Shown in pieces: positions 1 through 64,000 of a DNA stretch of 64,000 nucleotides; position 1 is the stretch's first letter, and each line of letters begins with the position of its first letter. Made by a program: the position numbers and the translations under genes. The DNA is from Solirubrobacteraceae bacterium (GTDB lineage Bacteria; Actinomycetota; Thermoleophilia; Solirubrobacterales; Solirubrobacteraceae), in assembly GCA_045805485.1 (NCBI GenBank), contig JBJMLC010000065.1, positions 16,395-80,394 of the forward strand. Reading direction: 5' to 3'. The notes under the pieces are model-generated. The model made no database searches. It saw only the letters and a program-made list of their open reading frames with translations, and was not told the origin of the DNA.

Positions 1-255
1 GTGGTGGAGGGGCTCACGGGCTGCTTCTGGTCTGGAGGTCCTCGTGACCTGGCCAGAGTCGTGGCCGATTTCGACGATGCCGCGATCGAGACCCAGGCCT
101 GCGTGGGTAACGCGGCCCGGTTCGACGCCGCCGTCTTTCGCCGGAGAATGCTGGCCGAGGTCGAGGCGGCGATGCGCCAGGGCCCGCGGGGTCCCGACGA
201 GCGGATGCCAGGGCCGACCTCGATGCCCCGCAGCGCCGTCATAGACCGTCGATAA
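1..255 (+). CDS. C-terminal end of a glycosyltransferase (GT4-like), truncated by window edge
   Basis: VVEGLTGCF...ACVGNAARFDAAVFRRRM resembles the GT4 C-terminal tail; glycan-cluster context. Confidence 0.7.
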   Translation: MVEGLTGCFWSGGPRDLARVVADFDDAAIETQACVGNAARFDAAVFRRRMLAEVEAAMRQGPRGPDERMPGPTSMPRSAVIDRR

Positions 256-281
256 CGCGGCTGCCGTAGGGTGCGCCGGCG

Positions 282-1793
282 ATGACTTCGGGTCCGCCTG
301 CGCTGCTGCGCGTCCGTGCCGGGCTGCTGATCAGCGCCCGCATCACACTGCTGTTCAGCCCCACCGCACTGGCGTTTTTCGCCGGCGGTTATTTCGATGA
401 GGCCCGGGCCTGGGCGGGACTGGTGGCCTGGCTCCTGGTGGCGGTGGCGGTGGGTCTGCGGGCCGGGCCGGCGCCCCGGGGGCGCGCAGCCTGGGTGACG
501 ATCGCCGGGATGGCGCTGCTGGCAGCCTGGACCCTGGTCTCCATGGTCTGGGCGCCGCTGGCCGGGAGCGCCTACCACTCCGGGCAGCTGGTGCTCATCT
601 ACCTGGGCATTCTGGTGGCCAGCTTCCTGCTGCTGGCCTCGCCCGCCGCCCGAGTGTGGGTGGAGCCCGCGCTGGCCCTGGGGACGCTGATCGTGATCGG
701 CTACGCGCTATCCGAGCGGCTGCTCCCAGGCCTGCTGCACTTCTCACGGTCGATCAGCGCTCAGGGGCGCCTTGAGCAACCGCTCACCTACTGGAACGCC
801 ATGGGAGAGCTGGCCGCGCTGGGGTTCGTGCTCTGGGCTCGTCTGGCCGGCTCGGCCGAGCGCCCACGCTGGATGCGGGCCACGGCTGCGGCGGCCTGCG
901 CGCCCCTTGGGCTGGGCCTGTATCTGAGCTTCTCCCGGGGCGCCCTGTTCGCCTGCCTGGCGGGTCTGGTGGCGCTGCTCGTCGCAGCGCCCACGCGATC
1001 ACAGCTGCGGGCGTTGGCGGTGACCGTGCTGGCCGGTGTGGTGACCTCGGCGGTGATCGGCTCCCTGCACGGTTTCACCGCGTTCGCCGGAGGCCTCTCG
1101 GCACGTGAGCGTGACGGGGCGATCGCCATGGGCGTGCTCATCGCCCTGATGCTGGTTGCCGGAGCCGCGCAGTGGTTCGTGGCCCGCCGGGAGACCCGCG
1201 GGGTGGGGGAGGTCGCCGATCCGGACTCCCGGCGGAGCGGCGGGCTTCGATTACCGCGCGGTGCGCCCTGGATCGCGCTGGTCTTGGTCTGCGGCGGCCT
1301 GGCCGGGGCCATTCTGGTGGGGGCCAAGGAAACCACCACGGCCCCGGCACTCAGCAATGGGGTCAGCCGCCTGACCAGCCTTCAGAGCAATCGCTACGCC
1401 TACTGGCGGGTGGCTCTGCGCGCGTTCGGAGACGAGCCCGTGCGCGGCGTCGGCGGCGGGGGCTGGGCCGTGTGGTGGCTGCGCTATCGGACGGTGAACG
1501 CGTTTGCCCAGGACGCCCATTCCCTGCCCCTGCAGACGGCAGCCGAGCTGGGGCTTGTGGGGTTGGTGCTGCTGGGGATGCTGTTCGGCGGCGCGGCCGC
1601 GGTGGCCCGCCAGGTACATCGGGCCGCCCCGGCGCTGGCCGCTGGGCCGATTGCCGCCCTGGTGGCCTACGCCGTCCATGCGCCGCTGGACTGGGACTGG
1701 CAGATGCCCGCCGTCACGCTCGTGGCCGTCGTGCTCGCCGGGATGCTGCTGGGGGCTACAGCGCCTCCGCGATCCGCGGAGCCTCGCGCCTGA
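282..1793 (+). CDS. O-antigen ligase / Wzy_C family membrane protein
   Basis: Many TM segments; SFSRGA, NRYAYWRVAL, GVGGGGW and DAHSLPLQTAAELGLVG motifs typical of Wzy_C. Confidence 0.85.
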   Translation: MTSGPPALLRVRAGLLISARITLLFSPTALAFFAGGYFDEARAWAGLVAWLLVAVAVGLRAGPAPRGRAAWVTIAGMALLAAWTLVSMVWAPLAGSAYHSGQLVLIYLGILVASFLLLASPAARVWVEPALALGTLIVIGYALSERLLPGLLHFSRSISAQGRLEQPLTYWNAMGELAALGFVLWARLAGSAERPRWMRATAAAACAPLGLGLYLSFSRGALFACLAGLVALLVAAPTRSQLRALAVTVLAGVVTSAVIGSLHGFTAFAGGLSARERDGAIAMGVLIALMLVAGAAQWFVARRETRGVGEVADPDSRRSGGLRLPRGAPWIALVLVCGGLAGAILVGAKETTTAPALSNGVSRLTSLQSNRYAYWRVALRAFGDEPVRGVGGGGWAVWWLRYRTVNAFAQDAHSLPLQTAAELGLVGLVLLGMLFGGAAAVARQVHRAAPALAAGPIAALVAYAVHAPLDWDWQMPAVTLVAVVLAGMLLGATAPPRSAEPRA

Positions 1794-2601
1794 AGATCAC
1801 CACGGCCAGCACACAGGTTGCGACGTACAGGCCGATGGAGATGGCGAGCCGCACCGGACCGCCGGCAGCGGCGGATCCCGGCAGCGGCGCCTGCGGATCG
1901 GTGATGGCCCGCTGAACCACGCAGAACAGCGGCGTCAGCGGGTTGAGCGCGATGATGTCGCGCAGGGTGGCGCTGGGAGCAGACAGCGGGTACAGGACCG
2001 GGGTGGCGTAGAACAGCGCCATCGCGAAGACGCCCCAGATGATCGACACATCCCGGAACCTGGGGTAAAGAACCGAAAGGATCATCGAGACGGCGCTGGT
2101 CAGGACGAACAGCGCCAGGAGCACCGGGACCAGCAGTAGCCAGGATGGCGCCGGGGACAGCCCAAAGCCCAGCACGAACACGAAGGCGACCCCGAGGCTC
2201 AGGGTGAAGTTGAACAGGGTGGTGAACACCACGGCCAGGGGGATGACCAGGCGCGGGAACTGCGTTTTTCGCACCACCGCCTCGTGGCCCACGATCGACC
2301 CCACGGCTCCCAGGGTGGCCTCCTGGAAGAAGCCGAACAGCACCACGTTGAGCAGCAGGAACACGGGATAGTGCGCGACCTTGGAGTTGAAGTGGAACAC
2401 GTGCGTGAACACCACCAGCAGGACCCCGAAGGTGAGGAGCGGCCGCATCAGCGACCACAGATACCCCAGCGCGGTCCCGAAGTACGCCCGCTTGAAGTCG
2501 GTGACCGCGATCACGTACAGCAGCTCCCACGACCGCCGGCTGCCCCCACCCAGCGCCGAGGGTCCCGGAACGTCACGCAGCTCGATCGCACCCTCGGTCA
2601 C
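1756..2601 (-). CDS. wzm: Polysaccharide ABC exporter permease (Wzm/TagG-like)
   Basis: TDFKRAYFGTALGYLWSLMRP, FYATPVLYP, LNPLT motifs; GTG at 2601 overlaps the wzt stop (GTGA). Confidence 0.9.
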   Translation of the reverse strand: MTEGAIELRDVPGPSALGGGSRRSWELLYVIAVTDFKRAYFGTALGYLWSLMRPLLTFGVLLVVFTHVFHFNSKVAHYPVFLLLNVVLFGFFQEATLGAVGSIVGHEAVVRKTQFPRLVIPLAVVFTTLFNFTLSLGVAFVFVLGFGLSPAPSWLLLVPVLLALFVLTSAVSMILSVLYPRFRDVSIIWGVFAMALFYATPVLYPLSAPSATLRDIIALNPLTPLFCVVQRAITDPQAPLPGSAAAGGPVRLAISIGLYVATCVLAVVIFRREAPRIAEAL

Positions 2602-3875
2602 GAGCCGTCGCTCTCCAGGACCGAGGCCACGACGTCGGAATCGATCGTGACCAGCCCATCGCGCATCCCGGTGCCGTAGACCACGAAGTCCAGCAGCCGC
2701 AGGCCCTGCACGGCCACCACGCTCTGGCTCTCGTTCTGGCGCACCCAGCAGTCCAGGTAGTAGCGGCCGGGCACGAGCCGGTTCTCGATCTCTCCGGTCA
2801 GGCGCATCCGGCCAGCTGGGGACACGCTCGCCCCGAGCACGGTCTCGAACCCGCACACCACCAGCCCGTCGTCGTTGCGGATGTAGAAGTCGAACTGGGG
2901 CTCCTCGAGTGCCCGGGCGGCCTCGAGCACCACGTCAATCCGGATCGGGTCATCCCGCTCGACGTTCTCGGTCGTCATCCCGGTCCCGTCCAGGAGCGTG
3001 GCGCTGACGATCTTGGCGTTGAAATCGATCGTCCGCTCTCGCTCACCGGGCGCTCGGGCGGGGCCGGCGAAGTTCAGCCGGTAGTAGCGCAATGCCGTGG
3101 CATCGGGATCCCCGATGTACCTGATCTCTCCTTCGTCGAGGAGCATCGCTCGGTCGCACATCGACTGGACGGTGCTCATGTCGTGGGTGACCAGGACCAT
3201 GGTCTTTCCCGCTGCCCGTCGCTCATGGAAGACGTCCATGCACTTCTGGGCAAATGAGGCGTCACCCACCGCCAGCACCTCGTCGATGAGCATGATGTCG
3301 GCGTCGGCCTGCACCATCACCGCGAATGCGAAGCGGACCATCATGCCCGAGGAGTAGTTCTTGAGCTTGAGGTCGGCGAAGTCCTCCAGTTCGGCGAACT
3401 CAATCATCGAGGCCAGCCGGCGCTGGGCCTCCCGGCGCGTCAGCCCCATCAGCACGCCGTTGAGAATCCCGTTCTCGTACGCCGTCAGCTCGGGGTTCAG
3501 GCCCACCCCGAGCTCGATGAACGGAGCCATCTGGCCCGCGATCCGGACCCTGCCGGAGTCGGCCCCGTAGATGCTGGCCAGGATCTTCAGCAGCGTGCTC
3601 TTGCCGGAGCCGTTCCGGCCCACGATGCCGAAGAACTCCCCCTGGTGAACCTCGAAGGAGACCGCCCGCAGAGCCTGCAGTGTCCTGTGCTTCATGCGGG
3701 TCAGCGGATGGACCGCCCGCTCCTTGAGCGACTCGACCCGGTGCTCGGGAATGCGGAACGTCTTGTGGAGGTCTCTGACCTCGATCACCACCGGACCCAG
3801 GGGTCGCTCGGCCGGTGCGGGGGCAGCGGTTGGCTCGGGGCGCTGTTCGGCAAATGGCTGGCTCTGAGAGGACAT
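2598..3875 (-). CDS. wzt: Polysaccharide ABC exporter ATPase with C-terminal Wzt_C-like domain
   Basis: Walker A GRNGSGKST, signature YSSGM, IDEVLAVGD, plus a ~150 aa beta-rich C-terminal extension. Confidence 0.92.
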   Translation of the reverse strand: MSSQSQPFAEQRPEPTAAPAPAERPLGPVVIEVRDLHKTFRIPEHRVESLKERAVHPLTRMKHRTLQALRAVSFEVHQGEFFGIVGRNGSGKSTLLKILASIYGADSGRVRIAGQMAPFIELGVGLNPELTAYENGILNGVLMGLTRREAQRRLASMIEFAELEDFADLKLKNYSSGMMVRFAFAVMVQADADIMLIDEVLAVGDASFAQKCMDVFHERRAAGKTMVLVTHDMSTVQSMCDRAMLLDEGEIRYIGDPDATALRYYRLNFAGPARAPGERERTIDFNAKIVSATLLDGTGMTTENVERDDPIRIDVVLEAARALEEPQFDFYIRNDDGLVVCGFETVLGASVSPAGRMRLTGEIENRLVPGRYYLDCWVRQNESQSVVAVQGLRLLDFVVYGTGMRDGLVTIDSDVVASVLESDGS

Positions 3876-3910
3876 TTACACTCGTCCGCGATGCAGCGAA
3901 GGCGCGAGGG

Positions 3911-4864
3911 ATGATCGCATTCGGCACCTCCATCACCAAACCCGAGATCTACGCGCAGTGCGCGGAGCCCGGGATCTCGCGGGCTGTGGAGCCGGGCTCG
4001 GACGTCTTCGCCATGCCGTCCGTGGGGTCGATCTTCCGCTCCTACAACGCCCTGCTGGAGCACTTCGCCCCCCGCCCGGACCTGGAGGCCCTGGTGCTCG
4101 TCCACCAGGACGCGGAGATCGTGGACAGCGACTTCTGCGGGATCGTCCGGCGCGCGCTGGAGGATCCGGATGTCGGCGTTGTGGGCTGCGTGGGGGCGGT
4201 GGGCGTGCGGAGCATCGCCTGGTGGGAGGCCTCGGTCACCTGCGCGTCCTTCATCAACCGCTACGACGAGCACGGCGGCGGCGAGCTGCCGTCCTTCTCC
4301 TGGGCCTGGAGTGACGCCCCCGCCTATGCCCGCATGGGCGATGTCGAGACGATCGACGGGTTTGTGATGGTGCTCTCGCCGTGGGTGGTGCGCAACATCC
4401 GGTTTGACGAGCACCTGGGGTCCTTTCACGGCTACGACCTTGACCTCTGCCTTCAGGTTCGCCAGGCCGGACGCAGGGTGAAGACGGCCGACTTCCGAGC
4501 CATCCACCACCGGCAGCTGGACATGGTTCCTGACCCGGAGCAGTGGATCGACGCTCACGTGAAGCTGGCCGACAAGTGGGACGGGCAGATGGGGATCGGG
4601 ACGGGGGCGGGAAGCTGGAGGGACCGAGCTCTGCGGGCGGAGGCCGACACCGATGCCGCCCTCCTGCTGGCCCACATGAACACACTGGAGTCAGACGCCC
4701 GGGTGGATGAGCTGGACCGTGGTCTGACCGAGACCAGAACGAGCATCTCCTGGCGCCTCACCGCGCCCCTGCGCCAGCTGCCCGTGCGGGCCCCCAAGCG
4801 CCGCCGGCCCGAGCTCACCCCCCGCCGGCTCTCCGAGGGTCTCAAGAGCCCAGACACCCCTTGA
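3911..4864 (+). CDS. GT2-like glycosyltransferase (Glyco_tranf_2_5 type), paralog 1
   Basis: SIFRSYN, LVHQD, VETIDG, FDE..FHGYDLDLCLQ; C-terminal SWRLTAPLR; ATG at 3911 matches the paralog start. Confidence 0.8.
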   Translation: MIAFGTSITKPEIYAQCAEPGISRAVEPGSDVFAMPSVGSIFRSYNALLEHFAPRPDLEALVLVHQDAEIVDSDFCGIVRRALEDPDVGVVGCVGAVGVRSIAWWEASVTCASFINRYDEHGGGELPSFSWAWSDAPAYARMGDVETIDGFVMVLSPWVVRNIRFDEHLGSFHGYDLDLCLQVRQAGRRVKTADFRAIHHRQLDMVPDPEQWIDAHVKLADKWDGQMGIGTGAGSWRDRALRAEADTDAALLLAHMNTLESDARVDELDRGLTETRTSISWRLTAPLRQLPVRAPKRRRPELTPRRLSEGLKSPDTP

Positions 4865-5799
4865 TCGCGTTTGGGTCCTCGATCAGTGGTGCCGAGGCGT
4901 ACCGACGCTACGCCGAGCCCGGCATCCGGCGGGCGGCGGAGCCGGACTCCGAGGTCCTGGCGTACGCCGCTGTGGAGCCCGTCGGCCGGACCTACAACCT
5001 GATCCTGGAGGCGGCGGCCAGGATCCAGGGGCTGGAGGCGCTGGTGCTGGTGCATCCGCACACCGAGATCGCCGATGACGGTCTGGGTGAGAAGGTGCGT
5101 CTGGCCCTGTCGGACCCGCAGGTCGGCGCGGTGGGGTGTGCCGGGGCCAGGAACGTGACGAGCATCGCCTGGTGGGAAGGTGAGGTGGTGGCCGGGGATG
5201 TCCGCCAGCGTTATGAGGAGCACGGCGGCGGCGAGGTTCCCGCGGCCCGATGGGCCAAGCGGATCACCCCTCCGGCCGAGGTCGAGGCGCTGGACGGGCA
5301 GCTGCTGGTGCTCTCGCCCTGGGCGGTCCGCAACATCCGCTTCGACGAGGCCCTGTTGCTCAGTCACGGATTCGACCTGGACTTCAGCCTCCTGGTCCGC
5401 CAGGCCGGCAAGAGGCTGGTGGTCGCCGATCTGGCGGTCGTCCATCATCGGCCCATCGAGCAGGTGGGCGACCTGGCGGTATGGGTCCAGGCGCACATCG
5501 AGATGGCCGAGAAGTGGGACCAGGTGCTCCACGACCCACCGGCGGACGAGCCAACCTGGAAGCGCCGGGCCAGACAGGCGGAGGCCCGGCGGGAGGCGGC
5601 CCGAGCCATCGCAATGTCAGAGTCGCTCAGGCTGGATGCCCGGGTGCTGGAGCTGGAGCGCCAGCTGGACGCGATGACCTCCACGGCGTCCTGGCGGCTC
5701 ACCGCGCCTCTGCGGGTGCTGAACCGCCTGCGGCGCCAGGCGAGGGGGCGGCGGGCCGAGACCGGCGACGACTACTCCGAACGCCGGCGCTGGGACTAA
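4861..5799 (+). CDS. GT2-like glycosyltransferase (Glyco_tranf_2_5 type), paralog 2
   Basis: Colinear with 3911-4864 (MIAFG, SIAWWE, SPW.VRNIRFDE, SWRLTAPLR); TTGA overlap with upstream stop. Confidence 0.8.
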   Translation: MIAFGSSISGAEAYRRYAEPGIRRAAEPDSEVLAYAAVEPVGRTYNLILEAAARIQGLEALVLVHPHTEIADDGLGEKVRLALSDPQVGAVGCAGARNVTSIAWWEGEVVAGDVRQRYEEHGGGEVPAARWAKRITPPAEVEALDGQLLVLSPWAVRNIRFDEALLLSHGFDLDFSLLVRQAGKRLVVADLAVVHHRPIEQVGDLAVWVQAHIEMAEKWDQVLHDPPADEPTWKRRARQAEARREAARAIAMSESLRLDARVLELERQLDAMTSTASWRLTAPLRVLNRLRRQARGRRAETGDDYSERRRWD

Positions 5800-5822
5800 A
5801 CCATCTGCCATCCTCTCTGAGG

Positions 5823-7349
5823 ATGGATGGGCGCGATCGGCTCCTCAGCAGGAGCCAATTCCTGGCCTTCGCGGGCGGTGCCGCGGCCGGACTCCTCGGT
5901 CTGGCTGAGGGCGCGTGGGCGGCGCCCTTCCGAGGGCGGGCGCGTGGGGGAGGGGCCGCAGCGGCAGGACATAGGCACCGCGACACCCTGACCTTCCGGT
6001 CTCGCCCCAGGCTGCACCCGCCTCGCGTGACCGTGCGGTACGGGGGTCATGGGCCCTCGGACGCCGACGACGGGGTTTGGTTGCTGGCCCCGGGGACCAA
6101 CGGCGGGGGTCAGCCCGGGCCGCTCGTGCTGGATGCCCACGGCCGGGTGGTCTGGTTCAGGCCCCTGCGGGACGGGTATTTCGCCATGAACCTCCGCGTC
6201 CAGCGCTACCAGGGTCAGCCGGTGCTCACCTGGTGGGAGGGAAACCTTGCCGGGTTGGCGGAGGGAGTGATTGTGGACAGCTCCTATCGAGAGGTGGCGC
6301 GGGTGCGGGCGGGCAACGGCCACCAGATCGATCCGCATGAGTTCCTCCTCACCCCCCAGGGCACGGCGCTCATCACCTGCTCGCCCTCGACAGTGTCCCA
6401 TGACCTGACCCCGGTGGGCGGCGCGAAGGACGGGCAGGTCTACGAGTCAGTCATCCAGGAGGTGGATGTCCAGACGGGCCAGGTGGTGATGGAGTGGCAC
6501 AGCCTGGACCACGTGGCCGTCTCAGAGTCATACATGGCGCCTGGCGGCGTCTACGACTACTTGCATGTCAACTCGATCGACATGGCACCGGACGGCCACC
6601 TGCTCGTCTCAGGACGCCACACCTGGGCGCTGTACAAGCTTCACCGGTCAACGGGCGAGGTGATCTGGCGTCTGGGCGGCAAGCGCAGCGACTTCTCCAT
6701 GGGCCGGGGCACCAGGTTCACCTGGCAGCATGACGCCCGGCACGTGGGGGACGGGAAGATCACCGTCTTCGACAACGGCGCGGCCGTGTTCAACTTTGCT
6801 CAGCAGTGGCGTAAGAGCGAGTCGCAGTCACGGGCGCTGGCGCTGGAGGTGGACTCCGTGCGCCGGACGGTGCGGCTGGCGCGCCAGTTCCGTCATCACC
6901 CTCCGTTGCTCACGATCGGATACGGCAACGTCCAGACCCTGTCCGACGGAGACGTGGTGATCGGGTGGGGAAACGCCCCGGTGTTCACTCACCTGACGGC
7001 TCGGGGTGCTCCGCTGCAGGAGATCACCATTCCTGTGGCGTACTCCTCCTACCGGGCGCTGCGGCAGCACTGGAGGGGGATTCCGCATCGCCCGCCCGAC
7101 CTGGTCGCCGACCGCGACGCCAGCGGCCGGAGCACCACGCTGTACGCGAGCTGGAACGGAGCCACCGGGGTCTCAGCCTGGCGGGTGAGCGCGGGGGCGC
7201 ATCAGGGAGACCTGCGTCCGGTGGCCAGGAAGAAACGAACCGGGTTCGAGACCGCCATCGCCCTGACGAGCACGGAGGGCTACGCGACCGTCACCGCGCT
7301 GGACCGAGCCGGCCGGCCGTTGGCCACCAGCAGCGCGATCAAGCTCTAG
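5823..7349 (+). CDS. Arylsulfotransferase (ASST) family secreted protein
   Basis: LTWWEG, DPHEF, DYLHVNSID, WQHDAR, VFDNG, YASWNGAT motifs; Tat-like N-terminus LSRSQFLA...AWA; start re-called at ATG 5823. Confidence 0.85.
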   Translation: MDGRDRLLSRSQFLAFAGGAAAGLLGLAEGAWAAPFRGRARGGGAAAAGHRHRDTLTFRSRPRLHPPRVTVRYGGHGPSDADDGVWLLAPGTNGGGQPGPLVLDAHGRVVWFRPLRDGYFAMNLRVQRYQGQPVLTWWEGNLAGLAEGVIVDSSYREVARVRAGNGHQIDPHEFLLTPQGTALITCSPSTVSHDLTPVGGAKDGQVYESVIQEVDVQTGQVVMEWHSLDHVAVSESYMAPGGVYDYLHVNSIDMAPDGHLLVSGRHTWALYKLHRSTGEVIWRLGGKRSDFSMGRGTRFTWQHDARHVGDGKITVFDNGAAVFNFAQQWRKSESQSRALALEVDSVRRTVRLARQFRHHPPLLTIGYGNVQTLSDGDVVIGWGNAPVFTHLTARGAPLQEITIPVAYSSYRALRQHWRGIPHRPPDLVADRDASGRSTTLYASWNGATGVSAWRVSAGAHQGDLRPVARKKRTGFETAIALTSTEGYATVTALDRAGRPLATSSAIKL

Positions 7350-7382
7350 TGTCCTGGGTCGTCGGGTTTGCGGCTCAGGGCA

Positions 7383-8381
7383 CTAGCGCCGGTCGTCCAG
7401 TGCCTCACGCACGTCGGCTCTGGAGACCGGGGACTGTCCAGGAGCGATCCCGACCGATGCGCGCAGCCGGGACAGCCGCTCGGCCAGGGCGAAGGCGCTG
7501 GAGTGGGCCAGCCGGCCCAGCACCGCCCGCTGGCGGGTCAGCTGCTCCTGGAGCGCCCACAGCTCGTTCTGGAGGTGATGCTGGCGGGCGATCTGACTGA
7601 CCCGGTTGGCCTCCAGCCGGGTCAGCACCGGATGGCGATCCACAGGATCCAGCAGCGCGGACAGGGCCGCCGAGTACGAGCGGCGGGTGTCCCAGGCCAC
7701 CCCGAATCCGAAGAAGGCGGGTACCACCACCAGCCGAACCTGCTCGTGCTGGGCGACGAAGTCCTCTATTGCCGTCAGCACACCGTTGCCCGGGCCGCCC
7801 TCGTGGGCGGCAGACCCGGGATAGGGCAGGCCTGCCGGGTCAACGCCGGGGTTCCCGGGAGCGATGCCGCCGGCCCCCCCAACCGTGGGGTGACGCGCGT
7901 CTGCGGGAATCTGCTCCGGTGCGGCGTAGTCATCGCGCCGGCCATGAGGCCATCCGACGTCATGGAAGAGCAGGAGCGGCAGATCGCCCCCGCCGGCGCG
8001 CACCGCGATCAGCCGCAGTTCCTGGCTGACCGTGTAGTAGTTGTGATCCCCGTCGATCACGATGGCGTCGGGGAGTGGCGTCTCCGGGAGCGCCTGCAGA
8101 CTGGTCTGGCGAATCAGTTCCAGCCGGGGCTCCGTTTCCGCCAGCGCCTCCAATCCCGCCTGAGGAACCGGGTCGACCGCCGTAACCTGCGCCTGCGCTC
8201 CGTTGGCCCACCCGGCCAGCACCCGGGTGAGGTCGCCGGCGTAGGCGCCGATCTCCATCACCGACCTGGCCCCGGCGGCATCCAGGCAGGGCAGCATGAT
8301 CTCGGTCAGCTGAGCCATGGACACGCCCCAACGCTCCGGGTCGTGCAGGTAGGGATCGAAGTCGGAAGGCACGTCGCTCAT
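7383..8381 (-). CDS. Class I SAM methyltransferase (Methyltransf_24-like) with C-terminal coiled coil
   Basis: VMEIGAYAG, AVDP, IDGDHNYYTV, FHDVGWP, GVLTAIEDF. Confidence 0.8.
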   Translation of the reverse strand: MSDVPSDFDPYLHDPERWGVSMAQLTEIMLPCLDAAGARSVMEIGAYAGDLTRVLAGWANGAQAQVTAVDPVPQAGLEALAETEPRLELIRQTSLQALPETPLPDAIVIDGDHNYYTVSQELRLIAVRAGGGDLPLLLFHDVGWPHGRRDDYAAPEQIPADARHPTVGGAGGIAPGNPGVDPAGLPYPGSAAHEGGPGNGVLTAIEDFVAQHEQVRLVVVPAFFGFGVAWDTRRSYSAALSALLDPVDRHPVLTRLEANRVSQIARQHHLQNELWALQEQLTRQRAVLGRLAHSSAFALAERLSRLRASVGIAPGQSPVSRADVREALDDRR

Positions 8382-8430
8382 GGGCTCGTGGCGGCGAGTC
8401 TAGGACGCCCGCGCCAGGTACCCTCGGCTC

Positions 8431-9021
8431 ATGGTGATCGGGCGCCGCTTCGCCTGGGCTCACCTGCCTAAGACCGGCGGCGACGCCACGCAGGCCATGT
8501 TCACGGCTGTGCCAGGACTCGTGCGGTTCGCCGACCCGCCGGACTCCAATGACAAGCACATGCCCTTCTTCGGACGCGAGGCCGAGGTGGCCGGCAAGCT
8601 CCTGGTGATGAACATCCGGCGCCTGCCCGCATGGGTGCTCAGCGGGGCTCAGCACAAATCGCGCCACGGCGTGCATCCGGACTACCGGCCGGGTCCGCTG
8701 GAGTCCTTTGAGGAGATCAGCAGCCGCAGCGACGCCGATGACCTCCTGCGCTGGATGACCGATCACCAGCGCTTCCGGGTCGAGCGCTGGCTGCGCACGG
8801 AGCGGCTCGCCGAGGACATGCTGGCGCTGCTTCAGGATTTGGGGGAGGCCAGCGAGTCGGTCCGCGCGGCCGTGCTGGCCGTCGGCCAGGTCAACCAGGG
8901 GAACTACAGCCACGACCTCGTCGAAGGCTTCACCGAACCCCAGCTGGAGCGGCTGTACGGGCTCAACCCTGAATGGGCAGCCATTGAGCGCCGCGTGTAC
9001 GAGGGTCTCCCCATCGACTGA
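8431..9021 (+). CDS. Sulfotransferase-like protein
   Basis: N-terminal FAWAHLPKTGG resembles the 5'-phosphosulfate-binding loop; NIRR..WVLS and LRTERLAED resemble Sulfotransfer_2 motifs. Confidence 0.55.
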   Translation: MVIGRRFAWAHLPKTGGDATQAMFTAVPGLVRFADPPDSNDKHMPFFGREAEVAGKLLVMNIRRLPAWVLSGAQHKSRHGVHPDYRPGPLESFEEISSRSDADDLLRWMTDHQRFRVERWLRTERLAEDMLALLQDLGEASESVRAAVLAVGQVNQGNYSHDLVEGFTEPQLERLYGLNPEWAAIERRVYEGLPID

Positions 9022-9053
9022 TGCCGCCGTCCTGGGCGTCGTCCGGCCAGCGA

Positions 9054-10112
9054 TCAGATGGCGACCGGCGCGTACTCGGCCGGAAACACCGAGCCGCCGA
9101 AGAACCAGTTCTCGATGGCATAGCGCGGCTTGGACATGGCCGGATCTGAACCGGTCTGGTGGAGGAACAGCTCGTCGAAGAAAATTGCGTCTCCGGGCTC
9201 GAAGATGGGCCGGATGATCGGTGTCCCGGCCGCCGTCTCATCGACCCGGCGCTGCGAGATCGTGTAGTCCAGCACCGCCTCCTCGGTCGCGGTGGCCACG
9301 TAATGGTCCAGCCGCCGGGGGAGGAGGTCCAGGCCCGGGGCCTCATCCCCGCAGCGGGAGAGCGAGAGCCAGAGGTTTAGCGAGCGCACCGCGCCCATGA
9401 AGAAGCCGTCCTGGTGCCAGGCCCCGGGGACCGAGGGATCGGCCTTGCGAAGCGTGGTCTTGTGCACCGAGATCAGTGCCGGCTCACCCAGATAGCCGGA
9501 GACGATCTGAGGCAGGTTGGCCGCGGCGAACATCTGGAGCATCTCGAAGTGAAGCCGGGGGGCGTCGGCGGCCAGCAGGCCACCGCCCTGCTTGATCCAA
9601 CCTCGGACCACCGGCTCCCCGGACCCCGCCTGAGGCTGGAACTCCTCGTAGTAGCCCTTCTTGGTGCCTCGTCCCGAATCATGGCGCTCGCGGACCGCGA
9701 ACGCCCGATCGATCTCCTTCGCCATCTCCACAGCCCGGCCCCGGTCCACCAGACCGCGCACCAGCAGACAGCCATCACGCAGGATGCCGGCCCGGATCAG
9801 TCCGGGCGTGAGGTCCGAGGCGGCGACGTCGGGCAGGGGGTCGCCGGCCGGGAGTCGGTCTCCATCGGCATCCGCGAAGTCAGGCTCTGCCGGCGCCGCT
9901 TCGGCGAGGGCGATACCGGCCAGGTGCTCCAGGGCCAGCAGACGACGTTCGGTGTCCGCATCCCGCGAGCTCAGGTTGCGCTCGGTGAGAAGCTCGATCT
10001 CGGCCCGCAGCTCGTCCAGATCGCCCGGGAGGTTCCGCTCCTCACCCCCGCGCTCCAGCGTCGCCACCCGCGAGCCGGACCTCGTGTCCGCTCTCCGCTT
10101 AGCCCACCACAC
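9054..10112 (-). CDS. PhyH-like Fe(II)/2-oxoglutarate dioxygenase, paralog 1
   Basis: AWHQDG (HxD), LNLWLSLS, FEPGDAIFFDELFLHQT, RYAIENWF. Confidence 0.8.
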   Translation of the reverse strand: MWWAKRRADTRSGSRVATLERGGEERNLPGDLDELRAEIELLTERNLSSRDADTERRLLALEHLAGIALAEAAPAEPDFADADGDRLPAGDPLPDVAASDLTPGLIRAGILRDGCLLVRGLVDRGRAVEMAKEIDRAFAVRERHDSGRGTKKGYYEEFQPQAGSGEPVVRGWIKQGGGLLAADAPRLHFEMLQMFAAANLPQIVSGYLGEPALISVHKTTLRKADPSVPGAWHQDGFFMGAVRSLNLWLSLSRCGDEAPGLDLLPRRLDHYVATATEEAVLDYTISQRRVDETAAGTPIIRPIFEPGDAIFFDELFLHQTGSDPAMSKPRYAIENWFFGGSVFPAEYAPVAI

Positions 10113-10200
10113 GGTCGAGACGTTACCTTACTTTCGGCGCGGTCCCGGGAAGGCCTCGGCGCAGCCCCGGGAAGCGAATGGAGCGGATAATGTCCGCCAA

Positions 10201-11856
10201 ATGGCGGCAACTCGGGGTTTGGCTGCGCCGGGGGCGGCGTGGGCGCAGCGCCTGGCAGTGTCTGACCAGCGCGGGGGCGCGCGGGGCCGAGTCGCTCTGG
10301 CTGCGCTGGTTGGGCTGACCGGCGCCGGCCTGGCCCTGCGGGTCCTGGTGGCCCGCCAATCGGTGTTCGCCGACGAGCTGTCGACGTACTGGATCTCGGC
10401 CAGGCATTCCCTGGGGGGCGTCCTGTCCTTGCTCTACAGCACCGGACGGATCCAGCACGCTGAGATCACCCCACCCCTGTCGTTCCTGGCCTCCTGGCTG
10501 ACCACCCGCCTGGGCGGCTCGCCTGAGCTCCTGCGGCTGCCCGCGCTACTTGCCGGAACGGCCACGATTCCCCTCGTGTATCTGCTCGGCGTCCGCGCGG
10601 TGGGCCGGCGGGCGGCGCTTCTCGCCGCGGCACTGACGGCGTTCTCGCCGTTCATGATCTATTACTCGGCCGAGGCCCGCGCCTACGGCCTGCTGATGCT
10701 GCTGCTCACGGCCGCCGTGCTGTCGATGCTGATGGCCCTCCACACTCATCAGAGGCGATACTGGGTCCTGTACGCCCTCTGCTCAGCCGCGGCCTTCTAC
10801 ACCCATTACACCTGCCTGTTCGTACTGGGAGCGGCCCTGCTCTGGGTGATCTGGGTGCACCCGGAGGCCAGGCGGACAGCGCTGCTGGCCAATGCCGGCG
10901 CCGCGCTGCTGGTGGCTCCGTGGATTCCTGGTCTGATCGCGGACACCCAGTCGCCCACGGTCCGGATCCTGTCCGCGCTCTCACCCTTCACCGCCCACGC
11001 CGTGCGCATTGACATCCAGCACTGGTCGGTGGGCTATCCGTACAGCATCGTGGGTCTGCGCCAGATCCCGGGCGTCCCCGCGCTGATCCTCCTGGGGGTG
11101 GCGGTTGTGCTGGCGCTGGTCGGGCTGGCCCGCCGCGTCCTACTCTGGCGCCGCGGGCAGAGCCGCCCCGGCCGCTCCTTGCCGAGGGTTGCTCTCGGCG
11201 TCCTGTCGACGTCCGTGGGGCTGATGTTCGTGCTGATGCTGGCCACTCCGGTGGGTGAGGCTGTGGCCAGCGCGTTTGGCCGCCACATCATCGGAGTCCG
11301 TGATCTGGCGGCGTCCTGGCCGTTCCTGGCCCTGTTCTGCTCGGCCCTGGCCATCGCGGCGGGGCGACGGCTCGGAGGCGTGGTCGCCGCGCTGGCGGTC
11401 GTGGCCTTTGCGATCGGCGCCATCCGCATGCTCGAGCCCCGGTTCCAGCGCCCCGATTATCAGGGCGCGGCTGATTATGTGGCGGCGCACGCCCGTCCCG
11501 GCGATGTGGTCATCGACACGACCGGGGCCCTGAGCCCCGGTCCGCTGACCGGGTTTGACATCGTCTTCCACCGTCGGCTGGCGGTCGTGCGCGCCCGCTC
11601 ACCGGCCGAACGAGACCATCCCTTCACGGTGTTCGACCCGATCGTGTCCGCCGAACAGGGGGTGAGCCGGGCTCTGGCGCTGGCTCACGGCCACCGGGTG
11701 TTTGCGGTCGTGCCAAAGCTGCTCCCCTCAGGGTCGATCAACCCGATCCCGACCGGGTTCCCCCCCACCTACCGTCTGACCACGCTGCACCGCATCCCCG
11801 GCATCCAGACCACGCTGGTGGGCATCTACTCGCGCGTGCGCGGACGGAGCTCCTGA
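10201..11856 (+). CDS. GT-C fold glycosyltransferase (GT39/PMT_2-like)
   Basis: SVFADE, TPPLSF, LRLPALLAG, SPFMIYYSAEARAYGL, FYTHY; start re-called at ATG 10201. Confidence 0.85.
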   Translation: MAATRGLAAPGAAWAQRLAVSDQRGGARGRVALAALVGLTGAGLALRVLVARQSVFADELSTYWISARHSLGGVLSLLYSTGRIQHAEITPPLSFLASWLTTRLGGSPELLRLPALLAGTATIPLVYLLGVRAVGRRAALLAAALTAFSPFMIYYSAEARAYGLLMLLLTAAVLSMLMALHTHQRRYWVLYALCSAAAFYTHYTCLFVLGAALLWVIWVHPEARRTALLANAGAALLVAPWIPGLIADTQSPTVRILSALSPFTAHAVRIDIQHWSVGYPYSIVGLRQIPGVPALILLGVAVVLALVGLARRVLLWRRGQSRPGRSLPRVALGVLSTSVGLMFVLMLATPVGEAVASAFGRHIIGVRDLAASWPFLALFCSALAIAAGRRLGGVVAALAVVAFAIGAIRMLEPRFQRPDYQGAADYVAAHARPGDVVIDTTGALSPGPLTGFDIVFHRRLAVVRARSPAERDHPFTVFDPIVSAEQGVSRALALAHGHRVFAVVPKLLPSGSINPIPTGFPPTYRLTTLHRIPGIQTTLVGIYSRVRGRSS

Positions 11857-12555
11857 GCTGTCCCGGCCAGGCGGCTTGGTGGCGACGATCACGTTGTGAG
11901 CGCCGTAGCGCCGGAAGTATGGGGTGCGCTCGAACGCGCGCTCCAGAGCGGCCGCGGCGCGGATCGCCCGCGGCGGGGTGAAGTCCGGCACCAGGCCCAG
12001 CTGCTGAACGCTCAGCACCCGTGCCCCCGCGGCGCTCAAGCCCTCCACGATCTCCTGCTGGGGAACCAGTCGCTCCTCCCCTGTGTCCTGAGGCACCCGC
12101 GCCATCAGACTTGACCAGTAGGGGTTCTCCGGGTTGTGGTCCCAGACCAGGATCCGCCCCTGAGGCCTGCACACGCGGGTCATCTCGGCCAGCGTCTGGC
12201 GGATCGCCGCCGGTTCTGCGACGTGGTGCAGCGCGGCCACCGTCAGGACGAGGTCGAAGCTGGCCGTGTCGAAGGGCAGCGCCGTGCCGTCCGCCTGCAC
12301 GGCCTTGATCTCTGGATGCCTCGTCCGCATGACGTCGAGCATCCCCTGCGAGGGATCGATTCCCACCACCTCATAGCCCCGGTCCGCCAGTCGCGCCGCC
12401 AGCGCTCCCGTGCCGCATCCCACATCCAGGACACGACCGCCGTGACAGATCCTGACTGCGAACGCGGTCCGCTTGCGGAGGTAGTGCTCGACTACGTGGG
12501 CCGGAAGCGACTCGTCGTAGACCGCCGCGATCTCATCAAAGTGGGAGCTGCTCAC
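11728..12555 (-). CDS. Class I SAM methyltransferase
   Basis: VLDVGCGTG, GIDPS, LPFDTASFDLV, ALHHV; 3' end overlaps the convergent GT39 gene. Confidence 0.85.
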   Translation of the reverse strand: MSSSHFDEIAAVYDESLPAHVVEHYLRKRTAFAVRICHGGRVLDVGCGTGALAARLADRGYEVVGIDPSQGMLDVMRTRHPEIKAVQADGTALPFDTASFDLVLTVAALHHVAEPAAIRQTLAEMTRVCRPQGRILVWDHNPENPYWSSLMARVPQDTGEERLVPQQEIVEGLSAAGARVLSVQQLGLVPDFTPPRAIRAAAALERAFERTPYFRRYGAHNVIVATKPPGRDSSGAPSAHARVDAHQRGLDAGDAVQRGQTVGGGEPGRDRVDRP

Positions 12556-13327
12556 CGCGCCTGCGTCCGTTACTCCGGGAGCGCTCGGGATGTACGAAGG
12601 CCGGTGGGCGCCCGCGTCGCTTCGGCGCCGAGGACCTCAGCTTGAGCACCAGCGCGACCATGTTCAGCCCCACCTGCAGCGCCTTGATCGGACGCCCTGT
12701 CACCGAGGAGGTGCCCACTCGTGGCAGGTAGTTCACCGGCACCTCCACGAACCTGGCCCCGGACAGGATGGTCAGCAGCATGATCTCCACTCCAGCGTGC
12801 GAGCCGCCCACGGTCATCGACTCGGCCACGCTCCGCGCGATCTCAGACCGGAGCAGGCGGTAGGTGCAGCCGACGTCGCTCAGATGGTTGGTGTTGAACA
12901 GCGCCTCGATCATCTTGGCCACGCCCCAATTGCCCCAGCGCAGGAACCGCTCCATGTTGGCTCCGTCCCAGATCAGATCACGAGTGGTGCGCGTCCCGAA
13001 CACGACGTCGCACTCCGCGCTGTAGACCAGCAGCTTGACTATGTCCTCGGCCAGGAACGTTCCATCGGGCTCGGCGAGCACGACGAGCTCGCCGCTGGCC
13101 TCCAGGAGTCCGCGCCGCGTGGCATGACCGTACCCCTGGAGAGGCTCGTGCACCAGGCGGGCCTGGGTCCGCTGCACCTCCTCGCGAGTCCCCGGCTCGG
13201 CGTTGTTGTCGACCACCAGCACCTCGTCCACCACTCCGGTGGCGAAAAAGCCCTCGATGACCTCCCGGATCGAGTCCCGCTCGGCATACGTCATGAGCAC
13301 GACCGAGACCCGCTTATCGTTCCACAT
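12536..13327 (-). CDS. GT2 glycosyltransferase (polyprenol-phosphate glycosyltransferase-like)
   Basis: VSVVLMTYAE, VLVVDNN, QGYGHA, LSDVGCTYR, EVPVNYLPRVG. Confidence 0.85.
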   Translation of the reverse strand: MWNDKRVSVVLMTYAERDSIREVIEGFFATGVVDEVLVVDNNAEPGTREEVQRTQARLVHEPLQGYGHATRRGLLEASGELVVLAEPDGTFLAEDIVKLLVYSAECDVVFGTRTTRDLIWDGANMERFLRWGNWGVAKMIEALFNTNHLSDVGCTYRLLRSEIARSVAESMTVGGSHAGVEIMLLTILSGARFVEVPVNYLPRVGTSSVTGRPIKALQVGLNMVALVLKLRSSAPKRRGRPPAFVHPERSRSNGRRRGEQLPL

Positions 13328-13368
13328 CGCCCGCCCTCTCTCGTCCGGCAACCGCCATCGTGTCCGTC

Positions 13369-14409
13369 CTAGACCGTCAGAGGAACGTAGCCGGGGGGGA
13401 ACGACGAGGCGCCGAAGAACCAGCTCTCGATGGCATAGCGCGGCTTTCGCATGCCGGGGTCGGAAGCCGTCTTGTGCAGGAAGAGATCGTCGAACAACAG
13501 CGCGTCGCCAGGCTCGAAGACCGGGCGGAGGATCGGAAGCTCGCCCGCCACCTCCTCGGCGATGCGCTGCGAGACCTGGTTGAGCATCATCGCCTCGTCG
13601 GTCTCCGTCCTCACGTGGTCGTCAAGTCGGCGCGGCACCAGATCAAGCCCAGGCGCGTCCTGGCCACACGGCGACAGGGCAAGCCACAGGTTGAGGGCAT
13701 TCACCGGCCCCATGAACTTGCCGTCCTGGTGCCAGGCGCCCTTGACCGACGGCTCGGCCTTGCGAAGCGTCGTCTTGTCCCCACTGAGAAGCGGCTCCTC
13801 ACCGAGATAGCCCGCGACCAGCTCGGGAAGCCCGGCCTCCCGAAACACCTCCCCCATTTCGAAGCTGATCAGCGGCGAGTCGACGGCCAGCACCCCACCG
13901 CCCTCCTTGATCCACTCCCGCAGCAGCCGGACCCCCCGGCGCGGGTCGTACTCGAAGGGCACGTAGTAGCGGTCGTTGAATGACCTGTCGGCGTCGTGGC
14001 GCGCTCGCTCGGTGAAGCACCGGTCGATCTCCCCCGCCAGCTCCGTGGCCCGCCGACTGGGCACCAGGCCGCGCACCAGCACACAGCCGCTGCGCAGGAT
14101 TCCACCCCTCAGGACCTCGGGATTGAGCTCGGCCTGTTCGATCTCGATCAGCGGCCCGTCCGGCAGACTCGAGTAATCAGGCTCCGGGTATCCAGCCGGC
14201 TCCGGACCGCCCTCCAGGCGCCGGATGGCCAGCAGGTTCCGCAGGTGCAGCAGCGTGCGTTCGTGTTGGCACGCCGGCTCGGACCGGTTGAGCTCGGTCA
14301 GCGCGGAGATCTCGTCCTGAAGCTCGACCTCATCGCCCGGGAACTCGACCACGGGTGTCGGTGGCAGGTCATCCTTGGTGATGCGGCCCCGGAAACTGCG
14401 CGCCCACAT
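13369..14409 (-). CDS. PhyH-like Fe(II)/2-oxoglutarate dioxygenase, paralog 2
   Basis: AWHQDG, LNLWLALS, FEPGDALLFDDLFLHKT; colinear with 9054-10112; ATG 14409 preceded by TAGCGT. Confidence 0.8.
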   Translation of the reverse strand: MWARSFRGRITKDDLPPTPVVEFPGDEVELQDEISALTELNRSEPACQHERTLLHLRNLLAIRRLEGGPEPAGYPEPDYSSLPDGPLIEIEQAELNPEVLRGGILRSGCVLVRGLVPSRRATELAGEIDRCFTERARHDADRSFNDRYYVPFEYDPRRGVRLLREWIKEGGGVLAVDSPLISFEMGEVFREAGLPELVAGYLGEEPLLSGDKTTLRKAEPSVKGAWHQDGKFMGPVNALNLWLALSPCGQDAPGLDLVPRRLDDHVRTETDEAMMLNQVSQRIAEEVAGELPILRPVFEPGDALLFDDLFLHKTASDPGMRKPRYAIESWFFGASSFPPGYVPLTV

Positions 14410-14446
14410 GCCGATCACGCTAACACGTGCCCGGCCTGACCGCCGC

Positions 14447-15097
14447 TCATTTCTGATCGGCCACGATCCGTGCGGGCACTCCAACCACCGTCGCCCCCGG
14501 CGGCACGTCGTGCACCACCACGGCGCCCGCCCCAACCCGGGCGCCACCGCCCACCCTGATCGGTCCGATCAGCTTGGCCCCGGTTCCGATGCTCACGTTG
14601 TCCTCCACCACCGGTCCCCGGACATCTCCGGCCCGCAGTCCGATGGTCACGAACGGCGAGATGACCACGCCGCGCCCGATCTCCACCAGCCCATCGATGA
14701 CGACATGCCCGTGCACGATGTAGACCCCGGGCGACACCACGACCGGATCTCCGATCGACACCTGAGCGCTGATCATGGCCAGGCGATGGAGCATTCGCGG
14801 GACCAGTGGCACGCCGAGAGATTGCAGACGAGCCTTCGCCCGGTAGCACGCCTGAGCCAGGAAGGCGTCGCTGACCAGCGCCAGCCGTCCGATCTGGATG
14901 GCGGCGTCCCGCCCTGATCGGAACTGGTTGCGCTCTCCGCGCTGCCCGGCGCTCATCCGCGCATCCTCCATAAGCGCTGTCCAGAAATGCGGGTGGCGAG
15001 CGCGAATGGCCGCCCAGAAGCTCGCGCGGCTGGCCGGTGGGCTCGGCGAGCCTTCCGGAGGACTCGGCGGCGCGTCGGGGCCGGTCACACGTGCCAT
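14447..15097 (-). CDS. Serine O-acetyltransferase-like hexapeptide-repeat acyltransferase
   Basis: Left-handed beta-helix repeats; IGTGAKLIGPIRVG, GAGAVVVHDVPPGATVVGVPAR. Confidence 0.85.
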   Translation of the reverse strand: MARVTGPDAPPSPPEGSPSPPASRASFWAAIRARHPHFWTALMEDARMSAGQRGERNQFRSGRDAAIQIGRLALVSDAFLAQACYRAKARLQSLGVPLVPRMLHRLAMISAQVSIGDPVVVSPGVYIVHGHVVIDGLVEIGRGVVISPFVTIGLRAGDVRGPVVEDNVSIGTGAKLIGPIRVGGGARVGAGAVVVHDVPPGATVVGVPARIVADQK

Positions 15098-15099
15098 GA

Positions 15100-15513
15100 C
15101 TAAGAGACCGTCGGTGCCAGCCGGGCAACCTGCCGGCCGGCGATCCCCGCCAGCCGGAGTCGCCCGGCCTGGCCCGCTATGAACCCGAGCGTCGTCCAGG
15201 CGAAGACGTTGTCCGGCTCCGACGCCGTCACCGACTTCAGGATGGCAAGCGCGTCGAGGTAGTCATGGCGGGCGGCGTCCAGGCGAGCGCGCAGGAGGTC
15301 GACCGTGCTGTCCGGGTTCAGCACTCCGGCGGTGTCCAAAAGGGATTGCACGCGCGCTCTCTGAGCCGCCGACAACGGCGAGACCGAAAGGGCCTCGGTG
15401 GCTCTCGCCGTGTCCCGGACCTGGACCCAGCCGAGGGCGAACCACGCGCTGATGAGGAGCGACACCGCCACCGCGCCGACGCGAAGAATTCTCACCCCCA
15501 CATGATCGTGCAT
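15100..15513 (-). CDS. Membrane-anchored TPR-like hypothetical protein
   Basis: N-terminal hydrophobic helix; LNPD and EPDNVFAWTTLG TPR-like turns; start uncertain. Confidence 0.55.
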   Translation of the reverse strand: MHDHVGVRILRVGAVAVSLLISAWFALGWVQVRDTARATEALSVSPLSAAQRARVQSLLDTAGVLNPDSTVDLLRARLDAARHDYLDALAILKSVTASEPDNVFAWTTLGFIAGQAGRLRLAGIAGRQVARLAPTVS

Positions 15514-15619
15514 CCCCACGGTGGGCGAAGCCTCGCCGCGAGAGTGAACAAACCGCCGCGTGTAGGCTGTTGCCGTGTCGATCATCACCGGGGAGCAGGC
15601 AAGCACCGGTGAAGGGGGA

Positions 15620-17938
15620 GTGCGTGAGCAGCCGCTGGAACGGCGGGCCCCTCTCGCCGGCTACGGATCGACGCTGGCGCTGTCGGTAACGCTGATGGCG
15701 GGCTGCTTCCTGCTCGTCATGTCGGCCGCACTGCTGGTGATTCACCCGGGTCCCAGCCACTTCGCCATCACGATCATCCGCCAGAGCCAATCGGTGAAGA
15801 GCATGCTCTACGTGGGCACCTTCGTGATCCTGCTCCCAATGGCGATGGTGGTCGTGCCGCGGCTGGCTGACCGGATCGCCCTCCGTCAGAGCGGCGCCGG
15901 CCTCGGTGTGCTGGCCGGCGTCCTGGCCGCGTTGCTGTCCGCCGCCCTGATCCTGGCCAGGATCGTTCCCGGAACCCACCACGGCCTTCGCAGCATCCTG
16001 GTGGCGGTCGGCGGATGGTGGCTGGTGGCGGCGGGCGGACTCTGGAGGGCGGCGCGCCCCACCCCGTGGGCCTGGCTCCTCCGGCTGGCCCGGGTGGCGC
16101 CTGCCGTCTGGGTCATCTCCGGGCTGGCCGCGTTGGGGGCGCTCCTGTGCGTGACCTCGCTGGGCGCTCTGAGCGGGGCGGCCCTGGTCGCCGGGGCGAT
16201 CGCCGGGCTGATCGTGGTGGGGGCCTGGGGCCGGGTCAGGCTGCCCACCGTGGGCCGCGCCGGCTGGGTGCTTGACCTGGTGGTGGGCCTGCTGCTCCTG
16301 CTGGCGGTCACCAACGTCGTGATCTATCACGCATCATCGGCCATTCCGAACGGCTACTTCCCTCCGGGCGTGATCCAGTTCCAGCAGGACTGGATCCTCG
16401 CCCCCACCAACCAGCTCCTGACCGGAGGGACCCTGCTGGTGAACGACCCCTCGTCCCAGTACGGGGTGGGCCTGGTGTATTTCCTGGCCGCGTGGTTCCA
16501 CCTGGCTCCGATCGGCTATGGAACCTTTGGGCTGCTGGACGGGATCCTCACCAGCCTCGTCTACATCGGCTCCTACTGCGCGCTCCGCCTGGCCCGCGTG
16601 CCCCGGCTGCTCGCCGTGGCCGCTGTGGGGCTCGCGGTCACGACATTCATCTACCACCTCAGCTATCCCATCGGATCGTTGCCCGAACAGGGGCCGCTGC
16701 GGTTCGGGTTGCCGATGGCCGTGATCGTGGGCCTGCTGGCCGCGGCGGTCTGGCCTGGACGAGCCAAGCTGGGCCGCGCGGTGGCGCTGGTAATCGTGGG
16801 GCTGGCGTCGGTCTGGGCGGTGGAGGCATTCGCCTACGCCGCGTTCACCTACCTGGTCATGATCGTGGTGGAGGCGCGGCTCCGCCCCCCCGGTGCGAGG
16901 GCGAGATGGACCCTGGTGCAGGTGGGCCTGGCGGCCGCGGCGTGTGTGTGCGCTCACCTGATCCTGGCTGTGGCGACCCTCGCCGGCAGCGGGCACCTCC
17001 CGGATTGGTCTCTGTACACGGCGTACGTGCACGGCCTGCTGCTCGGCGGGCGGGAGGGCTCGGTCACGTATGGATTTGCCAATTGGTCGCCGGGGCTGGC
17101 CATGGGGCTGGCCTGCCTGGCCTCAGCCGCTGCTCTCGTGTTGCTGATCGTCCGAGCCCCGGCCGTGGCTGCCCGGCAGCGGACGGTGGTGCTGGCGCTG
17201 GCTGGATCGACGGCGTACGCCATCGCAAGCTTCAGCTACAGCGACAATCGCTCGTCGACCTACCTGCTCCTCTACGTGGCCCTTCCGGTCCTCCTGGCCG
17301 CCACGCTGTGGCTGTGGTTGATGCTCGGGTCGCGTGACATCAGCGCGGGTCGCCGGCGAGCGGGCCTCGCGGTGGCGGTGTCGATCGCCGTCCTCATGCT
17401 GTCCGCCGCCTGGTCGACGATCGGAACGAACTTCTCGCAGTCGGCGCTGGCCCACGCCTACCCGGGCGGCGGGCTCTCGAGTGCGCTGAACCGCCTGTGG
17501 CACGCGCCGCCGATCGATCCCCGGGCGCCCGCCGTGGTGCGAGTCCTGGATCGGGACATGCCGCAGAAACGCGTCCTGGTCCTCCTGCCCGCCGCGCCGG
17601 ACCTGGCCATGGAGGCGCTGATGCGGAGTCGAAGGGGCTTCTCGCTGTTCCTGGGAGACCCCGCGGAGGACATCTGGATCCCGTCGATCTGGATGCCCCG
17701 GATCAACCGGGAGGTGGAAGCGCTGCGGCCGGGCACCCGGGTTCTGATGGACCGGACGGCCCTCCAGGTGACCGCGCGGCTGCGGGCGTTCCCCGCGGAC
17801 TATTCGCTGATCCACCCGCTGGCGCGGGGCAATCCCGAGATCGAGTGGATCCTCCACCGGCTGGACCGGACGTTCCGGTTCGTCCCCATCGATCACGGTC
17901 CAGACGGCCTGGTGGTGGTGCGGCTGATGCCCAGATAG
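15620..17938 (+). CDS. Large polytopic membrane protein, possibly a GT-C glycosyltransferase
   Basis: Many TM helices with a soluble loop (SQYGVGLVYF, GPLRF) and C-terminal extracellular domain; start uncertain. Confidence 0.6.
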   Translation: MREQPLERRAPLAGYGSTLALSVTLMAGCFLLVMSAALLVIHPGPSHFAITIIRQSQSVKSMLYVGTFVILLPMAMVVVPRLADRIALRQSGAGLGVLAGVLAALLSAALILARIVPGTHHGLRSILVAVGGWWLVAAGGLWRAARPTPWAWLLRLARVAPAVWVISGLAALGALLCVTSLGALSGAALVAGAIAGLIVVGAWGRVRLPTVGRAGWVLDLVVGLLLLLAVTNVVIYHASSAIPNGYFPPGVIQFQQDWILAPTNQLLTGGTLLVNDPSSQYGVGLVYFLAAWFHLAPIGYGTFGLLDGILTSLVYIGSYCALRLARVPRLLAVAAVGLAVTTFIYHLSYPIGSLPEQGPLRFGLPMAVIVGLLAAAVWPGRAKLGRAVALVIVGLASVWAVEAFAYAAFTYLVMIVVEARLRPPGARARWTLVQVGLAAAACVCAHLILAVATLAGSGHLPDWSLYTAYVHGLLLGGREGSVTYGFANWSPGLAMGLACLASAAALVLLIVRAPAVAARQRTVVLALAGSTAYAIASFSYSDNRSSTYLLLYVALPVLLAATLWLWLMLGSRDISAGRRRAGLAVAVSIAVLMLSAAWSTIGTNFSQSALAHAYPGGGLSSALNRLWHAPPIDPRAPAVVRVLDRDMPQKRVLVLLPAAPDLAMEALMRSRRGFSLFLGDPAEDIWIPSIWMPRINREVEALRPGTRVLMDRTALQVTARLRAFPADYSLIHPLARGNPEIEWILHRLDRTFRFVPIDHGPDGLVVVRLMPR

Positions 17939-17977
17939 CAACCGCCCGGCCATCGCCCCGGACCCGGCGGTTACGCT

Positions 17978-18910
17978 GTGGCCGTGACTGCCAGAACGGT
18001 TGAGCGGTCCTGGGGCGCGGATGAGGACCACGTGACCTGCGCATGGTGCGGCGCCAGCGCCCGCAGCTCCCGCTCCCGGCTGGCGGTGTGCCCGCGGTGC
18101 GCCAGCGCCACCACCTACCCCAGGCCGAGCGACGACGAGCTCGAGCAGGCCTACGTGGGGTGGTACCGGCCGCCCAGCGGCCGCTTCCCGGCCGGTGGCG
18201 ACCGACTCCTCGCGCTGTCGCGGGCGCGCCTGGCTCGGCGGCTGGACCGCATCGCCCCCAGCGGGCCGGTGCTGGACGTGGGGGCCGGCGAAGGGACCCT
18301 GGTCCGGGCGCTGCAGGCCCGCGGGCGCGAGGCCCTGGGCCTGGAGCGGGTCAGTGGCGGCGACGGGGTGGTGGCCCGTGAGGTGGTCGATTTCGATCAG
18401 AGCCTCGGAGAATGGGCGGGGGTCGTGTTCTGGCACTCGCTGGAGCACCTCGGCGAGCCGGCTCGCGCTCTGGATCGCGCCTGCCAGCTGCTGGCTCGCG
18501 GTGGTGTGCTGGTGATCGCCCTGCCGAACCTGAGCAGCTGGCAGGCACGCTGGTTCGGGAGGCGCTGGTTTCACCTGGACCTCCCGCGCCATCTGGTGCA
18601 CGTTCCGGCGGCCGCCCTGCGGCAGGGTGTCAAGGACCGCGGGCTGCGGGTCGAGCGGGTGAGCCACTGGCGGGGCGGGCAGCTGGTCTTCGGGTGGCTT
18701 CACGGGTTCGTCGGCCTCCTGCCGGGACACCCGAACCTGTACGACGCCATCCGGCGCGGCGAGGCCCGCAGCGGCGTGATGAGCCCGGGGGCCCGAGCGG
18801 GGGCGCTCGTGGCGGCCGCGGTGCTGACCCCGCTCGCCTTGGTCCTGACCGTGGCGGAGGTGGCCGCCGGCGCCGGTGGCACCGTATACGTCGAGGCCCG
18901 CAAGCAATGA
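17978..18910 (+). CDS. Class I SAM methyltransferase with N-terminal Cys4 zinc-ribbon-like motif
   Basis: CAWC...CPRC; VLDVGAGEG; WHSLEHL; LDLPRHLVH; true start may be GTG 17984. Confidence 0.85.
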   Translation: MAVTARTVERSWGADEDHVTCAWCGASARSSRSRLAVCPRCASATTYPRPSDDELEQAYVGWYRPPSGRFPAGGDRLLALSRARLARRLDRIAPSGPVLDVGAGEGTLVRALQARGREALGLERVSGGDGVVAREVVDFDQSLGEWAGVVFWHSLEHLGEPARALDRACQLLARGGVLVIALPNLSSWQARWFGRRWFHLDLPRHLVHVPAAALRQGVKDRGLRVERVSHWRGGQLVFGWLHGFVGLLPGHPNLYDAIRRGEARSGVMSPGARAGALVAAAVLTPLALVLTVAEVAAGAGGTVYVEARKQ

Positions 18911-19665
18911 TCACCGGCGAGCGGGTCACCGTCCCGGACGGGGGGTTCAATCCGACCTTCCAGCGTCACGTTGCCGCCTACCGGCTGATCGCGCCGCTGC
19001 TCGGAGACGGACTGGTTCTCGATCTGGGCTGCGGCACCGGTCACTCCTACCGTGAGCTGGCGCCGCGGGTGACCATCGGGGTCGATCTCGAAGCGAGCGT
19101 TCTGTCTGGTCAGGAGCGCGAGACGCACGTGGCCGACATGCGCAGCCTGCCGTTCTCCGGAGCCAGCTTTGCCTCGGTGATCGCGGTGCAGTCACTGGAG
19201 CACGTGCCGGACCCGGAATCGGTGCTGGCCGAGGTTGTCCGCGTGCTCCGGCCCGGGGGCCGAGCCGTGTTCGTGACCCCAAACCGCCTGACCTTCGGGC
19301 GGCCGGATGAGATCATCGATCCCTACCACTACCTCGAGTACTCCTCCGAGGAGTTGCGGAGCCTGTGCGGCCGCTTCTTCGAGCGCGTGGAGGTCCTGGG
19401 CCTCCATGGCTCGGCGCGTTACCAGAGCATCGTCGAAGCGGAGCATCATGAGCTCGACCGGCTGCTGGCGCTGGATCCGCTGCGGCTGCGCCGCTGGGTC
19501 CCGCGCCGTCTGCGCCAGCGGCTCTACGACTGGAGGCTGCGTCGCGATCGCGCCCAACCTCGCGCCACCGCGCTCGAGATCGGGCCTGAGGATTTCCGGC
19601 TCTCCGGTGAGGAGCTGGAGGCGGCGCTGGATGTGATCGCCATCTGCGACCTGCCCGCGATGTGA
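18907..19665 (+). CDS. Class I SAM methyltransferase
   Basis: ITGERV, RHVAAY, VLDLGCGTG, SLEHV, TPNRLTF, PYHYLEY; ATGA overlap with upstream stop. Confidence 0.85.
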   Translation: MITGERVTVPDGGFNPTFQRHVAAYRLIAPLLGDGLVLDLGCGTGHSYRELAPRVTIGVDLEASVLSGQERETHVADMRSLPFSGASFASVIAVQSLEHVPDPESVLAEVVRVLRPGGRAVFVTPNRLTFGRPDEIIDPYHYLEYSSEELRSLCGRFFERVEVLGLHGSARYQSIVEAEHHELDRLLALDPLRLRRWVPRRLRQRLYDWRLRRDRAQPRATALEIGPEDFRLSGEELEAALDVIAICDLPAM

Positions 19666-20885
19666 TCGAGCCCCCCGGCCTCGTGGCGTCCGAGGCGGAG
19701 GCGCCGAACCTGGTTCCGCCGCCGGGCAACCCTCGTTTCCCTCTGTTTGACGCGCTGCGGGCCGTGGCGGCGCTGTCCGTGTTCGCCGGGCACACCGTCA
19801 CCGGGGTGATCGCCCCCTCCGGGCACCGCACGCTGTTCGTCTGGGCCGTGGCTCTGGCTGATCAGGGCGTGGTCATCTTCTTCCTGATCTCGGGCTTCCT
19901 CCTGTACCGCCCATTTCTGGTCGCCCGGCGCAACGGCAGGCCGATGCGCGTCGGCTCGTACGCCAAGCGCCGCTTCCTGCGTATCGTTCCCGCCTACTGG
20001 GCGGCGCTGACCATCTTCATCGCCGCCGGGTTCGTCAGCGGCGTCACGACCCACAACTGGTGGATCTTCTACGGATTCGGCCAGATCTACAGTCCGAACA
20101 ACATCGGCTCGGGCATCGGAGCGGCCTGGACGCTGTGTATCGAGGTCACGTTCTATGCCGCGCTCCCGCTGTTCGCTTTCCTGGCGGCCCGGCTCGGAGC
20201 CTGGGTGTCGATGCGGGTCGACGTGCTGATGCTGGTGGTGCTCGCCGCCGCCTCCCTGGCTTTCCGAGGCCATTACGGCTCATTCGTCCAGGCGGAGAAG
20301 GTTTCGACCCTGGCCGGGACATTCTTCTGGTTCGCCCTGGGGATGGGCCTGGCGATAGCCAGCGTGGCCCTGGAGGGCAGGGAGCCGGCCCCCGGCCAGG
20401 GCGGGCTGCCTCGGCGCTGGCCGGTTCTCAGCTGGGGCGCGGCCGTGCTGCTGTTCGTGGCTGTGCATGAGTTCGAGGTGCGAGCCCTGGGGCTCGGTCT
20501 CCCGGTCCGGTACGTGCTCATCCACGTTCTCTACGGGCTGGCCGCGCTCTTCGTCCTGATGCCCGGAGTGTTCGGCGTGCAGGAAGGCGGCCTGGTTCGG
20601 CGCGCGCTGGGGCTGCGGACGCTCGCCTGGATCGGGTTGATCTCCTACGCGTTCTATCTCTACCACTCAATCGTGATCGCACAGTTGGACGACGTGTTCG
20701 GCGGCGTGGGCCTGGTCGGCCGCTACCTGATCGTGGCTGTGTGCGCGTTCGGCGTGACCGTGCTGTGCGCGGCCGCGAGCTACTACGCGCTGGAGCGCCC
20801 GATGATGCTCCTCGGGCGCTCCTCGCGCACGGCCGTGCGGGGGACCGTGCCGCCCGCCGGCGGATCAGGACGCGAACTTCTTTGA
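19662..20885 (+). CDS. Acyltransferase-3 (OafA-like) membrane O-acyltransferase
   Basis: FDALRAVAAL, FFLISGFLL, RRFLRIVPAY, WTLCIEVTFY, ISYAFYLYH, SYYALERP. Confidence 0.9.
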   Translation: MIEPPGLVASEAEAPNLVPPPGNPRFPLFDALRAVAALSVFAGHTVTGVIAPSGHRTLFVWAVALADQGVVIFFLISGFLLYRPFLVARRNGRPMRVGSYAKRRFLRIVPAYWAALTIFIAAGFVSGVTTHNWWIFYGFGQIYSPNNIGSGIGAAWTLCIEVTFYAALPLFAFLAARLGAWVSMRVDVLMLVVLAAASLAFRGHYGSFVQAEKVSTLAGTFFWFALGMGLAIASVALEGREPAPGQGGLPRRWPVLSWGAAVLLFVAVHEFEVRALGLGLPVRYVLIHVLYGLAALFVLMPGVFGVQEGGLVRRALGLRTLAWIGLISYAFYLYHSIVIAQLDDVFGGVGLVGRYLIVAVCAFGVTVLCAAASYYALERPMMLLGRSSRTAVRGTVPPAGGSGRELL

Positions 20886-21656
20886 CGGCCAGGCGCCACT
20901 GCGATGCAGCAGCAGCCGGGAGGCCGTGAGCAGGGTCTTCAGCCCGTAGATGATCGACTGACCGGCGGAGGCCGAGGACGCGTCCGGGAAGTAACGGGTG
21001 TTGGCCGGCACCTCGGCGATTCGGAAGCCGAAGTGCACCGTCTGCATCACCATCTCGGAATCGAACACGAAGTCGATCGAGTTGCGCAGGAAGGGCACCG
21101 TGAGCAGAAGCTCGCGTGAATAGGCGCGGTAGCCGGTGTGAAGCTCACTCAGGGTGGTGCCCAGGACCACGTTCTCGATCCTGGTCAGGATCCTGTTGGC
21201 CAGGAACTTGTAGCGCGGCATTCCCACCTTGCGCCAGGCTCCCGCGTGGGTCAGCCTGGACCCCAGCACCATGTCGGCCTCGCCCCTCAGGATCGGCTCC
21301 ACCATCCGGGGGATCAGCGAGGGCTCGTATTGCCCGTCCGGGTGCAGCATCACCACCACGTCCGCGCCGCGCTGAAGCGCCTCCAGGTAGCACGTCTTCT
21401 GGTTGCCTCCGTACCCCACGTTGTGGGGGTGCCAGATCAGGTGGAGGGGCAGCCGCCGGGCGATGTCCAGCGTTTCATCGGTGGAGCCATCGTCGACCAG
21501 GATGATCTCGTCCACCACGTCGGTGGGAATGCCGGAGAACGTGGCCTCAAGGGTGCGGGCGGCGTTCCAGGCGGGCATGACCACGATCACCTTGGCCGCT
21601 CTCGTGGCGTCGGCGATGTCCGACGAGGTCTCGCCCACGATCTCGGCCTGCCCCAT
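20865..21656 (-). CDS. GT2 glycosyltransferase (DPM-synthase-like)
   Basis: VVMPAWNAA, LVDDGSTD, GYGGNQK, LHPDGQY, VLGSR, LHTGYRAY. Confidence 0.9.
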   Translation of the reverse strand: MGQAEIVGETSSDIADATRAAKVIVVMPAWNAARTLEATFSGIPTDVVDEIILVDDGSTDETLDIARRLPLHLIWHPHNVGYGGNQKTCYLEALQRGADVVVMLHPDGQYEPSLIPRMVEPILRGEADMVLGSRLTHAGAWRKVGMPRYKFLANRILTRIENVVLGTTLSELHTGYRAYSRELLLTVPFLRNSIDFVFDSEMVMQTVHFGFRIAEVPANTRYFPDASSASAGQSIIYGLKTLLTASRLLLHRSGAWPSKKFAS

Positions 21657-21693
21657 AGCGGGGCAAAGCTTAGACGGCGCAGGTCAGCTGGAG

Positions 21694-23364
21694 TTATCGC
21701 GCGCGCACCGTGGCCGCCCTGCTGTACTGGACCTGTCCCGTGGGTGATGCCCAACGCACTCGGATCGCTCCTGGGCCAGGAACCGTCACCGTAGTTTGGA
21801 TCACTTCGCTGGCGGCCTCCGTCCGGGCGTGGGCCAGCGTCCGGTAGGACGATTTCGATCCGGGGCGCCACTGAATCTCCGCCTGCTGGGGCGCACCGCT
21901 GGGCGCCACCCTGATCATCGCCCACACGTGCACGTGGTGCCCGACCTTGAGCTCGGGATCAGGGAGAAAGATTGGGAGGCGGTAGGAGTCAAACGAGGGC
22001 TTTCGGGCTCCGTTGGCGTAGAGAAGTCCGGTTTGGAACGTGGACCAGTAGCCCGGCGAGCCGGGTGGATAGTGACGGTTGGGCCGCGCGTCGTAGAGCA
22101 GGAACTGGTTCATGGTGACCACCCGTGGGTCTCGCCAAGCCAGGTACTGGGCCTGGTTCAGATAGCGGGACTGGACTTCGGGCGGCACTCCTCGGTAGGG
22201 GTTCGGTGGATTGGTTTCGTACCCGTATTCCGTCAGATAGAGAGGGAGCCGACGGGAGACTCCGTAGCTCCTGAAGATGGAGTCCAGTGTGTGTTCCAGC
22301 CGGACGAGGTTGGCCAGCGGGGCAAACGCTGGGTTGGCCATGGGCGCATTGGGTGCCAGGAAGAAGGAATACGGATGGTGAGCCAGACCGGTGGCCTGGA
22401 AGAGAGCCGGATGCGCCGATGCGAACCTCGACGGATCTGGCGATCGGGGACACCCGAGCTGGCTCGCCGCAGCTCCACTGAGGGGGTGGAAGCCGGAGTC
22501 AACGCAGTAGAGCCCCTCGAGGAATGGGATCGGTGGAATCGGCCACTCGGGCCGCGGGTAGATGCAGTGCGTTCCGGCCACGCATCCCTCCGGAGCCAGC
22601 TCGCCAACCAGGATCGTGTCGCTTCCGGGCCGGTGTCCTGTTCGATCGAGTGCCGCGAACCCAGCATCCACATAGCCTCGGTACAGGACCGGCGCCTGCA
22701 TGACGGGGCCGGTGGGCGAGGCGCGCCACTGCGGCGCCAGCCAACCCGGCTGGTTCGGTTCATTCCAGATCGACCAGAAGTGGACCCCCGGGAGGGGTCC
22801 ATGGGCGCCCGGAGGAACATAGTGTCCGCTGTAGCGGGTACCCAGGGCCTGGACGAAGCGGCCGAAGGCAGCGCTTGACGGGACCCAGTGGTCCGCGTAT
22901 CGCGCGGAGGGAGCGCGCGGGCGGACGGCCCAGAGCGGCCCGGGCGCTGTGGGGTTGAAATCAATGGTGATACCTCGGGCCCCGGCAAGTTCCACCAGTC
23001 GGTCATAGGGCGCCCAGCGCGCCGCTGAGTAGGCGGCTGGGTCCGAGCCGCTGAAGCCCTGCGGCATGACGGCAGAGGCCGAATCAGGCGCAATGAGCTT
23101 CCACACCACGGTTGCCCGGATCTCGGTAACCCCGAGGCTCTTTAGGGTGTCCAGAGTCCGGGTCACCGTGGGCGTGGCGCTGTAGATCAGGTGATCGTCG
23201 TCCATGAACATCGAGGCGACCCGGTGTCCTGACCGCTGATGGAGCGCCACGCGGGGGCGCACTGAGCCAGAACCTCGCCGCACCACCACCACCGCAAGCA
23301 GGGCAGCGACCAGTACCAGCCCAGCCAGAACCTGCTTCCATGCCGAGAGAGGCCTGGACTCCAT
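21694..23364 (-). CDS. Secreted/anchored clan GH-A glycoside hydrolase-like protein
   Basis: N-terminal hydrophobic helix after ATG 23364; WSIWNEPN acid/base motif, HHPY, LTEYG nucleophile motif. Confidence 0.75.
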   Translation of the reverse strand: MESRPLSAWKQVLAGLVLVAALLAVVVVRRGSGSVRPRVALHQRSGHRVASMFMDDDHLIYSATPTVTRTLDTLKSLGVTEIRATVVWKLIAPDSASAVMPQGFSGSDPAAYSAARWAPYDRLVELAGARGITIDFNPTAPGPLWAVRPRAPSARYADHWVPSSAAFGRFVQALGTRYSGHYVPPGAHGPLPGVHFWSIWNEPNQPGWLAPQWRASPTGPVMQAPVLYRGYVDAGFAALDRTGHRPGSDTILVGELAPEGCVAGTHCIYPRPEWPIPPIPFLEGLYCVDSGFHPLSGAAASQLGCPRSPDPSRFASAHPALFQATGLAHHPYSFFLAPNAPMANPAFAPLANLVRLEHTLDSIFRSYGVSRRLPLYLTEYGYETNPPNPYRGVPPEVQSRYLNQAQYLAWRDPRVVTMNQFLLYDARPNRHYPPGSPGYWSTFQTGLLYANGARKPSFDSYRLPIFLPDPELKVGHHVHVWAMIRVAPSGAPQQAEIQWRPGSKSSYRTLAHARTEAASEVIQTTVTVPGPGAIRVRWASPTGQVQYSRAATVRAR

Positions 23365-23446
23365 GGCCCTCAGGCTGTCATAGCGCGGCAACTGGCAGCC
23401 CACGGCCCGAGCCTTCAGGCAGGGTGGCTCAGCGAGAGAGCCGAAC

Positions 23447-23575
23447 TCAGATCTCGATTTCGACGATCTGGTTCGCTTGGACTTCCTATATCTTGAGCGC
23501 TGGTCGCTCATGCTGGATCTGTCGATCCTCCTGAAGACCATTCCCACCGTCCTACATCGACGCCGCGCAGCCTGA
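23447..23575 (+). pseudogene. Remnant 3' end of a priming sugar transferase (Bac_transf, WcaJ/CpsE-like)
   Basis: Manual translation SDLDFDDLVRLDFLYLERWSLMLDLSILLKTIPTVLHRRRAA*; in-frame TAG at 23381 and no start codon between it and the motif; absent from ORF track. Confidence 0.8.
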
Positions 23576-23624
23576 GCCTTCGCCCGGCCTCGACCGGACC
23601 CGCCGGCGAGCACTCGTCACACCC

Positions 23625-24569
23625 ATGACAGCGGCAGGAACCCTTCAACCATGCGATCTCTGCGGCGCTGACGGGCCGACCGTCGTCCTGCGCTCCCCAC
23701 GCCTGGACGGCCCGCTGGTGCGATGCTCGCGTTGCCGGCTCTATTACGTCGCCAATCCAGCCGCCAGCTTCACCTTTTCGGGGACGAGCGAGCAAAGGTC
23801 GGCAGAACTCGCTGACCGCGTAGCTGAACTTGGCATCGTCTGTCACAGCGTGGAGGAGGCGGAGGAGCCCTGGCGGTGGGAGGCAAATCAGGCCCGCCTC
23901 CAGCGGGTCCGGCAATACGTCAGCTCGGGAACCCTGCTCGACGTCGGCTGCTCTACAGGGCTCTTCCTAAATGTGGCGAGCCGCTACTTTGACGCCGCGG
24001 GGGTGGAGCCTGATCCGCCCACCAGCGAGGCCGCGCGCGCCTGCGGCCTGAACGTACAGACGGGAACACTCGCCGACGTCCGGCCCCCGGCGGAAGGCTT
24101 TGACGCCATAACCATGTTCCACGTCATCGAGCATCTCCGATCGCCCTCCGAAGCGATCCGTCAGGCGCGAGCGCTGCTGCGGCCCGGGGGCGTTCTGGTC
24201 ATAGAGACCCCGACGATCGACACGCTGTGGTTCAGGGTCACACGGCATCGTTGGCGCCAGCTGATTCCTGACCACTACTTCTTCTTTGACCGCGCGACCC
24301 TTGGTCGGCTGTTGGTCGCCTCCGGCTTGGAGCCGCTCGAGTACGAGAAGGTCGGGCGGCGGATAAGCCTGCGCTTCGCGATCGACCGTGCCCGCCGAGC
24401 GGGCTTGCCCGGTGCCCGACAGGCCGCGTCTCTCGTCCGTCGCCTCGGCCTTGAGAACGCGACCTTCCACCTCAGGCCGGGCGACATCATGAGCATGACC
24501 GCCACCGCCCGCGAAGCCCCGGGTAGTTCGGAGTTGGGGCCACCGGCGGTCGCTAAACTCAAAATGTAG
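23625..24569 (+). CDS. Class I SAM methyltransferase with N-terminal Cys4 motif
   Basis: CDLC...CSRC; LLDVGCSTG; FHVIEHL; IETP; PDHYFFF. Confidence 0.85.
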   Translation: MTAAGTLQPCDLCGADGPTVVLRSPRLDGPLVRCSRCRLYYVANPAASFTFSGTSEQRSAELADRVAELGIVCHSVEEAEEPWRWEANQARLQRVRQYVSSGTLLDVGCSTGLFLNVASRYFDAAGVEPDPPTSEAARACGLNVQTGTLADVRPPAEGFDAITMFHVIEHLRSPSEAIRQARALLRPGGVLVIETPTIDTLWFRVTRHRWRQLIPDHYFFFDRATLGRLLVASGLEPLEYEKVGRRISLRFAIDRARRAGLPGARQAASLVRRLGLENATFHLRPGDIMSMTATAREAPGSSELGPPAVAKLKM

Positions 24570-24571
24570 TT

Positions 24572-25705
24572 TTGAGGGGCGTCAGAGTGATGACAGCGAT
24601 GGCGGTGCTTGGGGTGTCCGCCCTGCCGAGCAATGCCGCGGCTGCTCACGTGCGCCCGGGCTTCGTCGGGGTCATGGCCGATGGACCGCTGTTCTTCTCC
24701 GGGGTGAAGCTGGGCCATCAGGTGGCAAAGATGGCCGCCGACGGCGTCGGAAGCGTGCGCGTTGCGTTCAACTGGAGCAAGGCTCAGCCCTACCAGGACT
24801 GGAACGAAATCCCGGCCGGTCAGAAGAAGCATTTCACGCACGGTCCCGGAGGTGTTCCCACCAGCTACTTCGAAACCGACCGGATCGTCCGGTTGGCTGC
24901 CATTCATCACCTGACGCTCCTGCCGGTGGTGACGACCGTGCCGCCGTGGGACGGCTCACCGAAGGGCCAGCACAATCAGCCGGCCCGTGACGCTCCCTAT
25001 GGGCGGTATCTGACCGGCCTGATCAGGCGATACGGCCCGAGCGGGAGGTTTTGGTCGGACCATCGCCGGCTGCCCCGTCGCCCGCTGACCGCATGGCAGA
25101 TCTGGAATGAGCCTGAGCTCACCGAGAACTGGGACACGTTCCCGTTCGCTCGCAGCTACGTCAGGCTGCTCCGGGTTGCCCACGACGCGATCAGGCGAGC
25201 CGACCCCTCGGCCCGTGTCGTTCTGGCGGCCCTGACCAACTACGGCTGGCGTGACCTCGCCTCGATCTACAAGGTTCAGGGCAGCCGGCGCGTGTTCGAT
25301 GAGGTGGCCGCCAATCCATACACCGCCCAGCCCTCGGGCGTGATCACGATCTTGGGTTACTTCAGGAAAGCCATGGATGACAATGGCGACAGCCACAAGC
25401 CGCTTCTGGCCACGGAGGTTGGCTGGCCCTCTGCGAAGGGAAAGTCGAGTCAGGACTTCGGCTTCAACACGACCGAGCGCGGGCAGGCGAAGAAGCTCTC
25501 GGAGCTCCTGCCCCTCCTGGCCAAGAACCGCCACCGGCTACGTCTGGCCAGTTTCTACTACTACACGTGGATGTCGACCGATCCCCGTCACGGCGTCCCG
25601 TTCCAATACGCCGGCCTCCTCCGCTTCAGGAGGGCCAAGGACAAGATCGATCCCAAACCCGCCTATTTCGCGTTCCGCCGCACGGTGCGCAAGTTGGAGC
25701 GGTAG
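24572..25705 (+). CDS. Secreted clan GH-A glycoside hydrolase-like protein, tandem paralog 1
   Basis: Signal peptide; WQIWNEP; ATEVGWPS. Confidence 0.8.
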   Translation: MRGVRVMTAMAVLGVSALPSNAAAAHVRPGFVGVMADGPLFFSGVKLGHQVAKMAADGVGSVRVAFNWSKAQPYQDWNEIPAGQKKHFTHGPGGVPTSYFETDRIVRLAAIHHLTLLPVVTTVPPWDGSPKGQHNQPARDAPYGRYLTGLIRRYGPSGRFWSDHRRLPRRPLTAWQIWNEPELTENWDTFPFARSYVRLLRVAHDAIRRADPSARVVLAALTNYGWRDLASIYKVQGSRRVFDEVAANPYTAQPSGVITILGYFRKAMDDNGDSHKPLLATEVGWPSAKGKSSQDFGFNTTERGQAKKLSELLPLLAKNRHRLRLASFYYYTWMSTDPRHGVPFQYAGLLRFRRAKDKIDPKPAYFAFRRTVRKLER

Positions 25706-25759
25706 AAGGCGAGCGGCGGCCGCGATGGCGGTCGATCCGCTTGCTAGACTCAAGCCACC

Positions 25760-26935
25760 GTGGGGCGCGTGCGGGTGGTCATCCTTCTTGGGGTCCTAGG
25801 GCTGCTTTGGCTGCCCGGCAGCGCCCTGGCCACGCAGCGTGTCCCGCGTGGTTTCGTGGGCATGATGGCCGACGGACCGCTCTTTGACCCCGCGGTCAAC
25901 CTGAGCGGACAGTTCGACCGGATGGTGAAGAGCGGAGTGCAGAGCCTGCGGGTGGCCTTCAACTGGAATCTCGCCCAGCCGTATGCCCGGTGGAGTCAGA
26001 TCCCGCGTCGCGACCGTAAGCACTTCAGCCGGGGCCAGGGTGGGGTTCCGACGAACTTCTACGCCACGGACCGCATAGTCACGCGGGCCGCCAGGTACGG
26101 GCTCTCCCTTCTTCCGGTCGTGACCTACGCGCCCGCCTGGGATGGATCCGCGAGCGGCAACCACCTTCAGCCGGCCCACGATGCTCCCTACGCGCGATAC
26201 CTGACGATCCTGGTCAAGCGCTACGGGCCGCACGGAAGCTTCTGGGCCTCCCATCGCTGGCTGCGGCGACAGCCGATCACGTCCTGGCAGATCTGGAACG
26301 AGCCCGACCTGGCTCACAACTGGAACACCACTCCGTTTGCTCCCAGCTACGTCAAGCTGCTTGGGGTGGCGCACCGCGCGATCAAGCGCGCCGATCCGAC
26401 CGCGCAAGTCGTTCTGGCGGCGATGACCAACTATGGCTGGACGCATCTCGAGTCCATCTACAGCATCCCCGGGAGCCGCCGCCTGTTCGACGTCGCCACC
26501 TGCAACGCGTACGCCAGCGAGCCGACCGGGGTGATCGCGAACCTGACCAAGTTCCGAGAGGTGATGGACACGCACGGAGACCGGCACAAGCCGCTCCTGG
26601 CCACCGAGCTCGGCTGGCCCTCTGCCCTGGGAAAGACGAGCCTGGACTTCGGCATCAACACGACTGAGCAGGGGCAGGCGAAGAAGCTCTCGGCGCTCCT
26701 GCCCCTCCTGGCCAAGAACCGCCACCGCCTGCGGCTGGCCGGCTTCTACTACTACACCTGGCTGACTGCCGATCCCCGAAACGCCTCGCCGTTTGCGTAC
26801 TCAGGCCTGCTGCGTTTCCACAAGGCCAACAGCCGCATCTCCACCAAGCCTGCCTATTTTGCGTTCCGGCGGGCAGCGCTCAAGCTGGAGGGCTGCAACC
26901 GCGGCCGGTCCAAGCACCACGCCTGCCGCGCCTGA
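25760..26935 (+). CDS. Secreted clan GH-A glycoside hydrolase-like protein, tandem paralog 2
   Basis: Signal peptide (ALA); WQIWNEP; ATELGWPS; colinear with 24572-25705. Confidence 0.8.
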   Translation: MGRVRVVILLGVLGLLWLPGSALATQRVPRGFVGMMADGPLFDPAVNLSGQFDRMVKSGVQSLRVAFNWNLAQPYARWSQIPRRDRKHFSRGQGGVPTNFYATDRIVTRAARYGLSLLPVVTYAPAWDGSASGNHLQPAHDAPYARYLTILVKRYGPHGSFWASHRWLRRQPITSWQIWNEPDLAHNWNTTPFAPSYVKLLGVAHRAIKRADPTAQVVLAAMTNYGWTHLESIYSIPGSRRLFDVATCNAYASEPTGVIANLTKFREVMDTHGDRHKPLLATELGWPSALGKTSLDFGINTTEQGQAKKLSALLPLLAKNRHRLRLAGFYYYTWLTADPRNASPFAYSGLLRFHKANSRISTKPAYFAFRRAALKLEGCNRGRSKHHACRA

Positions 26936-26978
26936 CACGGTAGGTTGTGGGTCCCTCAAACGATCTTTCGGAGAGACC

Positions 26979-27440
26979 ATGACGACCACCGACGCCACCA
27001 TCGAGATGAGCGAGCTCCCCCAGTGGGCGGGCAAGCATCTGGGCTTCACGGACTGGCAGGAGATGACCCAGGAGCGGGTCAACCAGTTTGCTGACGCCAC
27101 CGACGACCACCAGTTCATCCACGTGGACGTGGAGCGGGCCAAGCAGACGCCGTTCGGAGGCACGGTCGCCCACGGATACCTGACCCTGTCGTTGATGGCG
27201 CCCGTGATGGGCGAGTTGCTGAAGGTCTCCGGGGTGAAGATGGGGGTCAACTACGGCACCGACCGAGTCCGATTCCCAGCCCCGCTGCCAGTGGGTTCGC
27301 AATGGCGCGGCGGCGGCGAGATCGTCGAGGTCACCGAGGTCCCGGGCGGCGTCCAGGTCAAGACCAAGTGCACGATCGAGGTGCAGGGGTCCGAGAAGCC
27401 GTCCTGCGTGGCCGAGTGTCTGGTCCGCCTCTACGGCTGA
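26979..27440 (+). CDS. MaoC family dehydratase
   Basis: FADATDDHQFIHVD, GGTVAHGYLTLSL, VNYG.DRVRFPAP; GGAGA RBS before ATG 26979. Confidence 0.9.
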   Translation: MTTTDATIEMSELPQWAGKHLGFTDWQEMTQERVNQFADATDDHQFIHVDVERAKQTPFGGTVAHGYLTLSLMAPVMGELLKVSGVKMGVNYGTDRVRFPAPLPVGSQWRGGGEIVEVTEVPGGVQVKTKCTIEVQGSEKPSCVAECLVRLYG

Positions 27441-27489
27441 TCGACCTGCGCCCGGGCCGGCGGAAGCCCACCCCACCAGGCTCCGCATC

Positions 27490-28491
27490 TTGAGCCACCC
27501 CAGTCGCGAGATCCATCTGGCCGCCCGCCCGGTCGGCGAGCCGCAGGCCGCCGACTTCCGCCTCGCCCAGGTCGAGGTCCCGGATCCCGGCCCCGGCGAG
27601 GTGCTGGTCCGCAACCAATGGATGTCGGTGGACCCATACATGCGCGGGCGGATGAGGGATGCCCGGTCATACGTCACGCCATTCGAGCTCGGGGAGCCGC
27701 TGGAGGGAGGCGCGGTGGGCCAGGTGGTGGCCTCAGGCGACGAGCGATTCGATGCCGGGCAGACCGTGCGCCACCAGCTGGGCTGGCGCGAGTACGCCCT
27801 GGTGCCCGCCGATCAGCTGCGGGCCGTGGACACCGACCTGGCCCCCGCCTCGGCCTACCTGGGGGTGCTGGGGATGCCCGGCCTGACGGCGTACGCCGGG
27901 CTGCTGGACGTTGCCGAGCTGCGCTCAGGAGATGTCGTGTTCGTGTCGGCCGCCGCCGGCGCGGTGGGATCGCTGGTGGGGCAGATCGCCCGGATCAAGG
28001 GTTGCCGCGTCATCGGCAGCGCGGGTTCGGCGGACAAGGTCGCCTACCTGAAGGACGAGCTGAGGTTCGACGAGGCGTTCAACTACAGGGACGGGAGCGT
28101 GGACCAGCTCCTGAGTGCGGCCGCGCCCGACGGGATCGACGTGTACTTCGACAACGTCGGTGGCGATCACCTGGAGGCGGCCATCGGCTGCATGAAAGAG
28201 CTCGGCCGGGTCGCCCTGTGCGGAGCCGTATCGGTCTACAACGCCACCTCGGCCCCCCCCGGGCCTCGAAACCTGCCGCTGGCCATCGGCAGGCGCCTTA
28301 CGCTGCGCGGCTTCATCGTGACCGATCACGCCGCCCGGTATCCGGACTTCGTCCGCGACGTGAGCGGCTGGCTGCGGGAGGGAGAGATCACCTACCGGGA
28401 GACTGTCGTGGAGGGGATCGAGCGCGCGCCCGATGCGTTCATTGGACTGCTCCAGGGGAAGAACCTGGGAAAGATGGTGGTCAAGTTCTAG
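27490..28491 (+). CDS. NADP-dependent oxidoreductase (prostaglandin reductase/CurA-like MDR)
   Basis: SVDPYMRGRM, LGMPGLTAY.GL, VSAAAGAVGS, GIDVYFDNVGG, GKNLGKMVV. Confidence 0.92.
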   Translation: MSHPSREIHLAARPVGEPQAADFRLAQVEVPDPGPGEVLVRNQWMSVDPYMRGRMRDARSYVTPFELGEPLEGGAVGQVVASGDERFDAGQTVRHQLGWREYALVPADQLRAVDTDLAPASAYLGVLGMPGLTAYAGLLDVAELRSGDVVFVSAAAGAVGSLVGQIARIKGCRVIGSAGSADKVAYLKDELRFDEAFNYRDGSVDQLLSAAAPDGIDVYFDNVGGDHLEAAIGCMKELGRVALCGAVSVYNATSAPPGPRNLPLAIGRRLTLRGFIVTDHAARYPDFVRDVSGWLREGEITYRETVVEGIERAPDAFIGLLQGKNLGKMVVKF

Positions 28492-28750
28492 TGCCCTGAA
28501 TCGCAAATCCGACGGCGCCGTTCCGCGTGATGTTCGCGGCCGAACAGCGCCGTCAAGTGGGCACCGGATCCTGCCGATACGGGCTGTGCATGCCCGGCCA
28601 TCCGGCCCCTCCTGACCGGTCGCAACATCTGCTGCACACGAAGGACCAGCCCAGTCGCCCTGGTACTTTGACAGCGACCGCAGGGGTTGGGAGGTGCCGC
28701 TTACGTCAACCAGGCGCCATGGCAGCAGAGGTCGGACCGAGGGGTCCGGA

Positions 28751-30463
28751 GTGACTTTTACGCACCATCTCCAGAGCGCCACTGATCCACCCACCGGCTC
28801 ACCAGGAGAGCGGCCAGCAGGCGCTGATCCGGTGGAGCATCGGGTGGACCGCGCGGGCCTGGAGCAGACCGGCCAGCCGCTGGCGGGCGCGCCGCTCCGC
28901 GACCTGCTGGTTGCTCATAGGGCGATCGGCGAGGTGGCCGTTGGGCCTGACGACGTCACCGCGGTCCTGGATGCCGAGGGCCGCGTGGTCTCGGCGTCAT
29001 CCAATTGCCGGGACCTGCTCGGCTATGAGAGCCAGGAGCTGGTGGGGACGTACGCCCACGCGCTGCTGCATCCCGACGATCTCCGGTCGCTGGCTCCGGC
29101 CACGCAGGCCTTCGCGGATGGTCTGACCGACCACCTCCACTCCATCCAGCGAGTGCACCACAAGGAGCGGGGCTACACGTTGATCGAGACGACCGTCCGC
29201 TCCACTGGCACCTCCACGGCGAACCGGTCGGCCGGCGCGATCGTCGTGGCCCGAGCGCCGGAGGGCGGCGCGCCTCCGGCGCAGAAGCCGATCGTCTCCT
29301 TCGCGCCGGCTGCGATCGGCACCGCGTACGCATGGGTCACCGCCGGATCACGCCGAGCTGTCGTGGCCTCCGCCGATCCCGTGTTCGCTTCCCTGCTGGG
29401 CACCACCACGGCTTGCCTGGTGGGTCGGCCGCTGGAGGAGCTCACCGATCCTGATTCCCCCGCGGTCGGACAGGCCCGTCTGGCGGCGCTGCTTGATGGG
29501 TCGAGCGCGACCTATCAGGTGGCGCGCATCATGGAGGCCTCGACCGCCGCCGTGGAGCTGACCGTGTCCCTGCTCCCGCTGCCAGACAAACCCGGTCATA
29601 CGGCGGTGATCCAGGCTCGGGATGTGACCCGCCAGCGAGAGGCCGAGAAAGCGGCCCGGGACTCGCTGAGCGAGTTGGAGCGCTCGAACCGCGAGCTCGA
29701 GGCGTTCGCCTCGGTGGCCGCCCACGACCTGGCGGCGCCCCTGCGGGTGGTGGTCGGTTACGCCGAGATGCTGGCGCAGGGCGACGAGGAGCTCAATCCT
29801 CAGATGGCCGAGCTGCTGGACAAGGTGGCCAGCACCAGCCGGCGCATGCAGGCTCAGGTCGACGGCTTGATGATGCTGGCCCGCATGGAGGGCGAGGAGC
29901 TAACCAGCGGCGGCTACGACATCGGCGCGCTGGTGCAGGAGGCGCTGGACTCTCTGAAGGACGAGGTTGAGCGTCTCCGGGCCACCATCGACGTCGGTCA
30001 GCTGCCCACGGCCGTCTGCAACGCCACCGGGATCATCCAGGTGTTCGGGAACCTGCTTTCCAACGCGCTCAAGTACGGTGGCGAGCGGCCCTGGGTGAGT
30101 GTCGAAGCCACGCGCCAATCCGGGGCCTGGCAGTTCACCGTGGCCGACCGGGGGATCGGGCTGCCTGACCGAGCCGAGGGGCAGCTGTTCGAGCTCTTTG
30201 AAAGGGGTGGGACCCCGGGCCGCGTCCCGGGGGCCGGGATTGGCCTGGCCGTTTGCCGGCGGATCGTCGAACGTCACGGCGGGAAGATCTGGTGCGGTCC
30301 CCGGCCGGCCGGCGGGGCCGAGTTTCACTTCACCCTCCCAGACCCCACACCTGACTGTTCGGGCAGCGATGAGACCCCGGACCCCGCACCTGACTGTTCG
30401 GGCAGCGGTGAGACCCCGGACCCCGCACCTGACTACCCGGGCAGCGGTGAGACGAGGTCGTGA
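28751..30463 (+). CDS. PAS-domain sensor histidine kinase
   Basis: PAS (LLHPDD), H-box FASVAAHDLAAPL, N-box NLLSNALKY, DRGIG, GAGIGL; start uncertain (28694-28751). Confidence 0.9.
   Translation: MTFTHHLQSATDPPTGSPGERPAGADPVEHRVDRAGLEQTGQPLAGAPLRDLLVAHRAIGEVAVGPDDVTAVLDAEGRVVSASSNCRDLLGYESQELVGTYAHALLHPDDLRSLAPATQAFADGLTDHLHSIQRVHHKERGYTLIETTVRSTGTSTANRSAGAIVVARAPEGGAPPAQKPIVSFAPAAIGTAYAWVTAGSRRAVVASADPVFASLLGTTTACLVGRPLEELTDPDSPAVGQARLAALLDGSSATYQVARIMEASTAAVELTVSLLPLPDKPGHTAVIQARDVTRQREAEKAARDSLSELERSNRELEAFASVAAHDLAAPLRVVVGYAEMLAQGDEELNPQMAELLDKVASTSRRMQAQVDGLMMLARMEGEELTSGGYDIGALVQEALDSLKDEVERLRATIDVGQLPTAVCNATGIIQVFGNLLSNALKYGGERPWVSVEATRQSGAWQFTVADRGIGLPDRAEGQLFELFERGGTPGRVPGAGIGLAVCRRIVERHGGKIWCGPRPAGGAEFHFTLPDPTPDCSGSDETPDPAPDCSGSGETPDPAPDYPGSGETRS
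30338..30454 (+). repeat. 39-bp tandem repeat x3 encoding PDP(T/A)PD(C/Y)(S/P)GS(D/G)ET at the kinase C-terminus
   Basis: Units start at 30338, 30377 and 30416 with few mismatches. Confidence 0.95.
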
Positions 30464-31173
30464 TGGCCGAGGGACAGCGCATCCGGGCGATCGTGGTCGA
30501 TGACGACGCCGCGGTCCGCGAAGCCGTCCGCGACGCTCTGCAGCAGTCCGGAGTGGTGGTGATCGCCCAGGCCGCCGATGGGCGGGAGGGCATCGAGCTG
30601 GCCTGGCATTACAAGCCGGATGTCGTGGTGCTTGACGTGTTCATGCCCGGGGTGGACGGCGTCACGGCCATGCAGCGCATTCACGAGCGGCTCCCGGAGG
30701 CCTGCTGCATCATGCTCTCGGTGTCCGCGGACTCGGAGTTGGGGGTGCTGGCCCTCCGGGCGGGCGCCGCGGGATTTCTCACCAAGGGTGCCATCAGCCC
30801 TGAGAACCTGGCCGGGCTCATCCGCGGCGCCCTGGAGGGCGAGGTGGCCGCGTCTCCGAAGCTGGTGGCCGGAGTGGTGGCCGAGCTGCGGCGGACGCCC
30901 CAGGGGGGAATCGGGATGCGCCCCGTGCGCAGCGTTCTCACGCCCAGGGAATGGGAGGTCCTGGATCTGATGTCGCTCGGGCGCACGACGCGCCAGATTG
31001 CCGATGAGCTGGTGCTCTCGAATGAAACGGTCCGGACCCACATCAAGAACCTGATGCGCAAGCTCGGCGCCAGCTCCCGGAGCCAGGCCATCGAGCTCGG
31101 GGCCAGGGAGCGCCACGCCAATGACGGCGGTGAGGCTGACATCCACCCGCTGGCGCTACCGGGGCGACACTAG
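30460..31173 (+). CDS. NarL/LuxR family response regulator
   Basis: IVVDDD, VVLDVFMPGVDG, LTPREWEVL, TVRTHIKNLMRKL; GTGA overlap with kinase. Confidence 0.93.
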   Translation: MMAEGQRIRAIVVDDDAAVREAVRDALQQSGVVVIAQAADGREGIELAWHYKPDVVVLDVFMPGVDGVTAMQRIHERLPEACCIMLSVSADSELGVLALRAGAAGFLTKGAISPENLAGLIRGALEGEVAASPKLVAGVVAELRRTPQGGIGMRPVRSVLTPREWEVLDLMSLGRTTRQIADELVLSNETVRTHIKNLMRKLGASSRSQAIELGARERHANDGGEADIHPLALPGRH

Positions 31174-32273
31174 AACTTGATCGCGCCGTCCGGGAGCTCC
31201 ACGCCCGGGAACACACGCGCGCCGGCCCTGAGGAGGTTTTCGTCGCCCAGCGTCACGCCCTCTCCCAGGACCACGCCCCCCTCCAGGACGCAGTGATCGC
31301 CCAGGCTGGCCCGCGGTCCGATGATCGAGGCGCGAATCCGCGTGGAGCTGCCCACGGTCACCCCGTCCAGCAGGACCGCATCCTCGATGTGGCTTCCCGG
31401 CCCGACGGTCACGTTGCGGCCCATGACCGCCCGGCCACCCACGGTGGCTGAGGCGGCCACGGTGGAGCCCTCGCCGATCACAGCCGGTGCCACGGCCCGC
31501 CCGTCGATGCGGGCGCCGTCGGCCAGGACCCCGTGACCCTCATCCAGAGCGGCGCTCATGTCGGTTCTGACGTTGCCCTCCAGGATGTCGAAGGTCCCCT
31601 GGAGGTAGCGTTCAGGTGTCCCGATGTCGATCCAGTAGCCCTGGGCCTCGAAGCCGAACAGGCCCCGTCCCACCAGCGCCGGGAACACCTCACGCTCGAT
31701 CGACACGTTGCTGGGGGGCGGAGGCATCTCCTTCAGGACGGAGCGCTCCAGGATGTAGGCCCCGGCGTTGATCAAATTGGTGTCGATCTCGTCCGAGCTC
31801 GGCTTCTCCAGAAACTCGCTCACGGAGTGATCGGGGTTGCGCCGGACCAGCCCGTAGGCCGAGGGATCGTCGACGGCGATGAGCGCGATCGTCGCCGTGG
31901 CCCCGGTGGATTCGTGCTGGGCGAGCTGGGCGGTCAGATCGATGTCCGTGAGGACGTCGCCGTTCAGCATGAAGAAGCGCTCGGCGAGCAGCTCGCCCGC
32001 GAAGGCCAGCGCGCCGCCGGTCCCCAGCGGGACCGGCTCCTCCACGTAGCGAATGGCCACGCCGAGGTGGTCGCCGTCGCCCAGGACGCGCCGGACGCCC
32101 TCGGCGAAGAACCCGCAGGACAGGATCACGTCGTCCACGCCGTGCCAGCGCAGCCACCGGATCATCAGCTCCAGGTGGGGCCGGTTGGCCAGCGGAACCA
32201 CCGGCTTGGCCATGGTCGACGTCAGGGGGCGCAGGCGGGTGCCCTCTCCGCCGGCCAGGATCAGCGCTTGCAT
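31170..32273 (-). CDS. Mannose-1-phosphate guanylyltransferase-like NDP-sugar synthase
   Basis: ALILAGGEGTRLRPLT, PLGTGGA, NGDVL, FLEKP, WIDIGTP, C-terminal hexapeptide repeats. Confidence 0.9.
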   Translation of the reverse strand: MQALILAGGEGTRLRPLTSTMAKPVVPLANRPHLELMIRWLRWHGVDDVILSCGFFAEGVRRVLGDGDHLGVAIRYVEEPVPLGTGGALAFAGELLAERFFMLNGDVLTDIDLTAQLAQHESTGATATIALIAVDDPSAYGLVRRNPDHSVSEFLEKPSSDEIDTNLINAGAYILERSVLKEMPPPPSNVSIEREVFPALVGRGLFGFEAQGYWIDIGTPERYLQGTFDILEGNVRTDMSAALDEGHGVLADGARIDGRAVAPAVIGEGSTVAASATVGGRAVMGRNVTVGPGSHIEDAVLLDGVTVGSSTRIRASIIGPRASLGDHCVLEGGVVLGEGVTLGDENLLRAGARVFPGVELPDGAIKF

Positions 32274-32443
32274 CGTGCGGCAAGGTACAGCCTCGGCCTG
32301 CAAACCGGGCAGGAAACCCACCCTCCCCGGCGCCTGCGGCACACCAAAATCTAGTCTCTGCAAGGATGCTTCGCCTGACTAATGGTTACCGTCTGTCGTT
32401 CCAAGCCGTGACTGGTGGGTCGCCCTCGGCTTCAGGCAACGAC

Positions 32444-33118
32444 GTGCCCGATATCCGGAAGAACTTCGCTCAGCTCGATCAGCGGCTGGCAGACCTCAGA
32501 GAGCAGCTCTCCGGGCCGGCCGAGGATCCCGCGCCCCCACAGCCCCTGGCCCCGCCGCCCGAGAGGCGGCCGCTGCCCGAGCCCACACTGGCCGCGGCGG
32601 CCGCTGGGGAAGATCCCGGGTCCGAGACCGCCGAGGGCACTGAGGCGGCGGATCCCACCGGGGCCGCAGACCTGCCCAATCTCGAGGGCATCGAGCAGCT
32701 GGGCACCCAGATCGAGCAGCTCCTGACCGTCCGGGACCAGCTGCTCAGCGACGCCCGGGAACTCGTTCGGGCCTTCGAGCGCCGGCTGGACGAGCTGGAG
32801 AGCCAGGGGACGATCTCGGTCACGGTGTCTGCGCCCCCGCCCCGGCCCGCGTTCTTTGAGGGGATGGTTGCGCTGGTCGTATCGGGAGCCAGCCGGATCC
32901 AGACAATCCAGGTCCTGGAGGATTCCCTGGCCCGCATCCCGCACGTGGAGCGGACCTACATCAGACGCTGGCACGCCGGCCAGCTGTGGGTTGAGCTGAC
33001 CCTGAGTGACGGTGTGGAGCTGATCGGAGAACTCAACCGGGTCCTGCCGTTCCCGTTTGCCGTCCGCTCGGCCACCGGGCAGGAGATCGCGCTCAGCGTG
33101 GAGGAAGAGGGGGGCTGA
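32444..33118 (+). CDS. Hypothetical protein: two coiled coils, Pro-rich linker, small alpha/beta C-terminal domain
   Basis: Heptad patterns (FAQLDQRLADLREQL; IEQLGTQIEQLL...LDELE); start uncertain (32366-32444). Confidence 0.65.
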   Translation: MPDIRKNFAQLDQRLADLREQLSGPAEDPAPPQPLAPPPERRPLPEPTLAAAAAGEDPGSETAEGTEAADPTGAADLPNLEGIEQLGTQIEQLLTVRDQLLSDARELVRAFERRLDELESQGTISVTVSAPPPRPAFFEGMVALVVSGASRIQTIQVLEDSLARIPHVERTYIRRWHAGQLWVELTLSDGVELIGELNRVLPFPFAVRSATGQEIALSVEEEGG

Positions 33119-33158
33119 TCAGTGACGGTACGGGGGCGAGCGCCACGGAGGGCAAACG

Positions 33159-33461
33159 GTGACTGAATCCGAACGAAGCGCACTCTCGCAGGCGCTGGAA
33201 AGTGGATTGCCATACGTGGGGCTACGAGGCATGACACCGGATCCGAACCTGCTGCTGTACGTACCGGCGGGCGTGGCTCGCACCGCGGAGGTGGTTCCGC
33301 TGAGCCTCCAGGAGAATGTGCTGCGACTGGCCTGCGCCAGCCCACAGGCCGACCTCGAGCCCATTCGGAGCAGATTTCCCCGCCTGGCGCTGGACGTGTG
33401 CATCTCCGGCGCGGAGGAGATCCGCCAGCTTCGAGGCGCCATGAGTGGAGGCTCCGGATGA
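33159..33461 (+). CDS. Stand-alone GSPII_N/MshEN-C-like domain protein 1
   Basis: GLPYVGL...PDPNLLLYVPAGVART.EVVPL...VLRLACASP matches the GspE/PilB N-terminal alpha/beta subdomain; GGAGG RBS. Confidence 0.7.
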   Translation: MTESERSALSQALESGLPYVGLRGMTPDPNLLLYVPAGVARTAEVVPLSLQENVLRLACASPQADLEPIRSRFPRLALDVCISGAEEIRQLRGAMSGGSG

Positions 33462-33808
33462 ACCCCTCGGACATCGATGCCGCCCGGCGGGTGGCCGATC
33501 ACGCCGGCGTGCCCTTCGTGACCCTGGAGCCGACCCCCGGCGCGGAGGACAGCCACCGGGCTGCCGATCCGACTGCCCGCTCGCTGCTCTCCGAAGAACT
33601 CTGCCGCCAGTTCGGGATGCTGCCCATCGGAGTCCAGGACGGGACGGTCCTGATCGCCTCCGCGGAGCCCGTCCAGTATCTCCCCTACGAGGTGGCTGCC
33701 GCCCTGGGCGGGAGCCCCGTCAGCTTCGTGGTCGTGCCGGGCGACCAGCTGGCACGCGTCATGGCCCGCCGCCAAGATTCGATCCACACCGGGATGCCAG
33801 AACAATGA
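33458..33808 (+). CDS. Stand-alone GSPII_N/MshEN-C-like domain protein 2
   Basis: VADHAGVPFVTL...DPTARSLLSEELCRQFGMLPIGVQDGTVLIASAEP; ATGA overlap with upstream gene. Confidence 0.75.
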   Translation: MNPSDIDAARRVADHAGVPFVTLEPTPGAEDSHRAADPTARSLLSEELCRQFGMLPIGVQDGTVLIASAEPVQYLPYEVAAALGGSPVSFVVVPGDQLARVMARRQDSIHTGMPEQ

Positions 33809-34287
33809 GCACACCTGAGCACGAGCCGCTGGCCGCCGCGGTGGCCAGCCAGATCGAGGCGGTGGTGGCCGCAGCCGAGCAGGCGGCCAACGAGTTTCGC
33901 CGGCAGGTGGAGTCCTCGGCCAAGCAGCAGGCCGACCGCACCCGCCAGGAGGCCGAGGCCGAGGCCCGGCGGATCCGTCAGGAGGCGGCCACGTGGGCGG
34001 CCGAGTACCTCGCGGACTCCAAGCGGATCATCGACGAGTTCACCGCCGAGCGCATCGGGCGAATCTCCGGTGTGACCGATGAGCTCATCCAGGGTGCCGA
34101 ATCCGTTCAGCGCCGGTTCAGCGAGGCCCAGAACGTGCGCCGCCAGATGTACGACCTCATCTCCGCGCTGGGAGCGGCTGCCGAGGCGATCGCACTGGAG
34201 GCCCAGGTCTCACCCCCCGCTCTCCCCGCCGCCGGAACCGAGACCCCCGCCGAGGGCGGGACGGCGGACGTCGAGTCCGGCACCTGA
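33805..34287 (+). CDS. Coiled-coil hypothetical protein (DivIVA/ATP synthase b-like heptads)
   Basis: MSTPEHEPL start with ATGA overlap; VVAAAEQAANE...RQEAEAEARRIRQEA. Confidence 0.7.
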   Translation: MSTPEHEPLAAAVASQIEAVVAAAEQAANEFRRQVESSAKQQADRTRQEAEAEARRIRQEAATWAAEYLADSKRIIDEFTAERIGRISGVTDELIQGAESVQRRFSEAQNVRRQMYDLISALGAAAEAIALEAQVSPPALPAAGTETPAEGGTADVESGT

Positions 34288-34430
34288 GTAGGTTCTCCGG
34301 GCCCAGCGGACGGCGGCGTCCGCTCCAATGAGGACTTCTGCCGCTGAGCGGGAACGCTACGGTGATGTCATACACGTCAGGAGCCGGCTTCGGTAAGCCA
34401 GCCGGCTGAGTTCGCATCTGAGGAGATCTG

Positions 34431-35558
34431 GTGCACGGCCCCACCGAGCTCAACCGTCGCCGCCTGGTGATCGGCACGGTGGTGGGCCTGGCCGCCCTGG
34501 GGGGTCTGTACTTCCTGATCCCGAAGGTGGCCGGCCTGCACCAGACCTGGGGGCAGCTCCGGCGCGGCGACCCGGTGCTCCTGGCCGTGGCGGCCGCTCT
34601 GGAGCTCGTTTCGATCGGGGGCTATGCGCTGCTGTTCAGCACCGTGTTCAGCCGGGGGACGCCCAGGATCAACTGGCGGGCCAGCCTCCAGATACCACTG
34701 GCCGGCATAGCCGCCATCAGACTGCTGGCCGCCGCCGGGGCGGGAGGGGTGGCGGTCACAGTGTGGGCCCTGCTCCGGGCCGGTATGGATCGGGCCGTGA
34801 TCGCCTGCCGGATCGTGGCCATGTACACCCTGCAGTATTCGGTGTACCTGGGCGCCATGGTGGTGTGTGGGCTGGGGCTTCACTTCGGTGCCTTCCCGGG
34901 CGGCGGCTCGCCGGCGCTGACCCTGGTGCCCGCGCTTCTGAGCGCCGGGGCCCTGGTGCTCCTGGCCTGCATGGCGTTCGTTCCCGGGGATTTCCGACGA
35001 CGGCTGGAGTGGCTGTCGCACCGGCCGGGGGTGGTCGGCCGCCTGGCCTCGCGGTTGGCGTCGGCGCCTGAGCTGCTGGGCAGCGGAGTCCGCACCGCCG
35101 TTGACCTGGTCCGTCAGCGGCGCGTTGGGCTCGTGGGAGTGTTCATCTACTGGGGCTTTGACATAGCTGTCCTGGGGCTGTGCCTGCACGCCTTTGGGGA
35201 GGTCGTACCGGTGGCCGTACTGATCATGGGGTACTTCCTGGGCACGCTGGGAAGCCTGCTGCCATTACCGGGAGGGATCGGTGGGGTGGAGGGGGGCATG
35301 ATCGGAGCCTTTGTGGCCTTCGGGGTTCCCGGCGGACGCGCCGTGGTCGGGGTTCTGGCCTACCGGGCGATTTCGTTCTGGCTGCCCACGCTCCCGGGGA
35401 TCGGCGGATACCTGGGCCTGCGCAAGACGGTCAAGGGCTGGCAGGCCGCCGACGAGGCGCTGCAGCCGGAGCCGGTCCCGTCGTCGGCCCCAGGCCCGGC
35501 CTCGGCCTCGTCCTCGGGGGAGGGATCCGTGCCCGCGGGTGCGCGGGACGCTAAGTGA
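34431..35558 (+). CDS. Lysylphosphatidylglycerol synthase TM-domain (flippase-like) protein
   Basis: Multi-TM; LPLPGGIGGVEGGM, VLAYRAISFWLP. Confidence 0.88.
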   Translation: MHGPTELNRRRLVIGTVVGLAALGGLYFLIPKVAGLHQTWGQLRRGDPVLLAVAAALELVSIGGYALLFSTVFSRGTPRINWRASLQIPLAGIAAIRLLAAAGAGGVAVTVWALLRAGMDRAVIACRIVAMYTLQYSVYLGAMVVCGLGLHFGAFPGGGSPALTLVPALLSAGALVLLACMAFVPGDFRRRLEWLSHRPGVVGRLASRLASAPELLGSGVRTAVDLVRQRRVGLVGVFIYWGFDIAVLGLCLHAFGEVVPVAVLIMGYFLGTLGSLLPLPGGIGGVEGGMIGAFVAFGVPGGRAVVGVLAYRAISFWLPTLPGIGGYLGLRKTVKGWQAADEALQPEPVPSSAPGPASASSSGEGSVPAGARDAK

Positions 35559-37195
35559 GCCAGTACCGGGACAGTCCGACCGTGGGCCAGCTCCTCTGGC
35601 GCTTCATGCGCTGGGTGGGGAGGCACGTCCGCGGCCAGGTCGTGCGGCGCGTGGGCGGCCCGGCGCGGGCCCGGGTGATCGTGCTGTTCGGGGCCGTGCT
35701 GGCCGTCAACGGCGCCGACACGGCCACCGTGGGCGCGGTGGCGCCTCAGCTGGAGAGCGCTCTGCACATCGGCGACGCCAAGATCGGCCTGCTCACGTCG
35801 GTCTCCCTGCTCGTCGGCGCGGTGTTCACGATCCCGGTGGGGCTGCTCGTCGACCGTTCCAAGCGCATGCCGATTCTGGCCGCCAGCATCGTGCTGTGGA
35901 GCGTGGCCTCGCTGATGAGCGCCTTCGCCGGGAGCTATTCGGAGCTGCTGCTCACCCGCCTGGCCCTGGGAGCCGTCGCCGCCACGGCCGGCCCGGCCAT
36001 CGCGTCGCTGACCGGCGACTATTTCCCAGCTCGGGAGCGGGGCCAGGTGTACGCGTACATCCTGGGCGGGGAGGTCGCCGGTACGGCGGTCGGCTTCATC
36101 ATCAGCGGCTCGGTGGCCAGTCTGATCGACTGGCGGCTGGCGTTCGTCCTGCTGGCCATCCCGGGCTTCTTTCTAGCCCGCGAGCTCTTGCGGACGGTGC
36201 CCGAGCCGCTCCGCGGTGGGCAGAGCCGGCTGGAGCCCGGGGTGGCAGACCTTGGGGAGGCGCTGGCGGCGGCCCACCAGCGGGCCGCGCAGTCGCCGCA
36301 GGAGGGAGCGGCCGGCGACGGAGGGGTCGAGGCTGACGATGACCTGGCCCATCAGGCGGCCCAGAGGCAGGGGGCCAGACCCGACCCGCGGCTGGTGCTG
36401 ACCGAGGACCCGCAGGACATGAAGCTGATGCGGGCCATTCGCTACATCCTGTCCATCCCCAGCAACCTGCTGATGATCATCGGCTCGTCGCTGGGCTACT
36501 TCTTCTTCTCCGGCCTTCAGACGTTCGCGCTGGTCTTCATCCTCGGCCACTACAACACCGGCCAGGCCACGGCCGAGCTGGTCCTGGCCCTCCTCGTCGT
36601 CGGGGCCCTGATCGGGACCCTTGTCGGCGGTCGCCTCACGGATGTCATGCTCCGACGGGGGAACCTGTCCGCCCGGGTCGTGGTTCCGGCGGTGTGCTAC
36701 GTGGCGGCCGCCCTGCTCCTGATCCCAGGGTTCGTGTCCACGAGCCTGACCCCCGCGATCTGGTTCGACGTGGCTGGCGCAGCCCTGATCTCGGCCGCCA
36801 ACCCGCCGCTGCAGGCGGCCAGGCTGGACATCGTGCCCGCCGGGCTTTGGGGCCGAGCCGAGAGCGTGCGCACGTTCGTCCGCTCGATGGCCCAGGCGCT
36901 GGCTCCGCTGCTGTTCGGCGGATTGGCCAGCCTGGTGGCCGGGTTCGTGCCACAGCAGGCTCCCATCGGCACCCACCCCAACCACCACAAGGTGGCCAGC
37001 GGGTCCGGAACCGGGCTCGAGGTGAGCCTGCTGGTCATGCTGGTCTCGCTCATCGCAGCTGGTGTCGTCCTGTACCGCGCGCGCGTGCGCTACCCGACCG
37101 ACGTGGCCACGGCCGGTGCCTCGCGCCAGGGTCACGAGCGCCCCCCGGTGGCGGTGGTGGCAGTCGATCCGGCCGGCGGCTCGGTACCGGGGTAG
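35555..37195 (+). CDS. MFS transporter
   Basis: GLLVDRSKR motif A variant, SLTGDYFPARERG, GGRLTD; GTGA overlap. Confidence 0.9.
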   Translation: MSQYRDSPTVGQLLWRFMRWVGRHVRGQVVRRVGGPARARVIVLFGAVLAVNGADTATVGAVAPQLESALHIGDAKIGLLTSVSLLVGAVFTIPVGLLVDRSKRMPILAASIVLWSVASLMSAFAGSYSELLLTRLALGAVAATAGPAIASLTGDYFPARERGQVYAYILGGEVAGTAVGFIISGSVASLIDWRLAFVLLAIPGFFLARELLRTVPEPLRGGQSRLEPGVADLGEALAAAHQRAAQSPQEGAAGDGGVEADDDLAHQAAQRQGARPDPRLVLTEDPQDMKLMRAIRYILSIPSNLLMIIGSSLGYFFFSGLQTFALVFILGHYNTGQATAELVLALLVVGALIGTLVGGRLTDVMLRRGNLSARVVVPAVCYVAAALLLIPGFVSTSLTPAIWFDVAGAALISAANPPLQAARLDIVPAGLWGRAESVRTFVRSMAQALAPLLFGGLASLVAGFVPQQAPIGTHPNHHKVASGSGTGLEVSLLVMLVSLIAAGVVLYRARVRYPTDVATAGASRQGHERPPVAVVAVDPAGGSVPG

Positions 37196-37385
37196 GGCCG
37201 GAGGTTCCCGCACTTCGCGGCATCTCAGTGCTCCCGCCTCGGCCTGGAGTCGCTACCGTCCCGTCTGTTTGACATGCTTGCGAGTGCCTCTGGCTGTCCA
37301 GGGCCTTCGCCAGCGCGGGCCGAGCACAGGCGCCGGCCTATGGGGCGGCGCGCGTTCAGTTGGCTGACCCGGCGGCGCGCACACC

Positions 37386-38408
37386 ATGACAACTGCTTCC
37401 GCAAGCCACATACCTGCCGAGTTATCCCGATTCGCCATCGGCTTCGATCACCGTGATCGGGCACGGCTGCACGCCCTGATCGACGAGGTGCTTGATTCCG
37501 AGCGCTGGACCGAGGCGGAGATGGTGGACCGGCTGGAGGCGACCTGGGAGGCGTGGAACGGCGCGCCGGCTGTGGCCGTGTCCAGCTGGACGGGTGGTGC
37601 GCTGGCGGCGCTGGAGTTCGCCGGCGTGCGGGGGGAGACCGTGCTCTGCCCGTCGAACACGTTCATGGCCACGCCGCTGGCCGCGCTCGGAGCCGGCGCC
37701 CGGGTGGAATTCGTCGATTGCAACCGGCACGACCTGTGCATGTCCCTGGAGCACTTCCAGGCGCAGGCCGAGCGCCATCGGCCCCGAGCGGCGATCCTGG
37801 TCCACATCGGCGGCCACATCGCCTTCGAGGCCGAGCAGATCGCCGAGTACTGCCGGCAGGAGCGGATCTTCCTGATCGAAGATTGCGCGCACGCCCACGG
37901 GGCCTCATGGGGTGACCGCCGGCCCGGCACCTGGGGGGATGCCGGGGTGTACTCGCTGTACGCCACCAAGACCATCTCCACGGGCGAGGGCGGCGTGCTC
38001 GTATCACGGCGTCCCGAGGTTCTGGAGCACGCCCGCGCCTTTCGCAATTACGGCAAGCCGGACTACGCCGTCCAGGGCCTCAACTTCCGGATGAGCGAGT
38101 TCACCGCCGCCCTGGGGCTGATCGGAGTCGAGCGTCTCCAGGACATCGTGCGCTGGAAGAACGAGATGGCTCGCCGTCATCTGGATCCGGTCTATCCGAG
38201 CCACATGGACCTCCCTGAGGGCATGGTCTCCGGGCTGTACAAGTACATCGTCTTCGACTGGCTCGAGCGTTCGACGGGGCGCGTCTACGACGAGCCCTGT
38301 CACCGGATCATGGGTCACGATGTGGACCTGCCAAACACCGACTGGGTGGCTCGCAACCACTCCTGCGTTCCGCTCTACTACCGGCCGGAGGGGGACGATC
38401 ACTCATGA
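37386..38408 (+). CDS. DegT/DnrJ family sugar aminotransferase
   Basis: NTFMAT, VHIGG, IEDCAHAHG, SLYATKTISTGEGG (PLP lysine), GLNFRMSE. Confidence 0.9.
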   Translation: MTTASASHIPAELSRFAIGFDHRDRARLHALIDEVLDSERWTEAEMVDRLEATWEAWNGAPAVAVSSWTGGALAALEFAGVRGETVLCPSNTFMATPLAALGAGARVEFVDCNRHDLCMSLEHFQAQAERHRPRAAILVHIGGHIAFEAEQIAEYCRQERIFLIEDCAHAHGASWGDRRPGTWGDAGVYSLYATKTISTGEGGVLVSRRPEVLEHARAFRNYGKPDYAVQGLNFRMSEFTAALGLIGVERLQDIVRWKNEMARRHLDPVYPSHMDLPEGMVSGLYKYIVFDWLERSTGRVYDEPCHRIMGHDVDLPNTDWVARNHSCVPLYYRPEGDDHS

Positions 38409-41134
38409 GGGTTCTCGTCACCGGCGGGTCGGGCTTCATCGGGTCCCACGTCGTGGATCGGCTGCGAGCCCACGGTCACGAGCCCGTGATCTACGACCTG
38501 CGCCCCTCGCCGTGGCACGAGGCGGGGAGCGTGGAGACAGTTCTGGGTTCGATCACCGATCGCGAGGCGCTGGAGCGGGCCCTGCACAGCTGTGACGCCG
38601 TGGCGCACCTGGCTGCCGTGGCCGACGTCAACGACGTGCATGCCTCGCCTGAGGACGCCGAGCGGGTCAACGCGCGCGGAACCGTGGCCGTGCTGGAGGC
38701 CGCGCGCCGGGCCAGCGTGAAACGGATCGTCTACGCCTCGACGATCTGGGTGTATTCGGACTGCCACGGGGATGCGGTCGACGAGGAGACGCTCCTGCCC
38801 GCGCCCAGCCATCTCTACACGAGCACCAAGCTGGCCGGCGAGCTCTACTGCAAGGCCTACCAGGAGCTCTACGGGATCGACTACACGATCCTGCGTTTCG
38901 GAATCCCCTACGGGCCCCGGGCCCGGGAGGCGGCTGTCATCCCCGCCTTCGTGGGCAAGGCGTTGCGGGGCGAGCCGCTGACGCTGGCCGGGGACGGGAG
39001 CCAGTCCCGGCGCTTCGTGTACGTGGAGGATCTGGCCGAGGGCGTAGCGGTGTCCCTGGCCGATGTGGCCTCGGGCCGGGTGTACAACCTGGCCAGCGAG
39101 GAGAACGTGACCATCCGCCAGATCGCCGAGAGCGTGAGGGAGATCCTGGGCGACGTGGAGATCGTCTTCACCGAGGCCCGGGCGGGCGATTTCGGCGGCA
39201 AGGTCGTGTGCAGCGAGCGGGCCAGGCGTGAGCTGGGCTGGAGCGCGGCCACGCCATTCTCGGACGGCGTGCGCAAGTACGTGGACTGGCGCCTGGAGCA
39301 GGAGAAGCACAGGGCGGAGATGGAGGAGAGCGCCGTCATCCCGGCGGGCGAGCCTGACGCCGAGGCCAGGCCGCGCCACGTCCTGATCATCTCGGCGGAC
39401 ATCGGGGAGGGCCACGACCTTCCGGCACGGGCGGTGGCCCGCGAGGTCAAGGACGACGACCCCGACGCGCAGGTGGCGATCGTCAACGGCCTGCCGGCGA
39501 TGGGAGTGGTGCTGACCAAGACGCTGCGGGAGAACTCGGCCTTCATGTTCCGCTGGGTGCCCTGGCTGTTCGACCTCCAGTACACGCTGTTCATGAATTT
39601 CTGGCCCGTTCGGCGCCTGGCCTCGTGGCTACTGTGGCTGTTCGGCCGGCGGGGGCTGTTGAGACTGATCAGGGCCCATGACCCGGACCTGATCCTCTCG
39701 ACCTATCCGGGGGTCACCGCGCTCCTCGGGCAGCTTCGTCGCAAGGGCCGGCTGGAGGTGCCGTGTTACTCGTCGATCACCGACCTCGCCGGGCTCCAAT
39801 TCTGGGCCCACCCCGGGATCGACCTGCACTTCATAACCCACCCTGAGTCCGCCGAGGAGGTGGAGCGGATCGCCGGCCCGGGAAGCGTGCGCTGGGCCAA
39901 GCCCCCCACCTCACCTGCGTTCCTGGCCGCCCGGTCGCGCTCGGACGCCCGCCGGGCTCTGGGCCTTCCCGCTGAGGGCAAGGTGATCGCGGTCTCAGGA
40001 GGCGGCTGGGGTGTGGGCGACCTGCTGGGTGCCACCCGGGCCGCGTTGCTGGTGCCGGACGCGATCGTGCTCTGCCTGTGTGGTCGCAACGACAAGCTTC
40101 GGGCACGAGTCGCCAAGCATCTGGGCGACGACCCGCGACTGCGGCTGATGGGCTTCACCGACCGGATGGGCGACATCCTGGCGGCGAGCGACGCCCTCAT
40201 CCACTCCAGCGCCGGGCTCACTGTGCTCGAGGCCATCATCCGAGGCTGCCCGGTCATCTCCTACGGCTTCGGCTACGGGCATGTCCGGGCCAGCAACCAC
40301 GCCCTGGAGCGCTTCGGGCTGGCCGAGGTGGCTCGCCACGAGCGTGACCTGGCCCCGGCTCTGGAGCGGGCTCTGGCCCACCGCCCGGAGCCGGATCCGT
40401 CCTTCGCCCGCCGGCCATCCACAGCCTCCCTGATGCTCTCCAACGAGCGGCGTATGACACCGCTTCCCCGCTGGCGGCTGCGGACCGTCCGGGCCGCGGT
40501 CACCTCGGCGGCCGTGGTCGCCGTGGCCGCCTGGACGTTGACGACGAGCGCCTCGTACCACCTCATGTCGCACTTCGTTCACATGCGGCCGGTCAGCTCG
40601 GTGTCCACCAGCCGGCCGGAGGTCGGACTCCTGGTTGACGTCTCGGCCGCGGACATGCCCCGGCTGGCGGCAGCGCTGCGTGCACATCGCGTTGATGCCT
40701 CGTTCGCGGTCAGCCATGCCCCCACCGCAGCCGAGCTGCGCCTGCTGCAACCGGGTGACCAGGCCATCCCGAGACTGGGCGGCGGCGGCCTCGTGCGGTG
40801 GCTGGAAACGGGCGACCAGCTTCATCGGCTCACCGGCCCGCTGGGGCTTCACCACCCGCATCGTGACTTCATGTACGCCTCCAGCGGGCCGAGCTTCGGC
40901 CAATGGTTGCTGGCCAAGAGCGCGGGCGGCCGGCTGATCGGCGGCGCCGTGCGCCTCCAGGATGCCGACGACGCCATCGGGCCCGTGCGGATGGGCGAGG
41001 TCGTGGAGATCAACGCCTCGAGTCCTCTCGAGGTGCTGGCGATCGTCGATCACCTGAACCGCGTGCTGCGCGGCGACCATCTGCGGGCGGTCTCGGTCGG
41101 CCAGCTGATGCGCGACGCCGGCGTTTCGGTCTAG
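38405..41134 (+). CDS. Fusion: NAD-dependent epimerase/dehydratase + MGDG-synthase/UgtP-like GT28 + degenerate polysaccharide-deacetylase-like domain
   Basis: TGGSGFIG and YTSTK (SDR); SADIGEGH, STYP, ITD, SGGGWGVG, CGRN, AGLTVLEA (GT28); TM helix then NodB-like pattern. Confidence 0.85.
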   Translation: MRVLVTGGSGFIGSHVVDRLRAHGHEPVIYDLRPSPWHEAGSVETVLGSITDREALERALHSCDAVAHLAAVADVNDVHASPEDAERVNARGTVAVLEAARRASVKRIVYASTIWVYSDCHGDAVDEETLLPAPSHLYTSTKLAGELYCKAYQELYGIDYTILRFGIPYGPRAREAAVIPAFVGKALRGEPLTLAGDGSQSRRFVYVEDLAEGVAVSLADVASGRVYNLASEENVTIRQIAESVREILGDVEIVFTEARAGDFGGKVVCSERARRELGWSAATPFSDGVRKYVDWRLEQEKHRAEMEESAVIPAGEPDAEARPRHVLIISADIGEGHDLPARAVAREVKDDDPDAQVAIVNGLPAMGVVLTKTLRENSAFMFRWVPWLFDLQYTLFMNFWPVRRLASWLLWLFGRRGLLRLIRAHDPDLILSTYPGVTALLGQLRRKGRLEVPCYSSITDLAGLQFWAHPGIDLHFITHPESAEEVERIAGPGSVRWAKPPTSPAFLAARSRSDARRALGLPAEGKVIAVSGGGWGVGDLLGATRAALLVPDAIVLCLCGRNDKLRARVAKHLGDDPRLRLMGFTDRMGDILAASDALIHSSAGLTVLEAIIRGCPVISYGFGYGHVRASNHALERFGLAEVARHERDLAPALERALAHRPEPDPSFARRPSTASLMLSNERRMTPLPRWRLRTVRAAVTSAAVVAVAAWTLTTSASYHLMSHFVHMRPVSSVSTSRPEVGLLVDVSAADMPRLAAALRAHRVDASFAVSHAPTAAELRLLQPGDQAIPRLGGGGLVRWLETGDQLHRLTGPLGLHHPHRDFMYASSGPSFGQWLLAKSAGGRLIGGAVRLQDADDAIGPVRMGEVVEINASSPLEVLAIVDHLNRVLRGDHLRAVSVGQLMRDAGVSV

Positions 41135-41137
41135 AGA

Positions 41138-42088
41138 CTAGGCGCGCTGGGTCCAGCTGTCGCGCGGGTTGCGCAGCGGCTTGAGGTGGGGCTCGATCTG
41201 GTCTCGCAGATGCTCGTACTGGGGCGTCAGCGACAGCTTGGTCCCCAGCTCCTCAAGCGGCTCGTCCACGTCAAAGCCCGGGCCAATGGTGGCGATCTCG
41301 AACAGCACGCCCGAGGGCTCACGGAAGTAGATGGAGCGGAAGTAGAACCGGTCGATGATCGGCGTGGGGCGCCCCCCATGGGCGAGGACCGCCTCCCGCC
41401 AGGCCTCGTGCTCCTCCGGCAAGGAGGCGAACGCGACGTGGTGGACGGAGCCCGCACCCTGGAGCCCGGACTCGGCCGGCGGAGGCTCCATCAGGTAGGA
41501 GCCGCCTCGGCGCTGCCCGCGAACCTCGAACGAGAGGATCGTTCCATCTGGTCCCACGACGACGGGCTCGGAGAAGCCGAGGCCGTCCTGGAGCAGGGCC
41601 CGGCTGCTCTGGGGGTCGGCTGCGTAGGCCCGCACGGCGTGAAACCCCTGAAGCGCCACGTCGGCCGGGATCTCCGGGTGGTTGGCGATCAGCGGCTCGT
41701 CGGGCACTGGCTCGTCACGCAGTTCGTGGGTCAGGCCCTCGGGATCATCGAACACGATCGCGTCCTGGTTGTCCTGGGCGGCCACGCCGTGGCTTGCCAG
41801 GCGGTCGATCCAGAAATCGAGAGCCTCCCGGTTGGCAACGCGCCACACAACGCGATGGATCATTCCTGCCCCCGGGCGTCCGAGAGGAATTCCCGGGTAC
41901 TCGAAGAACGTGATGTCTGATCCCGGATCTGCCTTTTCGTCGGCGTAGAAGAGGTGGTAGACCGAGGTGTCGTCCTGGTTGATCGACTTTTTGACCAGGC
42001 GGAGTCCCAGGACGCCGGCGTAAAAGTCGACGTTCTGCTGAGCGTCCGCGGTGATCGCGGTCACGTGGTGGATGCCCTCGAGCTTCAC
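41138..42088 (-). CDS. VOC family ring-cleaving dioxygenase/glyoxalase
   Basis: GIHHVTAI, YHLFY, VHHVAF, DRFYFRSIYFREPSGVLFEIAT. Confidence 0.92.
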   Translation of the reverse strand: MKLEGIHHVTAITADAQQNVDFYAGVLGLRLVKKSINQDDTSVYHLFYADEKADPGSDITFFEYPGIPLGRPGAGMIHRVVWRVANREALDFWIDRLASHGVAAQDNQDAIVFDDPEGLTHELRDEPVPDEPLIANHPEIPADVALQGFHAVRAYAADPQSSRALLQDGLGFSEPVVVGPDGTILSFEVRGQRRGGSYLMEPPPAESGLQGAGSVHHVAFASLPEEHEAWREAVLAHGGRPTPIIDRFYFRSIYFREPSGVLFEIATIGPGFDVDEPLEELGTKLSLTPQYEHLRDQIEPHLKPLRNPRDSWTQRA

Positions 42089-42100
42089 GCCCGGGCTCCC

Positions 42101-43063
42101 CTACCAGTGCACGCCGCGCGTGGCCCGCACGAACGCCCGCTGTTCCGGCGTGAGGTCCGCCTGCTTGCCCTTGCCGTCGCCCTCGGGCAGCAGCTGGTAG
42201 GCCCGGTTGGCCACAAGGTCCTGGGCGCCGGGGGCCACCGCGTAGGTGACCTGCGCCAGCGTGCCCAGCGTGGTGGCTATGCGCTTGGGGCGCCGGCGGA
42301 TGGCGTCCACGATCATGCCCGCGGCCTCATCGGGCGATAGCGTGGGAAAGCGGTCATAGATCTTCGTGGGGGCGATCATGGGCGTGCGGACCAGGGGCAT
42401 GTAGACGGTCGTCACGTGGACGCGGTCGGCGATTACCTCGGGGGCCATCGAGCGTGAGAACGCATCCAGCGCCGCCTTCGAGCCCACGTAGGCGGAAAAG
42501 CGGGGCGTGTTGACCTGCAACCCGATCGTGGAGATGTTGACGATGTGGCCCCGCTTGCGCTCGCGCATCGTGGGCAGCAGGTCAAGGATCAGCTTGACCG
42601 GAGCGAAGTAGTTCAACTGCATCGTGCGCTGGTAATCGTGGAAGCGGTCGTAGGTGCGGTGAACCGACCGCCGAATCGACTTCCCCGCGTTGTTGATCAG
42701 GATGTCCACGGCCTGGTGCTGCTCGAGCACCTCCTTGGCCATGCGGTCGATGTCGTCCGGATCGCTGAGGTCGCAGGAATGGGCGTAGCCCACACCTCCC
42801 AGGCTGTCGATCTCGTCGGCCAGCTCGTCGAGCTTGGACTTGGTCCGGGCCACCAGCAGGACGACCCCCCCTGCCTCGCCGATCTTCAGAGCGCTGGCTC
42901 GCCCGATGCCTGAGGACGCGCCGGTGATGAGGACAACCCTCCCGTTGACCCGCTCCTTGAGCGAGGGCGCCAGCATACCGCCTCCAACGGGTATGCGCCG
43001 CCCGAAGGCCTGGAGGGTTCGAACTCCCTCTGCGGCGAGCTCAAGGGGATTGGGCGGCGCCAT
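42101..43063 (-). CDS. SDR oxidoreductase (fatty acyl-CoA reductase Acr1-like)
   Basis: ITGASSGIG, NNAGKSIRRS, RFHDYQRTMQLNYF, YVGSK, YMPLVRTPMIAPT. Confidence 0.88.
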   Translation of the reverse strand: MAPPNPLELAAEGVRTLQAFGRRIPVGGGMLAPSLKERVNGRVVLITGASSGIGRASALKIGEAGGVVLLVARTKSKLDELADEIDSLGGVGYAHSCDLSDPDDIDRMAKEVLEQHQAVDILINNAGKSIRRSVHRTYDRFHDYQRTMQLNYFAPVKLILDLLPTMRERKRGHIVNISTIGLQVNTPRFSAYVGSKAALDAFSRSMAPEVIADRVHVTTVYMPLVRTPMIAPTKIYDRFPTLSPDEAAGMIVDAIRRRPKRIATTLGTLAQVTYAVAPGAQDLVANRAYQLLPEGDGKGKQADLTPEQRAFVRATRGVHW

Positions 43064-43135
43064 CTCTTCGCACCGTATCACCACGGCTGGTGCCGGTAGC
43101 GCTGGTGGCGCCGTTACCGTGAGGGCATCAAGGAG

Positions 43136-44020
43136 GTGTCTCTCCCACCTGATCACGGGCCGGTTGAGTCGGCGTCCTTCGCCGCCTGCCTGGCCACGAT
43201 TCTGGAACTGCCGCTGGACGCCCTCCCACGACCCCAGCCTGAGGAGGGCCCGGCCATCGGCTGGACGACCTCAAGGTGGTTGGGCGGTCTCGGCCTGGCG
43301 ATCGCGCCGGTCGCCGAGCCGCGCACGTTCTCCTGGCCCGGCCCGTGGATCGCCCGGGCTCGGCCTCCGGACGCGACCCAGCGGAGATGCGTGGTCATGT
43401 TCGGGGTTCCGTCCGGTGTGGTGTGGGATCCGGTCCTCGCCCACGGCGACCATGTTGGAGCGGCCGTGGTCCCGATCGAGAACGAGTGGATCGAGGGCGG
43501 CTTCGTGGTCGCCGCGGCGGACATTGCGCTGGCGCGCCCGGTGCTCGCCTCGGCCCCCACAGGGACGGGCACCGTGGAGGGCATCTTCGTCTCGGATTCG
43601 GCGGGCGAGGCCATGACAGCGCTGCCCAGAGCCCGCGCCCTGGCCAACCGGGGCCTGGAGGGCGATCGTCACCTGACCGGCCGAGGGACCTTTCCCTCCG
43701 GTCTCCCGGGCAGTGCGCTAACGCTGATCGCGGCCGAGGTGTGCGAGTCATTCGATCCTCCCCTGGCGCCGGCCGAGCACCGGCGAAACCTGGTCACCCG
43801 GGGGATCGAGCTGAACGCGCTGGTGGGGGTGGAGTTCACAATCGGAGGAGCGCGATGTCGCGGGATGCGGCTGTGTGAGCCCTGCACGGTGGTGGAGCGC
43901 TACGCCTCCCGCCCCGTCCTGCGTGCGCTGGTGCACCGAGGTGGGCTGCGCGCCGACATCGTTGAGGATGGCGAGCTGGCGGTGGGAGATCTCATCCGGG
44001 CGTTGCCGAGCCAGGCCTGA
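43136..44020 (+). CDS. MOSC domain protein with extra N-terminal domain
   Basis: GLEGDRH, RRNLVTRG, LCEPC, GGLRADIVEDGELAVGD. Confidence 0.85.
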   Translation: MSLPPDHGPVESASFAACLATILELPLDALPRPQPEEGPAIGWTTSRWLGGLGLAIAPVAEPRTFSWPGPWIARARPPDATQRRCVVMFGVPSGVVWDPVLAHGDHVGAAVVPIENEWIEGGFVVAAADIALARPVLASAPTGTGTVEGIFVSDSAGEAMTALPRARALANRGLEGDRHLTGRGTFPSGLPGSALTLIAAEVCESFDPPLAPAEHRRNLVTRGIELNALVGVEFTIGGARCRGMRLCEPCTVVERYASRPVLRALVHRGGLRADIVEDGELAVGDLIRALPSQA

Positions 44021-44098
44021 GCGTCGGGCTCGTTCACCTCTTAAGTGGACGCTATCGCTGAAGCGCAACTTCCGTCATGGCGACTCGTTGTAGGTGCC

Positions 44099-44217
44099 GT
44101 GAATGCCTCGGAGAATCCTCGGGTAAGACCCTGGGGCGAACCAACGCCGTTGCGGTTCCCGGGGCTAGAGGGACCGAATCGCCAGGCGACTTCTCCGTCG
44201 GCCGCCGGCTCGTTCAT
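44099..44217 (+). ncRNA. Candidate structured leader RNA (unassigned)
   Basis: Nested complementary segments seen by eye; no known family recognised. Confidence 0.3.
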
Positions 44218-44241
44218 CCATGTGAAAGGGGTGTGGTAGGA

Positions 44242-45063
44242 ATGCGATCAGTACGGACCATGGCTGCGTTTGCGGCGGTGTGTTTTGTGACTCTGGGTGC
44301 GGCGGCCGGGGCCTGCGCCCAGGCTCATCGGACGACTCATGTGTCGTTCGTCATCTCAAAGAACCAGACTGCCGACACGCCGGAGCATTACACGTACTCC
44401 GTCAGAAACGCCCCGAGGGGGTCGGTGATTGTCCTTCAGCGTCAGAGGGGTGGGGGCTGGAAGACTCTGAGGAAGTTCACGAGGCACTCCGGTCACGGGT
44501 CCATAACGCAGTCAATTGGTGAGTATGTCCTCCGCGTGGCGGTGCTCAAGAATCATCACGTTCGTGCGCAGAAGCAGCGGACAGTCTTCGTGTACGGAGA
44601 CATCCCCTTCTCCGCGCTGTGCGACGCCGCCAACGTTCAGTGGGGGAACAATGATCGAGGATGCAACCGCTCCACGGCCCAGGTGGGGGCTCGTTTGTTC
44701 CCGTCGGCGGCTACCTTCGACGCCCCGGGCAGTTCGAGTCCGTCGGCTCCCGCGCACAACATCACGGTCACCCCCTCGACCTCCTGCCGCACCATGCATC
44801 TGGACTATGGCGAGTCCAACGACGACGTGCAGCATGCGGGCGGCGAGACGATGATCACTCAGACGCTGATTCAGCAGAACACGGATCCAGTCTCCGTCAC
44901 CTTCCCGGGTGGTGCTGAACAGAGCACCGACTTCCAGCTCGATGGTGGGCCGTTCCAGATCACGGACGAGTCGAACTTCACCGGCTCTGGAAGCCTGAAG
45001 GTGCTGGAGAACGGTTCCCTGAACTGCTACACGACCAACGGCGTCGTGCCGGGGTCGATCTAA
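44242..45063 (+). CDS. Secreted hypothetical protein
   Basis: Signal peptide after ATG 44242 (purine-rich RBS); beta-rich mature region with 4 Cys. Confidence 0.7.
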   Translation: MRSVRTMAAFAAVCFVTLGAAAGACAQAHRTTHVSFVISKNQTADTPEHYTYSVRNAPRGSVIVLQRQRGGGWKTLRKFTRHSGHGSITQSIGEYVLRVAVLKNHHVRAQKQRTVFVYGDIPFSALCDAANVQWGNNDRGCNRSTAQVGARLFPSAATFDAPGSSSPSAPAHNITVTPSTSCRTMHLDYGESNDDVQHAGGETMITQTLIQQNTDPVSVTFPGGAEQSTDFQLDGGPFQITDESNFTGSGSLKVLENGSLNCYTTNGVVPGSI

Positions 45064-45169
45064 CGGCGAAAGGATGTCCACCCCCAGCCTCGGCCACCCG
45101 CCTGATCAGCGGGCGGCCGAGGTGGTGCGGTTGCGCAAAGGGAGCTTCGGGATGGGTGAGAGGAAGACC

Positions 45170-47371
45170 ATGGCTGTAAGGATGAGAAGGGCTGGGCTCT
45201 CGGCTTTGCTGGCGGTGCTCGTCTGGGCGCCGACGGCAACGGCCCTGACGTTCCAGCACGCGAACGGCTCACCGGTGCTTCTGACCTCAGGTGCTCCCGG
45301 CGGCCAGGGGAATGCCGGCCTGGTCGTGGGTGCCTTCAACGGTGACAGCAAGCTTGATCTTGCGGCCTCGTGGGCAGGGTCCGGGCCGGACGGAGTCGGA
45401 TCGTACGTTTCTGTCCTGCTTGGAAGCGGCGCCGGCGGCTTCAGCCCCGCCACCGGCTCACCGATCCTGATCACCAGCGGCGGCGGGGCCGCGGCGGGTG
45501 CTCTGGCGGTGGGAAAGTTCAACGCGGATCAGAAGCTGGATCTGGCCGTGGTCAGCGCGGCCGGCTCAGCAAACGTGCCGGGTGACGTCTCGATTCTGCT
45601 CGGCAACGGAGATGGGACATTCACCCCGACTGGATCACCGATCGCTGTTGGTCGGGACCCAAGCGCGATCGCGGTGGCTGACCTCAACGGCGACCAGAGT
45701 CCTGACCTCGCGGTCACCAATCTGGGTTCGGGATCCGTGTCGATCCTGTTGAGCAATGGCACCGGTGGATTCACCAACGCACCGTCGTCCCCGCTCGGTA
45801 ATGCCGGTGATTGTCCGCAGGCGGTCACGACGGGCGACTTCAACGGCGATCACAGGCTTGACCTGGCCGTCGGCAGCCACGGCTGCAGCGAGTACGGCGG
45901 GTACGGCGAGTACGGCGGAAGTTCCGGTGACCTCTACATCCTCCTGGGCAACGGCAGCGGTGGCTTCTCTCCCACCTCCGGGTCTCCCCTGGATGTCGGC
46001 AACCAGGTCATGTCGCTCGCGTCGGGCGATTTCAATGGCGATGGGAAGGCTGACCTCGCTCTGGCCCCCGGCGCCGGGAGCAATGCGCCCGTGCTGTTGG
46101 GGGCCGGAAATGGTGGCTTCGGGGCGACGAACGGTGCGTCGACCAGCCCCTCCTCGCCAGATGGTTTGGCGATCGGCGACCTCAATGGTGACGGCAAGCC
46201 CGATCTCGCGATTGCCGGTGACACTCAGAATCCCCACTATCCGACGAACGGCGTTGTACAGGTGCTGCCTGGGACCGGGAATGGCACGTTCGCCCCGGTC
46301 CCCGATTCACCCTTTACGGTGGGCGAGCGGCCCAACGCGAGCCCGAGACAGGTGGTGGTGGGAGATTTCAACGGGGACGACCGCAAGGACGTGGCCGTGT
46401 TGACCATCGGCTGCCAGTGTCAGGGTTCTGATGTGACGGCACAATGGGGCCCCAGCGTGTCGGTCCTGCTGGGTGAGCCCGGCAACACCTCGGCCCCGAC
46501 AGCCGCCCTACACGCGTCGCCGAACCCAGCGCTGACCAGTAGCTCGGTGACGCTCGACGCGTCCTCGTCCTACGGTGGATCGGTGAACGATCCCATCGTG
46601 GATTACCAGTGGGATGTTGGGGACGGAGGCTTCACCCTGGACACGGGGGGCAGCCCTCAGGCGTTCAAGACGTTCTCCACTGTCGGCGTGGTCGAGGTTC
46701 GCGTCAAGGTGACAAACGCGACCGGCGCCACTGATATGGCCACGGTGAAGGTCGATGTACGTCAGGCGCCTCCCCCGGGAGCCGCCGGCGTCTCGATCGA
46801 CAGGGGCGCCTACGCGACCAACAATCCGGACGTCAGGCTGCACGTTGTCTGGCCTGCGTTCTCGACGCAGCAATTCGTTTCAAACGACGCGGCGTTGGAT
46901 ACCGCCGGGAATACGCAAACCATGCCGGTGACGCCAAGCGTGTCCTGGACTCTGCCCGTAACGAGCAGCAGTCGCCAGCCGCAGATTGTCTACGTGCGCT
47001 TCTCGGACGGCTCCAATGCGAACCAGGTCTTCAGCGACGGGATCGTCCTCGACACGACCGTTCCGGCCGTCCAGAGAGCCACCTCGGTGGCGCGCCGCGG
47101 GGCAGCCGACGTGGGCCGCGCAGGCGCACGGAAAAAGACCTTCCACGTGCGGATCCACGCCACGGAGCACGTGTCTGGGATCTCGGCCGTGCAGTTCTCC
47201 ACGGGCCACTCCACACGCTCCAAGACGGCCACGATCATCGTCGCCAACCGGAAGCACCGTGGGATCCGCAAGCTCGCTCGCATCCTGAGGGTCAGGATGA
47301 CCAAGGCCCCGGTTCGCGTTCGGGTTCGCAGCGCGGCCGGCACCTGGTCGAAGTGGCACCGGATCGGTTGA
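45170..47371 (+). CDS. Secreted FG-GAP/VCBS repeat protein with PKD-like domain
   Basis: Seven (G/A)(D/A/K)(F/L)N(G/A)D..xD(L/V)A repeats; VTLDASSS...YQWDVGDG PKD-like segment; basic C-terminal tail. Confidence 0.88.
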   Translation: MAVRMRRAGLSALLAVLVWAPTATALTFQHANGSPVLLTSGAPGGQGNAGLVVGAFNGDSKLDLAASWAGSGPDGVGSYVSVLLGSGAGGFSPATGSPILITSGGGAAAGALAVGKFNADQKLDLAVVSAAGSANVPGDVSILLGNGDGTFTPTGSPIAVGRDPSAIAVADLNGDQSPDLAVTNLGSGSVSILLSNGTGGFTNAPSSPLGNAGDCPQAVTTGDFNGDHRLDLAVGSHGCSEYGGYGEYGGSSGDLYILLGNGSGGFSPTSGSPLDVGNQVMSLASGDFNGDGKADLALAPGAGSNAPVLLGAGNGGFGATNGASTSPSSPDGLAIGDLNGDGKPDLAIAGDTQNPHYPTNGVVQVLPGTGNGTFAPVPDSPFTVGERPNASPRQVVVGDFNGDDRKDVAVLTIGCQCQGSDVTAQWGPSVSVLLGEPGNTSAPTAALHASPNPALTSSSVTLDASSSYGGSVNDPIVDYQWDVGDGGFTLDTGGSPQAFKTFSTVGVVEVRVKVTNATGATDMATVKVDVRQAPPPGAAGVSIDRGAYATNNPDVRLHVVWPAFSTQQFVSNDAALDTAGNTQTMPVTPSVSWTLPVTSSSRQPQIVYVRFSDGSNANQVFSDGIVLDTTVPAVQRATSVARRGAADVGRAGARKKTFHVRIHATEHVSGISAVQFSTGHSTRSKTATIIVANRKHRGIRKLARILRVRMTKAPVRVRVRSAAGTWSKWHRIG

Positions 47372-47416
47372 GGTCTGGCGCCGAGTAGCGCGGCCTACGC
47401 GGCAGCCGCGCCCTCA

Positions 47417-48577
47417 CTACTCCAGCGCGGCGTACGCGGCGGCCTGAATGTCCTTGTGCACCTGCGGCGGATCGGCGCGCTCCCACATGCGCTGCGTGAG
47501 AACGATCATGATCAGGTCGTGGCGCGGATCCACGCGCCACGTGGTGCCCAGACCGCCGTCCCAACCGAACGTGCCGTCGTGGTGCACGGCCTGGCCGAAG
47601 GACCAGGACATGCTGGCGAAGAAGTTTGGGCCCAGGCCGCCCTTCGCCTTCTGCTCGGGCGTGAGCTGATCGGTTCGCATCGCCTGAGCTGAGCCGGCGG
47701 AGAGGACCGGCGCGCCGTCGGAGAGCAGCATCCGTCCGAAGGCCAGCAGGTCATCGACCGTGGAGAGGAGACCGCCCGCCCCGTCCGGGAAGACCGGCGG
47801 CCGGGCCCACGCGCCGGTCGGACCGTCATGGACCACCAAGCCTTCAGGAGTGGGCTGGTAGGCCGTCGCCAGACGATCGGTGCCGGTCGTCCAGAAGGCG
47901 GTGTCGGGCATGTTGAGTGGCTCGAAGATCCTGCCGGACAGGACGTCCGGAAAAGGCGCCCCCGCGGCACGGGCGCACAGGATCCCCAGCACCGACCCGC
48001 CCGTGTTGTAGAGCCACCGCTCGCCCGGCTGGGCCAGCAGCGGGAGCGTGCCGAGCGCGGTCATCCACGTGTCCGGGTCCAACTCGTCGGCTGGTGGGGG
48101 ACCGGCCGTCCTCACCCCGCGCGCTGCCGCCGCCTCCATGACCGGCCAGGGGGCGGAGGCATAGAACATCCCGGTGGCCATCCCGAAGCCAAACGTGAAC
48201 GTGAGCAGGTCCCGCACGGTGATCGGCCGCCGCGCGGGGACGGTGTCCTCCAGAGGCCCCTCCATGCAGACGAGCACCTGACGGTCGGCCAGTTCAGGAA
48301 GCAGCCGTTCCACCGGCTCCTCGATTTCCAGCAGACCCTCGTCCACCAGCGCCAGCGTGGCTGCGGCGGTGATCGGCTTGGTCGTGGAGGCGATTCGAAA
48401 CAGCGAGTCCCGGCGGACCGGCGGGCCGCCGATCGTCAGGTTCCCGAGCGCCTCGACGTGCACATGCTCGCCCCGGGCCACCATCGCGACGAGCCCCGGC
48501 ACCAGATCGTCCCCGACGTGCGACTCGGCAACGGCGCGCAGACGCTCAATCCCCGTGTTGGTGAATCCGTCAGGCAT
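47417..48577 (-). CDS. Serine hydrolase (beta-lactamase class C-like)
   Basis: FRIASTTK (SxxK), LLTFTFG, QPGERWLYN, GWDGGLGT. Confidence 0.9.
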   Translation of the reverse strand: MPDGFTNTGIERLRAVAESHVGDDLVPGLVAMVARGEHVHVEALGNLTIGGPPVRRDSLFRIASTTKPITAAATLALVDEGLLEIEEPVERLLPELADRQVLVCMEGPLEDTVPARRPITVRDLLTFTFGFGMATGMFYASAPWPVMEAAAARGVRTAGPPPADELDPDTWMTALGTLPLLAQPGERWLYNTGGSVLGILCARAAGAPFPDVLSGRIFEPLNMPDTAFWTTGTDRLATAYQPTPEGLVVHDGPTGAWARPPVFPDGAGGLLSTVDDLLAFGRMLLSDGAPVLSAGSAQAMRTDQLTPEQKAKGGLGPNFFASMSWSFGQAVHHDGTFGWDGGLGTTWRVDPRHDLIMIVLTQRMWERADPPQVHKDIQAAAYAALE

Positions 48578-48594
48578 TGACGCTCCGGACGCTA

Positions 48595-48690
48595 CCGGGC
48601 GTTCCTTTCGCACACCTGGAGCCGCTGCCCCTGGCCGGGCGTTCCTTTCGGACACCCTGGGCCGCTGTCCCTGGCCGGGCGTTCCTTTCG
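48595..48690. repeat. 40-bp tandem repeat, ~2.4 copies
   Basis: CCGGGCGTTCCTTTCG at 48595, 48635 and 48675 with similar intervening 24-mers. Confidence 0.92.
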
Positions 48691-48703
48691 GGGTCATGTA
48701 TGC

Positions 48704-48752
48704 GCCTACCGTCACTGCAATCGCGCATCGCGGATCGCGAGTGACGGTAGGC
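48704..48752. repeat. Perfect 13-bp inverted repeat (REP-like hairpin)
   Basis: GCCTACCGTCACT (48704-48716) and AGTGACGGTAGGC (48740-48752). Confidence 0.9.
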
Positions 48753-48953
48753 ACCGCGGCAGAGTCGCCTCCCGTCTGGCGGGTGGCCTGGATGGCGCCC
48801 ACAACCACAGGCCCCCTTTGTTACGTTCGCCGCCTGCCTCAGGTACCGCGCGCAGTAATGGGCGGATACGGCCCCTTTCTGCGCGTCCTGCGAGCGCGAT
48901 GATCGAACTGCACAAAATGGGCGCCCCGCCTCAGCGCGACTCGCCGCACCCGG

Positions 48954-49072
48954 GGGCACCCGACGCACCTCGGGCACCCGACGCACCTCGGGCACTCCAG
49001 CGAACCCGACGCCTCCAGCGAACCCGACGCCTCCAGGCACCCGACGCCTCCAGCGCACCCGACGCGCCCGGG
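48954..49072. repeat. Degenerate 17-18-bp tandem repeat, six ACCCGACGC cores
   Basis: Cores at 48958, 48976, 49004, 49022, 49039 and 49057. Confidence 0.9.
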
Positions 49073-49109
49073 GCATCCGGCACCTTCACCAACCCGTCTC
49101 CTCCATATG

Positions 49110-49123
49110 CGAACATACGTTCG
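49110..49123 (+). promoter_or_regulatory. LexA (SOS) box upstream of imuB
   Basis: CGAACATACGTTCG = CGAAC-N4-GTTCG, 2 nt before the ATG. Confidence 0.9.
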
Positions 49124-49125
49124 TC

Positions 49126-50322
49126 ATGCCCATCGTCTGCGTTCTGCTGCCCCGCTTTCAGCTCACCGTTGCCGCCGGCAGCCGGACCGAACTGCTCCAG
49201 GCACCCACCGCGCTGGCCCCGGTTCCGGGAGGCATCCAGGTCGTGGGGGAGGTCTCGCTGGCCGCTGAGGCCTTTGGCGTCCATCCTGAGATGCGATTGG
49301 GAGAGGCGCTGGCCCGCTGTCCGCGACTGACGCTGGTCCCGCCCGACCCTGGAGGGGTGGCCGATGCCTGGGAGCGGGTGCTGGTGCGTCTGGAATCGAT
49401 CGGGGCAGCGGTGGAGCCCGAGCGGCCTGGGCTGGTCTGCTTCGAGGCCCGAGGTCTGCTGCGACTGCATGGCGGCCCAGAGGGGGTGCTGAGAGCGGCC
49501 CGGCAGGCCCTGCCATCCTGGCCGGCCCGGTATGGCATGGCCCCCTCCCGCTTTGCAGCTGTGGCGGCTGCAACCCGGGCTCGCGTGCGCCGGCCGGTGA
49601 TCGTCTCCGGCGGCCGGGTCGAGGCCAGGGAGTTCCTGACCTCGATGCCGGTGGCGCTCCTGCGCGCTCGCCCAGCGCTGGCCCGGCTGCCAGAGGCCTT
49701 GGAGCGACTGGGCATTCGGACGCTCGGAGAGCTGACACAGGTTCCGCTGGCGGCGCTGGCGGACCGATTTGGATCGGAGGGTCTGCTGGCTCATCAGCTG
49801 GCCAGCGGAGGCGACGGAATGCTGCACCCCCGGACCGCGACCACGCTGGTGCGTGAATCGCTGGAGCTGCCGGAGGCCGCCTCAGGCCTGCAGCTTGAGA
49901 GCGCGCTCGGCCTCCTGATCGATCGCCTCCTCGCCCGGCGGGAGCGACGTGGCCGGACCCTGCGGGCGGTCGCCCTCTGTGCCGTCCTGGTGGAGCAGGG
50001 AGGCACCTGGCGAGAGCAGGTGGTGTTCCGCGAGCCGCTGGCCGATCCGGTCCGGATCCGTCTGGCCACTGCTCCTCGACTCGTTTACATGCCGGCTCCC
50101 GCCGAGGAGCTCCGGCTCTCGGTGGAGCGCTTCGGTCCCCCGGCCGGTGACCAGCGGCCCCTGCTGGAGGACTCCGCCGCGGCCAGAGAGGCTCGCCTGC
50201 GGGAGGCCATCCGGCAGGTCCGCGCGGTGGCCGGCCCGGACGGCGCCCTGCGCATACTCCAGGTCGACCCCAGCTCCCGTCTGCCGGAGCGCCGGGCGCT
50301 GCTGACCCCGTTCGAGGCATGA
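49126..50322 (+). CDS. imuB: ImuB-like Y-family DNA polymerase homolog (probably catalytically inactive)
   Basis: VSLAAEAFGVHPEMRLGEALARCP, LERLGIRTLGEL, LADRFG; lacks the N-terminal catalytic Asp; SOS box and dnaE2 nearby. Confidence 0.8.
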   Translation: MPIVCVLLPRFQLTVAAGSRTELLQAPTALAPVPGGIQVVGEVSLAAEAFGVHPEMRLGEALARCPRLTLVPPDPGGVADAWERVLVRLESIGAAVEPERPGLVCFEARGLLRLHGGPEGVLRAARQALPSWPARYGMAPSRFAAVAAATRARVRRPVIVSGGRVEAREFLTSMPVALLRARPALARLPEALERLGIRTLGELTQVPLAALADRFGSEGLLAHQLASGGDGMLHPRTATTLVRESLELPEAASGLQLESALGLLIDRLLARRERRGRTLRAVALCAVLVEQGGTWREQVVFREPLADPVRIRLATAPRLVYMPAPAEELRLSVERFGPPAGDQRPLLEDSAAAREARLREAIRQVRAVAGPDGALRILQVDPSSRLPERRALLTPFEA

Positions 50323-50423
50323 GCGCTTCGCGACGCCTGGTCGACCGATGAGCGCTCCGCCACGCCTGGCCGACCGGTGAGCGCTTCGCGCCTGGCCGAC
50401 CGATGAGCGGGCCGCGACGCCTG
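50319..50423 (+). repeat. 29/29/26-bp tandem repeat forming three overlapping micro-ORFs
   Basis: Units start at 50319, 50348, 50377 and 50403, each (A/G)TGAGCG...CGCCTGG. Confidence 0.9.
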
Positions 50424-50645
50424 GCTGTCCCCCGCCGCGTGGCGGTGAGCGCAGCCCCGGATGGCCAACCGCTCGAGGTGGCGGGCCGGCCCGTGGACAG
50501 CGTCCGGGAATCCTGGCTGGTGGAGGACAGGTGGTGGACCGAGCGTCCCCTGCGCCGACGCTACTGGGAGGTCGTCACGGTTAGCGGGCGAGACGAGGTC
50601 GTCTTCCACGATCTGCAGAGCGGGAGGTGGTGGCGCCAGCGCTGA
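50403..50645 (+). CDS. Small Trp-rich protein resembling the ImuB C-terminal domain (DUF6504-like)
   Basis: VRESWLVEDRWW...RRRYWEVVTVSGR...VFHDLQSGRWW. Confidence 0.75.
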   Translation: MSGPRRLAVPRRVAVSAAPDGQPLEVAGRPVDSVRESWLVEDRWWTERPLRRRYWEVVTVSGRDEVVFHDLQSGRWWRQR

Positions 50646-50680
50646 GCCGAGCACACCCCCCGGCTCATAAACTCGTAGCA

Positions 50681-51850
50681 GTGCCGGATCAGCCCGCAGC
50701 CGTCGAGCCTGGGCCCACCGCCGTGGGCACCTGGAGTGGTGGGCGCTTCATGCGCTTCGGAGAGCCGCTTGACGATGACCGGTTCGCGGCGCTCATCGCT
50801 CCTGACAAGAGCATCTCCACGGTCATAACCGCCGACGTCTACGGTGAGGGCGGGGCAGATCGCATGCTCGGTCATGCGCTGGCCGGGCAACCGCGTGAGG
50901 ACGTCTGCGTGGTGGGCGCCGTGGGTCACGACTTCTACGCCGGTCAGCGTGATGGCGCCAAGGGATTCCCGCGCTTCACCGACAGCCGGCTCCGGAGCGA
51001 GGGCCAGTACGCGGACTACCTCCGGATGGCCACTCAGCAGAGTCTGGAGCGCTGCCAGATCGACAGCTTTGACCTCCTGCTGCTCCACAACCCGGACCGC
51101 ACCGGCTACATGAACCAGGCGGTCTGGGAGGGCATGGCGGCCCTGCGGGAGTCAGGGCTGACCCGCCTGATCGGCGTGGCGCCCGGTCCGGCCAACGGGT
51201 TCACGCTTGATCTCATCGCATGTCTGGAGCGCTTCGGGTCGCTGATCGACTGGGCCATGATCATCCTCGGCCCGCTGGAGCCCTGGCCGGGCGAGCTGTG
51301 TCTTGACGCCGCCGCGGCCGCCGGGGTGAAGATCATCACGCGCGTGGTGGATTACGGCGGATTGCTGTTCGACGATCTGCTCCCGGATCAGGAGCTCGCT
51401 CCGGGCGATCACCGTGGCTTCCGTCCCGCGGGCTGGATCGAGGACGGGCGCCGGCGCATGGACCAGATGCGCCCGGTCGCGGACCGGGCCGGGCTCAGCA
51501 TGATCCAGCTCGCCTGCCAATGGAACCTGGCTCACGACGCGGTCGCCTGCGTCGTACCCACGCTGATCCAGGAGCGCGGGCCGGAGGCCCGGCCGGTCGA
51601 GGAGAAGCGGGCCGAGGTGGCGGCGCTGCCCGCCGAGATGCGACTCAGCGACGTCGATGTGCAAGAGATTCGAGCCCTGGGCGACAACACGGGCTGCATG
51701 GCCCTGAAGGGAGCCAGCGTGGAGCATGACGGAGCGCCCCGGCCGGATCGATGGGCAGTGGACTCAGGAATCGTGGAGGTGGGCAGGCGCTGGGGCATAG
51801 ATCCCGGCCGTGACCTGATCCAGCGACCCGCGGCGGTGACCGGCGCGTGA
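50681..51850 (+). CDS. Aldo/keto reductase
   Basis: GTWSGG, TADVYGEG, SLERCQIDSFDLLLLHNPD, IGV, QLACQWNL. Confidence 0.85.
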   Translation: MPDQPAAVEPGPTAVGTWSGGRFMRFGEPLDDDRFAALIAPDKSISTVITADVYGEGGADRMLGHALAGQPREDVCVVGAVGHDFYAGQRDGAKGFPRFTDSRLRSEGQYADYLRMATQQSLERCQIDSFDLLLLHNPDRTGYMNQAVWEGMAALRESGLTRLIGVAPGPANGFTLDLIACLERFGSLIDWAMIILGPLEPWPGELCLDAAAAAGVKIITRVVDYGGLLFDDLLPDQELAPGDHRGFRPAGWIEDGRRRMDQMRPVADRAGLSMIQLACQWNLAHDAVACVVPTLIQERGPEARPVEEKRAEVAALPAEMRLSDVDVQEIRALGDNTGCMALKGASVEHDGAPRPDRWAVDSGIVEVGRRWGIDPGRDLIQRPAAVTGA

Positions 51851-52263
51851 GCCCTGCGCTGACAGGCGGCTGCGGGTGCGGCGCGGTTCGGTTCGAGATC
51901 AGCGAACCGCTGGTCTCGGCCCGCTACTGCCACTGCACGCGCTGCCAGCGGAGAACCGGCACCGCGGCCTCGGCGAGCGCGGCCGTGGTCCCGGGATCCT
52001 TCCGGGTCGTACAGGGCGAGGATCGGCTCGGAGCCTGGAAGCCTGAGGGTGGGGCCGAGAAGTGGTTCTGCACCGATTGCGGGTCGGCGCTGTTCACCCG
52101 CGACCCCGCTGACCCGGACGCCATCGGCGTCCGGCTGGGGGCGATCGACGGCGATCCCGGCGTGCGTCCCAGCGTCCATCAGTTCGTGGCCTACGCGGCG
52201 CCTTGGGAGCCGATTCCGGACGACGGGCTTCCGCGGTATCCGGAGAAGCGGCCGGCCGACTGA
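51847..52263 (+). CDS. GFA (glutathione-dependent formaldehyde-activating)/CENP-V family protein
   Basis: GGCGCGAVRF, CHCTRCQR, FCTDCGS. Confidence 0.92.
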   Translation: MSPALTGGCGCGAVRFEISEPLVSARYCHCTRCQRRTGTAASASAAVVPGSFRVVQGEDRLGAWKPEGGAEKWFCTDCGSALFTRDPADPDAIGVRLGAIDGDPGVRPSVHQFVAYAAPWEPIPDDGLPRYPEKRPAD

Positions 52264-52363
52264 AACTTCGTCAGCGCTCCTGCTCGGCGCACCCGCTCGC
52301 GGGCCGCCCGGGCAGGCGCCCGCACGCCCCGCACGCCCGCCTTGCGCGCTCCACCTCGCCGTG

Positions 52364-52377
52364 CGAACATACGTTCG
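52364..52377 (+). promoter_or_regulatory. LexA (SOS) box upstream of dnaE2
   Basis: CGAACATACGTTCG, identical to 49110-49123, directly abutting ATG 52378. Confidence 0.9.
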
Positions 52378-55300
52378 ATGGGCTATATCGAGCTTCACTG
52401 TCACTCCGCCTTCTCGTTCCTGGACGGGGCCTCGATGCCCGACGAGCTGGTGCCGCGTGCCCTGGAGCTGGGATATGGCGCTCTGGCCCTGACCGACCAC
52501 AACTCGGTTTCCGGCTCCATGGAGTTCGCCGTGTGCGCCCGGGCGCTGGGCCTGCGGCCGATTCACGGCGCCGAGGTGGACCTCGGTCCCGATGACTCGC
52601 GCGCAGAGGGGCGCGAACGTCGCCACCTCACCCTGCTCGTGCAGGATGCCCGCGGGTGGTCCAACCTGTGTCGGATCCTGACGCGCGCCCACGCCCACAC
52701 GCGTGAGCAGCCGGGCCCACCCTCGGATCCCCATGTACCGCTCCAGACCGTCCTGGACCATGCACAGGGTCTGGTGTGCCTCAGCGGGTGTGCCCTGCGA
52801 GGGGTTCACGATGAGCCCACGCTCCGTCGCCTGCTTGACGCGTTTGGTCGGAGTCGGCTGCGGATTGAGCTCCAGCGGCCGTTTCTCCAGGGGGATCGTG
52901 CTCGCAACCGCCGGCTGGAGAGGCTGGCCCAGCGACTCGGGCTGCTCTGCGTGGCCACCGGCAACGTCCATGCCCACTCTCCGGCCCGGGCGCTTCTCCA
53001 AGACGCTCTGGTGGCCGTGCGACTCCACAGCACCCTGGACGCCTCAGAGCCCCAGCGCCGGGGCAACCACAGCCACGTCCTGGCCTCCCCGGAGGCCATG
53101 GCCGCGCGCTTCTCCGAGCACCCTGAGGCGATGGCCGAGACCGAGCGCCTGGCCGACGAGCTGCGCTTTGACCTGAGAAGCGATCTGGGCTATCGCTATC
53201 CGGGGTCAGAGGAATCGGCGGCCATGCGAAACCTCAGCGAGCTTTGTCAGGCTCGGCTGGACACGCGCTATGCCGACGCGTCGCACTCCGTGCGTGAGCG
53301 GGCAGGCGCCCGTCTGGGAGAGGAGCTGCGGATCATCGAAGCTCTGAACCTGCCCGGCTTCTTCCTGCTTCACCACGATCTGCTGGAACTGGCCCGAGAG
53401 GTGGCGCAGGAGCTCCGCGGGCCGGATACGGCGCGAGCCCTGCTGCCCCCCGGCCGCGGCCGAGGCTCGAGCGTCTCCTCAATCGTCTGCTACCTGACCG
53501 GTCTCTCGCACGTCGACCCGATCGCCAACGAGCTTCTGATCGGCCGGTTTCTCAACGAGGAGCTGACCTCGCTGCCGGACATCGACCTCGACTTCCCACG
53601 GGACATCCGGGAGAAGCTGATCCCCCGGGTCCACGAGCGCTACGGCCGGGACCGCTCGGCCCTCGTGGCGGCCTTTCCCACCTATAGAGCCCGGGGTGCC
53701 ATCCGGGAGCTGGGCAAGGCGCTGGGGCTGCCCCCAGGGGAGATCGAAAGGGTGGCTCGGGGTAGCGAAGGCTGGGATGCCCGGGAGGTGGGCCGGGACA
53801 TAGAGGCCGCCTTCGGCCTGGCCGGGGAGCATGGCGGAGCCGACGAGGGACGCGGCTCAAGCGGGCGCCGGGGGTCGTCCGGACGCTGGGCCTGGCTGGC
53901 CCGGCTGGCCGCGGAGGCCCACGGCCTTCCGCGTCATCTCAGCCAGCACTCCGGCGGGATGATCGTGTCCACCCGTCCGCTGGTGGACTGCTGCCCCATC
54001 GTTCCCGCCGCCTTCACCGCAGGGGCGGGTGGGTGGGCACCCAATCATGAGCGCCGTCAGATCTCCCAATGGGACAAGGACTCCTGCTCGGACGCCGGCT
54101 TTCTGAAGATCGACCTGCTGGGGCTGGGGATGCTCTCGGCGGTGGAGCGCTGCGTGGAGCTGATCGCTCGCACGCGAGGCGAGCGGGTTGACCTCTCAAA
54201 GATCCCCTACGACGATCCGGCCACTTACGAGTGCATCCAGAGGGCCGACACGACCGGGGTGTTCCAGATCGAGAGCCGGGCCCAGATGCAGTCGCTGTAT
54301 CGCACCCGCCCGGAGAACCTGCAGGACCTCACGATCCAGGTGGCGATCGTGCGGCCCGGCCCGATTCAGGGTGGGGCCGTCAATCCCTACATCGAGCGTC
54401 GCCAGCGCCTGCGAGCGGATCCCACGTTCGAGGTGCCCTACGAGCACCCCTCGCTTGAGGCCGTCCTGTCGGAGACATTGGGCACGATCATCTTCCAGGA
54501 TCAGGTCCTGGAGGTGGCCATCGCCTTTGCCGGATTCTCGGTGGGCGAGGCCGAGGGGCTGCGGCGGGCCATGAGCCGCAAGCGCTCGGAGGCGGCGATT
54601 GCCGCCTATCACGAGCGCTTCATCACCGGCGCCCGCCGACGGCACGGGGTTGACGAGGAGACCGCCGAGCGGGTGTTCGCGATGGTTCAGGGCTTCTCAG
54701 GCTTCGGCTTCCCCAAGGCCCATGGCGCCGCGTTCGGGCTGCTGGCCTACCAGTCCACCTGGCTGCGTGTCCACTACAGCCCAGAATTCCTGTGCTCGCT
54801 GCTCAACGAGCAGCCGATGGGCTTCTATCCCCCGGATGCCCTGATCCATGAGGCCCAGCGGCGGGGGATCGAGGTCCTGCCTCCGGATGTCAACGAGAGC
54901 GAGGCCGAGTGCGATCTGGGTGAGCAGCAGGTGCGCATCGGTCTCGGCTACGTGCGCGGCGCCCGTGAGCAGGAGGTCAGGGATCTCGTGAGGGCGCGTC
55001 GAGAGCAGGGTCGCTTCCGCAGCCTTTCCGATCTGGCCTCGCGCGCCGGGACGGCGACGCCGTCGCTGGAGCTGCTGGCCTGGTCAGGGGCGTGCGACTC
55101 GCTGGTGGATCCCGTCGATCGCGAGGCAACGCACGGGATGGACGGAGCGGAGCGACGGATCGCCCTCTGGCAGCTCGGAGTGGTCACTCCGGGCAAGAGC
55201 GTGCCCGGTGGGAGACAGCTGGCGCTCCCCCTGGACATTCCCGCTCCTCCCCAGCTGCGTGGCCTCTCCAGCTGGGAGAGGATGCTGGCCGACTACTCCT

Positions 55301-55824
55301 CCACCGGGTTGACCACACAGACTCACCCGCTGGCGCTTCTGCGTCACCGGCTGCCGGACGATGCGGTCACCAGCCGGGATCTGGCGACGCTTCGCCATGG
55401 GGCCCGGATCCAGGTCGGAGGCCTGGTGGTGGCCCGCCAGCGGCCGGGGACAGCCAACGGGATCGTGTTCATCCTCCTGGAGGACGAGCAAGGCACGATC
55501 AACCTGGTCATCCCGGCCAACGTCTACGAGCGCCACCGGTTGATCGTCAGGACGGAGCCGCTGATGCTCGCCCAGGGGCGGCTGGAGCGCCATCCGGCTG
55601 CCGGAGGGGCGATCAACGTCCTGGTCGACCGTCTGACCTCGATCTCCGCACCTGACCAGGTCCTGGCCGACGTCAAGGACTTCTCGATGCTTGACGAGCA
55701 GGTGAGGCGCGGGCGTCTGGCCCAGGCGGCCGCCGAGGCCAGTCCGCAGTCCGAGGGGCAGGCCGAGGACTTCCGTGCCGTGGCGCCGCCGGTGATGAGC
55801 TTCGCCTCCGGGCGCCGGCGCTAA
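52378..55824 (+). CDS. dnaE2: Error-prone DNA polymerase DnaE2 (ImuC)
   Basis: YIELHCHSAFSFLDGAS, GRGSSVSS, PDIDLDF, HLSQHSGG, GVFQIESRAQ, GFPKAH, LNEQPMGFY, RQRPGTANG. Confidence 0.95.
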   Translation: MGYIELHCHSAFSFLDGASMPDELVPRALELGYGALALTDHNSVSGSMEFAVCARALGLRPIHGAEVDLGPDDSRAEGRERRHLTLLVQDARGWSNLCRILTRAHAHTREQPGPPSDPHVPLQTVLDHAQGLVCLSGCALRGVHDEPTLRRLLDAFGRSRLRIELQRPFLQGDRARNRRLERLAQRLGLLCVATGNVHAHSPARALLQDALVAVRLHSTLDASEPQRRGNHSHVLASPEAMAARFSEHPEAMAETERLADELRFDLRSDLGYRYPGSEESAAMRNLSELCQARLDTRYADASHSVRERAGARLGEELRIIEALNLPGFFLLHHDLLELAREVAQELRGPDTARALLPPGRGRGSSVSSIVCYLTGLSHVDPIANELLIGRFLNEELTSLPDIDLDFPRDIREKLIPRVHERYGRDRSALVAAFPTYRARGAIRELGKALGLPPGEIERVARGSEGWDAREVGRDIEAAFGLAGEHGGADEGRGSSGRRGSSGRWAWLARLAAEAHGLPRHLSQHSGGMIVSTRPLVDCCPIVPAAFTAGAGGWAPNHERRQISQWDKDSCSDAGFLKIDLLGLGMLSAVERCVELIARTRGERVDLSKIPYDDPATYECIQRADTTGVFQIESRAQMQSLYRTRPENLQDLTIQVAIVRPGPIQGGAVNPYIERRQRLRADPTFEVPYEHPSLEAVLSETLGTIIFQDQVLEVAIAFAGFSVGEAEGLRRAMSRKRSEAAIAAYHERFITGARRRHGVDEETAERVFAMVQGFSGFGFPKAHGAAFGLLAYQSTWLRVHYSPEFLCSLLNEQPMGFYPPDALIHEAQRRGIEVLPPDVNESEAECDLGEQQVRIGLGYVRGAREQEVRDLVRARREQGRFRSLSDLASRAGTATPSLELLAWSGACDSLVDPVDREATHGMDGAERRIALWQLGVVTPGKSVPGGRQLALPLDIPAPPQLRGLSSWERMLADYSSTGLTTQTHPLALLRHRLPDDAVTSRDLATLRHGARIQVGGLVVARQRPGTANGIVFILLEDEQGTINLVIPANVYERHRLIVRTEPLMLAQGRLERHPAAGGAINVLVDRLTSISAPDQVLADVKDFSMLDEQVRRGRLAQAAAEASPQSEGQAEDFRAVAPPVMSFASGRRR

Positions 55825-55893
55825 GCGTCCGCCCGCGGGTCGCGGTGCGGACCGGGCCGCGCAGGGCGCCGCCCAGCCTCCGCGCACGATATC

Positions 55894-56433
55894 GTGGCCG
55901 CCGTGCTCGGAACCTGGTTCTTCGTGGCGTTCTGGCTTCTCCTCGGTGTGGGCGTGTTCTTCGTCGCCGTGCGCGGTGGCATCAGGGGCACGCGAGCGAC
56001 CCTTCAGTCCCAGACCCACAGCGCCCGGAGGCTGGCCACGATCGGTTTCACGACCGTCTACGTCGCGTTCGGGATCGCCCTGCCGGTGATCTTTCTCGTC
56101 GGAAACCACGTCAACACCAACAGCCAGTACGCCGGCATGCACCTGACCGCTGCCCAGAAGAAGGGTCAGGTGCTCTTTGCCCAGCGCTGCGGCCTCTGCC
56201 ACACGCTGGCCGCGGCCAACACCGATGGGAAGGTGGGCCCGAATCTGGACACGATCAAGCCCACCGAGACGCTAGTCCTGCACACGATCATCAACGGCTG
56301 CCTCCAGAACCCCGGCCCCAAGCAGTCGGCCCAGGGCTGTCTCGGTCAGGGAACCATGCCGGCGATGATCCTCAGCGGGGTCGAGGCGCAGGAGGTGGCC
56401 AAGTTCGTGGCCGCCGTAGCCGGTCGGGTGTAG
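55894..56433 (+). CDS. Membrane-anchored c-type cytochrome
   Basis: Two N-terminal TM helices, CGLCH heme motif, VGPNLD, distal Met in GTMPA. Confidence 0.88.
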   Translation: MAAVLGTWFFVAFWLLLGVGVFFVAVRGGIRGTRATLQSQTHSARRLATIGFTTVYVAFGIALPVIFLVGNHVNTNSQYAGMHLTAAQKKGQVLFAQRCGLCHTLAAANTDGKVGPNLDTIKPTETLVLHTIINGCLQNPGPKQSAQGCLGQGTMPAMILSGVEAQEVAKFVAAVAGRV

Positions 56434-56511
56434 AGCCTGTCCGCGGGCCGCGGTCGGCTCTCCTGCACTACTGCCGCTCCCGTCCGCACTCGCTGTTAGG
56501 ATGCCGCGCCC

Positions 56512-56640
56512 TAATAGCTTAATTCCCGCGTAGCTCATCGAGCAAAGGAAGCGGGGGACCCATCAGTTGGGGCGAATCGCACTCGCCGCGTAGCGTCACT
56601 CTTTCGACGCGAGCCCGTCAGCTAACCCCGTAAGCACGAG
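56512..56640 (+). ncRNA. Cyclic di-AMP (ydaO/yuaA) riboswitch
   Basis: Conserved blocks in order: GCTTAATTCC, GGAAGCGGGGGACCCA, TTGGGGCGAATC, CGAGCCCGTCAGCTAACCCCGTAAGC; GCTTA/TAAGC closing stem. Confidence 0.88.
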
Positions 56641-56657
56641 AAAGAGGAAGGTTGTAC

Positions 56658-57083
56658 ATGGCCCGCACAGCCACGCCGCTCTCGGCGGACCGTATCCGGA
56701 TCGAGGACGAAGTGTGGGAGGAGGCGTTCTCCTCTCGGGTGCGTTCTCGTCCGCCAAGAAAATCCCAGACCGCCGGGGCGGTGCGTCCCGTCCGGGCCGC
56801 CTCCGCACCCCGCCCAACCCGAGCCACGCCGACCGCTCAGGTACGGCCGCTCAGAGCAGACGATGTCTCGGCGATCGAGCGCCGTGAGTCGGCGGTGACT
56901 CTGAGGGCCGCTCCGGAGGTCCGGCGGACCATCCGGATCGAGGGTCGGGGCGTTGAGCGAAATCTCCGCTACACGCCCGCCCGGCATGAGCGGATCGGGT
57001 TCAGCCCGGATCGACTGGCCATGTGGGCCGTCCTCCTGGGCTTCCTGCTGGTTCTGGTGGCCACGCTGAGTTCGCAGTTCTGA
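56658..57083 (+). CDS. Hypothetical protein with basic disordered region and single C-terminal TM helix
   Basis: GAGGAAGG RBS; PDRLAMWAVLLGFLLVLVATLSS tail. Confidence 0.75.
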   Translation: MARTATPLSADRIRIEDEVWEEAFSSRVRSRPPRKSQTAGAVRPVRAASAPRPTRATPTAQVRPLRADDVSAIERRESAVTLRAAPEVRRTIRIEGRGVERNLRYTPARHERIGFSPDRLAMWAVLLGFLLVLVATLSSQF

Positions 57084-57316
57084 GCGCCGCTGCGTCCCCG
57101 GAGGCGGGGCCGTACGCGGCAGTCGACCGCGGCTTCTGGCTGTGGCAGTTGATCCTCTTACGCGGTCCCGACGAACCGCTGATCTGTCGTTTATCCGCGC
57201 CCGTATAAGAGGAAGAGGACGGCTGCTGTCCGAAGAGGGGCAGGCACGGCTCGCCACCGACGCGACGGCTGTGCAACCGCGCCTGGCGCCTTGTCAGGCA
57301 GCACCGCACCAGTTAG

Positions 57317-57333
57317 GCTTATCAAACGTAAGC
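57317..57333. promoter_or_regulatory. Candidate operator palindrome (possibly for the HxlR-family regulator)
   Basis: GCTTA-N7-TAAGC in an AT-rich patch upstream of the CMD gene. Confidence 0.45.
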
Positions 57334-57391
57334 AGGTCTTGAAACTAAAGGGACACACGCGCCCGCCCTGGTGGTAGCCATGAAAAATGCC

Positions 57392-57943
57392 ATGAGCAGG
57401 TTCCAGATACACGACGATCTCACGGCCCCCGAGGGGTCAATGCCGGTGCTTCGCGGCGCCCTGGCCACCGGAGGCCAGCTGCCCAACTTCCTCGGCGTGC
57501 TGGCGGGCTCGCCGGCCGCCCTGCGGGCCTATGCCCGGTTTCGCTCCGAACTGCGGCACGGCAAGCTCACCCAGGCCACGCTGGAGCGAATCGCGCTGGC
57601 CGTGGCCGAGTATTACGGCTCAGAGCCGGGGATAGCGACGCACTCCCGGACCGCCCGGGCGGCTGGGCTGGCCATCGACGAGGTGGCGCTGGCTCGCCAG
57701 TTCACCTCCAAGGACCGCCGTGAGGCCGCGCTACTGCGCTACCTCCAAGCCGTGCTCGAGGAGCGCGGTCGGGCGCCCATGCATCTCCACGAGGAGGCCC
57801 GCGAGGCCGGATGGGGCGACGAGCAGATTCTGGAGGCGATTGCGGCCGCCGCGCTGGAGGCCTTCACGGCGATGGTCAACGTGGCCGGTGAGGTCCCAGT
57901 CGACGGTTCCCCTGAGGCATCGCGTAGTCTCAAGGCAGCCTGA
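57392..57943 (+). CDS. Carboxymuconolactone decarboxylase/AhpD-like protein lacking CxxC
   Basis: LPNFLGVLAGSPAALRAY, ERIALAVA, AREAGWGDEQILE; start may be 57380. Confidence 0.82.
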   Translation: MSRFQIHDDLTAPEGSMPVLRGALATGGQLPNFLGVLAGSPAALRAYARFRSELRHGKLTQATLERIALAVAEYYGSEPGIATHSRTARAAGLAIDEVALARQFTSKDRREAALLRYLQAVLEERGRAPMHLHEEAREAGWGDEQILEAIAAAALEAFTAMVNVAGEVPVDGSPEASRSLKAA

Positions 57944-58027
57944 CCACGTCCCACGGCGTCAGAGGGCAACGGATACGCGCTCGCGGTTTGGCCAAGCGGA
58001 TATGACAGCCAGGAAGTCTGATCACCG

Positions 58028-58417
58028 ATGAGCGGCCACCAGGCGCCGGCCGATCACGCCCCCTCGAGCTGCTGTCCGCTCTACCACGAGGCCGTCGAGT
58101 TGATCGGACGGCGCTGGACGGGAGCCATTTTGCGCGTCCTGATGGACGGCCCGCTGCGCTTCTCGCAGGTCGGGCAGGCGGTGCCCGAGCTGTCTGACCG
58201 CCTGCTCTCGGAGAGGATGAAGGAGCTCGAGGCGCGGGGGGTCGTGGAACGCACGGTGATCCCCGGGCCGCCGCTCAGGGTGGAGTACTCGCTGTCTCAG
58301 ATGGGCCGGGAGCTTGAGCCCGCGCTGTCTGAGCTCGAGCGCTGGGCCGCCCGGTGGTTGGGCAAGGGGGCCGACCGGACTCCAGAGCCGGCTACCGCAG
58401 CTTCGCCGACTTCCTAG
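58028..58417 (+). CDS. HxlR/DUF24 family transcriptional regulator
   Basis: CCP...ELIGRRWTGAIL, RFS, LSDRLLSERMKELE, VEYSLS..GREL. Confidence 0.92.
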   Translation: MSGHQAPADHAPSSCCPLYHEAVELIGRRWTGAILRVLMDGPLRFSQVGQAVPELSDRLLSERMKELEARGVVERTVIPGPPLRVEYSLSQMGRELEPALSELERWAARWLGKGADRTPEPATAASPTS

Positions 58418-58512
58418 TCGAGCCGTCGCGCCAGGTCAGGTGCGAGTCCTTCAGGCCTCGGCAGACCAGAGCAAGTGCCCCGGCAGGCCTCAGCAAGTAA
58501 CGTTCGCGCGCG

Positions 58513-59856
58513 ATGACGGGCGCCCCTGAACCTCTGACCCGGAAGGACGTGCTGTCAATCGTCCAGGAGCGGGAGATCCGGTTCATCCGCCTGTGGTTCA
58601 CCGATCTGCTCGGCCAACTCAAGTCCTTCTCGATAAACGCCACCGAGCTTGAGGACGCTTTCGAGGGGGGCATGGGGTTCGACGGCTCGTCGATCACTGG
58701 GTTCAATCCGATCGAGGAGTCGGACATGATCGCCATGCCCGACCCGAGCACGTTCGCGATCCTCCCCTGGCGCCCCGTGGAGCAAGGGGTGGGTCGGATG
58801 TTCTGCGACATCAGCACCCCTGAACGGGCGCCGTACGAGGGCGATCCGCGGTACGTGCTGCGCCGGGCGCTCGAGCGCGCGCAGGCCATGGGCTTCGACC
58901 ACTACTACGTCGGGCCGGAGCTGGAGTACTTCTACTTCCGGGACAAGCACTCCACCGAGGTTCTGGACGAGGGCGGCTACTTCGACCTGACCACGCTGGA
59001 TGCCGGTTCGGACCTGCGGCGTGAGACCGTCCTGGCGCTGGAGCAGCTGGGCATCCACTCCGAATACGCCCATCACGAGGTGGGCCCCAGTCAGCACGAG
59101 ATCGACATGCGCTACGCCGAGGCGCTCAAGATGGCCGACGACTGCATGACCTACCGGATCACGGTCAAGGAATACGCCATGAAGCACGGCCACCACGCCA
59201 CGTTCATGCCCAAGCCGCTGTTTGGGGAGAACGGATCAGGGATGCACACTCACCAGTCGCTGTTCCGCGGCGAGCGCAACGCCTTCTACGACGCCGATGA
59301 CGAGTACTTCCTCTCAGACGTGGGGAAGGCATTCATCGCCGGTCAGCTGCGCCACGCCCGTGAGATCTGCTCGATCTTCGCCCAGTGGGTCAACTCCTAC
59401 AAGCGGCTCGTGCCCGGTTACGAAGCCCCGGTGTACGTGGCCTGGTCACGCCGCAACCGCTCGGCTCTGGTCCGCGTCCCGCTGTACCACCCCGGCAAGG
59501 AGCAGGCCACCCGCATGGAGCTCCGCTGTCCGGATCCGGCCTGCAACCCCTACCTGACGTTCGCCGTCCTGCTCCAGGCGGGCCTGGAGGGGATCGAGGC
59601 GGGATATGAGCTTCCCGAGCCGATGGAGAAGAACCTGTATCACCTGTCGACCGACGAGCGCCGCCGGCTGGGTATCGAGCAGCTTCCTGAGACGTTGGGG
59701 GAAGCCATCGAGCTCACCGCGGAGTCCGAGCTTGTCCTGCGCACGCTGGGAGAGCACGTGTTCAACCGGTACGTGGAGATAAAGCGCCAGGAGTGGGAGG
59801 AGTACCGCGTCCAGGTCACCCCCTGGGAGCTCGAGCGCTATCTGCCGGTGCTGTGA
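58513..59856 (+). CDS. glnA: Glutamine synthetase type I
   Basis: FTDLLG, FDGSSI, GPELEY, HHEVGPSQHEI, FMPKP, NGSGMH, NSYKRLVPGYEAP, NRSALVR, ELRCPDP. Confidence 0.95.
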   Translation: MTGAPEPLTRKDVLSIVQEREIRFIRLWFTDLLGQLKSFSINATELEDAFEGGMGFDGSSITGFNPIEESDMIAMPDPSTFAILPWRPVEQGVGRMFCDISTPERAPYEGDPRYVLRRALERAQAMGFDHYYVGPELEYFYFRDKHSTEVLDEGGYFDLTTLDAGSDLRRETVLALEQLGIHSEYAHHEVGPSQHEIDMRYAEALKMADDCMTYRITVKEYAMKHGHHATFMPKPLFGENGSGMHTHQSLFRGERNAFYDADDEYFLSDVGKAFIAGQLRHAREICSIFAQWVNSYKRLVPGYEAPVYVAWSRRNRSALVRVPLYHPGKEQATRMELRCPDPACNPYLTFAVLLQAGLEGIEAGYELPEPMEKNLYHLSTDERRRLGIEQLPETLGEAIELTAESELVLRTLGEHVFNRYVEIKRQEWEEYRVQVTPWELERYLPVL

Positions 59857-60290
59857 GGCTGGAATCCGAAATCACCGTGGCCAGGCCGCGGGCCGACGTG
59901 TTCGCCTACCTGGGCCAGGCGGAGCGGCTGCCTGAGTACATGGCCGAGTTCACCGCGGTGGAGGCGGTGTCAGACGGTCCGCCGGGCGTCGGCACGCGAT
60001 ATCGCTACAAGATGGCCCGGGGTGCCGAGGGCACCTTCGAATGGACCAAGTTCGAGCCCACCTCGCACCTGGCCTGGAGTGGCCCCGCGATCAAGTCAGG
60101 GCTGGGCAGCATGCAGCCGGAGGGGTGGTGGGACCTGTCGGACGCCCCGGACGGCACACGCGTCAAGCTGGTCATGGCACCGCAGCCGGGAGGGGCGTTC
60201 AAACTGCTGGGACCATTCATCGCCGCCGGCATGCGAAAGAGCAACGAGGAGGCGCTGGAGCGGCTGAAGCAGCACCTGGAGAGCGCCTGA
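59853..60290 (+). CDS. SRPBCC (START-like) family protein
   Basis: SEITVARPRADVFAYL, GVGTRY, LERLKQHLE; GTGA overlap with glnA stop. Confidence 0.85.
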   Translation: MRLESEITVARPRADVFAYLGQAERLPEYMAEFTAVEAVSDGPPGVGTRYRYKMARGAEGTFEWTKFEPTSHLAWSGPAIKSGLGSMQPEGWWDLSDAPDGTRVKLVMAPQPGGAFKLLGPFIAAGMRKSNEEALERLKQHLESA

Positions 60291-60329
60291 GCCGGGGTCT
60301 GCGCCCGAGCCCGGGCACTGCACCCGCGC

Positions 60330-61835
60330 TCAGCGCAGCCCGAGCACGACCCGCGCCTGCCCGTCCGCGGGATTCGATCCCACGATCAGGTAGTCAAGCC
60401 GCTGCACGAACGTCAGGATCTTCTCGTTGCCAGAGCTGCCGGAGAAGTTAGGCAGGCCACCGAGCAGCTCTGAGAGTCCGCGGAAGTCAAGGAACAGGGG
60501 GACGTGACTGCCCGCGGGCACCTGCGCCAGCGCGGCTGTGAAGCGGGGGTTCGTGGCCAGGTGGCTGGACGGGGAGAGCACGTTGGAGACGCTCTCGTCC
60601 AGCGTGACCACCACGTGTCGAGGCGTCTGGACGACCACGACCCGCGGGATGGGCAGCCCCGCCTTGGTGATGCTGAAGGACCGCTTGGTCCCCTGGACCA
60701 CCAGGCTCGAGCTGCGAGCGGCCAGTCGACGGATGGCCGCCAGGAGTCGTTCGGCGGCCGCCGGGTCGGTCGGTTTGACGACCAGCCCCGCACCGGCCGT
60801 GAGCGCCGTGGTGCCCTGGGCCGAGAGCTCGAACGGACCCAGCGCGGGCAGCACATCGTGGATCAGGTCGATTCCCAGGTGCTCCCGGATGTGCGACAGC
60901 GTGACCGCGAAGAGTGGGTTTTGAGCGAACGCGCTCACCAGCGGGATGATCCGCCTGGGGTTGAACCTTGACGCCACCGCCAGCCACGACTGTCCGGGCA
61001 GCCCACGCACGTCGGCCGAGGCCCCACGATGGGCCACCGTGGAGTGGACGTCTATGGCCAGCGAATGCGGAGTGGCGGAGAGAGCGATTCCAAACGCGCC
61101 CCTGAGCTTGCCCAGAGCTGCCCCGAGCACCTGCCGAAGGGGGAGCGAACCCATCATGGCGCTGGACGTGGAACCGAACAGGCCGCGGAGCTCTGAGCCC
61201 AGCAGCGCCGCGTTCACGTAGCCCTTGACGAGCGAGTTCGAGGGCAGTGAGGCGAAGGCCGAGGCGAACTCGGTGGTCTTGGTGAGCGAGTTTCCGTGGT
61301 AGGCGTCGATGATCTCCCGGAACACCGACGGCGCGGCAATGACCGCGTTTTGGCCCACGATGCCCAGGGCGACCGGATCCCCCTGCACCGTCGCGGTCTC
61401 AAAGTGGACGCCGGCGTGGCTGGCTGGAGTCAGGTGCCCTCCGCCCAGCTTCCTCAGCGCGTGCAGGGCAGCCGACGGGTCATCGGTGGGCAAGATCACG
61501 CCCACGCCGGTGAGGGACAGGTGGGTCACGACGATGCCGATCTTCTGCCCCAGCCACGGCTCGACGTCGTCCTTGTAGCTCAGCCCGGCGTGAGCCAGGA
61601 GCTTGGAGGCCGCGCCCTGCAGCGCGCCGTCCGGGGAGTGGCCGATCAGTTTGGTCAGTGCGCTCTCTACGGCATCCCGGTCCGCTCCCTGAGGCCGGAC
61701 TGTCAGCTCCAGGTAGGCCAGCGAGTGCGGCGGGGCCAGCGGCGCGGGACTGGCTGCCGTCGGCGTGCTGGATCCGCAGCCCACCAGGACGAGCCCGGCG
61801 AGCAGTGCGATCACAGTGAGCCTGACCCCCGTCAC
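60330..61835 (-). CDS. Lipoprotein, DUF3352-like
   Basis: Lipobox LVGC; YKDDVEPWLG motif. Confidence 0.7.
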   Translation of the reverse strand: MTGVRLTVIALLAGLVLVGCGSSTPTAASPAPLAPPHSLAYLELTVRPQGADRDAVESALTKLIGHSPDGALQGAASKLLAHAGLSYKDDVEPWLGQKIGIVVTHLSLTGVGVILPTDDPSAALHALRKLGGGHLTPASHAGVHFETATVQGDPVALGIVGQNAVIAAPSVFREIIDAYHGNSLTKTTEFASAFASLPSNSLVKGYVNAALLGSELRGLFGSTSSAMMGSLPLRQVLGAALGKLRGAFGIALSATPHSLAIDVHSTVAHRGASADVRGLPGQSWLAVASRFNPRRIIPLVSAFAQNPLFAVTLSHIREHLGIDLIHDVLPALGPFELSAQGTTALTAGAGLVVKPTDPAAAERLLAAIRRLAARSSSLVVQGTKRSFSITKAGLPIPRVVVVQTPRHVVVTLDESVSNVLSPSSHLATNPRFTAALAQVPAGSHVPLFLDFRGLSELLGGLPNFSGSSGNEKILTFVQRLDYLIVGSNPADGQARVVLGLR

Positions 61836-61852
61836 ACAGGCCAGGATACTGC

Positions 61853-63817
61853 TCAGGAAAGCGCCGCCGCCAGATCGTCGGGGCTCGTTACGGGCGCGCG
61901 GCAGCTGAAATGTCGGCAGACGTAGGCCGCGGGACGCCCATCCACGGTGTCTCGCCCCTGGAGCAGCGGCACGCTGTCCGCAGGGCCACCGGCCAGGACC
62001 ACGTGTGGCCGGTACTGCCGGCGAACCACCCGCAGCAGCGCCTCCGCGCCCGCGCCCTGACCCACGATTGCCACCTCGTGGACGGGCGCCAGATAGAAAT
62101 CCGCCGCCCGCAGGAGGTGTCCGAAGGCCAGGGGATGGCGGACAGCCAGGGGAAACAGCAGCCGCAGGACGCCGAGTGCCCGCTCCTCATAGTCCGCCCG
62201 GCCGGAGAGCCGCGCCAGTCGCAGCAGGGCTAGGGCGGCCGCCGAGTTCCCAGACGGGATGGGGGTGTCCTCCATGTCCTTACGCCGCACGGGAAGGCGC
62301 GTCCGGTCGGCCGCGGTGGTGAAGAAGCCCCCTCGCTCAGGGTCTGCGAAGCGCTCGATCAGCTCGTCCGCGGTGCGCACCGCCTCGCCGTAGAAGCGTG
62401 CCTCCTGTGTGCTCTCGTACAGGGTGATCAGCGCGTCCAGCAGAAAGGCGTAGTCCTCCAGGTAGCCGTCGATCTGCGCTCGCCCGTCCTTCCAGCTGCG
62501 CATCAGCCGGCCGTCCGAGCCCCGCAGCTCGGCCAGCAGGAACGAGGCGCAGGCGGTGGCCGCATCGAGGTAGTCCCGCCGGCCCATGGTCGCGCCCGCC
62601 TCGGCCAGGGCGGCCATGATCAGCGCGTTCCAGCCCGTCAGGCGCTTGGTGTCCAGGCCAGGCGGCACGCGCCCGGACCGCGCGCCGAAGAGCTTGCACT
62701 TGATCTCTGGAAGCTCAGGCGGCTCAGGGCCGCTGGCCTGGAGGACGTTCAGTCCCCTCTCGAAGTTCCCCTGCTCGTTGGCCGAGAAGTACGTGATCGC
62801 CTGGGTGGCCAGGGGCTCGTCCAGCACCTCGCGGAGCTGGCCGGTGGTCCAGGTGTAGAAGCGTCCCTCCTCGCCCTCGGAGTCGGCATCCAACGAGGAG
62901 CAGAAGCCACCCTCCTCTCCGCGCAGCTCGCGCAACGCCCAATCAAGCGTCTCGCAGCACACCTGGGCCATGCGCTCCTCACCTGAGAGCAGCCATCCAT
63001 GAAGGTAGGCGCGAGCGAGCAGGGCGTTGTCATAGAGCATCTTCTCGAAATGCGGAACCCGCCACGCGGCATCCACCGAGTACCGGGCGAAGCCTCCGCC
63101 GATCTGGTCGTAGATCCCGCCCCGAGCCATGGCCCGCAGCGTGGCCAGCGAGATCTCCGTCTCCCCCCGGGCCAGGAGCAGCTCGATGACGTCTGCGGCG
63201 GGAAACTTCGGCGCTCCCCCGAACCCACCGTGCGGAGCATCGTAGGAATGGCGGATCGACTCCACGGCGGCCTCGATGCCCGGGGCGGAGATCGGCTCCG
63301 GGGACGGCTCGAGCGTCGCGGTGGCGCCCAGCCGGCGGATCATCTCGGGGCCCTGGCTGCGGATCTCCTCCCGGCGCTTCTCCCACGCATCGGCCACGGC
63401 CAGCAGCACCATCTGCCAGCTTGGCAGCCCGTGCCGGGTCTCAGGCGGGAAGTAAGTGCCCGCGTAGAAGGGGACCAGCTCGGGCGTCAGGAACACGTTG
63501 AGCGGCCAGCCGCCGTGGCCAGTCATGGCCTGGCAGGCCTCCATGCACATGGCGTCGACATCGGGGCGCTCCTCGCGGTCAACCTTCACGCACACAAAGT
63601 GTGCGTTCATCAGCGCCGCGATCTCCGGATCCTCAAAGGACTCATGGGCCATCACATGGCACCAGTGGCAGGCCGCATAGCCGATCGAGACCAGCAGGGC
63701 GCGGTCCTCCTCGTGCGCTCGGGTCAGTGCCTCCTCGCCCCACGGATGCCAGTCGACGGGATTGTCGCTGTGCTGGAGGAGGTACGGTGAGCTCTCGCCC
63801 GCCAGCTTGTTGGGCAT
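61853..63817 (-). CDS. Thioredoxin-domain protein, YyaL/Ssp411 family
   Basis: [46 protein letters not shown]. Confidence 0.93.
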
Positions 63818-63863
63818 CGGCTGAGGCTACCTCAGCCATGCAGGACCAATACGCTTCCACTCC

Positions 63864-64000
63864 ATGTCTCAGGGTCGCCAATCGATCTTTGCCGCGGACG
63901 CCCCAGACGCCGTCGGGCCCTACGCCCACGCCGTCCGGGCGGGCGGGCTGCTGTTCTGCTCAGGGCAGATTCCGCTGGACCCCAGGACAGGGGATCTGGT
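63864..64000 (+). CDS. RidA family protein (5' part, truncated by window edge)
   Basis: Manual translation MSQGRQSIFAADAPDAVGPYAHAVRAGGLLFCSGQIPLDP. Confidence 0.88.
   Translation, partial: MSQGRQSIFAADAPDAVGPYAHAVRAGGLLFCSGQIPLDPRTGDL

Follow-up and report, generated by a model that had tools for sequence, protein, structure and literature searches.

Known Systems for Lipid Headgroup Modification

By analogy, the systems closest to the one described here appear to be HexSDF and GpgSDF, each combining a lipid glycosyltransferase, a deacetylase and an MprF-like flippase. In Clostridioides difficile, according to the accessible part of the report (PMC10128005), the MGDG-synthase-like HexS, the polysaccharide deacetylase HexD and the MprF-like flippase HexF produce aminohexosyl-hexosyl-diradylglycerol, an amino-sugar glycolipid to which a role in balancing membrane charge is ascribed, and a two-component system is encoded nearby. 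For GpgSDF of Pseudomonas aeruginosa, the accessible sections (PMC12713373) describe a GT4 synthase (GpgS), a COG3233 deacetylase thought to be cytosolic (GpgD), a UPF0104/COG0392 flippase candidate (GpgF) and phosphatidylglycerol as the acceptor, and mention neither an SDR nor an aminotransferase. In Staphylococcus aureus, as far as the available text goes (PMC8866510), the inner-leaflet GT28-type diacylglycerol glycosyltransferase YpfP/UgtP works with the glycolipid-flipping MFS protein LtaA, forming a neutral diglucosyl lipid that anchors lipoteichoic acid; the same source lists Spns2 as an MFS lipid transporter.

The locus analyzed here lies in a 64,000-nucleotide stretch of DNA (the window) from a Solirubrobacterales MAG, representing a soil actinobacterium. 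Compared by description and not by sequence, it resembles HexSDF in its MGDG-synthase-like glycosyltransferase, CE4 deacetylase and flippase-domain-only MprF-like protein, and the window also contains a histidine kinase/response regulator pair (28694–31173). It differs in that the glycosyltransferase is one part of a fusion that also contains a GalE-like SDR, a membrane helix and a CE4-fold domain predicted to be catalytically dead, that a DegT aminotransferase and a Spinster-like MFS protein are added, that the CE4 gene lies outside the window, and that the flippase-like gene is linked in one clade only. With GpgSDF it shares the synthase-deacetylase-flippase logic and the flippase family, while the glycosyltransferase and deacetylase families, the SDR and the aminotransferase set the two apart. 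The combination of a GT28-type enzyme with an MFS protein recalls YpfP/LtaA, but the solved relatives of the window MFS protein are Spinster proteins, with LtaA absent among them at E ≤ 0.01.

The enzyme families on which the system described here draws also make up the Arn (4-amino-arabinose) pathway of Gram-negative bacteria: besides an extended SDR and a DegT-family aminotransferase, these comprise a glycosyltransferase that targets a lipid, a flippase, and a CE4-fold enzyme that de-acylates the lipid-linked sugar. In Arn the SDR is decarboxylating and carries a fused formyltransferase, undecaprenyl phosphate is the substrate of a GT2 enzyme, and a GT-C transferase completes the pathway; no such component is found here, and the window SDR lacks the decarboxylase residues. 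If the reading proposed below is correct, a soil actinobacterial gene set would be akin to the charge-tuning lipid systems of C. difficile and Pseudomonas. The idea of such a lipid as an alternative to MprF, put forward in a preliminary description of this DNA, has precedent in known amino-glycolipids but lost its novelty with HexSDF (2023) and GpgSDF (2025).

Gene Organization of the Locus

All four co-oriented genes named in the preliminary description were recovered on the forward strand, with Pfam matches above the curated cut-offs. The first (34431..35558) encodes a 375-aa LPG_synthase_TM/UPF0104 membrane protein (PF03706) and the second (35555..37195) a 546-aa Spinster-like MFS transporter (PF07690, MFS_1). 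After a gap of 190 bp (37196..37385) follow a gene for a 340-aa PLP aminotransferase of the DegT/DnrJ/EryC1 family (37386..38408; PF01041) and one for a 909-aa protein in which an SDR, a GT28-type glycosyltransferase, a helix and a CE4-fold domain are fused (38405..41134). Direct reading of the sequence confirmed both reported overlaps: GTGA at 35555–35558, where the MFS start overlaps the LPG_synthase_TM stop, and ATGA at 38405–38408, between the DegT and fusion genes. The scanned gap yielded neither a terminator-like nor a promoter-like site, and tblastn found no remnant of a CE4 gene in it. Because GC3 is 0.85–0.91 with GC2 the lowest, and orthologues at 58–85% identity occur in many genomes, the four ORFs are real genes and not chance ORFs.

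The Conserved Unit

Gene order was counted at 80 species-level loci, out of roughly 571, the position of CE4 being scored at the 72 loci with sufficient flank. The conserved unit consists of a CE4 deacetylase, DegT and the 909-aa fusion, and not of the four-gene set. The pairing of DegT with the SDR-glycosyltransferase holds: the two genes are translationally coupled, and DegT lies immediately 5′ of the fusion at 76 of the 80 loci, three of the others being at contig ends and one degraded (L098). An intact CE4 gene is located immediately 5′ of DegT in 64/72 loci. This usual third partner, which the preliminary description does not mention, is absent from the window, and in this genome it has been relocated to another contig, beside the squalene-hopene cyclase gene (shc). 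The motifs TFDDG, H-x-x-x-H, RPPYG and LLHD of the operon CE4 are invariant in A2. The CE4 N-terminus is not hydrophobic in operonic copies and mildly hydrophobic in the others. In a genome of another family (G038), separate glycosyltransferase, CE4, SDR and DegT genes are still clustered. Another genome (G335) has a GT-CTD protein without an SDR next to CE4 and no DegT, an arrangement that, judged by its gene content, may represent a minimal synthase-plus-deacetylase module.

The Fusion Protein and the Aminotransferase

The fourth gene had been described as an epimerase-GT28 fusion, which is correct for its first two domains but misses the end of the protein, where a helix and a CE4-fold domain follow. 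The first domain, an extended GalE-like SDR (38405..39334, residues 1–310), matched PF01370 (Epimerase) with 191.9 bits over residues 3–230, and among solved structures it comes closest to UDP-hexose 4-epimerases (4zrm, 3.8e-40, then 6wjb, 7ys8 and 2p5u). It carries GGSGFIG and YTSTK, and reads S-T-I-W at the position that in 4,6-dehydratases holds an Asp-Glu pair. With GalE-type residues present and both dehydratase and decarboxylase residues absent, it looks like a GalE-type 4-epimerase and not like a dehydratase.

The second domain (39365..40474, residues 321–690) is a GT-B glycosyltransferase of the MGDG-synthase/UgtP (GT28) type, matching MGDG_synth PF06925 (45.7 bits, residues 338–487) and Glyco_trans_1_4 PF13692 (30.5 bits, residues 552–657); its score against the diglucosyl-diacylglycerol synthase model PRK13609 was 101 bits, below the cut-off of 500. 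The kinship claimed earlier is borne out by its solved relatives at E ≤ 1e-10, all of them diacylglycerol glycosyltransferases (UgtP 9wde, 1.7e-20; MGD1 4wyi, 3.4e-18), with no match to MurG at that threshold. Its GEGH aligns with GNGH and GGGH, so that the GxGH motif is conserved.

The moderately hydrophobic helix (40469..40552, residues 689–716; Kyte-Doolittle 19-residue maximum 1.53) has a counterpart at the same site in 31/31 homologues, with maxima of 1.22–2.05, mostly flanked by an Arg-rich stretch before and an acidic S/T-D-D/E-x-Y after. AF2 modeled it as one unbroken helix of 25 residues (model residues 369–393). It is probably a single transmembrane anchor, with the N-terminus of the protein inside and the C-terminus outside.

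The third domain (40553..41134 including the stop codon, residues 717–909, 193 aa) adopts a CE4/NodB fold in the AF2 model (pLDDT 84), with structural matches to BA0150 and Bc1960 (VIA Z 16.6) and the CE4 pseudoenzyme BA3943 as the top Foldseek match (E 3.1e-6); ArnD (8t0j) was also met in the structural comparison. No His or Asp is invariant across 19 orthologues, and no Pfam family matched at E ≤ 10. On the model, this domain is predicted to be a pseudo-deacetylase, with a CE4 fold and without conserved catalytic or metal-binding residues. With E ≤ 1e-3 as the limit, its family counts 303 representatives; among 50 longer ones chosen from 150 listed, 34 have an MGDG_synth glycosyltransferase fused, and two are joined to an SDR without a glycosyltransferase domain.

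The DegT protein matched PF01041 (DegT_DnrJ_EryC1) with 183.7 bits, and its translation shows a Lys in YATKTISTGEGG and an Asp in EDCAHAHG, which we take to be the significant motif residues of the family. Its best PDB matches are 2-deoxy-scyllo-inosose aminotransferases (1.7e-28). All NCBIfam equivalog scores are far below the cut-offs (PseC 131.9, cut-off 423.5; LegC 115.6; DesI 105.6; ArnB 77.5); since both DegT and the SDR fall far under every such cut-off, the sugar cannot be named.

Proposed Pathway

Domain families, the CE4 fold, and gene order with its conservation are observed directly; the pathway that would join them is conditional. The whole is best explained by a lipid-headgroup pathway comparable to HexSDF and GpgSDF, a reading whose chances are evenly balanced, and the balance leans toward an amino-sugar lipid as the product. 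The pathway would start on the cytoplasmic side with modification of UDP-hexose or UDP-HexNAc by the GalE-like SDR domain and DegT, most likely through oxidation at C-4 followed by transamination. The preliminary description had treated conversion to an NDP-aminosugar as the known activity of such a pair; because the SDR looks GalE-type and not like a dehydratase, this step is put conditionally here. The fused GT28 domain would then move the sugar onto diacylglycerol or a glycosyl-diacylglycerol, and the CE4 deacetylase would strip an N-acetyl group, giving a cationic lipid that bears an amino sugar, possibly a diamino sugar. The pseudo-CE4 domain, tethered outside the membrane by the helix, probably binds the headgroup and does not cut it. 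In this lineage, LPG_synthase_TM and the Spinster-like MFS protein may carry the lipid to the outer leaflet. The cationic lipid proposed earlier is plausible as an amino-glycolipid, with HexSDF as precedent, while its link to flipping is weakly supported.

The LPG_synthase_TM and MFS Proteins

The LPG_synthase_TM protein covers positions 2–302 of the 302 of PF03706 (82.6 bits) and exceeds the cut-off of TIGR00374 (flippase-like domain; 53.1 bits, cut-off 43.2). It shares this membrane domain with MprF but, at 375 aa, consists of the flippase-like domain only, without an aminoacyl-PG synthase domain, and reaches 27.8 bits with the MprF equivalog, whose cut-off is 600. The genome holds four paralogues, the window copy included, and a sequence search gave no solved relative at E ≤ 1. 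The MFS protein (PF07690, 147.3 bits) has the Spinster homologue 6e8j (7.8e-13), SPNS1 and SPNS2 as its best solved relatives, all over the N-terminal half only.

The two gene pairs, presented earlier as one system, are unlinked in most relatives: LPG_synthase_TM lies 5′ of the operon in 5/80 loci and MFS in 9/80. In the tree of the fusion protein, all linked loci belong to a single clade, which also holds a locus with neither gene (L081), so the linkage represents one inherited rearrangement and not repeated selection. At two loci (L053 and L105), LPG_synthase_TM, MFS, CE4, DegT and the fusion stand in one row, with CE4 between MFS and DegT. Away from the operon the two genes recur as a pair: MFS orthologues occur in 17/24 same-genus genomes and adjoin an LPG_synthase_TM-family gene in eight of the 17, a different paralogue in three of these. 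Eight of the 21 same-genus genomes bearing the fusion show no close LPG_synthase_TM orthologue (matches of ≤53% only) and two more have only ambiguous pieces; two genomes, both <80% complete, have the orthologue and no detected fusion.

That these two proteins serve the amino-sugar lipid is possible, though we incline against it. Equally tentative is the reading in which the core pathway is unchanged and they are an unrelated neighbor pair, perhaps exporting or flipping some other lipid or solute, which arrived 5′ of the operon once, in a common ancestor, and pushed CE4 out. The absence of linkage in 71/80 loci and the single clade of linked ones, the fusion without this orthologue in at least eight genomes and the 190-bp gap agree with it, as do orthologues located beside inositol monophosphatase, DLH and GNAT genes (L033, L035 and L040). 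In G011 and G021 the neighbors are UDP-glucose dehydrogenase and an SDR, which separates the pair from this operon but again places nucleotide-sugar enzymes next to it. Against an unrelated pair also stand its co-orientation with the operon, kept through speciation in about 10 lineages, and HexF, GpgF and LtaA, through which, in the accessible parts of the reports, both families serve lipid glycosyltransferases (PMC10128005, PMC12713373, PMC8866510).

Acceptor, Amine Source and Product

The acceptor might not be diacylglycerol but a phospholipid, PG or PI converted to an aminophospholipid as by GpgS, or, in this lineage, a bacteriohopanepolyol; we regard this as unlikely. The accessible part of a Solirubrobacter polar-lipid description gives an unidentified aminophospholipid among the lipids and no glycolipid (PMC10722151), and GlcN-PG is given as the product of GpgSDF (PMC12713373, in its available sections); however, the only solved relatives of the glycosyltransferase are the diacylglycerol enzymes, and GpgS is a GT4. 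For hopanoids speak four genomes (G000, G023, G436 and G438) in which the sole close CE4 homologue lies immediately 5′ of squalene-hopene cyclase, in an HpnH/IspH-HpnG/HpnE-like cluster, and the LPG_synthase_TM orthologue of G011, whose immediate neighbors are an HpnH-like gene and one for a class-III aminotransferase. The SDR also matches HpnA with 99 bits, but far under the cut-off of 367, and no match to the HpnL model was found. Since 12 same-genus genomes, six of them ≥90% complete, have the fusion and no detected SHC, hopanoids are not the general acceptor.

Alternatively, the SDR could be an ordinary UDP-Glc/GlcNAc 4-epimerase feeding UDP-Gal or UDP-GalNAc to the glycosyltransferase, with CE4 deacetylation as the sole source of the amine and DegT acting in another pathway or on the lipid-bound sugar. 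True 4-epimerases are its closest solved relatives, its S/T-Y-K catalytic set is GalE-like, and the putative minimal module of G335 does without SDR and DegT. We consider this rather improbable: the ATGA coupling of DegT to the fusion, their adjacency in 76/80 loci and the location of DegT beside a separate SDR in G038 argue that the SDR and DegT catalyze successive steps.

Least likely is a product other than a membrane-charge lipid. It could be a glycolipid on which a wall polymer is anchored or primed, recalling UgtP-type products that anchor lipoteichoic acid (PMC8866510, available text), the GT-C (PMT_2) gene 3′ of the fusion in L014 and the GT87, WecA-like and PAP2 genes flanking the G335 module. 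Or it could be soluble and aminoglycoside-like, with the MFS protein as its exporter, recalling the aminoglycoside-pathway enzymes that are the closest solved relatives of DegT. Against both, no conserved cyclitol synthase, polymerase or further glycosyltransferase occurs at the locus (sets of 20 and 80 loci), and the glycosyltransferase has its own membrane helix.

Organization of the locus

All four open reading frames named in the preliminary description are present in the window in the same orientation, and the codon-position G+C of each follows the pattern of real genes. They code for a 375-aa LPG_synthase_TM protein (34431-35558, plus strand), matching PF03706 over the whole profile with 82.6 bits, a 546-aa MFS transporter assigned by Pfam (35555-37195, plus strand), a 340-aa DegT-family aminotransferase (37386-38408, plus strand; PF01041, 183.7 bits, above the cut-off) and a 909-aa fusion protein (38405-41134, plus strand), in which Pfam recognizes an Epimerase-family SDR and an MGDG_synth/GT-B glycosyltransferase (GT), as had been described. 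The GTGA and ATGA start/stop overlaps reported for the two gene pairs are likewise read in the sequence. The pairs lie 190 bp apart, and a terminator and promoter scan of positions 33000-43500 revealed nothing in this gap, with counts at the level of shuffled sequence. The source metagenome-assembled genome comprises 3.2 Mb in 169 contigs and is about 90% complete, with the window on contig C65; the G+C content is about 69%, and the organisms of its nearest protein relatives assign it to Solirubrobacterales/Solirubrobacteraceae. The four-gene observation is confirmed, and is extended here.

Conservation of the DegT-fusion operon

The fusion is encoded in 21 of the 24 genomes of the same genus, and DegT adjoins it in all of the 20 loci fetched. 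Directly upstream of DegT, 18 of 19 same-genus loci carry an intact CE4 deacetylase gene of about 216 aa, in which the motifs TFDDG, H-x-x-x-H, RPPYG and LLHD are all invariant. A larger set, collected with an alignment of diverse proteins comprising the GT and the C-terminal domain (CTD) of the fusion as a query, consists of 80 species-level loci, the best of 571 confirmed; these are close Solirubrobacterales relatives throughout. Among these best 80 of 571, DegT adjoins the fusion in 76, the remaining four being located at contig ends (three) or degraded (one), and 64 of the 72 with enough flanking sequence have CE4 as the adjoining gene.

In a genome of another family (G038) the SDR and GT are unfused, and the genes for GT, CE4, SDR and DegT nevertheless form a cluster; a genome of genus g16 (G335) encodes an SDR-less protein comprising GT, helix and CTD, followed by CE4, with no DegT nearby. 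Together with the 80 loci, these gene sets indicate that the lipid GT with a pseudo-CE4 tail and a true CE4 form the oldest module, to which SDR and DegT were added as a pair. The G335 module (L135, 6736-13485) is flanked by WecA-like, GT87 and PAP2 genes and located between prfA/prmC and the atp operon.

Some loci show individual peculiarities. The fusion aligns in three pieces in G004 (L029), owing to a long-read assembly error or gene decay; DegT and the SDR part appear degraded in L098, again by assembly error or decay; and in G021 (L014) a GT-C (PMT_2) gene (12780-14432, plus strand) directly follows the fusion.

Predicted activities of the SDR, DegT and glycosyltransferase

The SDR domain carries GxxGxxG, S/T and YxxxK motifs, and its best PDB matches are UDP-hexose 4-epimerases. 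Its scores with TIGR01179 for 4-epimerases (123.7 bits) and TIGR01181 for 4,6-dehydratases (147.9 bits) are below the respective cut-offs of 262.3 and 365. NDP-hexose 4,6-dehydratases of the RmlB/PglF type are marked by Asp-Glu after the catalytic Thr, and decarboxylating SDRs by Ser-Glu. In the fusion, A-S-T-I-W-V-Y is aligned to S-S-T-G-G-A-I-Y of the GalE 4zrm; both marks are missing, and the readings as a 4,6-dehydratase and as a decarboxylase are rejected on these residues.

The DegT translation contains YATKTISTGEGG and EDCAHAHG, which we take to represent the PLP lysine and the Asp of D-x-A-H, respectively. All named equivalogs have cut-offs far above the scores of this protein, which are highest for PseC, LegC and DesI. 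DegT would aminate a keto-sugar released by the GalE-like SDR.

Residues 321-690 of the fusion comprise an MGDG_synth N-terminal domain (PF06925, 45.7 bits against a cut-off of 25) and a GT-B C-terminal domain, with a GxGH motif; the score with NCBIfam PRK13609 is 101 bits against a cut-off of 500. The solved relatives of the GT at E ≤ 1e-10 are only UgtP, a processive diacylglycerol glucosyltransferase, and MGD1 of plants, MurG being absent from them. The N-terminal G-x-G-H, the His of which has a catalytic role in GT28 enzymes, aligns with UgtP and MGD1. Diacylglycerol is the putative acceptor, as judged from these relatives only.

Production of an amino-sugar lipid by DegT and the fusion, as originally proposed, is the best available explanation of this gene set and is probably correct. 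Gene order and fusion are most naturally read as the reaction order, in which the SDR would act first, followed by DegT, the GT and CE4; this succession has its counterpart in the families of enzymes that make up the Arn pathway.

The membrane helix and the C-terminal domain

Downstream of the GT, residues 689-716 of the fusion form a hydrophobic segment with a Kyte-Doolittle maximum of 1.53. An alignment of 31 diverse homologues shows the segment in every one, with poor conservation of its sequence; in most of them several Arg residues come before it and an acidic S/T-D-D/E-x-Y stretch after it. In the AF2 model (pLDDT 91.5) it is a single 25-residue helix that connects two well-folded domains. 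It is predicted to be a single membrane anchor, placing the C-terminal domain outside.

The 193 residues past the helix were identified by fold search alone, the sequence methods being unsuccessful. In the window copy no Pfam family, PF01522 included, matches at E ≤ 10, and only stray matches appear in 4 of 19 orthologues; phmmer against PDB found no matches at E ≤ 10, and hhalign with the operonic CE4 returned a probability of 2.2%. The AF2 model built from 19 orthologues (pLDDT 84) has a VIA Z of 16.6 to BA0150 and Bc1960, with 175 residues aligned at an rmsd of 2.9, and all of its 15 Foldseek matches at E ≤ 1e-3 are CE4 proteins, the first being the CE4 pseudoenzyme BA3943. According to the model, the predicted fold of this domain is that of CE4/NodB. 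There is no His or Asp among its invariant residues in the 19 orthologues, indicating that both the CE4 metal site (Asp-His-His) and the catalytic site are gone, and the domain is filed as a putative pseudo-CE4. Complex prediction with the operonic CE4 scored 0.00, which counts neither for nor against binding.

A profile of the domain retrieved 303 cluster representatives at E ≤ 1e-3. Among 50 longer representatives picked from 150 listed, MGDG_synth is present in 34 and the Epimerase domain in 3, with both in one (P0189). A phylum-wide profile search of 401 genomes found the domain in 5, all of them from the family of the window.

LPG_synthase_TM and MFS genes

The LPG_synthase_TM protein contains a TIGR00374 flippase-like domain scoring above the cut-off. 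Unlike bifunctional MprF, it has no C-terminal aminoacyl-PG synthase domain, as evidenced by its 27.8 bits with the MprF model NF033480 (cut-off 600). A PDB sequence search with this protein gave no matches at E ≤ 1. The best solved relatives of the MFS protein, covering its N-terminal half only, are Spinster-type 6e8j (7.8e-13), then SPNS1 and SPNS2; such lipid transporters top the list of its 48 solved relatives at E ≤ 0.01, and LtaA is not among them.

In the window LPG_synthase_TM is co-oriented with the operon, with the MFS gene and the 190-bp gap between them. The preliminary description treated the two gene pairs as one system; judged by the linkage in relatives that it named as a test, they are mostly unlinked, since among the best 80 of 571 loci 5 have LPG_synthase_TM and 9 have MFS upstream of the operon. 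In the tree of fusion proteins all these LPG_synthase_TM- or MFS-linked loci fall into one clade with the window, and the position of the membrane genes upstream of the operon is therefore a single inherited rearrangement. The full row LPG_synthase_TM-MFS-CE4-DegT-fusion is present in L053 and L105, while CE4 is lost from the locus in the window, L047, L048, L049 (genome G023) and L112. In G023 (L013/L049, 6144-9984) LPG_synthase_TM, MFS and DegT align in several frames, through assembly error or decay.

Orthologues of LPG_synthase_TM with at least 63% identity occur at other places in 13 of 24 same-genus genomes; among the 21 genomes bearing the fusion, 11 have an orthologue and 8 only more distant paralogues, 2 being ambiguous. 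MFS orthologues are encoded in 17 of the 24 genomes, and in 8 of these 17 they adjoin an LPG_synthase_TM-family gene, which is a different paralogue in G011, G021 and G022. LPG_synthase_TM and MFS are thus a gene pair in their own right. A second context joining such a pair to nucleotide-sugar enzymes is seen in G021 (L144, 5584-10853) and G011 (L145, 5031-10247), where UDP-glucose dehydrogenase and SDR epimerase genes are convergent to MFS and a distant LPG_synthase_TM paralogue. Elsewhere in G011 (L034, 8187-13319) the LPG_synthase_TM orthologue is convergent to class-III aminotransferase and HpnH-like radical-SAM genes, with squalene-hopene cyclase about 7 kb away.

Flipping of the operon's lipid by these two proteins, the role first proposed for them, rests on the one inherited gene order and their recurrent pairing. 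Precedent makes this role plausible, while the linkage to the operon is confined to one clade, and the assignment is perhaps rather less probable than its converse.

Relocation of CE4 and the hopanoid genes

No CE4 gene was found in the window. Elsewhere in the same genome, the only gene closely related to the operonic CE4 (55% identity) is found on contig C74 (L127, 7913-8602, minus strand) beside the squalene-hopene cyclase gene shc (5804-7771, minus strand). CE4 is located directly upstream of shc on the same strand in this genome, G023 and the genomes of L047 and L048 (loci L127, L128, L141 and L142), and the three relatives likewise lack CE4 at the DegT operon. The cluster also contains genes for an HpnE-like oxidase, an IspH/nucleosidase fusion and an HpnH-like radical-SAM protein; CE4 heads it, with a GNAT gene and rpsL on its other side. 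Five genomes were checked for such a CE4, and every one has exactly one copy, located either in the operon or at another site. Operonic copies of the window's genus have an N-terminus that is not hydrophobic, and in the other copies, including that on C74, it is mildly hydrophobic and conserved in sequence.

The adjacency of CE4 and shc suggests a hopanoid as the sugar acceptor. As a general acceptor it is ruled out, since squalene-hopene cyclase has no match in 12 of the 21 fusion-bearing genomes of the genus, 6 of which are at least 90% complete. The HpnA model scores 99 bits on the SDR (cut-off 367.65), and HpnL gave no match.

Comparison with known amino-sugar lipid systems

Bacterial surface charge is set by cationic lipids, and it determines in turn how well the cells tolerate cationic peptides, metals and drying. 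To our knowledge, HexSDF (2023) and GpgSDF (2025) are the only amino-sugar-lipid gene sets worked out besides MprF. HexSDF of C. difficile consists of the MGDG-synthase-like HexS, the polysaccharide deacetylase HexD and the MprF-like, flippase-only HexF, yielding aminohexosyl-hexosyl-diradylglycerol (PMC10128005), and GpgSDF of P. aeruginosa produces GlcN-PG by means of a GT4, a COG3233 deacetylase acting, in its authors' view, in the cytosol, and a UPF0104 flippase candidate (PMC12713373). A third source describes flipping of the YpfP glycolipid by the MFS protein LtaA, and Spns2 as an MFS lipid transporter (PMC8866510). An amino-sugar lipid as an MprF alternative, put forward in the preliminary description, is thus a concept published earlier for other bacteria.

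Each of the three families that make up the synthase-deacetylase-flippase scheme is represented, and both candidate flippase kinds have precedents beside lipid GTs in HexSDF, GpgSDF and YpfP-LtaA. Unlike HexSDF and GpgSDF, the locus includes an SDR and DegT step, a fusion and a pseudo-CE4 tail, lacks CE4 in the window and has a weakly linked candidate flippase gene. It carries the scheme into a widespread, mostly uncultured soil lineage, with two additions, a step catalyzed by an aminotransferase and a pseudo-enzyme domain not known to have been studied. A description of the lipids of one Solirubrobacter strain lists DPG, PG, PI, PIM and an unidentified aminophospholipid, with no glycolipid among them (PMC10722151). 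A literature search, with subscription journals outside its coverage, found no report on an SDR-GT28 fusion, a DegT-fusion operon or glycolipid genes of Solirubrobacterales. If confirmed, the pathway would name the genes behind the unidentified amino-lipids of Thermoleophilia and provide a natural case of fusion between a lipid glycosyltransferase and an enzyme of nucleotide-sugar metabolism.

A more elaborate scheme, speculative and improbable when taken as a whole, would have abundant soil Solirubrobacteraceae make a previously undescribed, doubly cationic diamino-sugar lipid, its amines arising from transamination and deacetylation. A one-polypeptide, membrane-anchored synthase would modify the nucleotide sugar, glycosylate the lipid and receive the flipped headgroup at a pseudo-deacetylase domain facing outward. 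In the clade of the window, LPG_synthase_TM and the Spinster-like protein would have been recruited as a translocator of two proteins, and CE4 would have come under hopanoid-operon control.

Neighboring genes

Upstream of the locus by 3 kb, a PAS histidine kinase and a LuxR-type response regulator are encoded at 28694-31173 (plus strand), and this pair accompanies the locus in G023 as well. A neighboring two-component system controls HexSDF, but nothing links the present pair to the operon. The gene at 31170-32363 (minus strand) codes for a sugar-1-phosphate nucleotidyltransferase with an LbH tail, matching best the model of mycobacterial mannose-1-phosphate guanylyltransferase (302 bits, cut-off 440), and its synteny with the locus is shared by L048, L049, L092 and L102. 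Two proteins of 250 aa (32366-33118, plus strand) and 280 aa (33445-34287, plus strand), the latter with a low-complexity Pro/Ala/Gly tail, have no Pfam or NCBIfam match and are both kept in G023 and L048. A 765-aa FG-GAP/PKD repeat protein (45074-47371, plus strand) is apparently unrelated to the amino-lipid locus. Convergent to the fusion, positions 41138-43156 (minus strand) encode a double glyoxalase/VOC protein and a classical SDR of the PRK07201 C-terminal type (389 bits). Such a classical SDR is located 0-9.4 kb downstream of the fusion in 73 of the best 80 of 571 loci, on the opposite strand in 72 of these 73.
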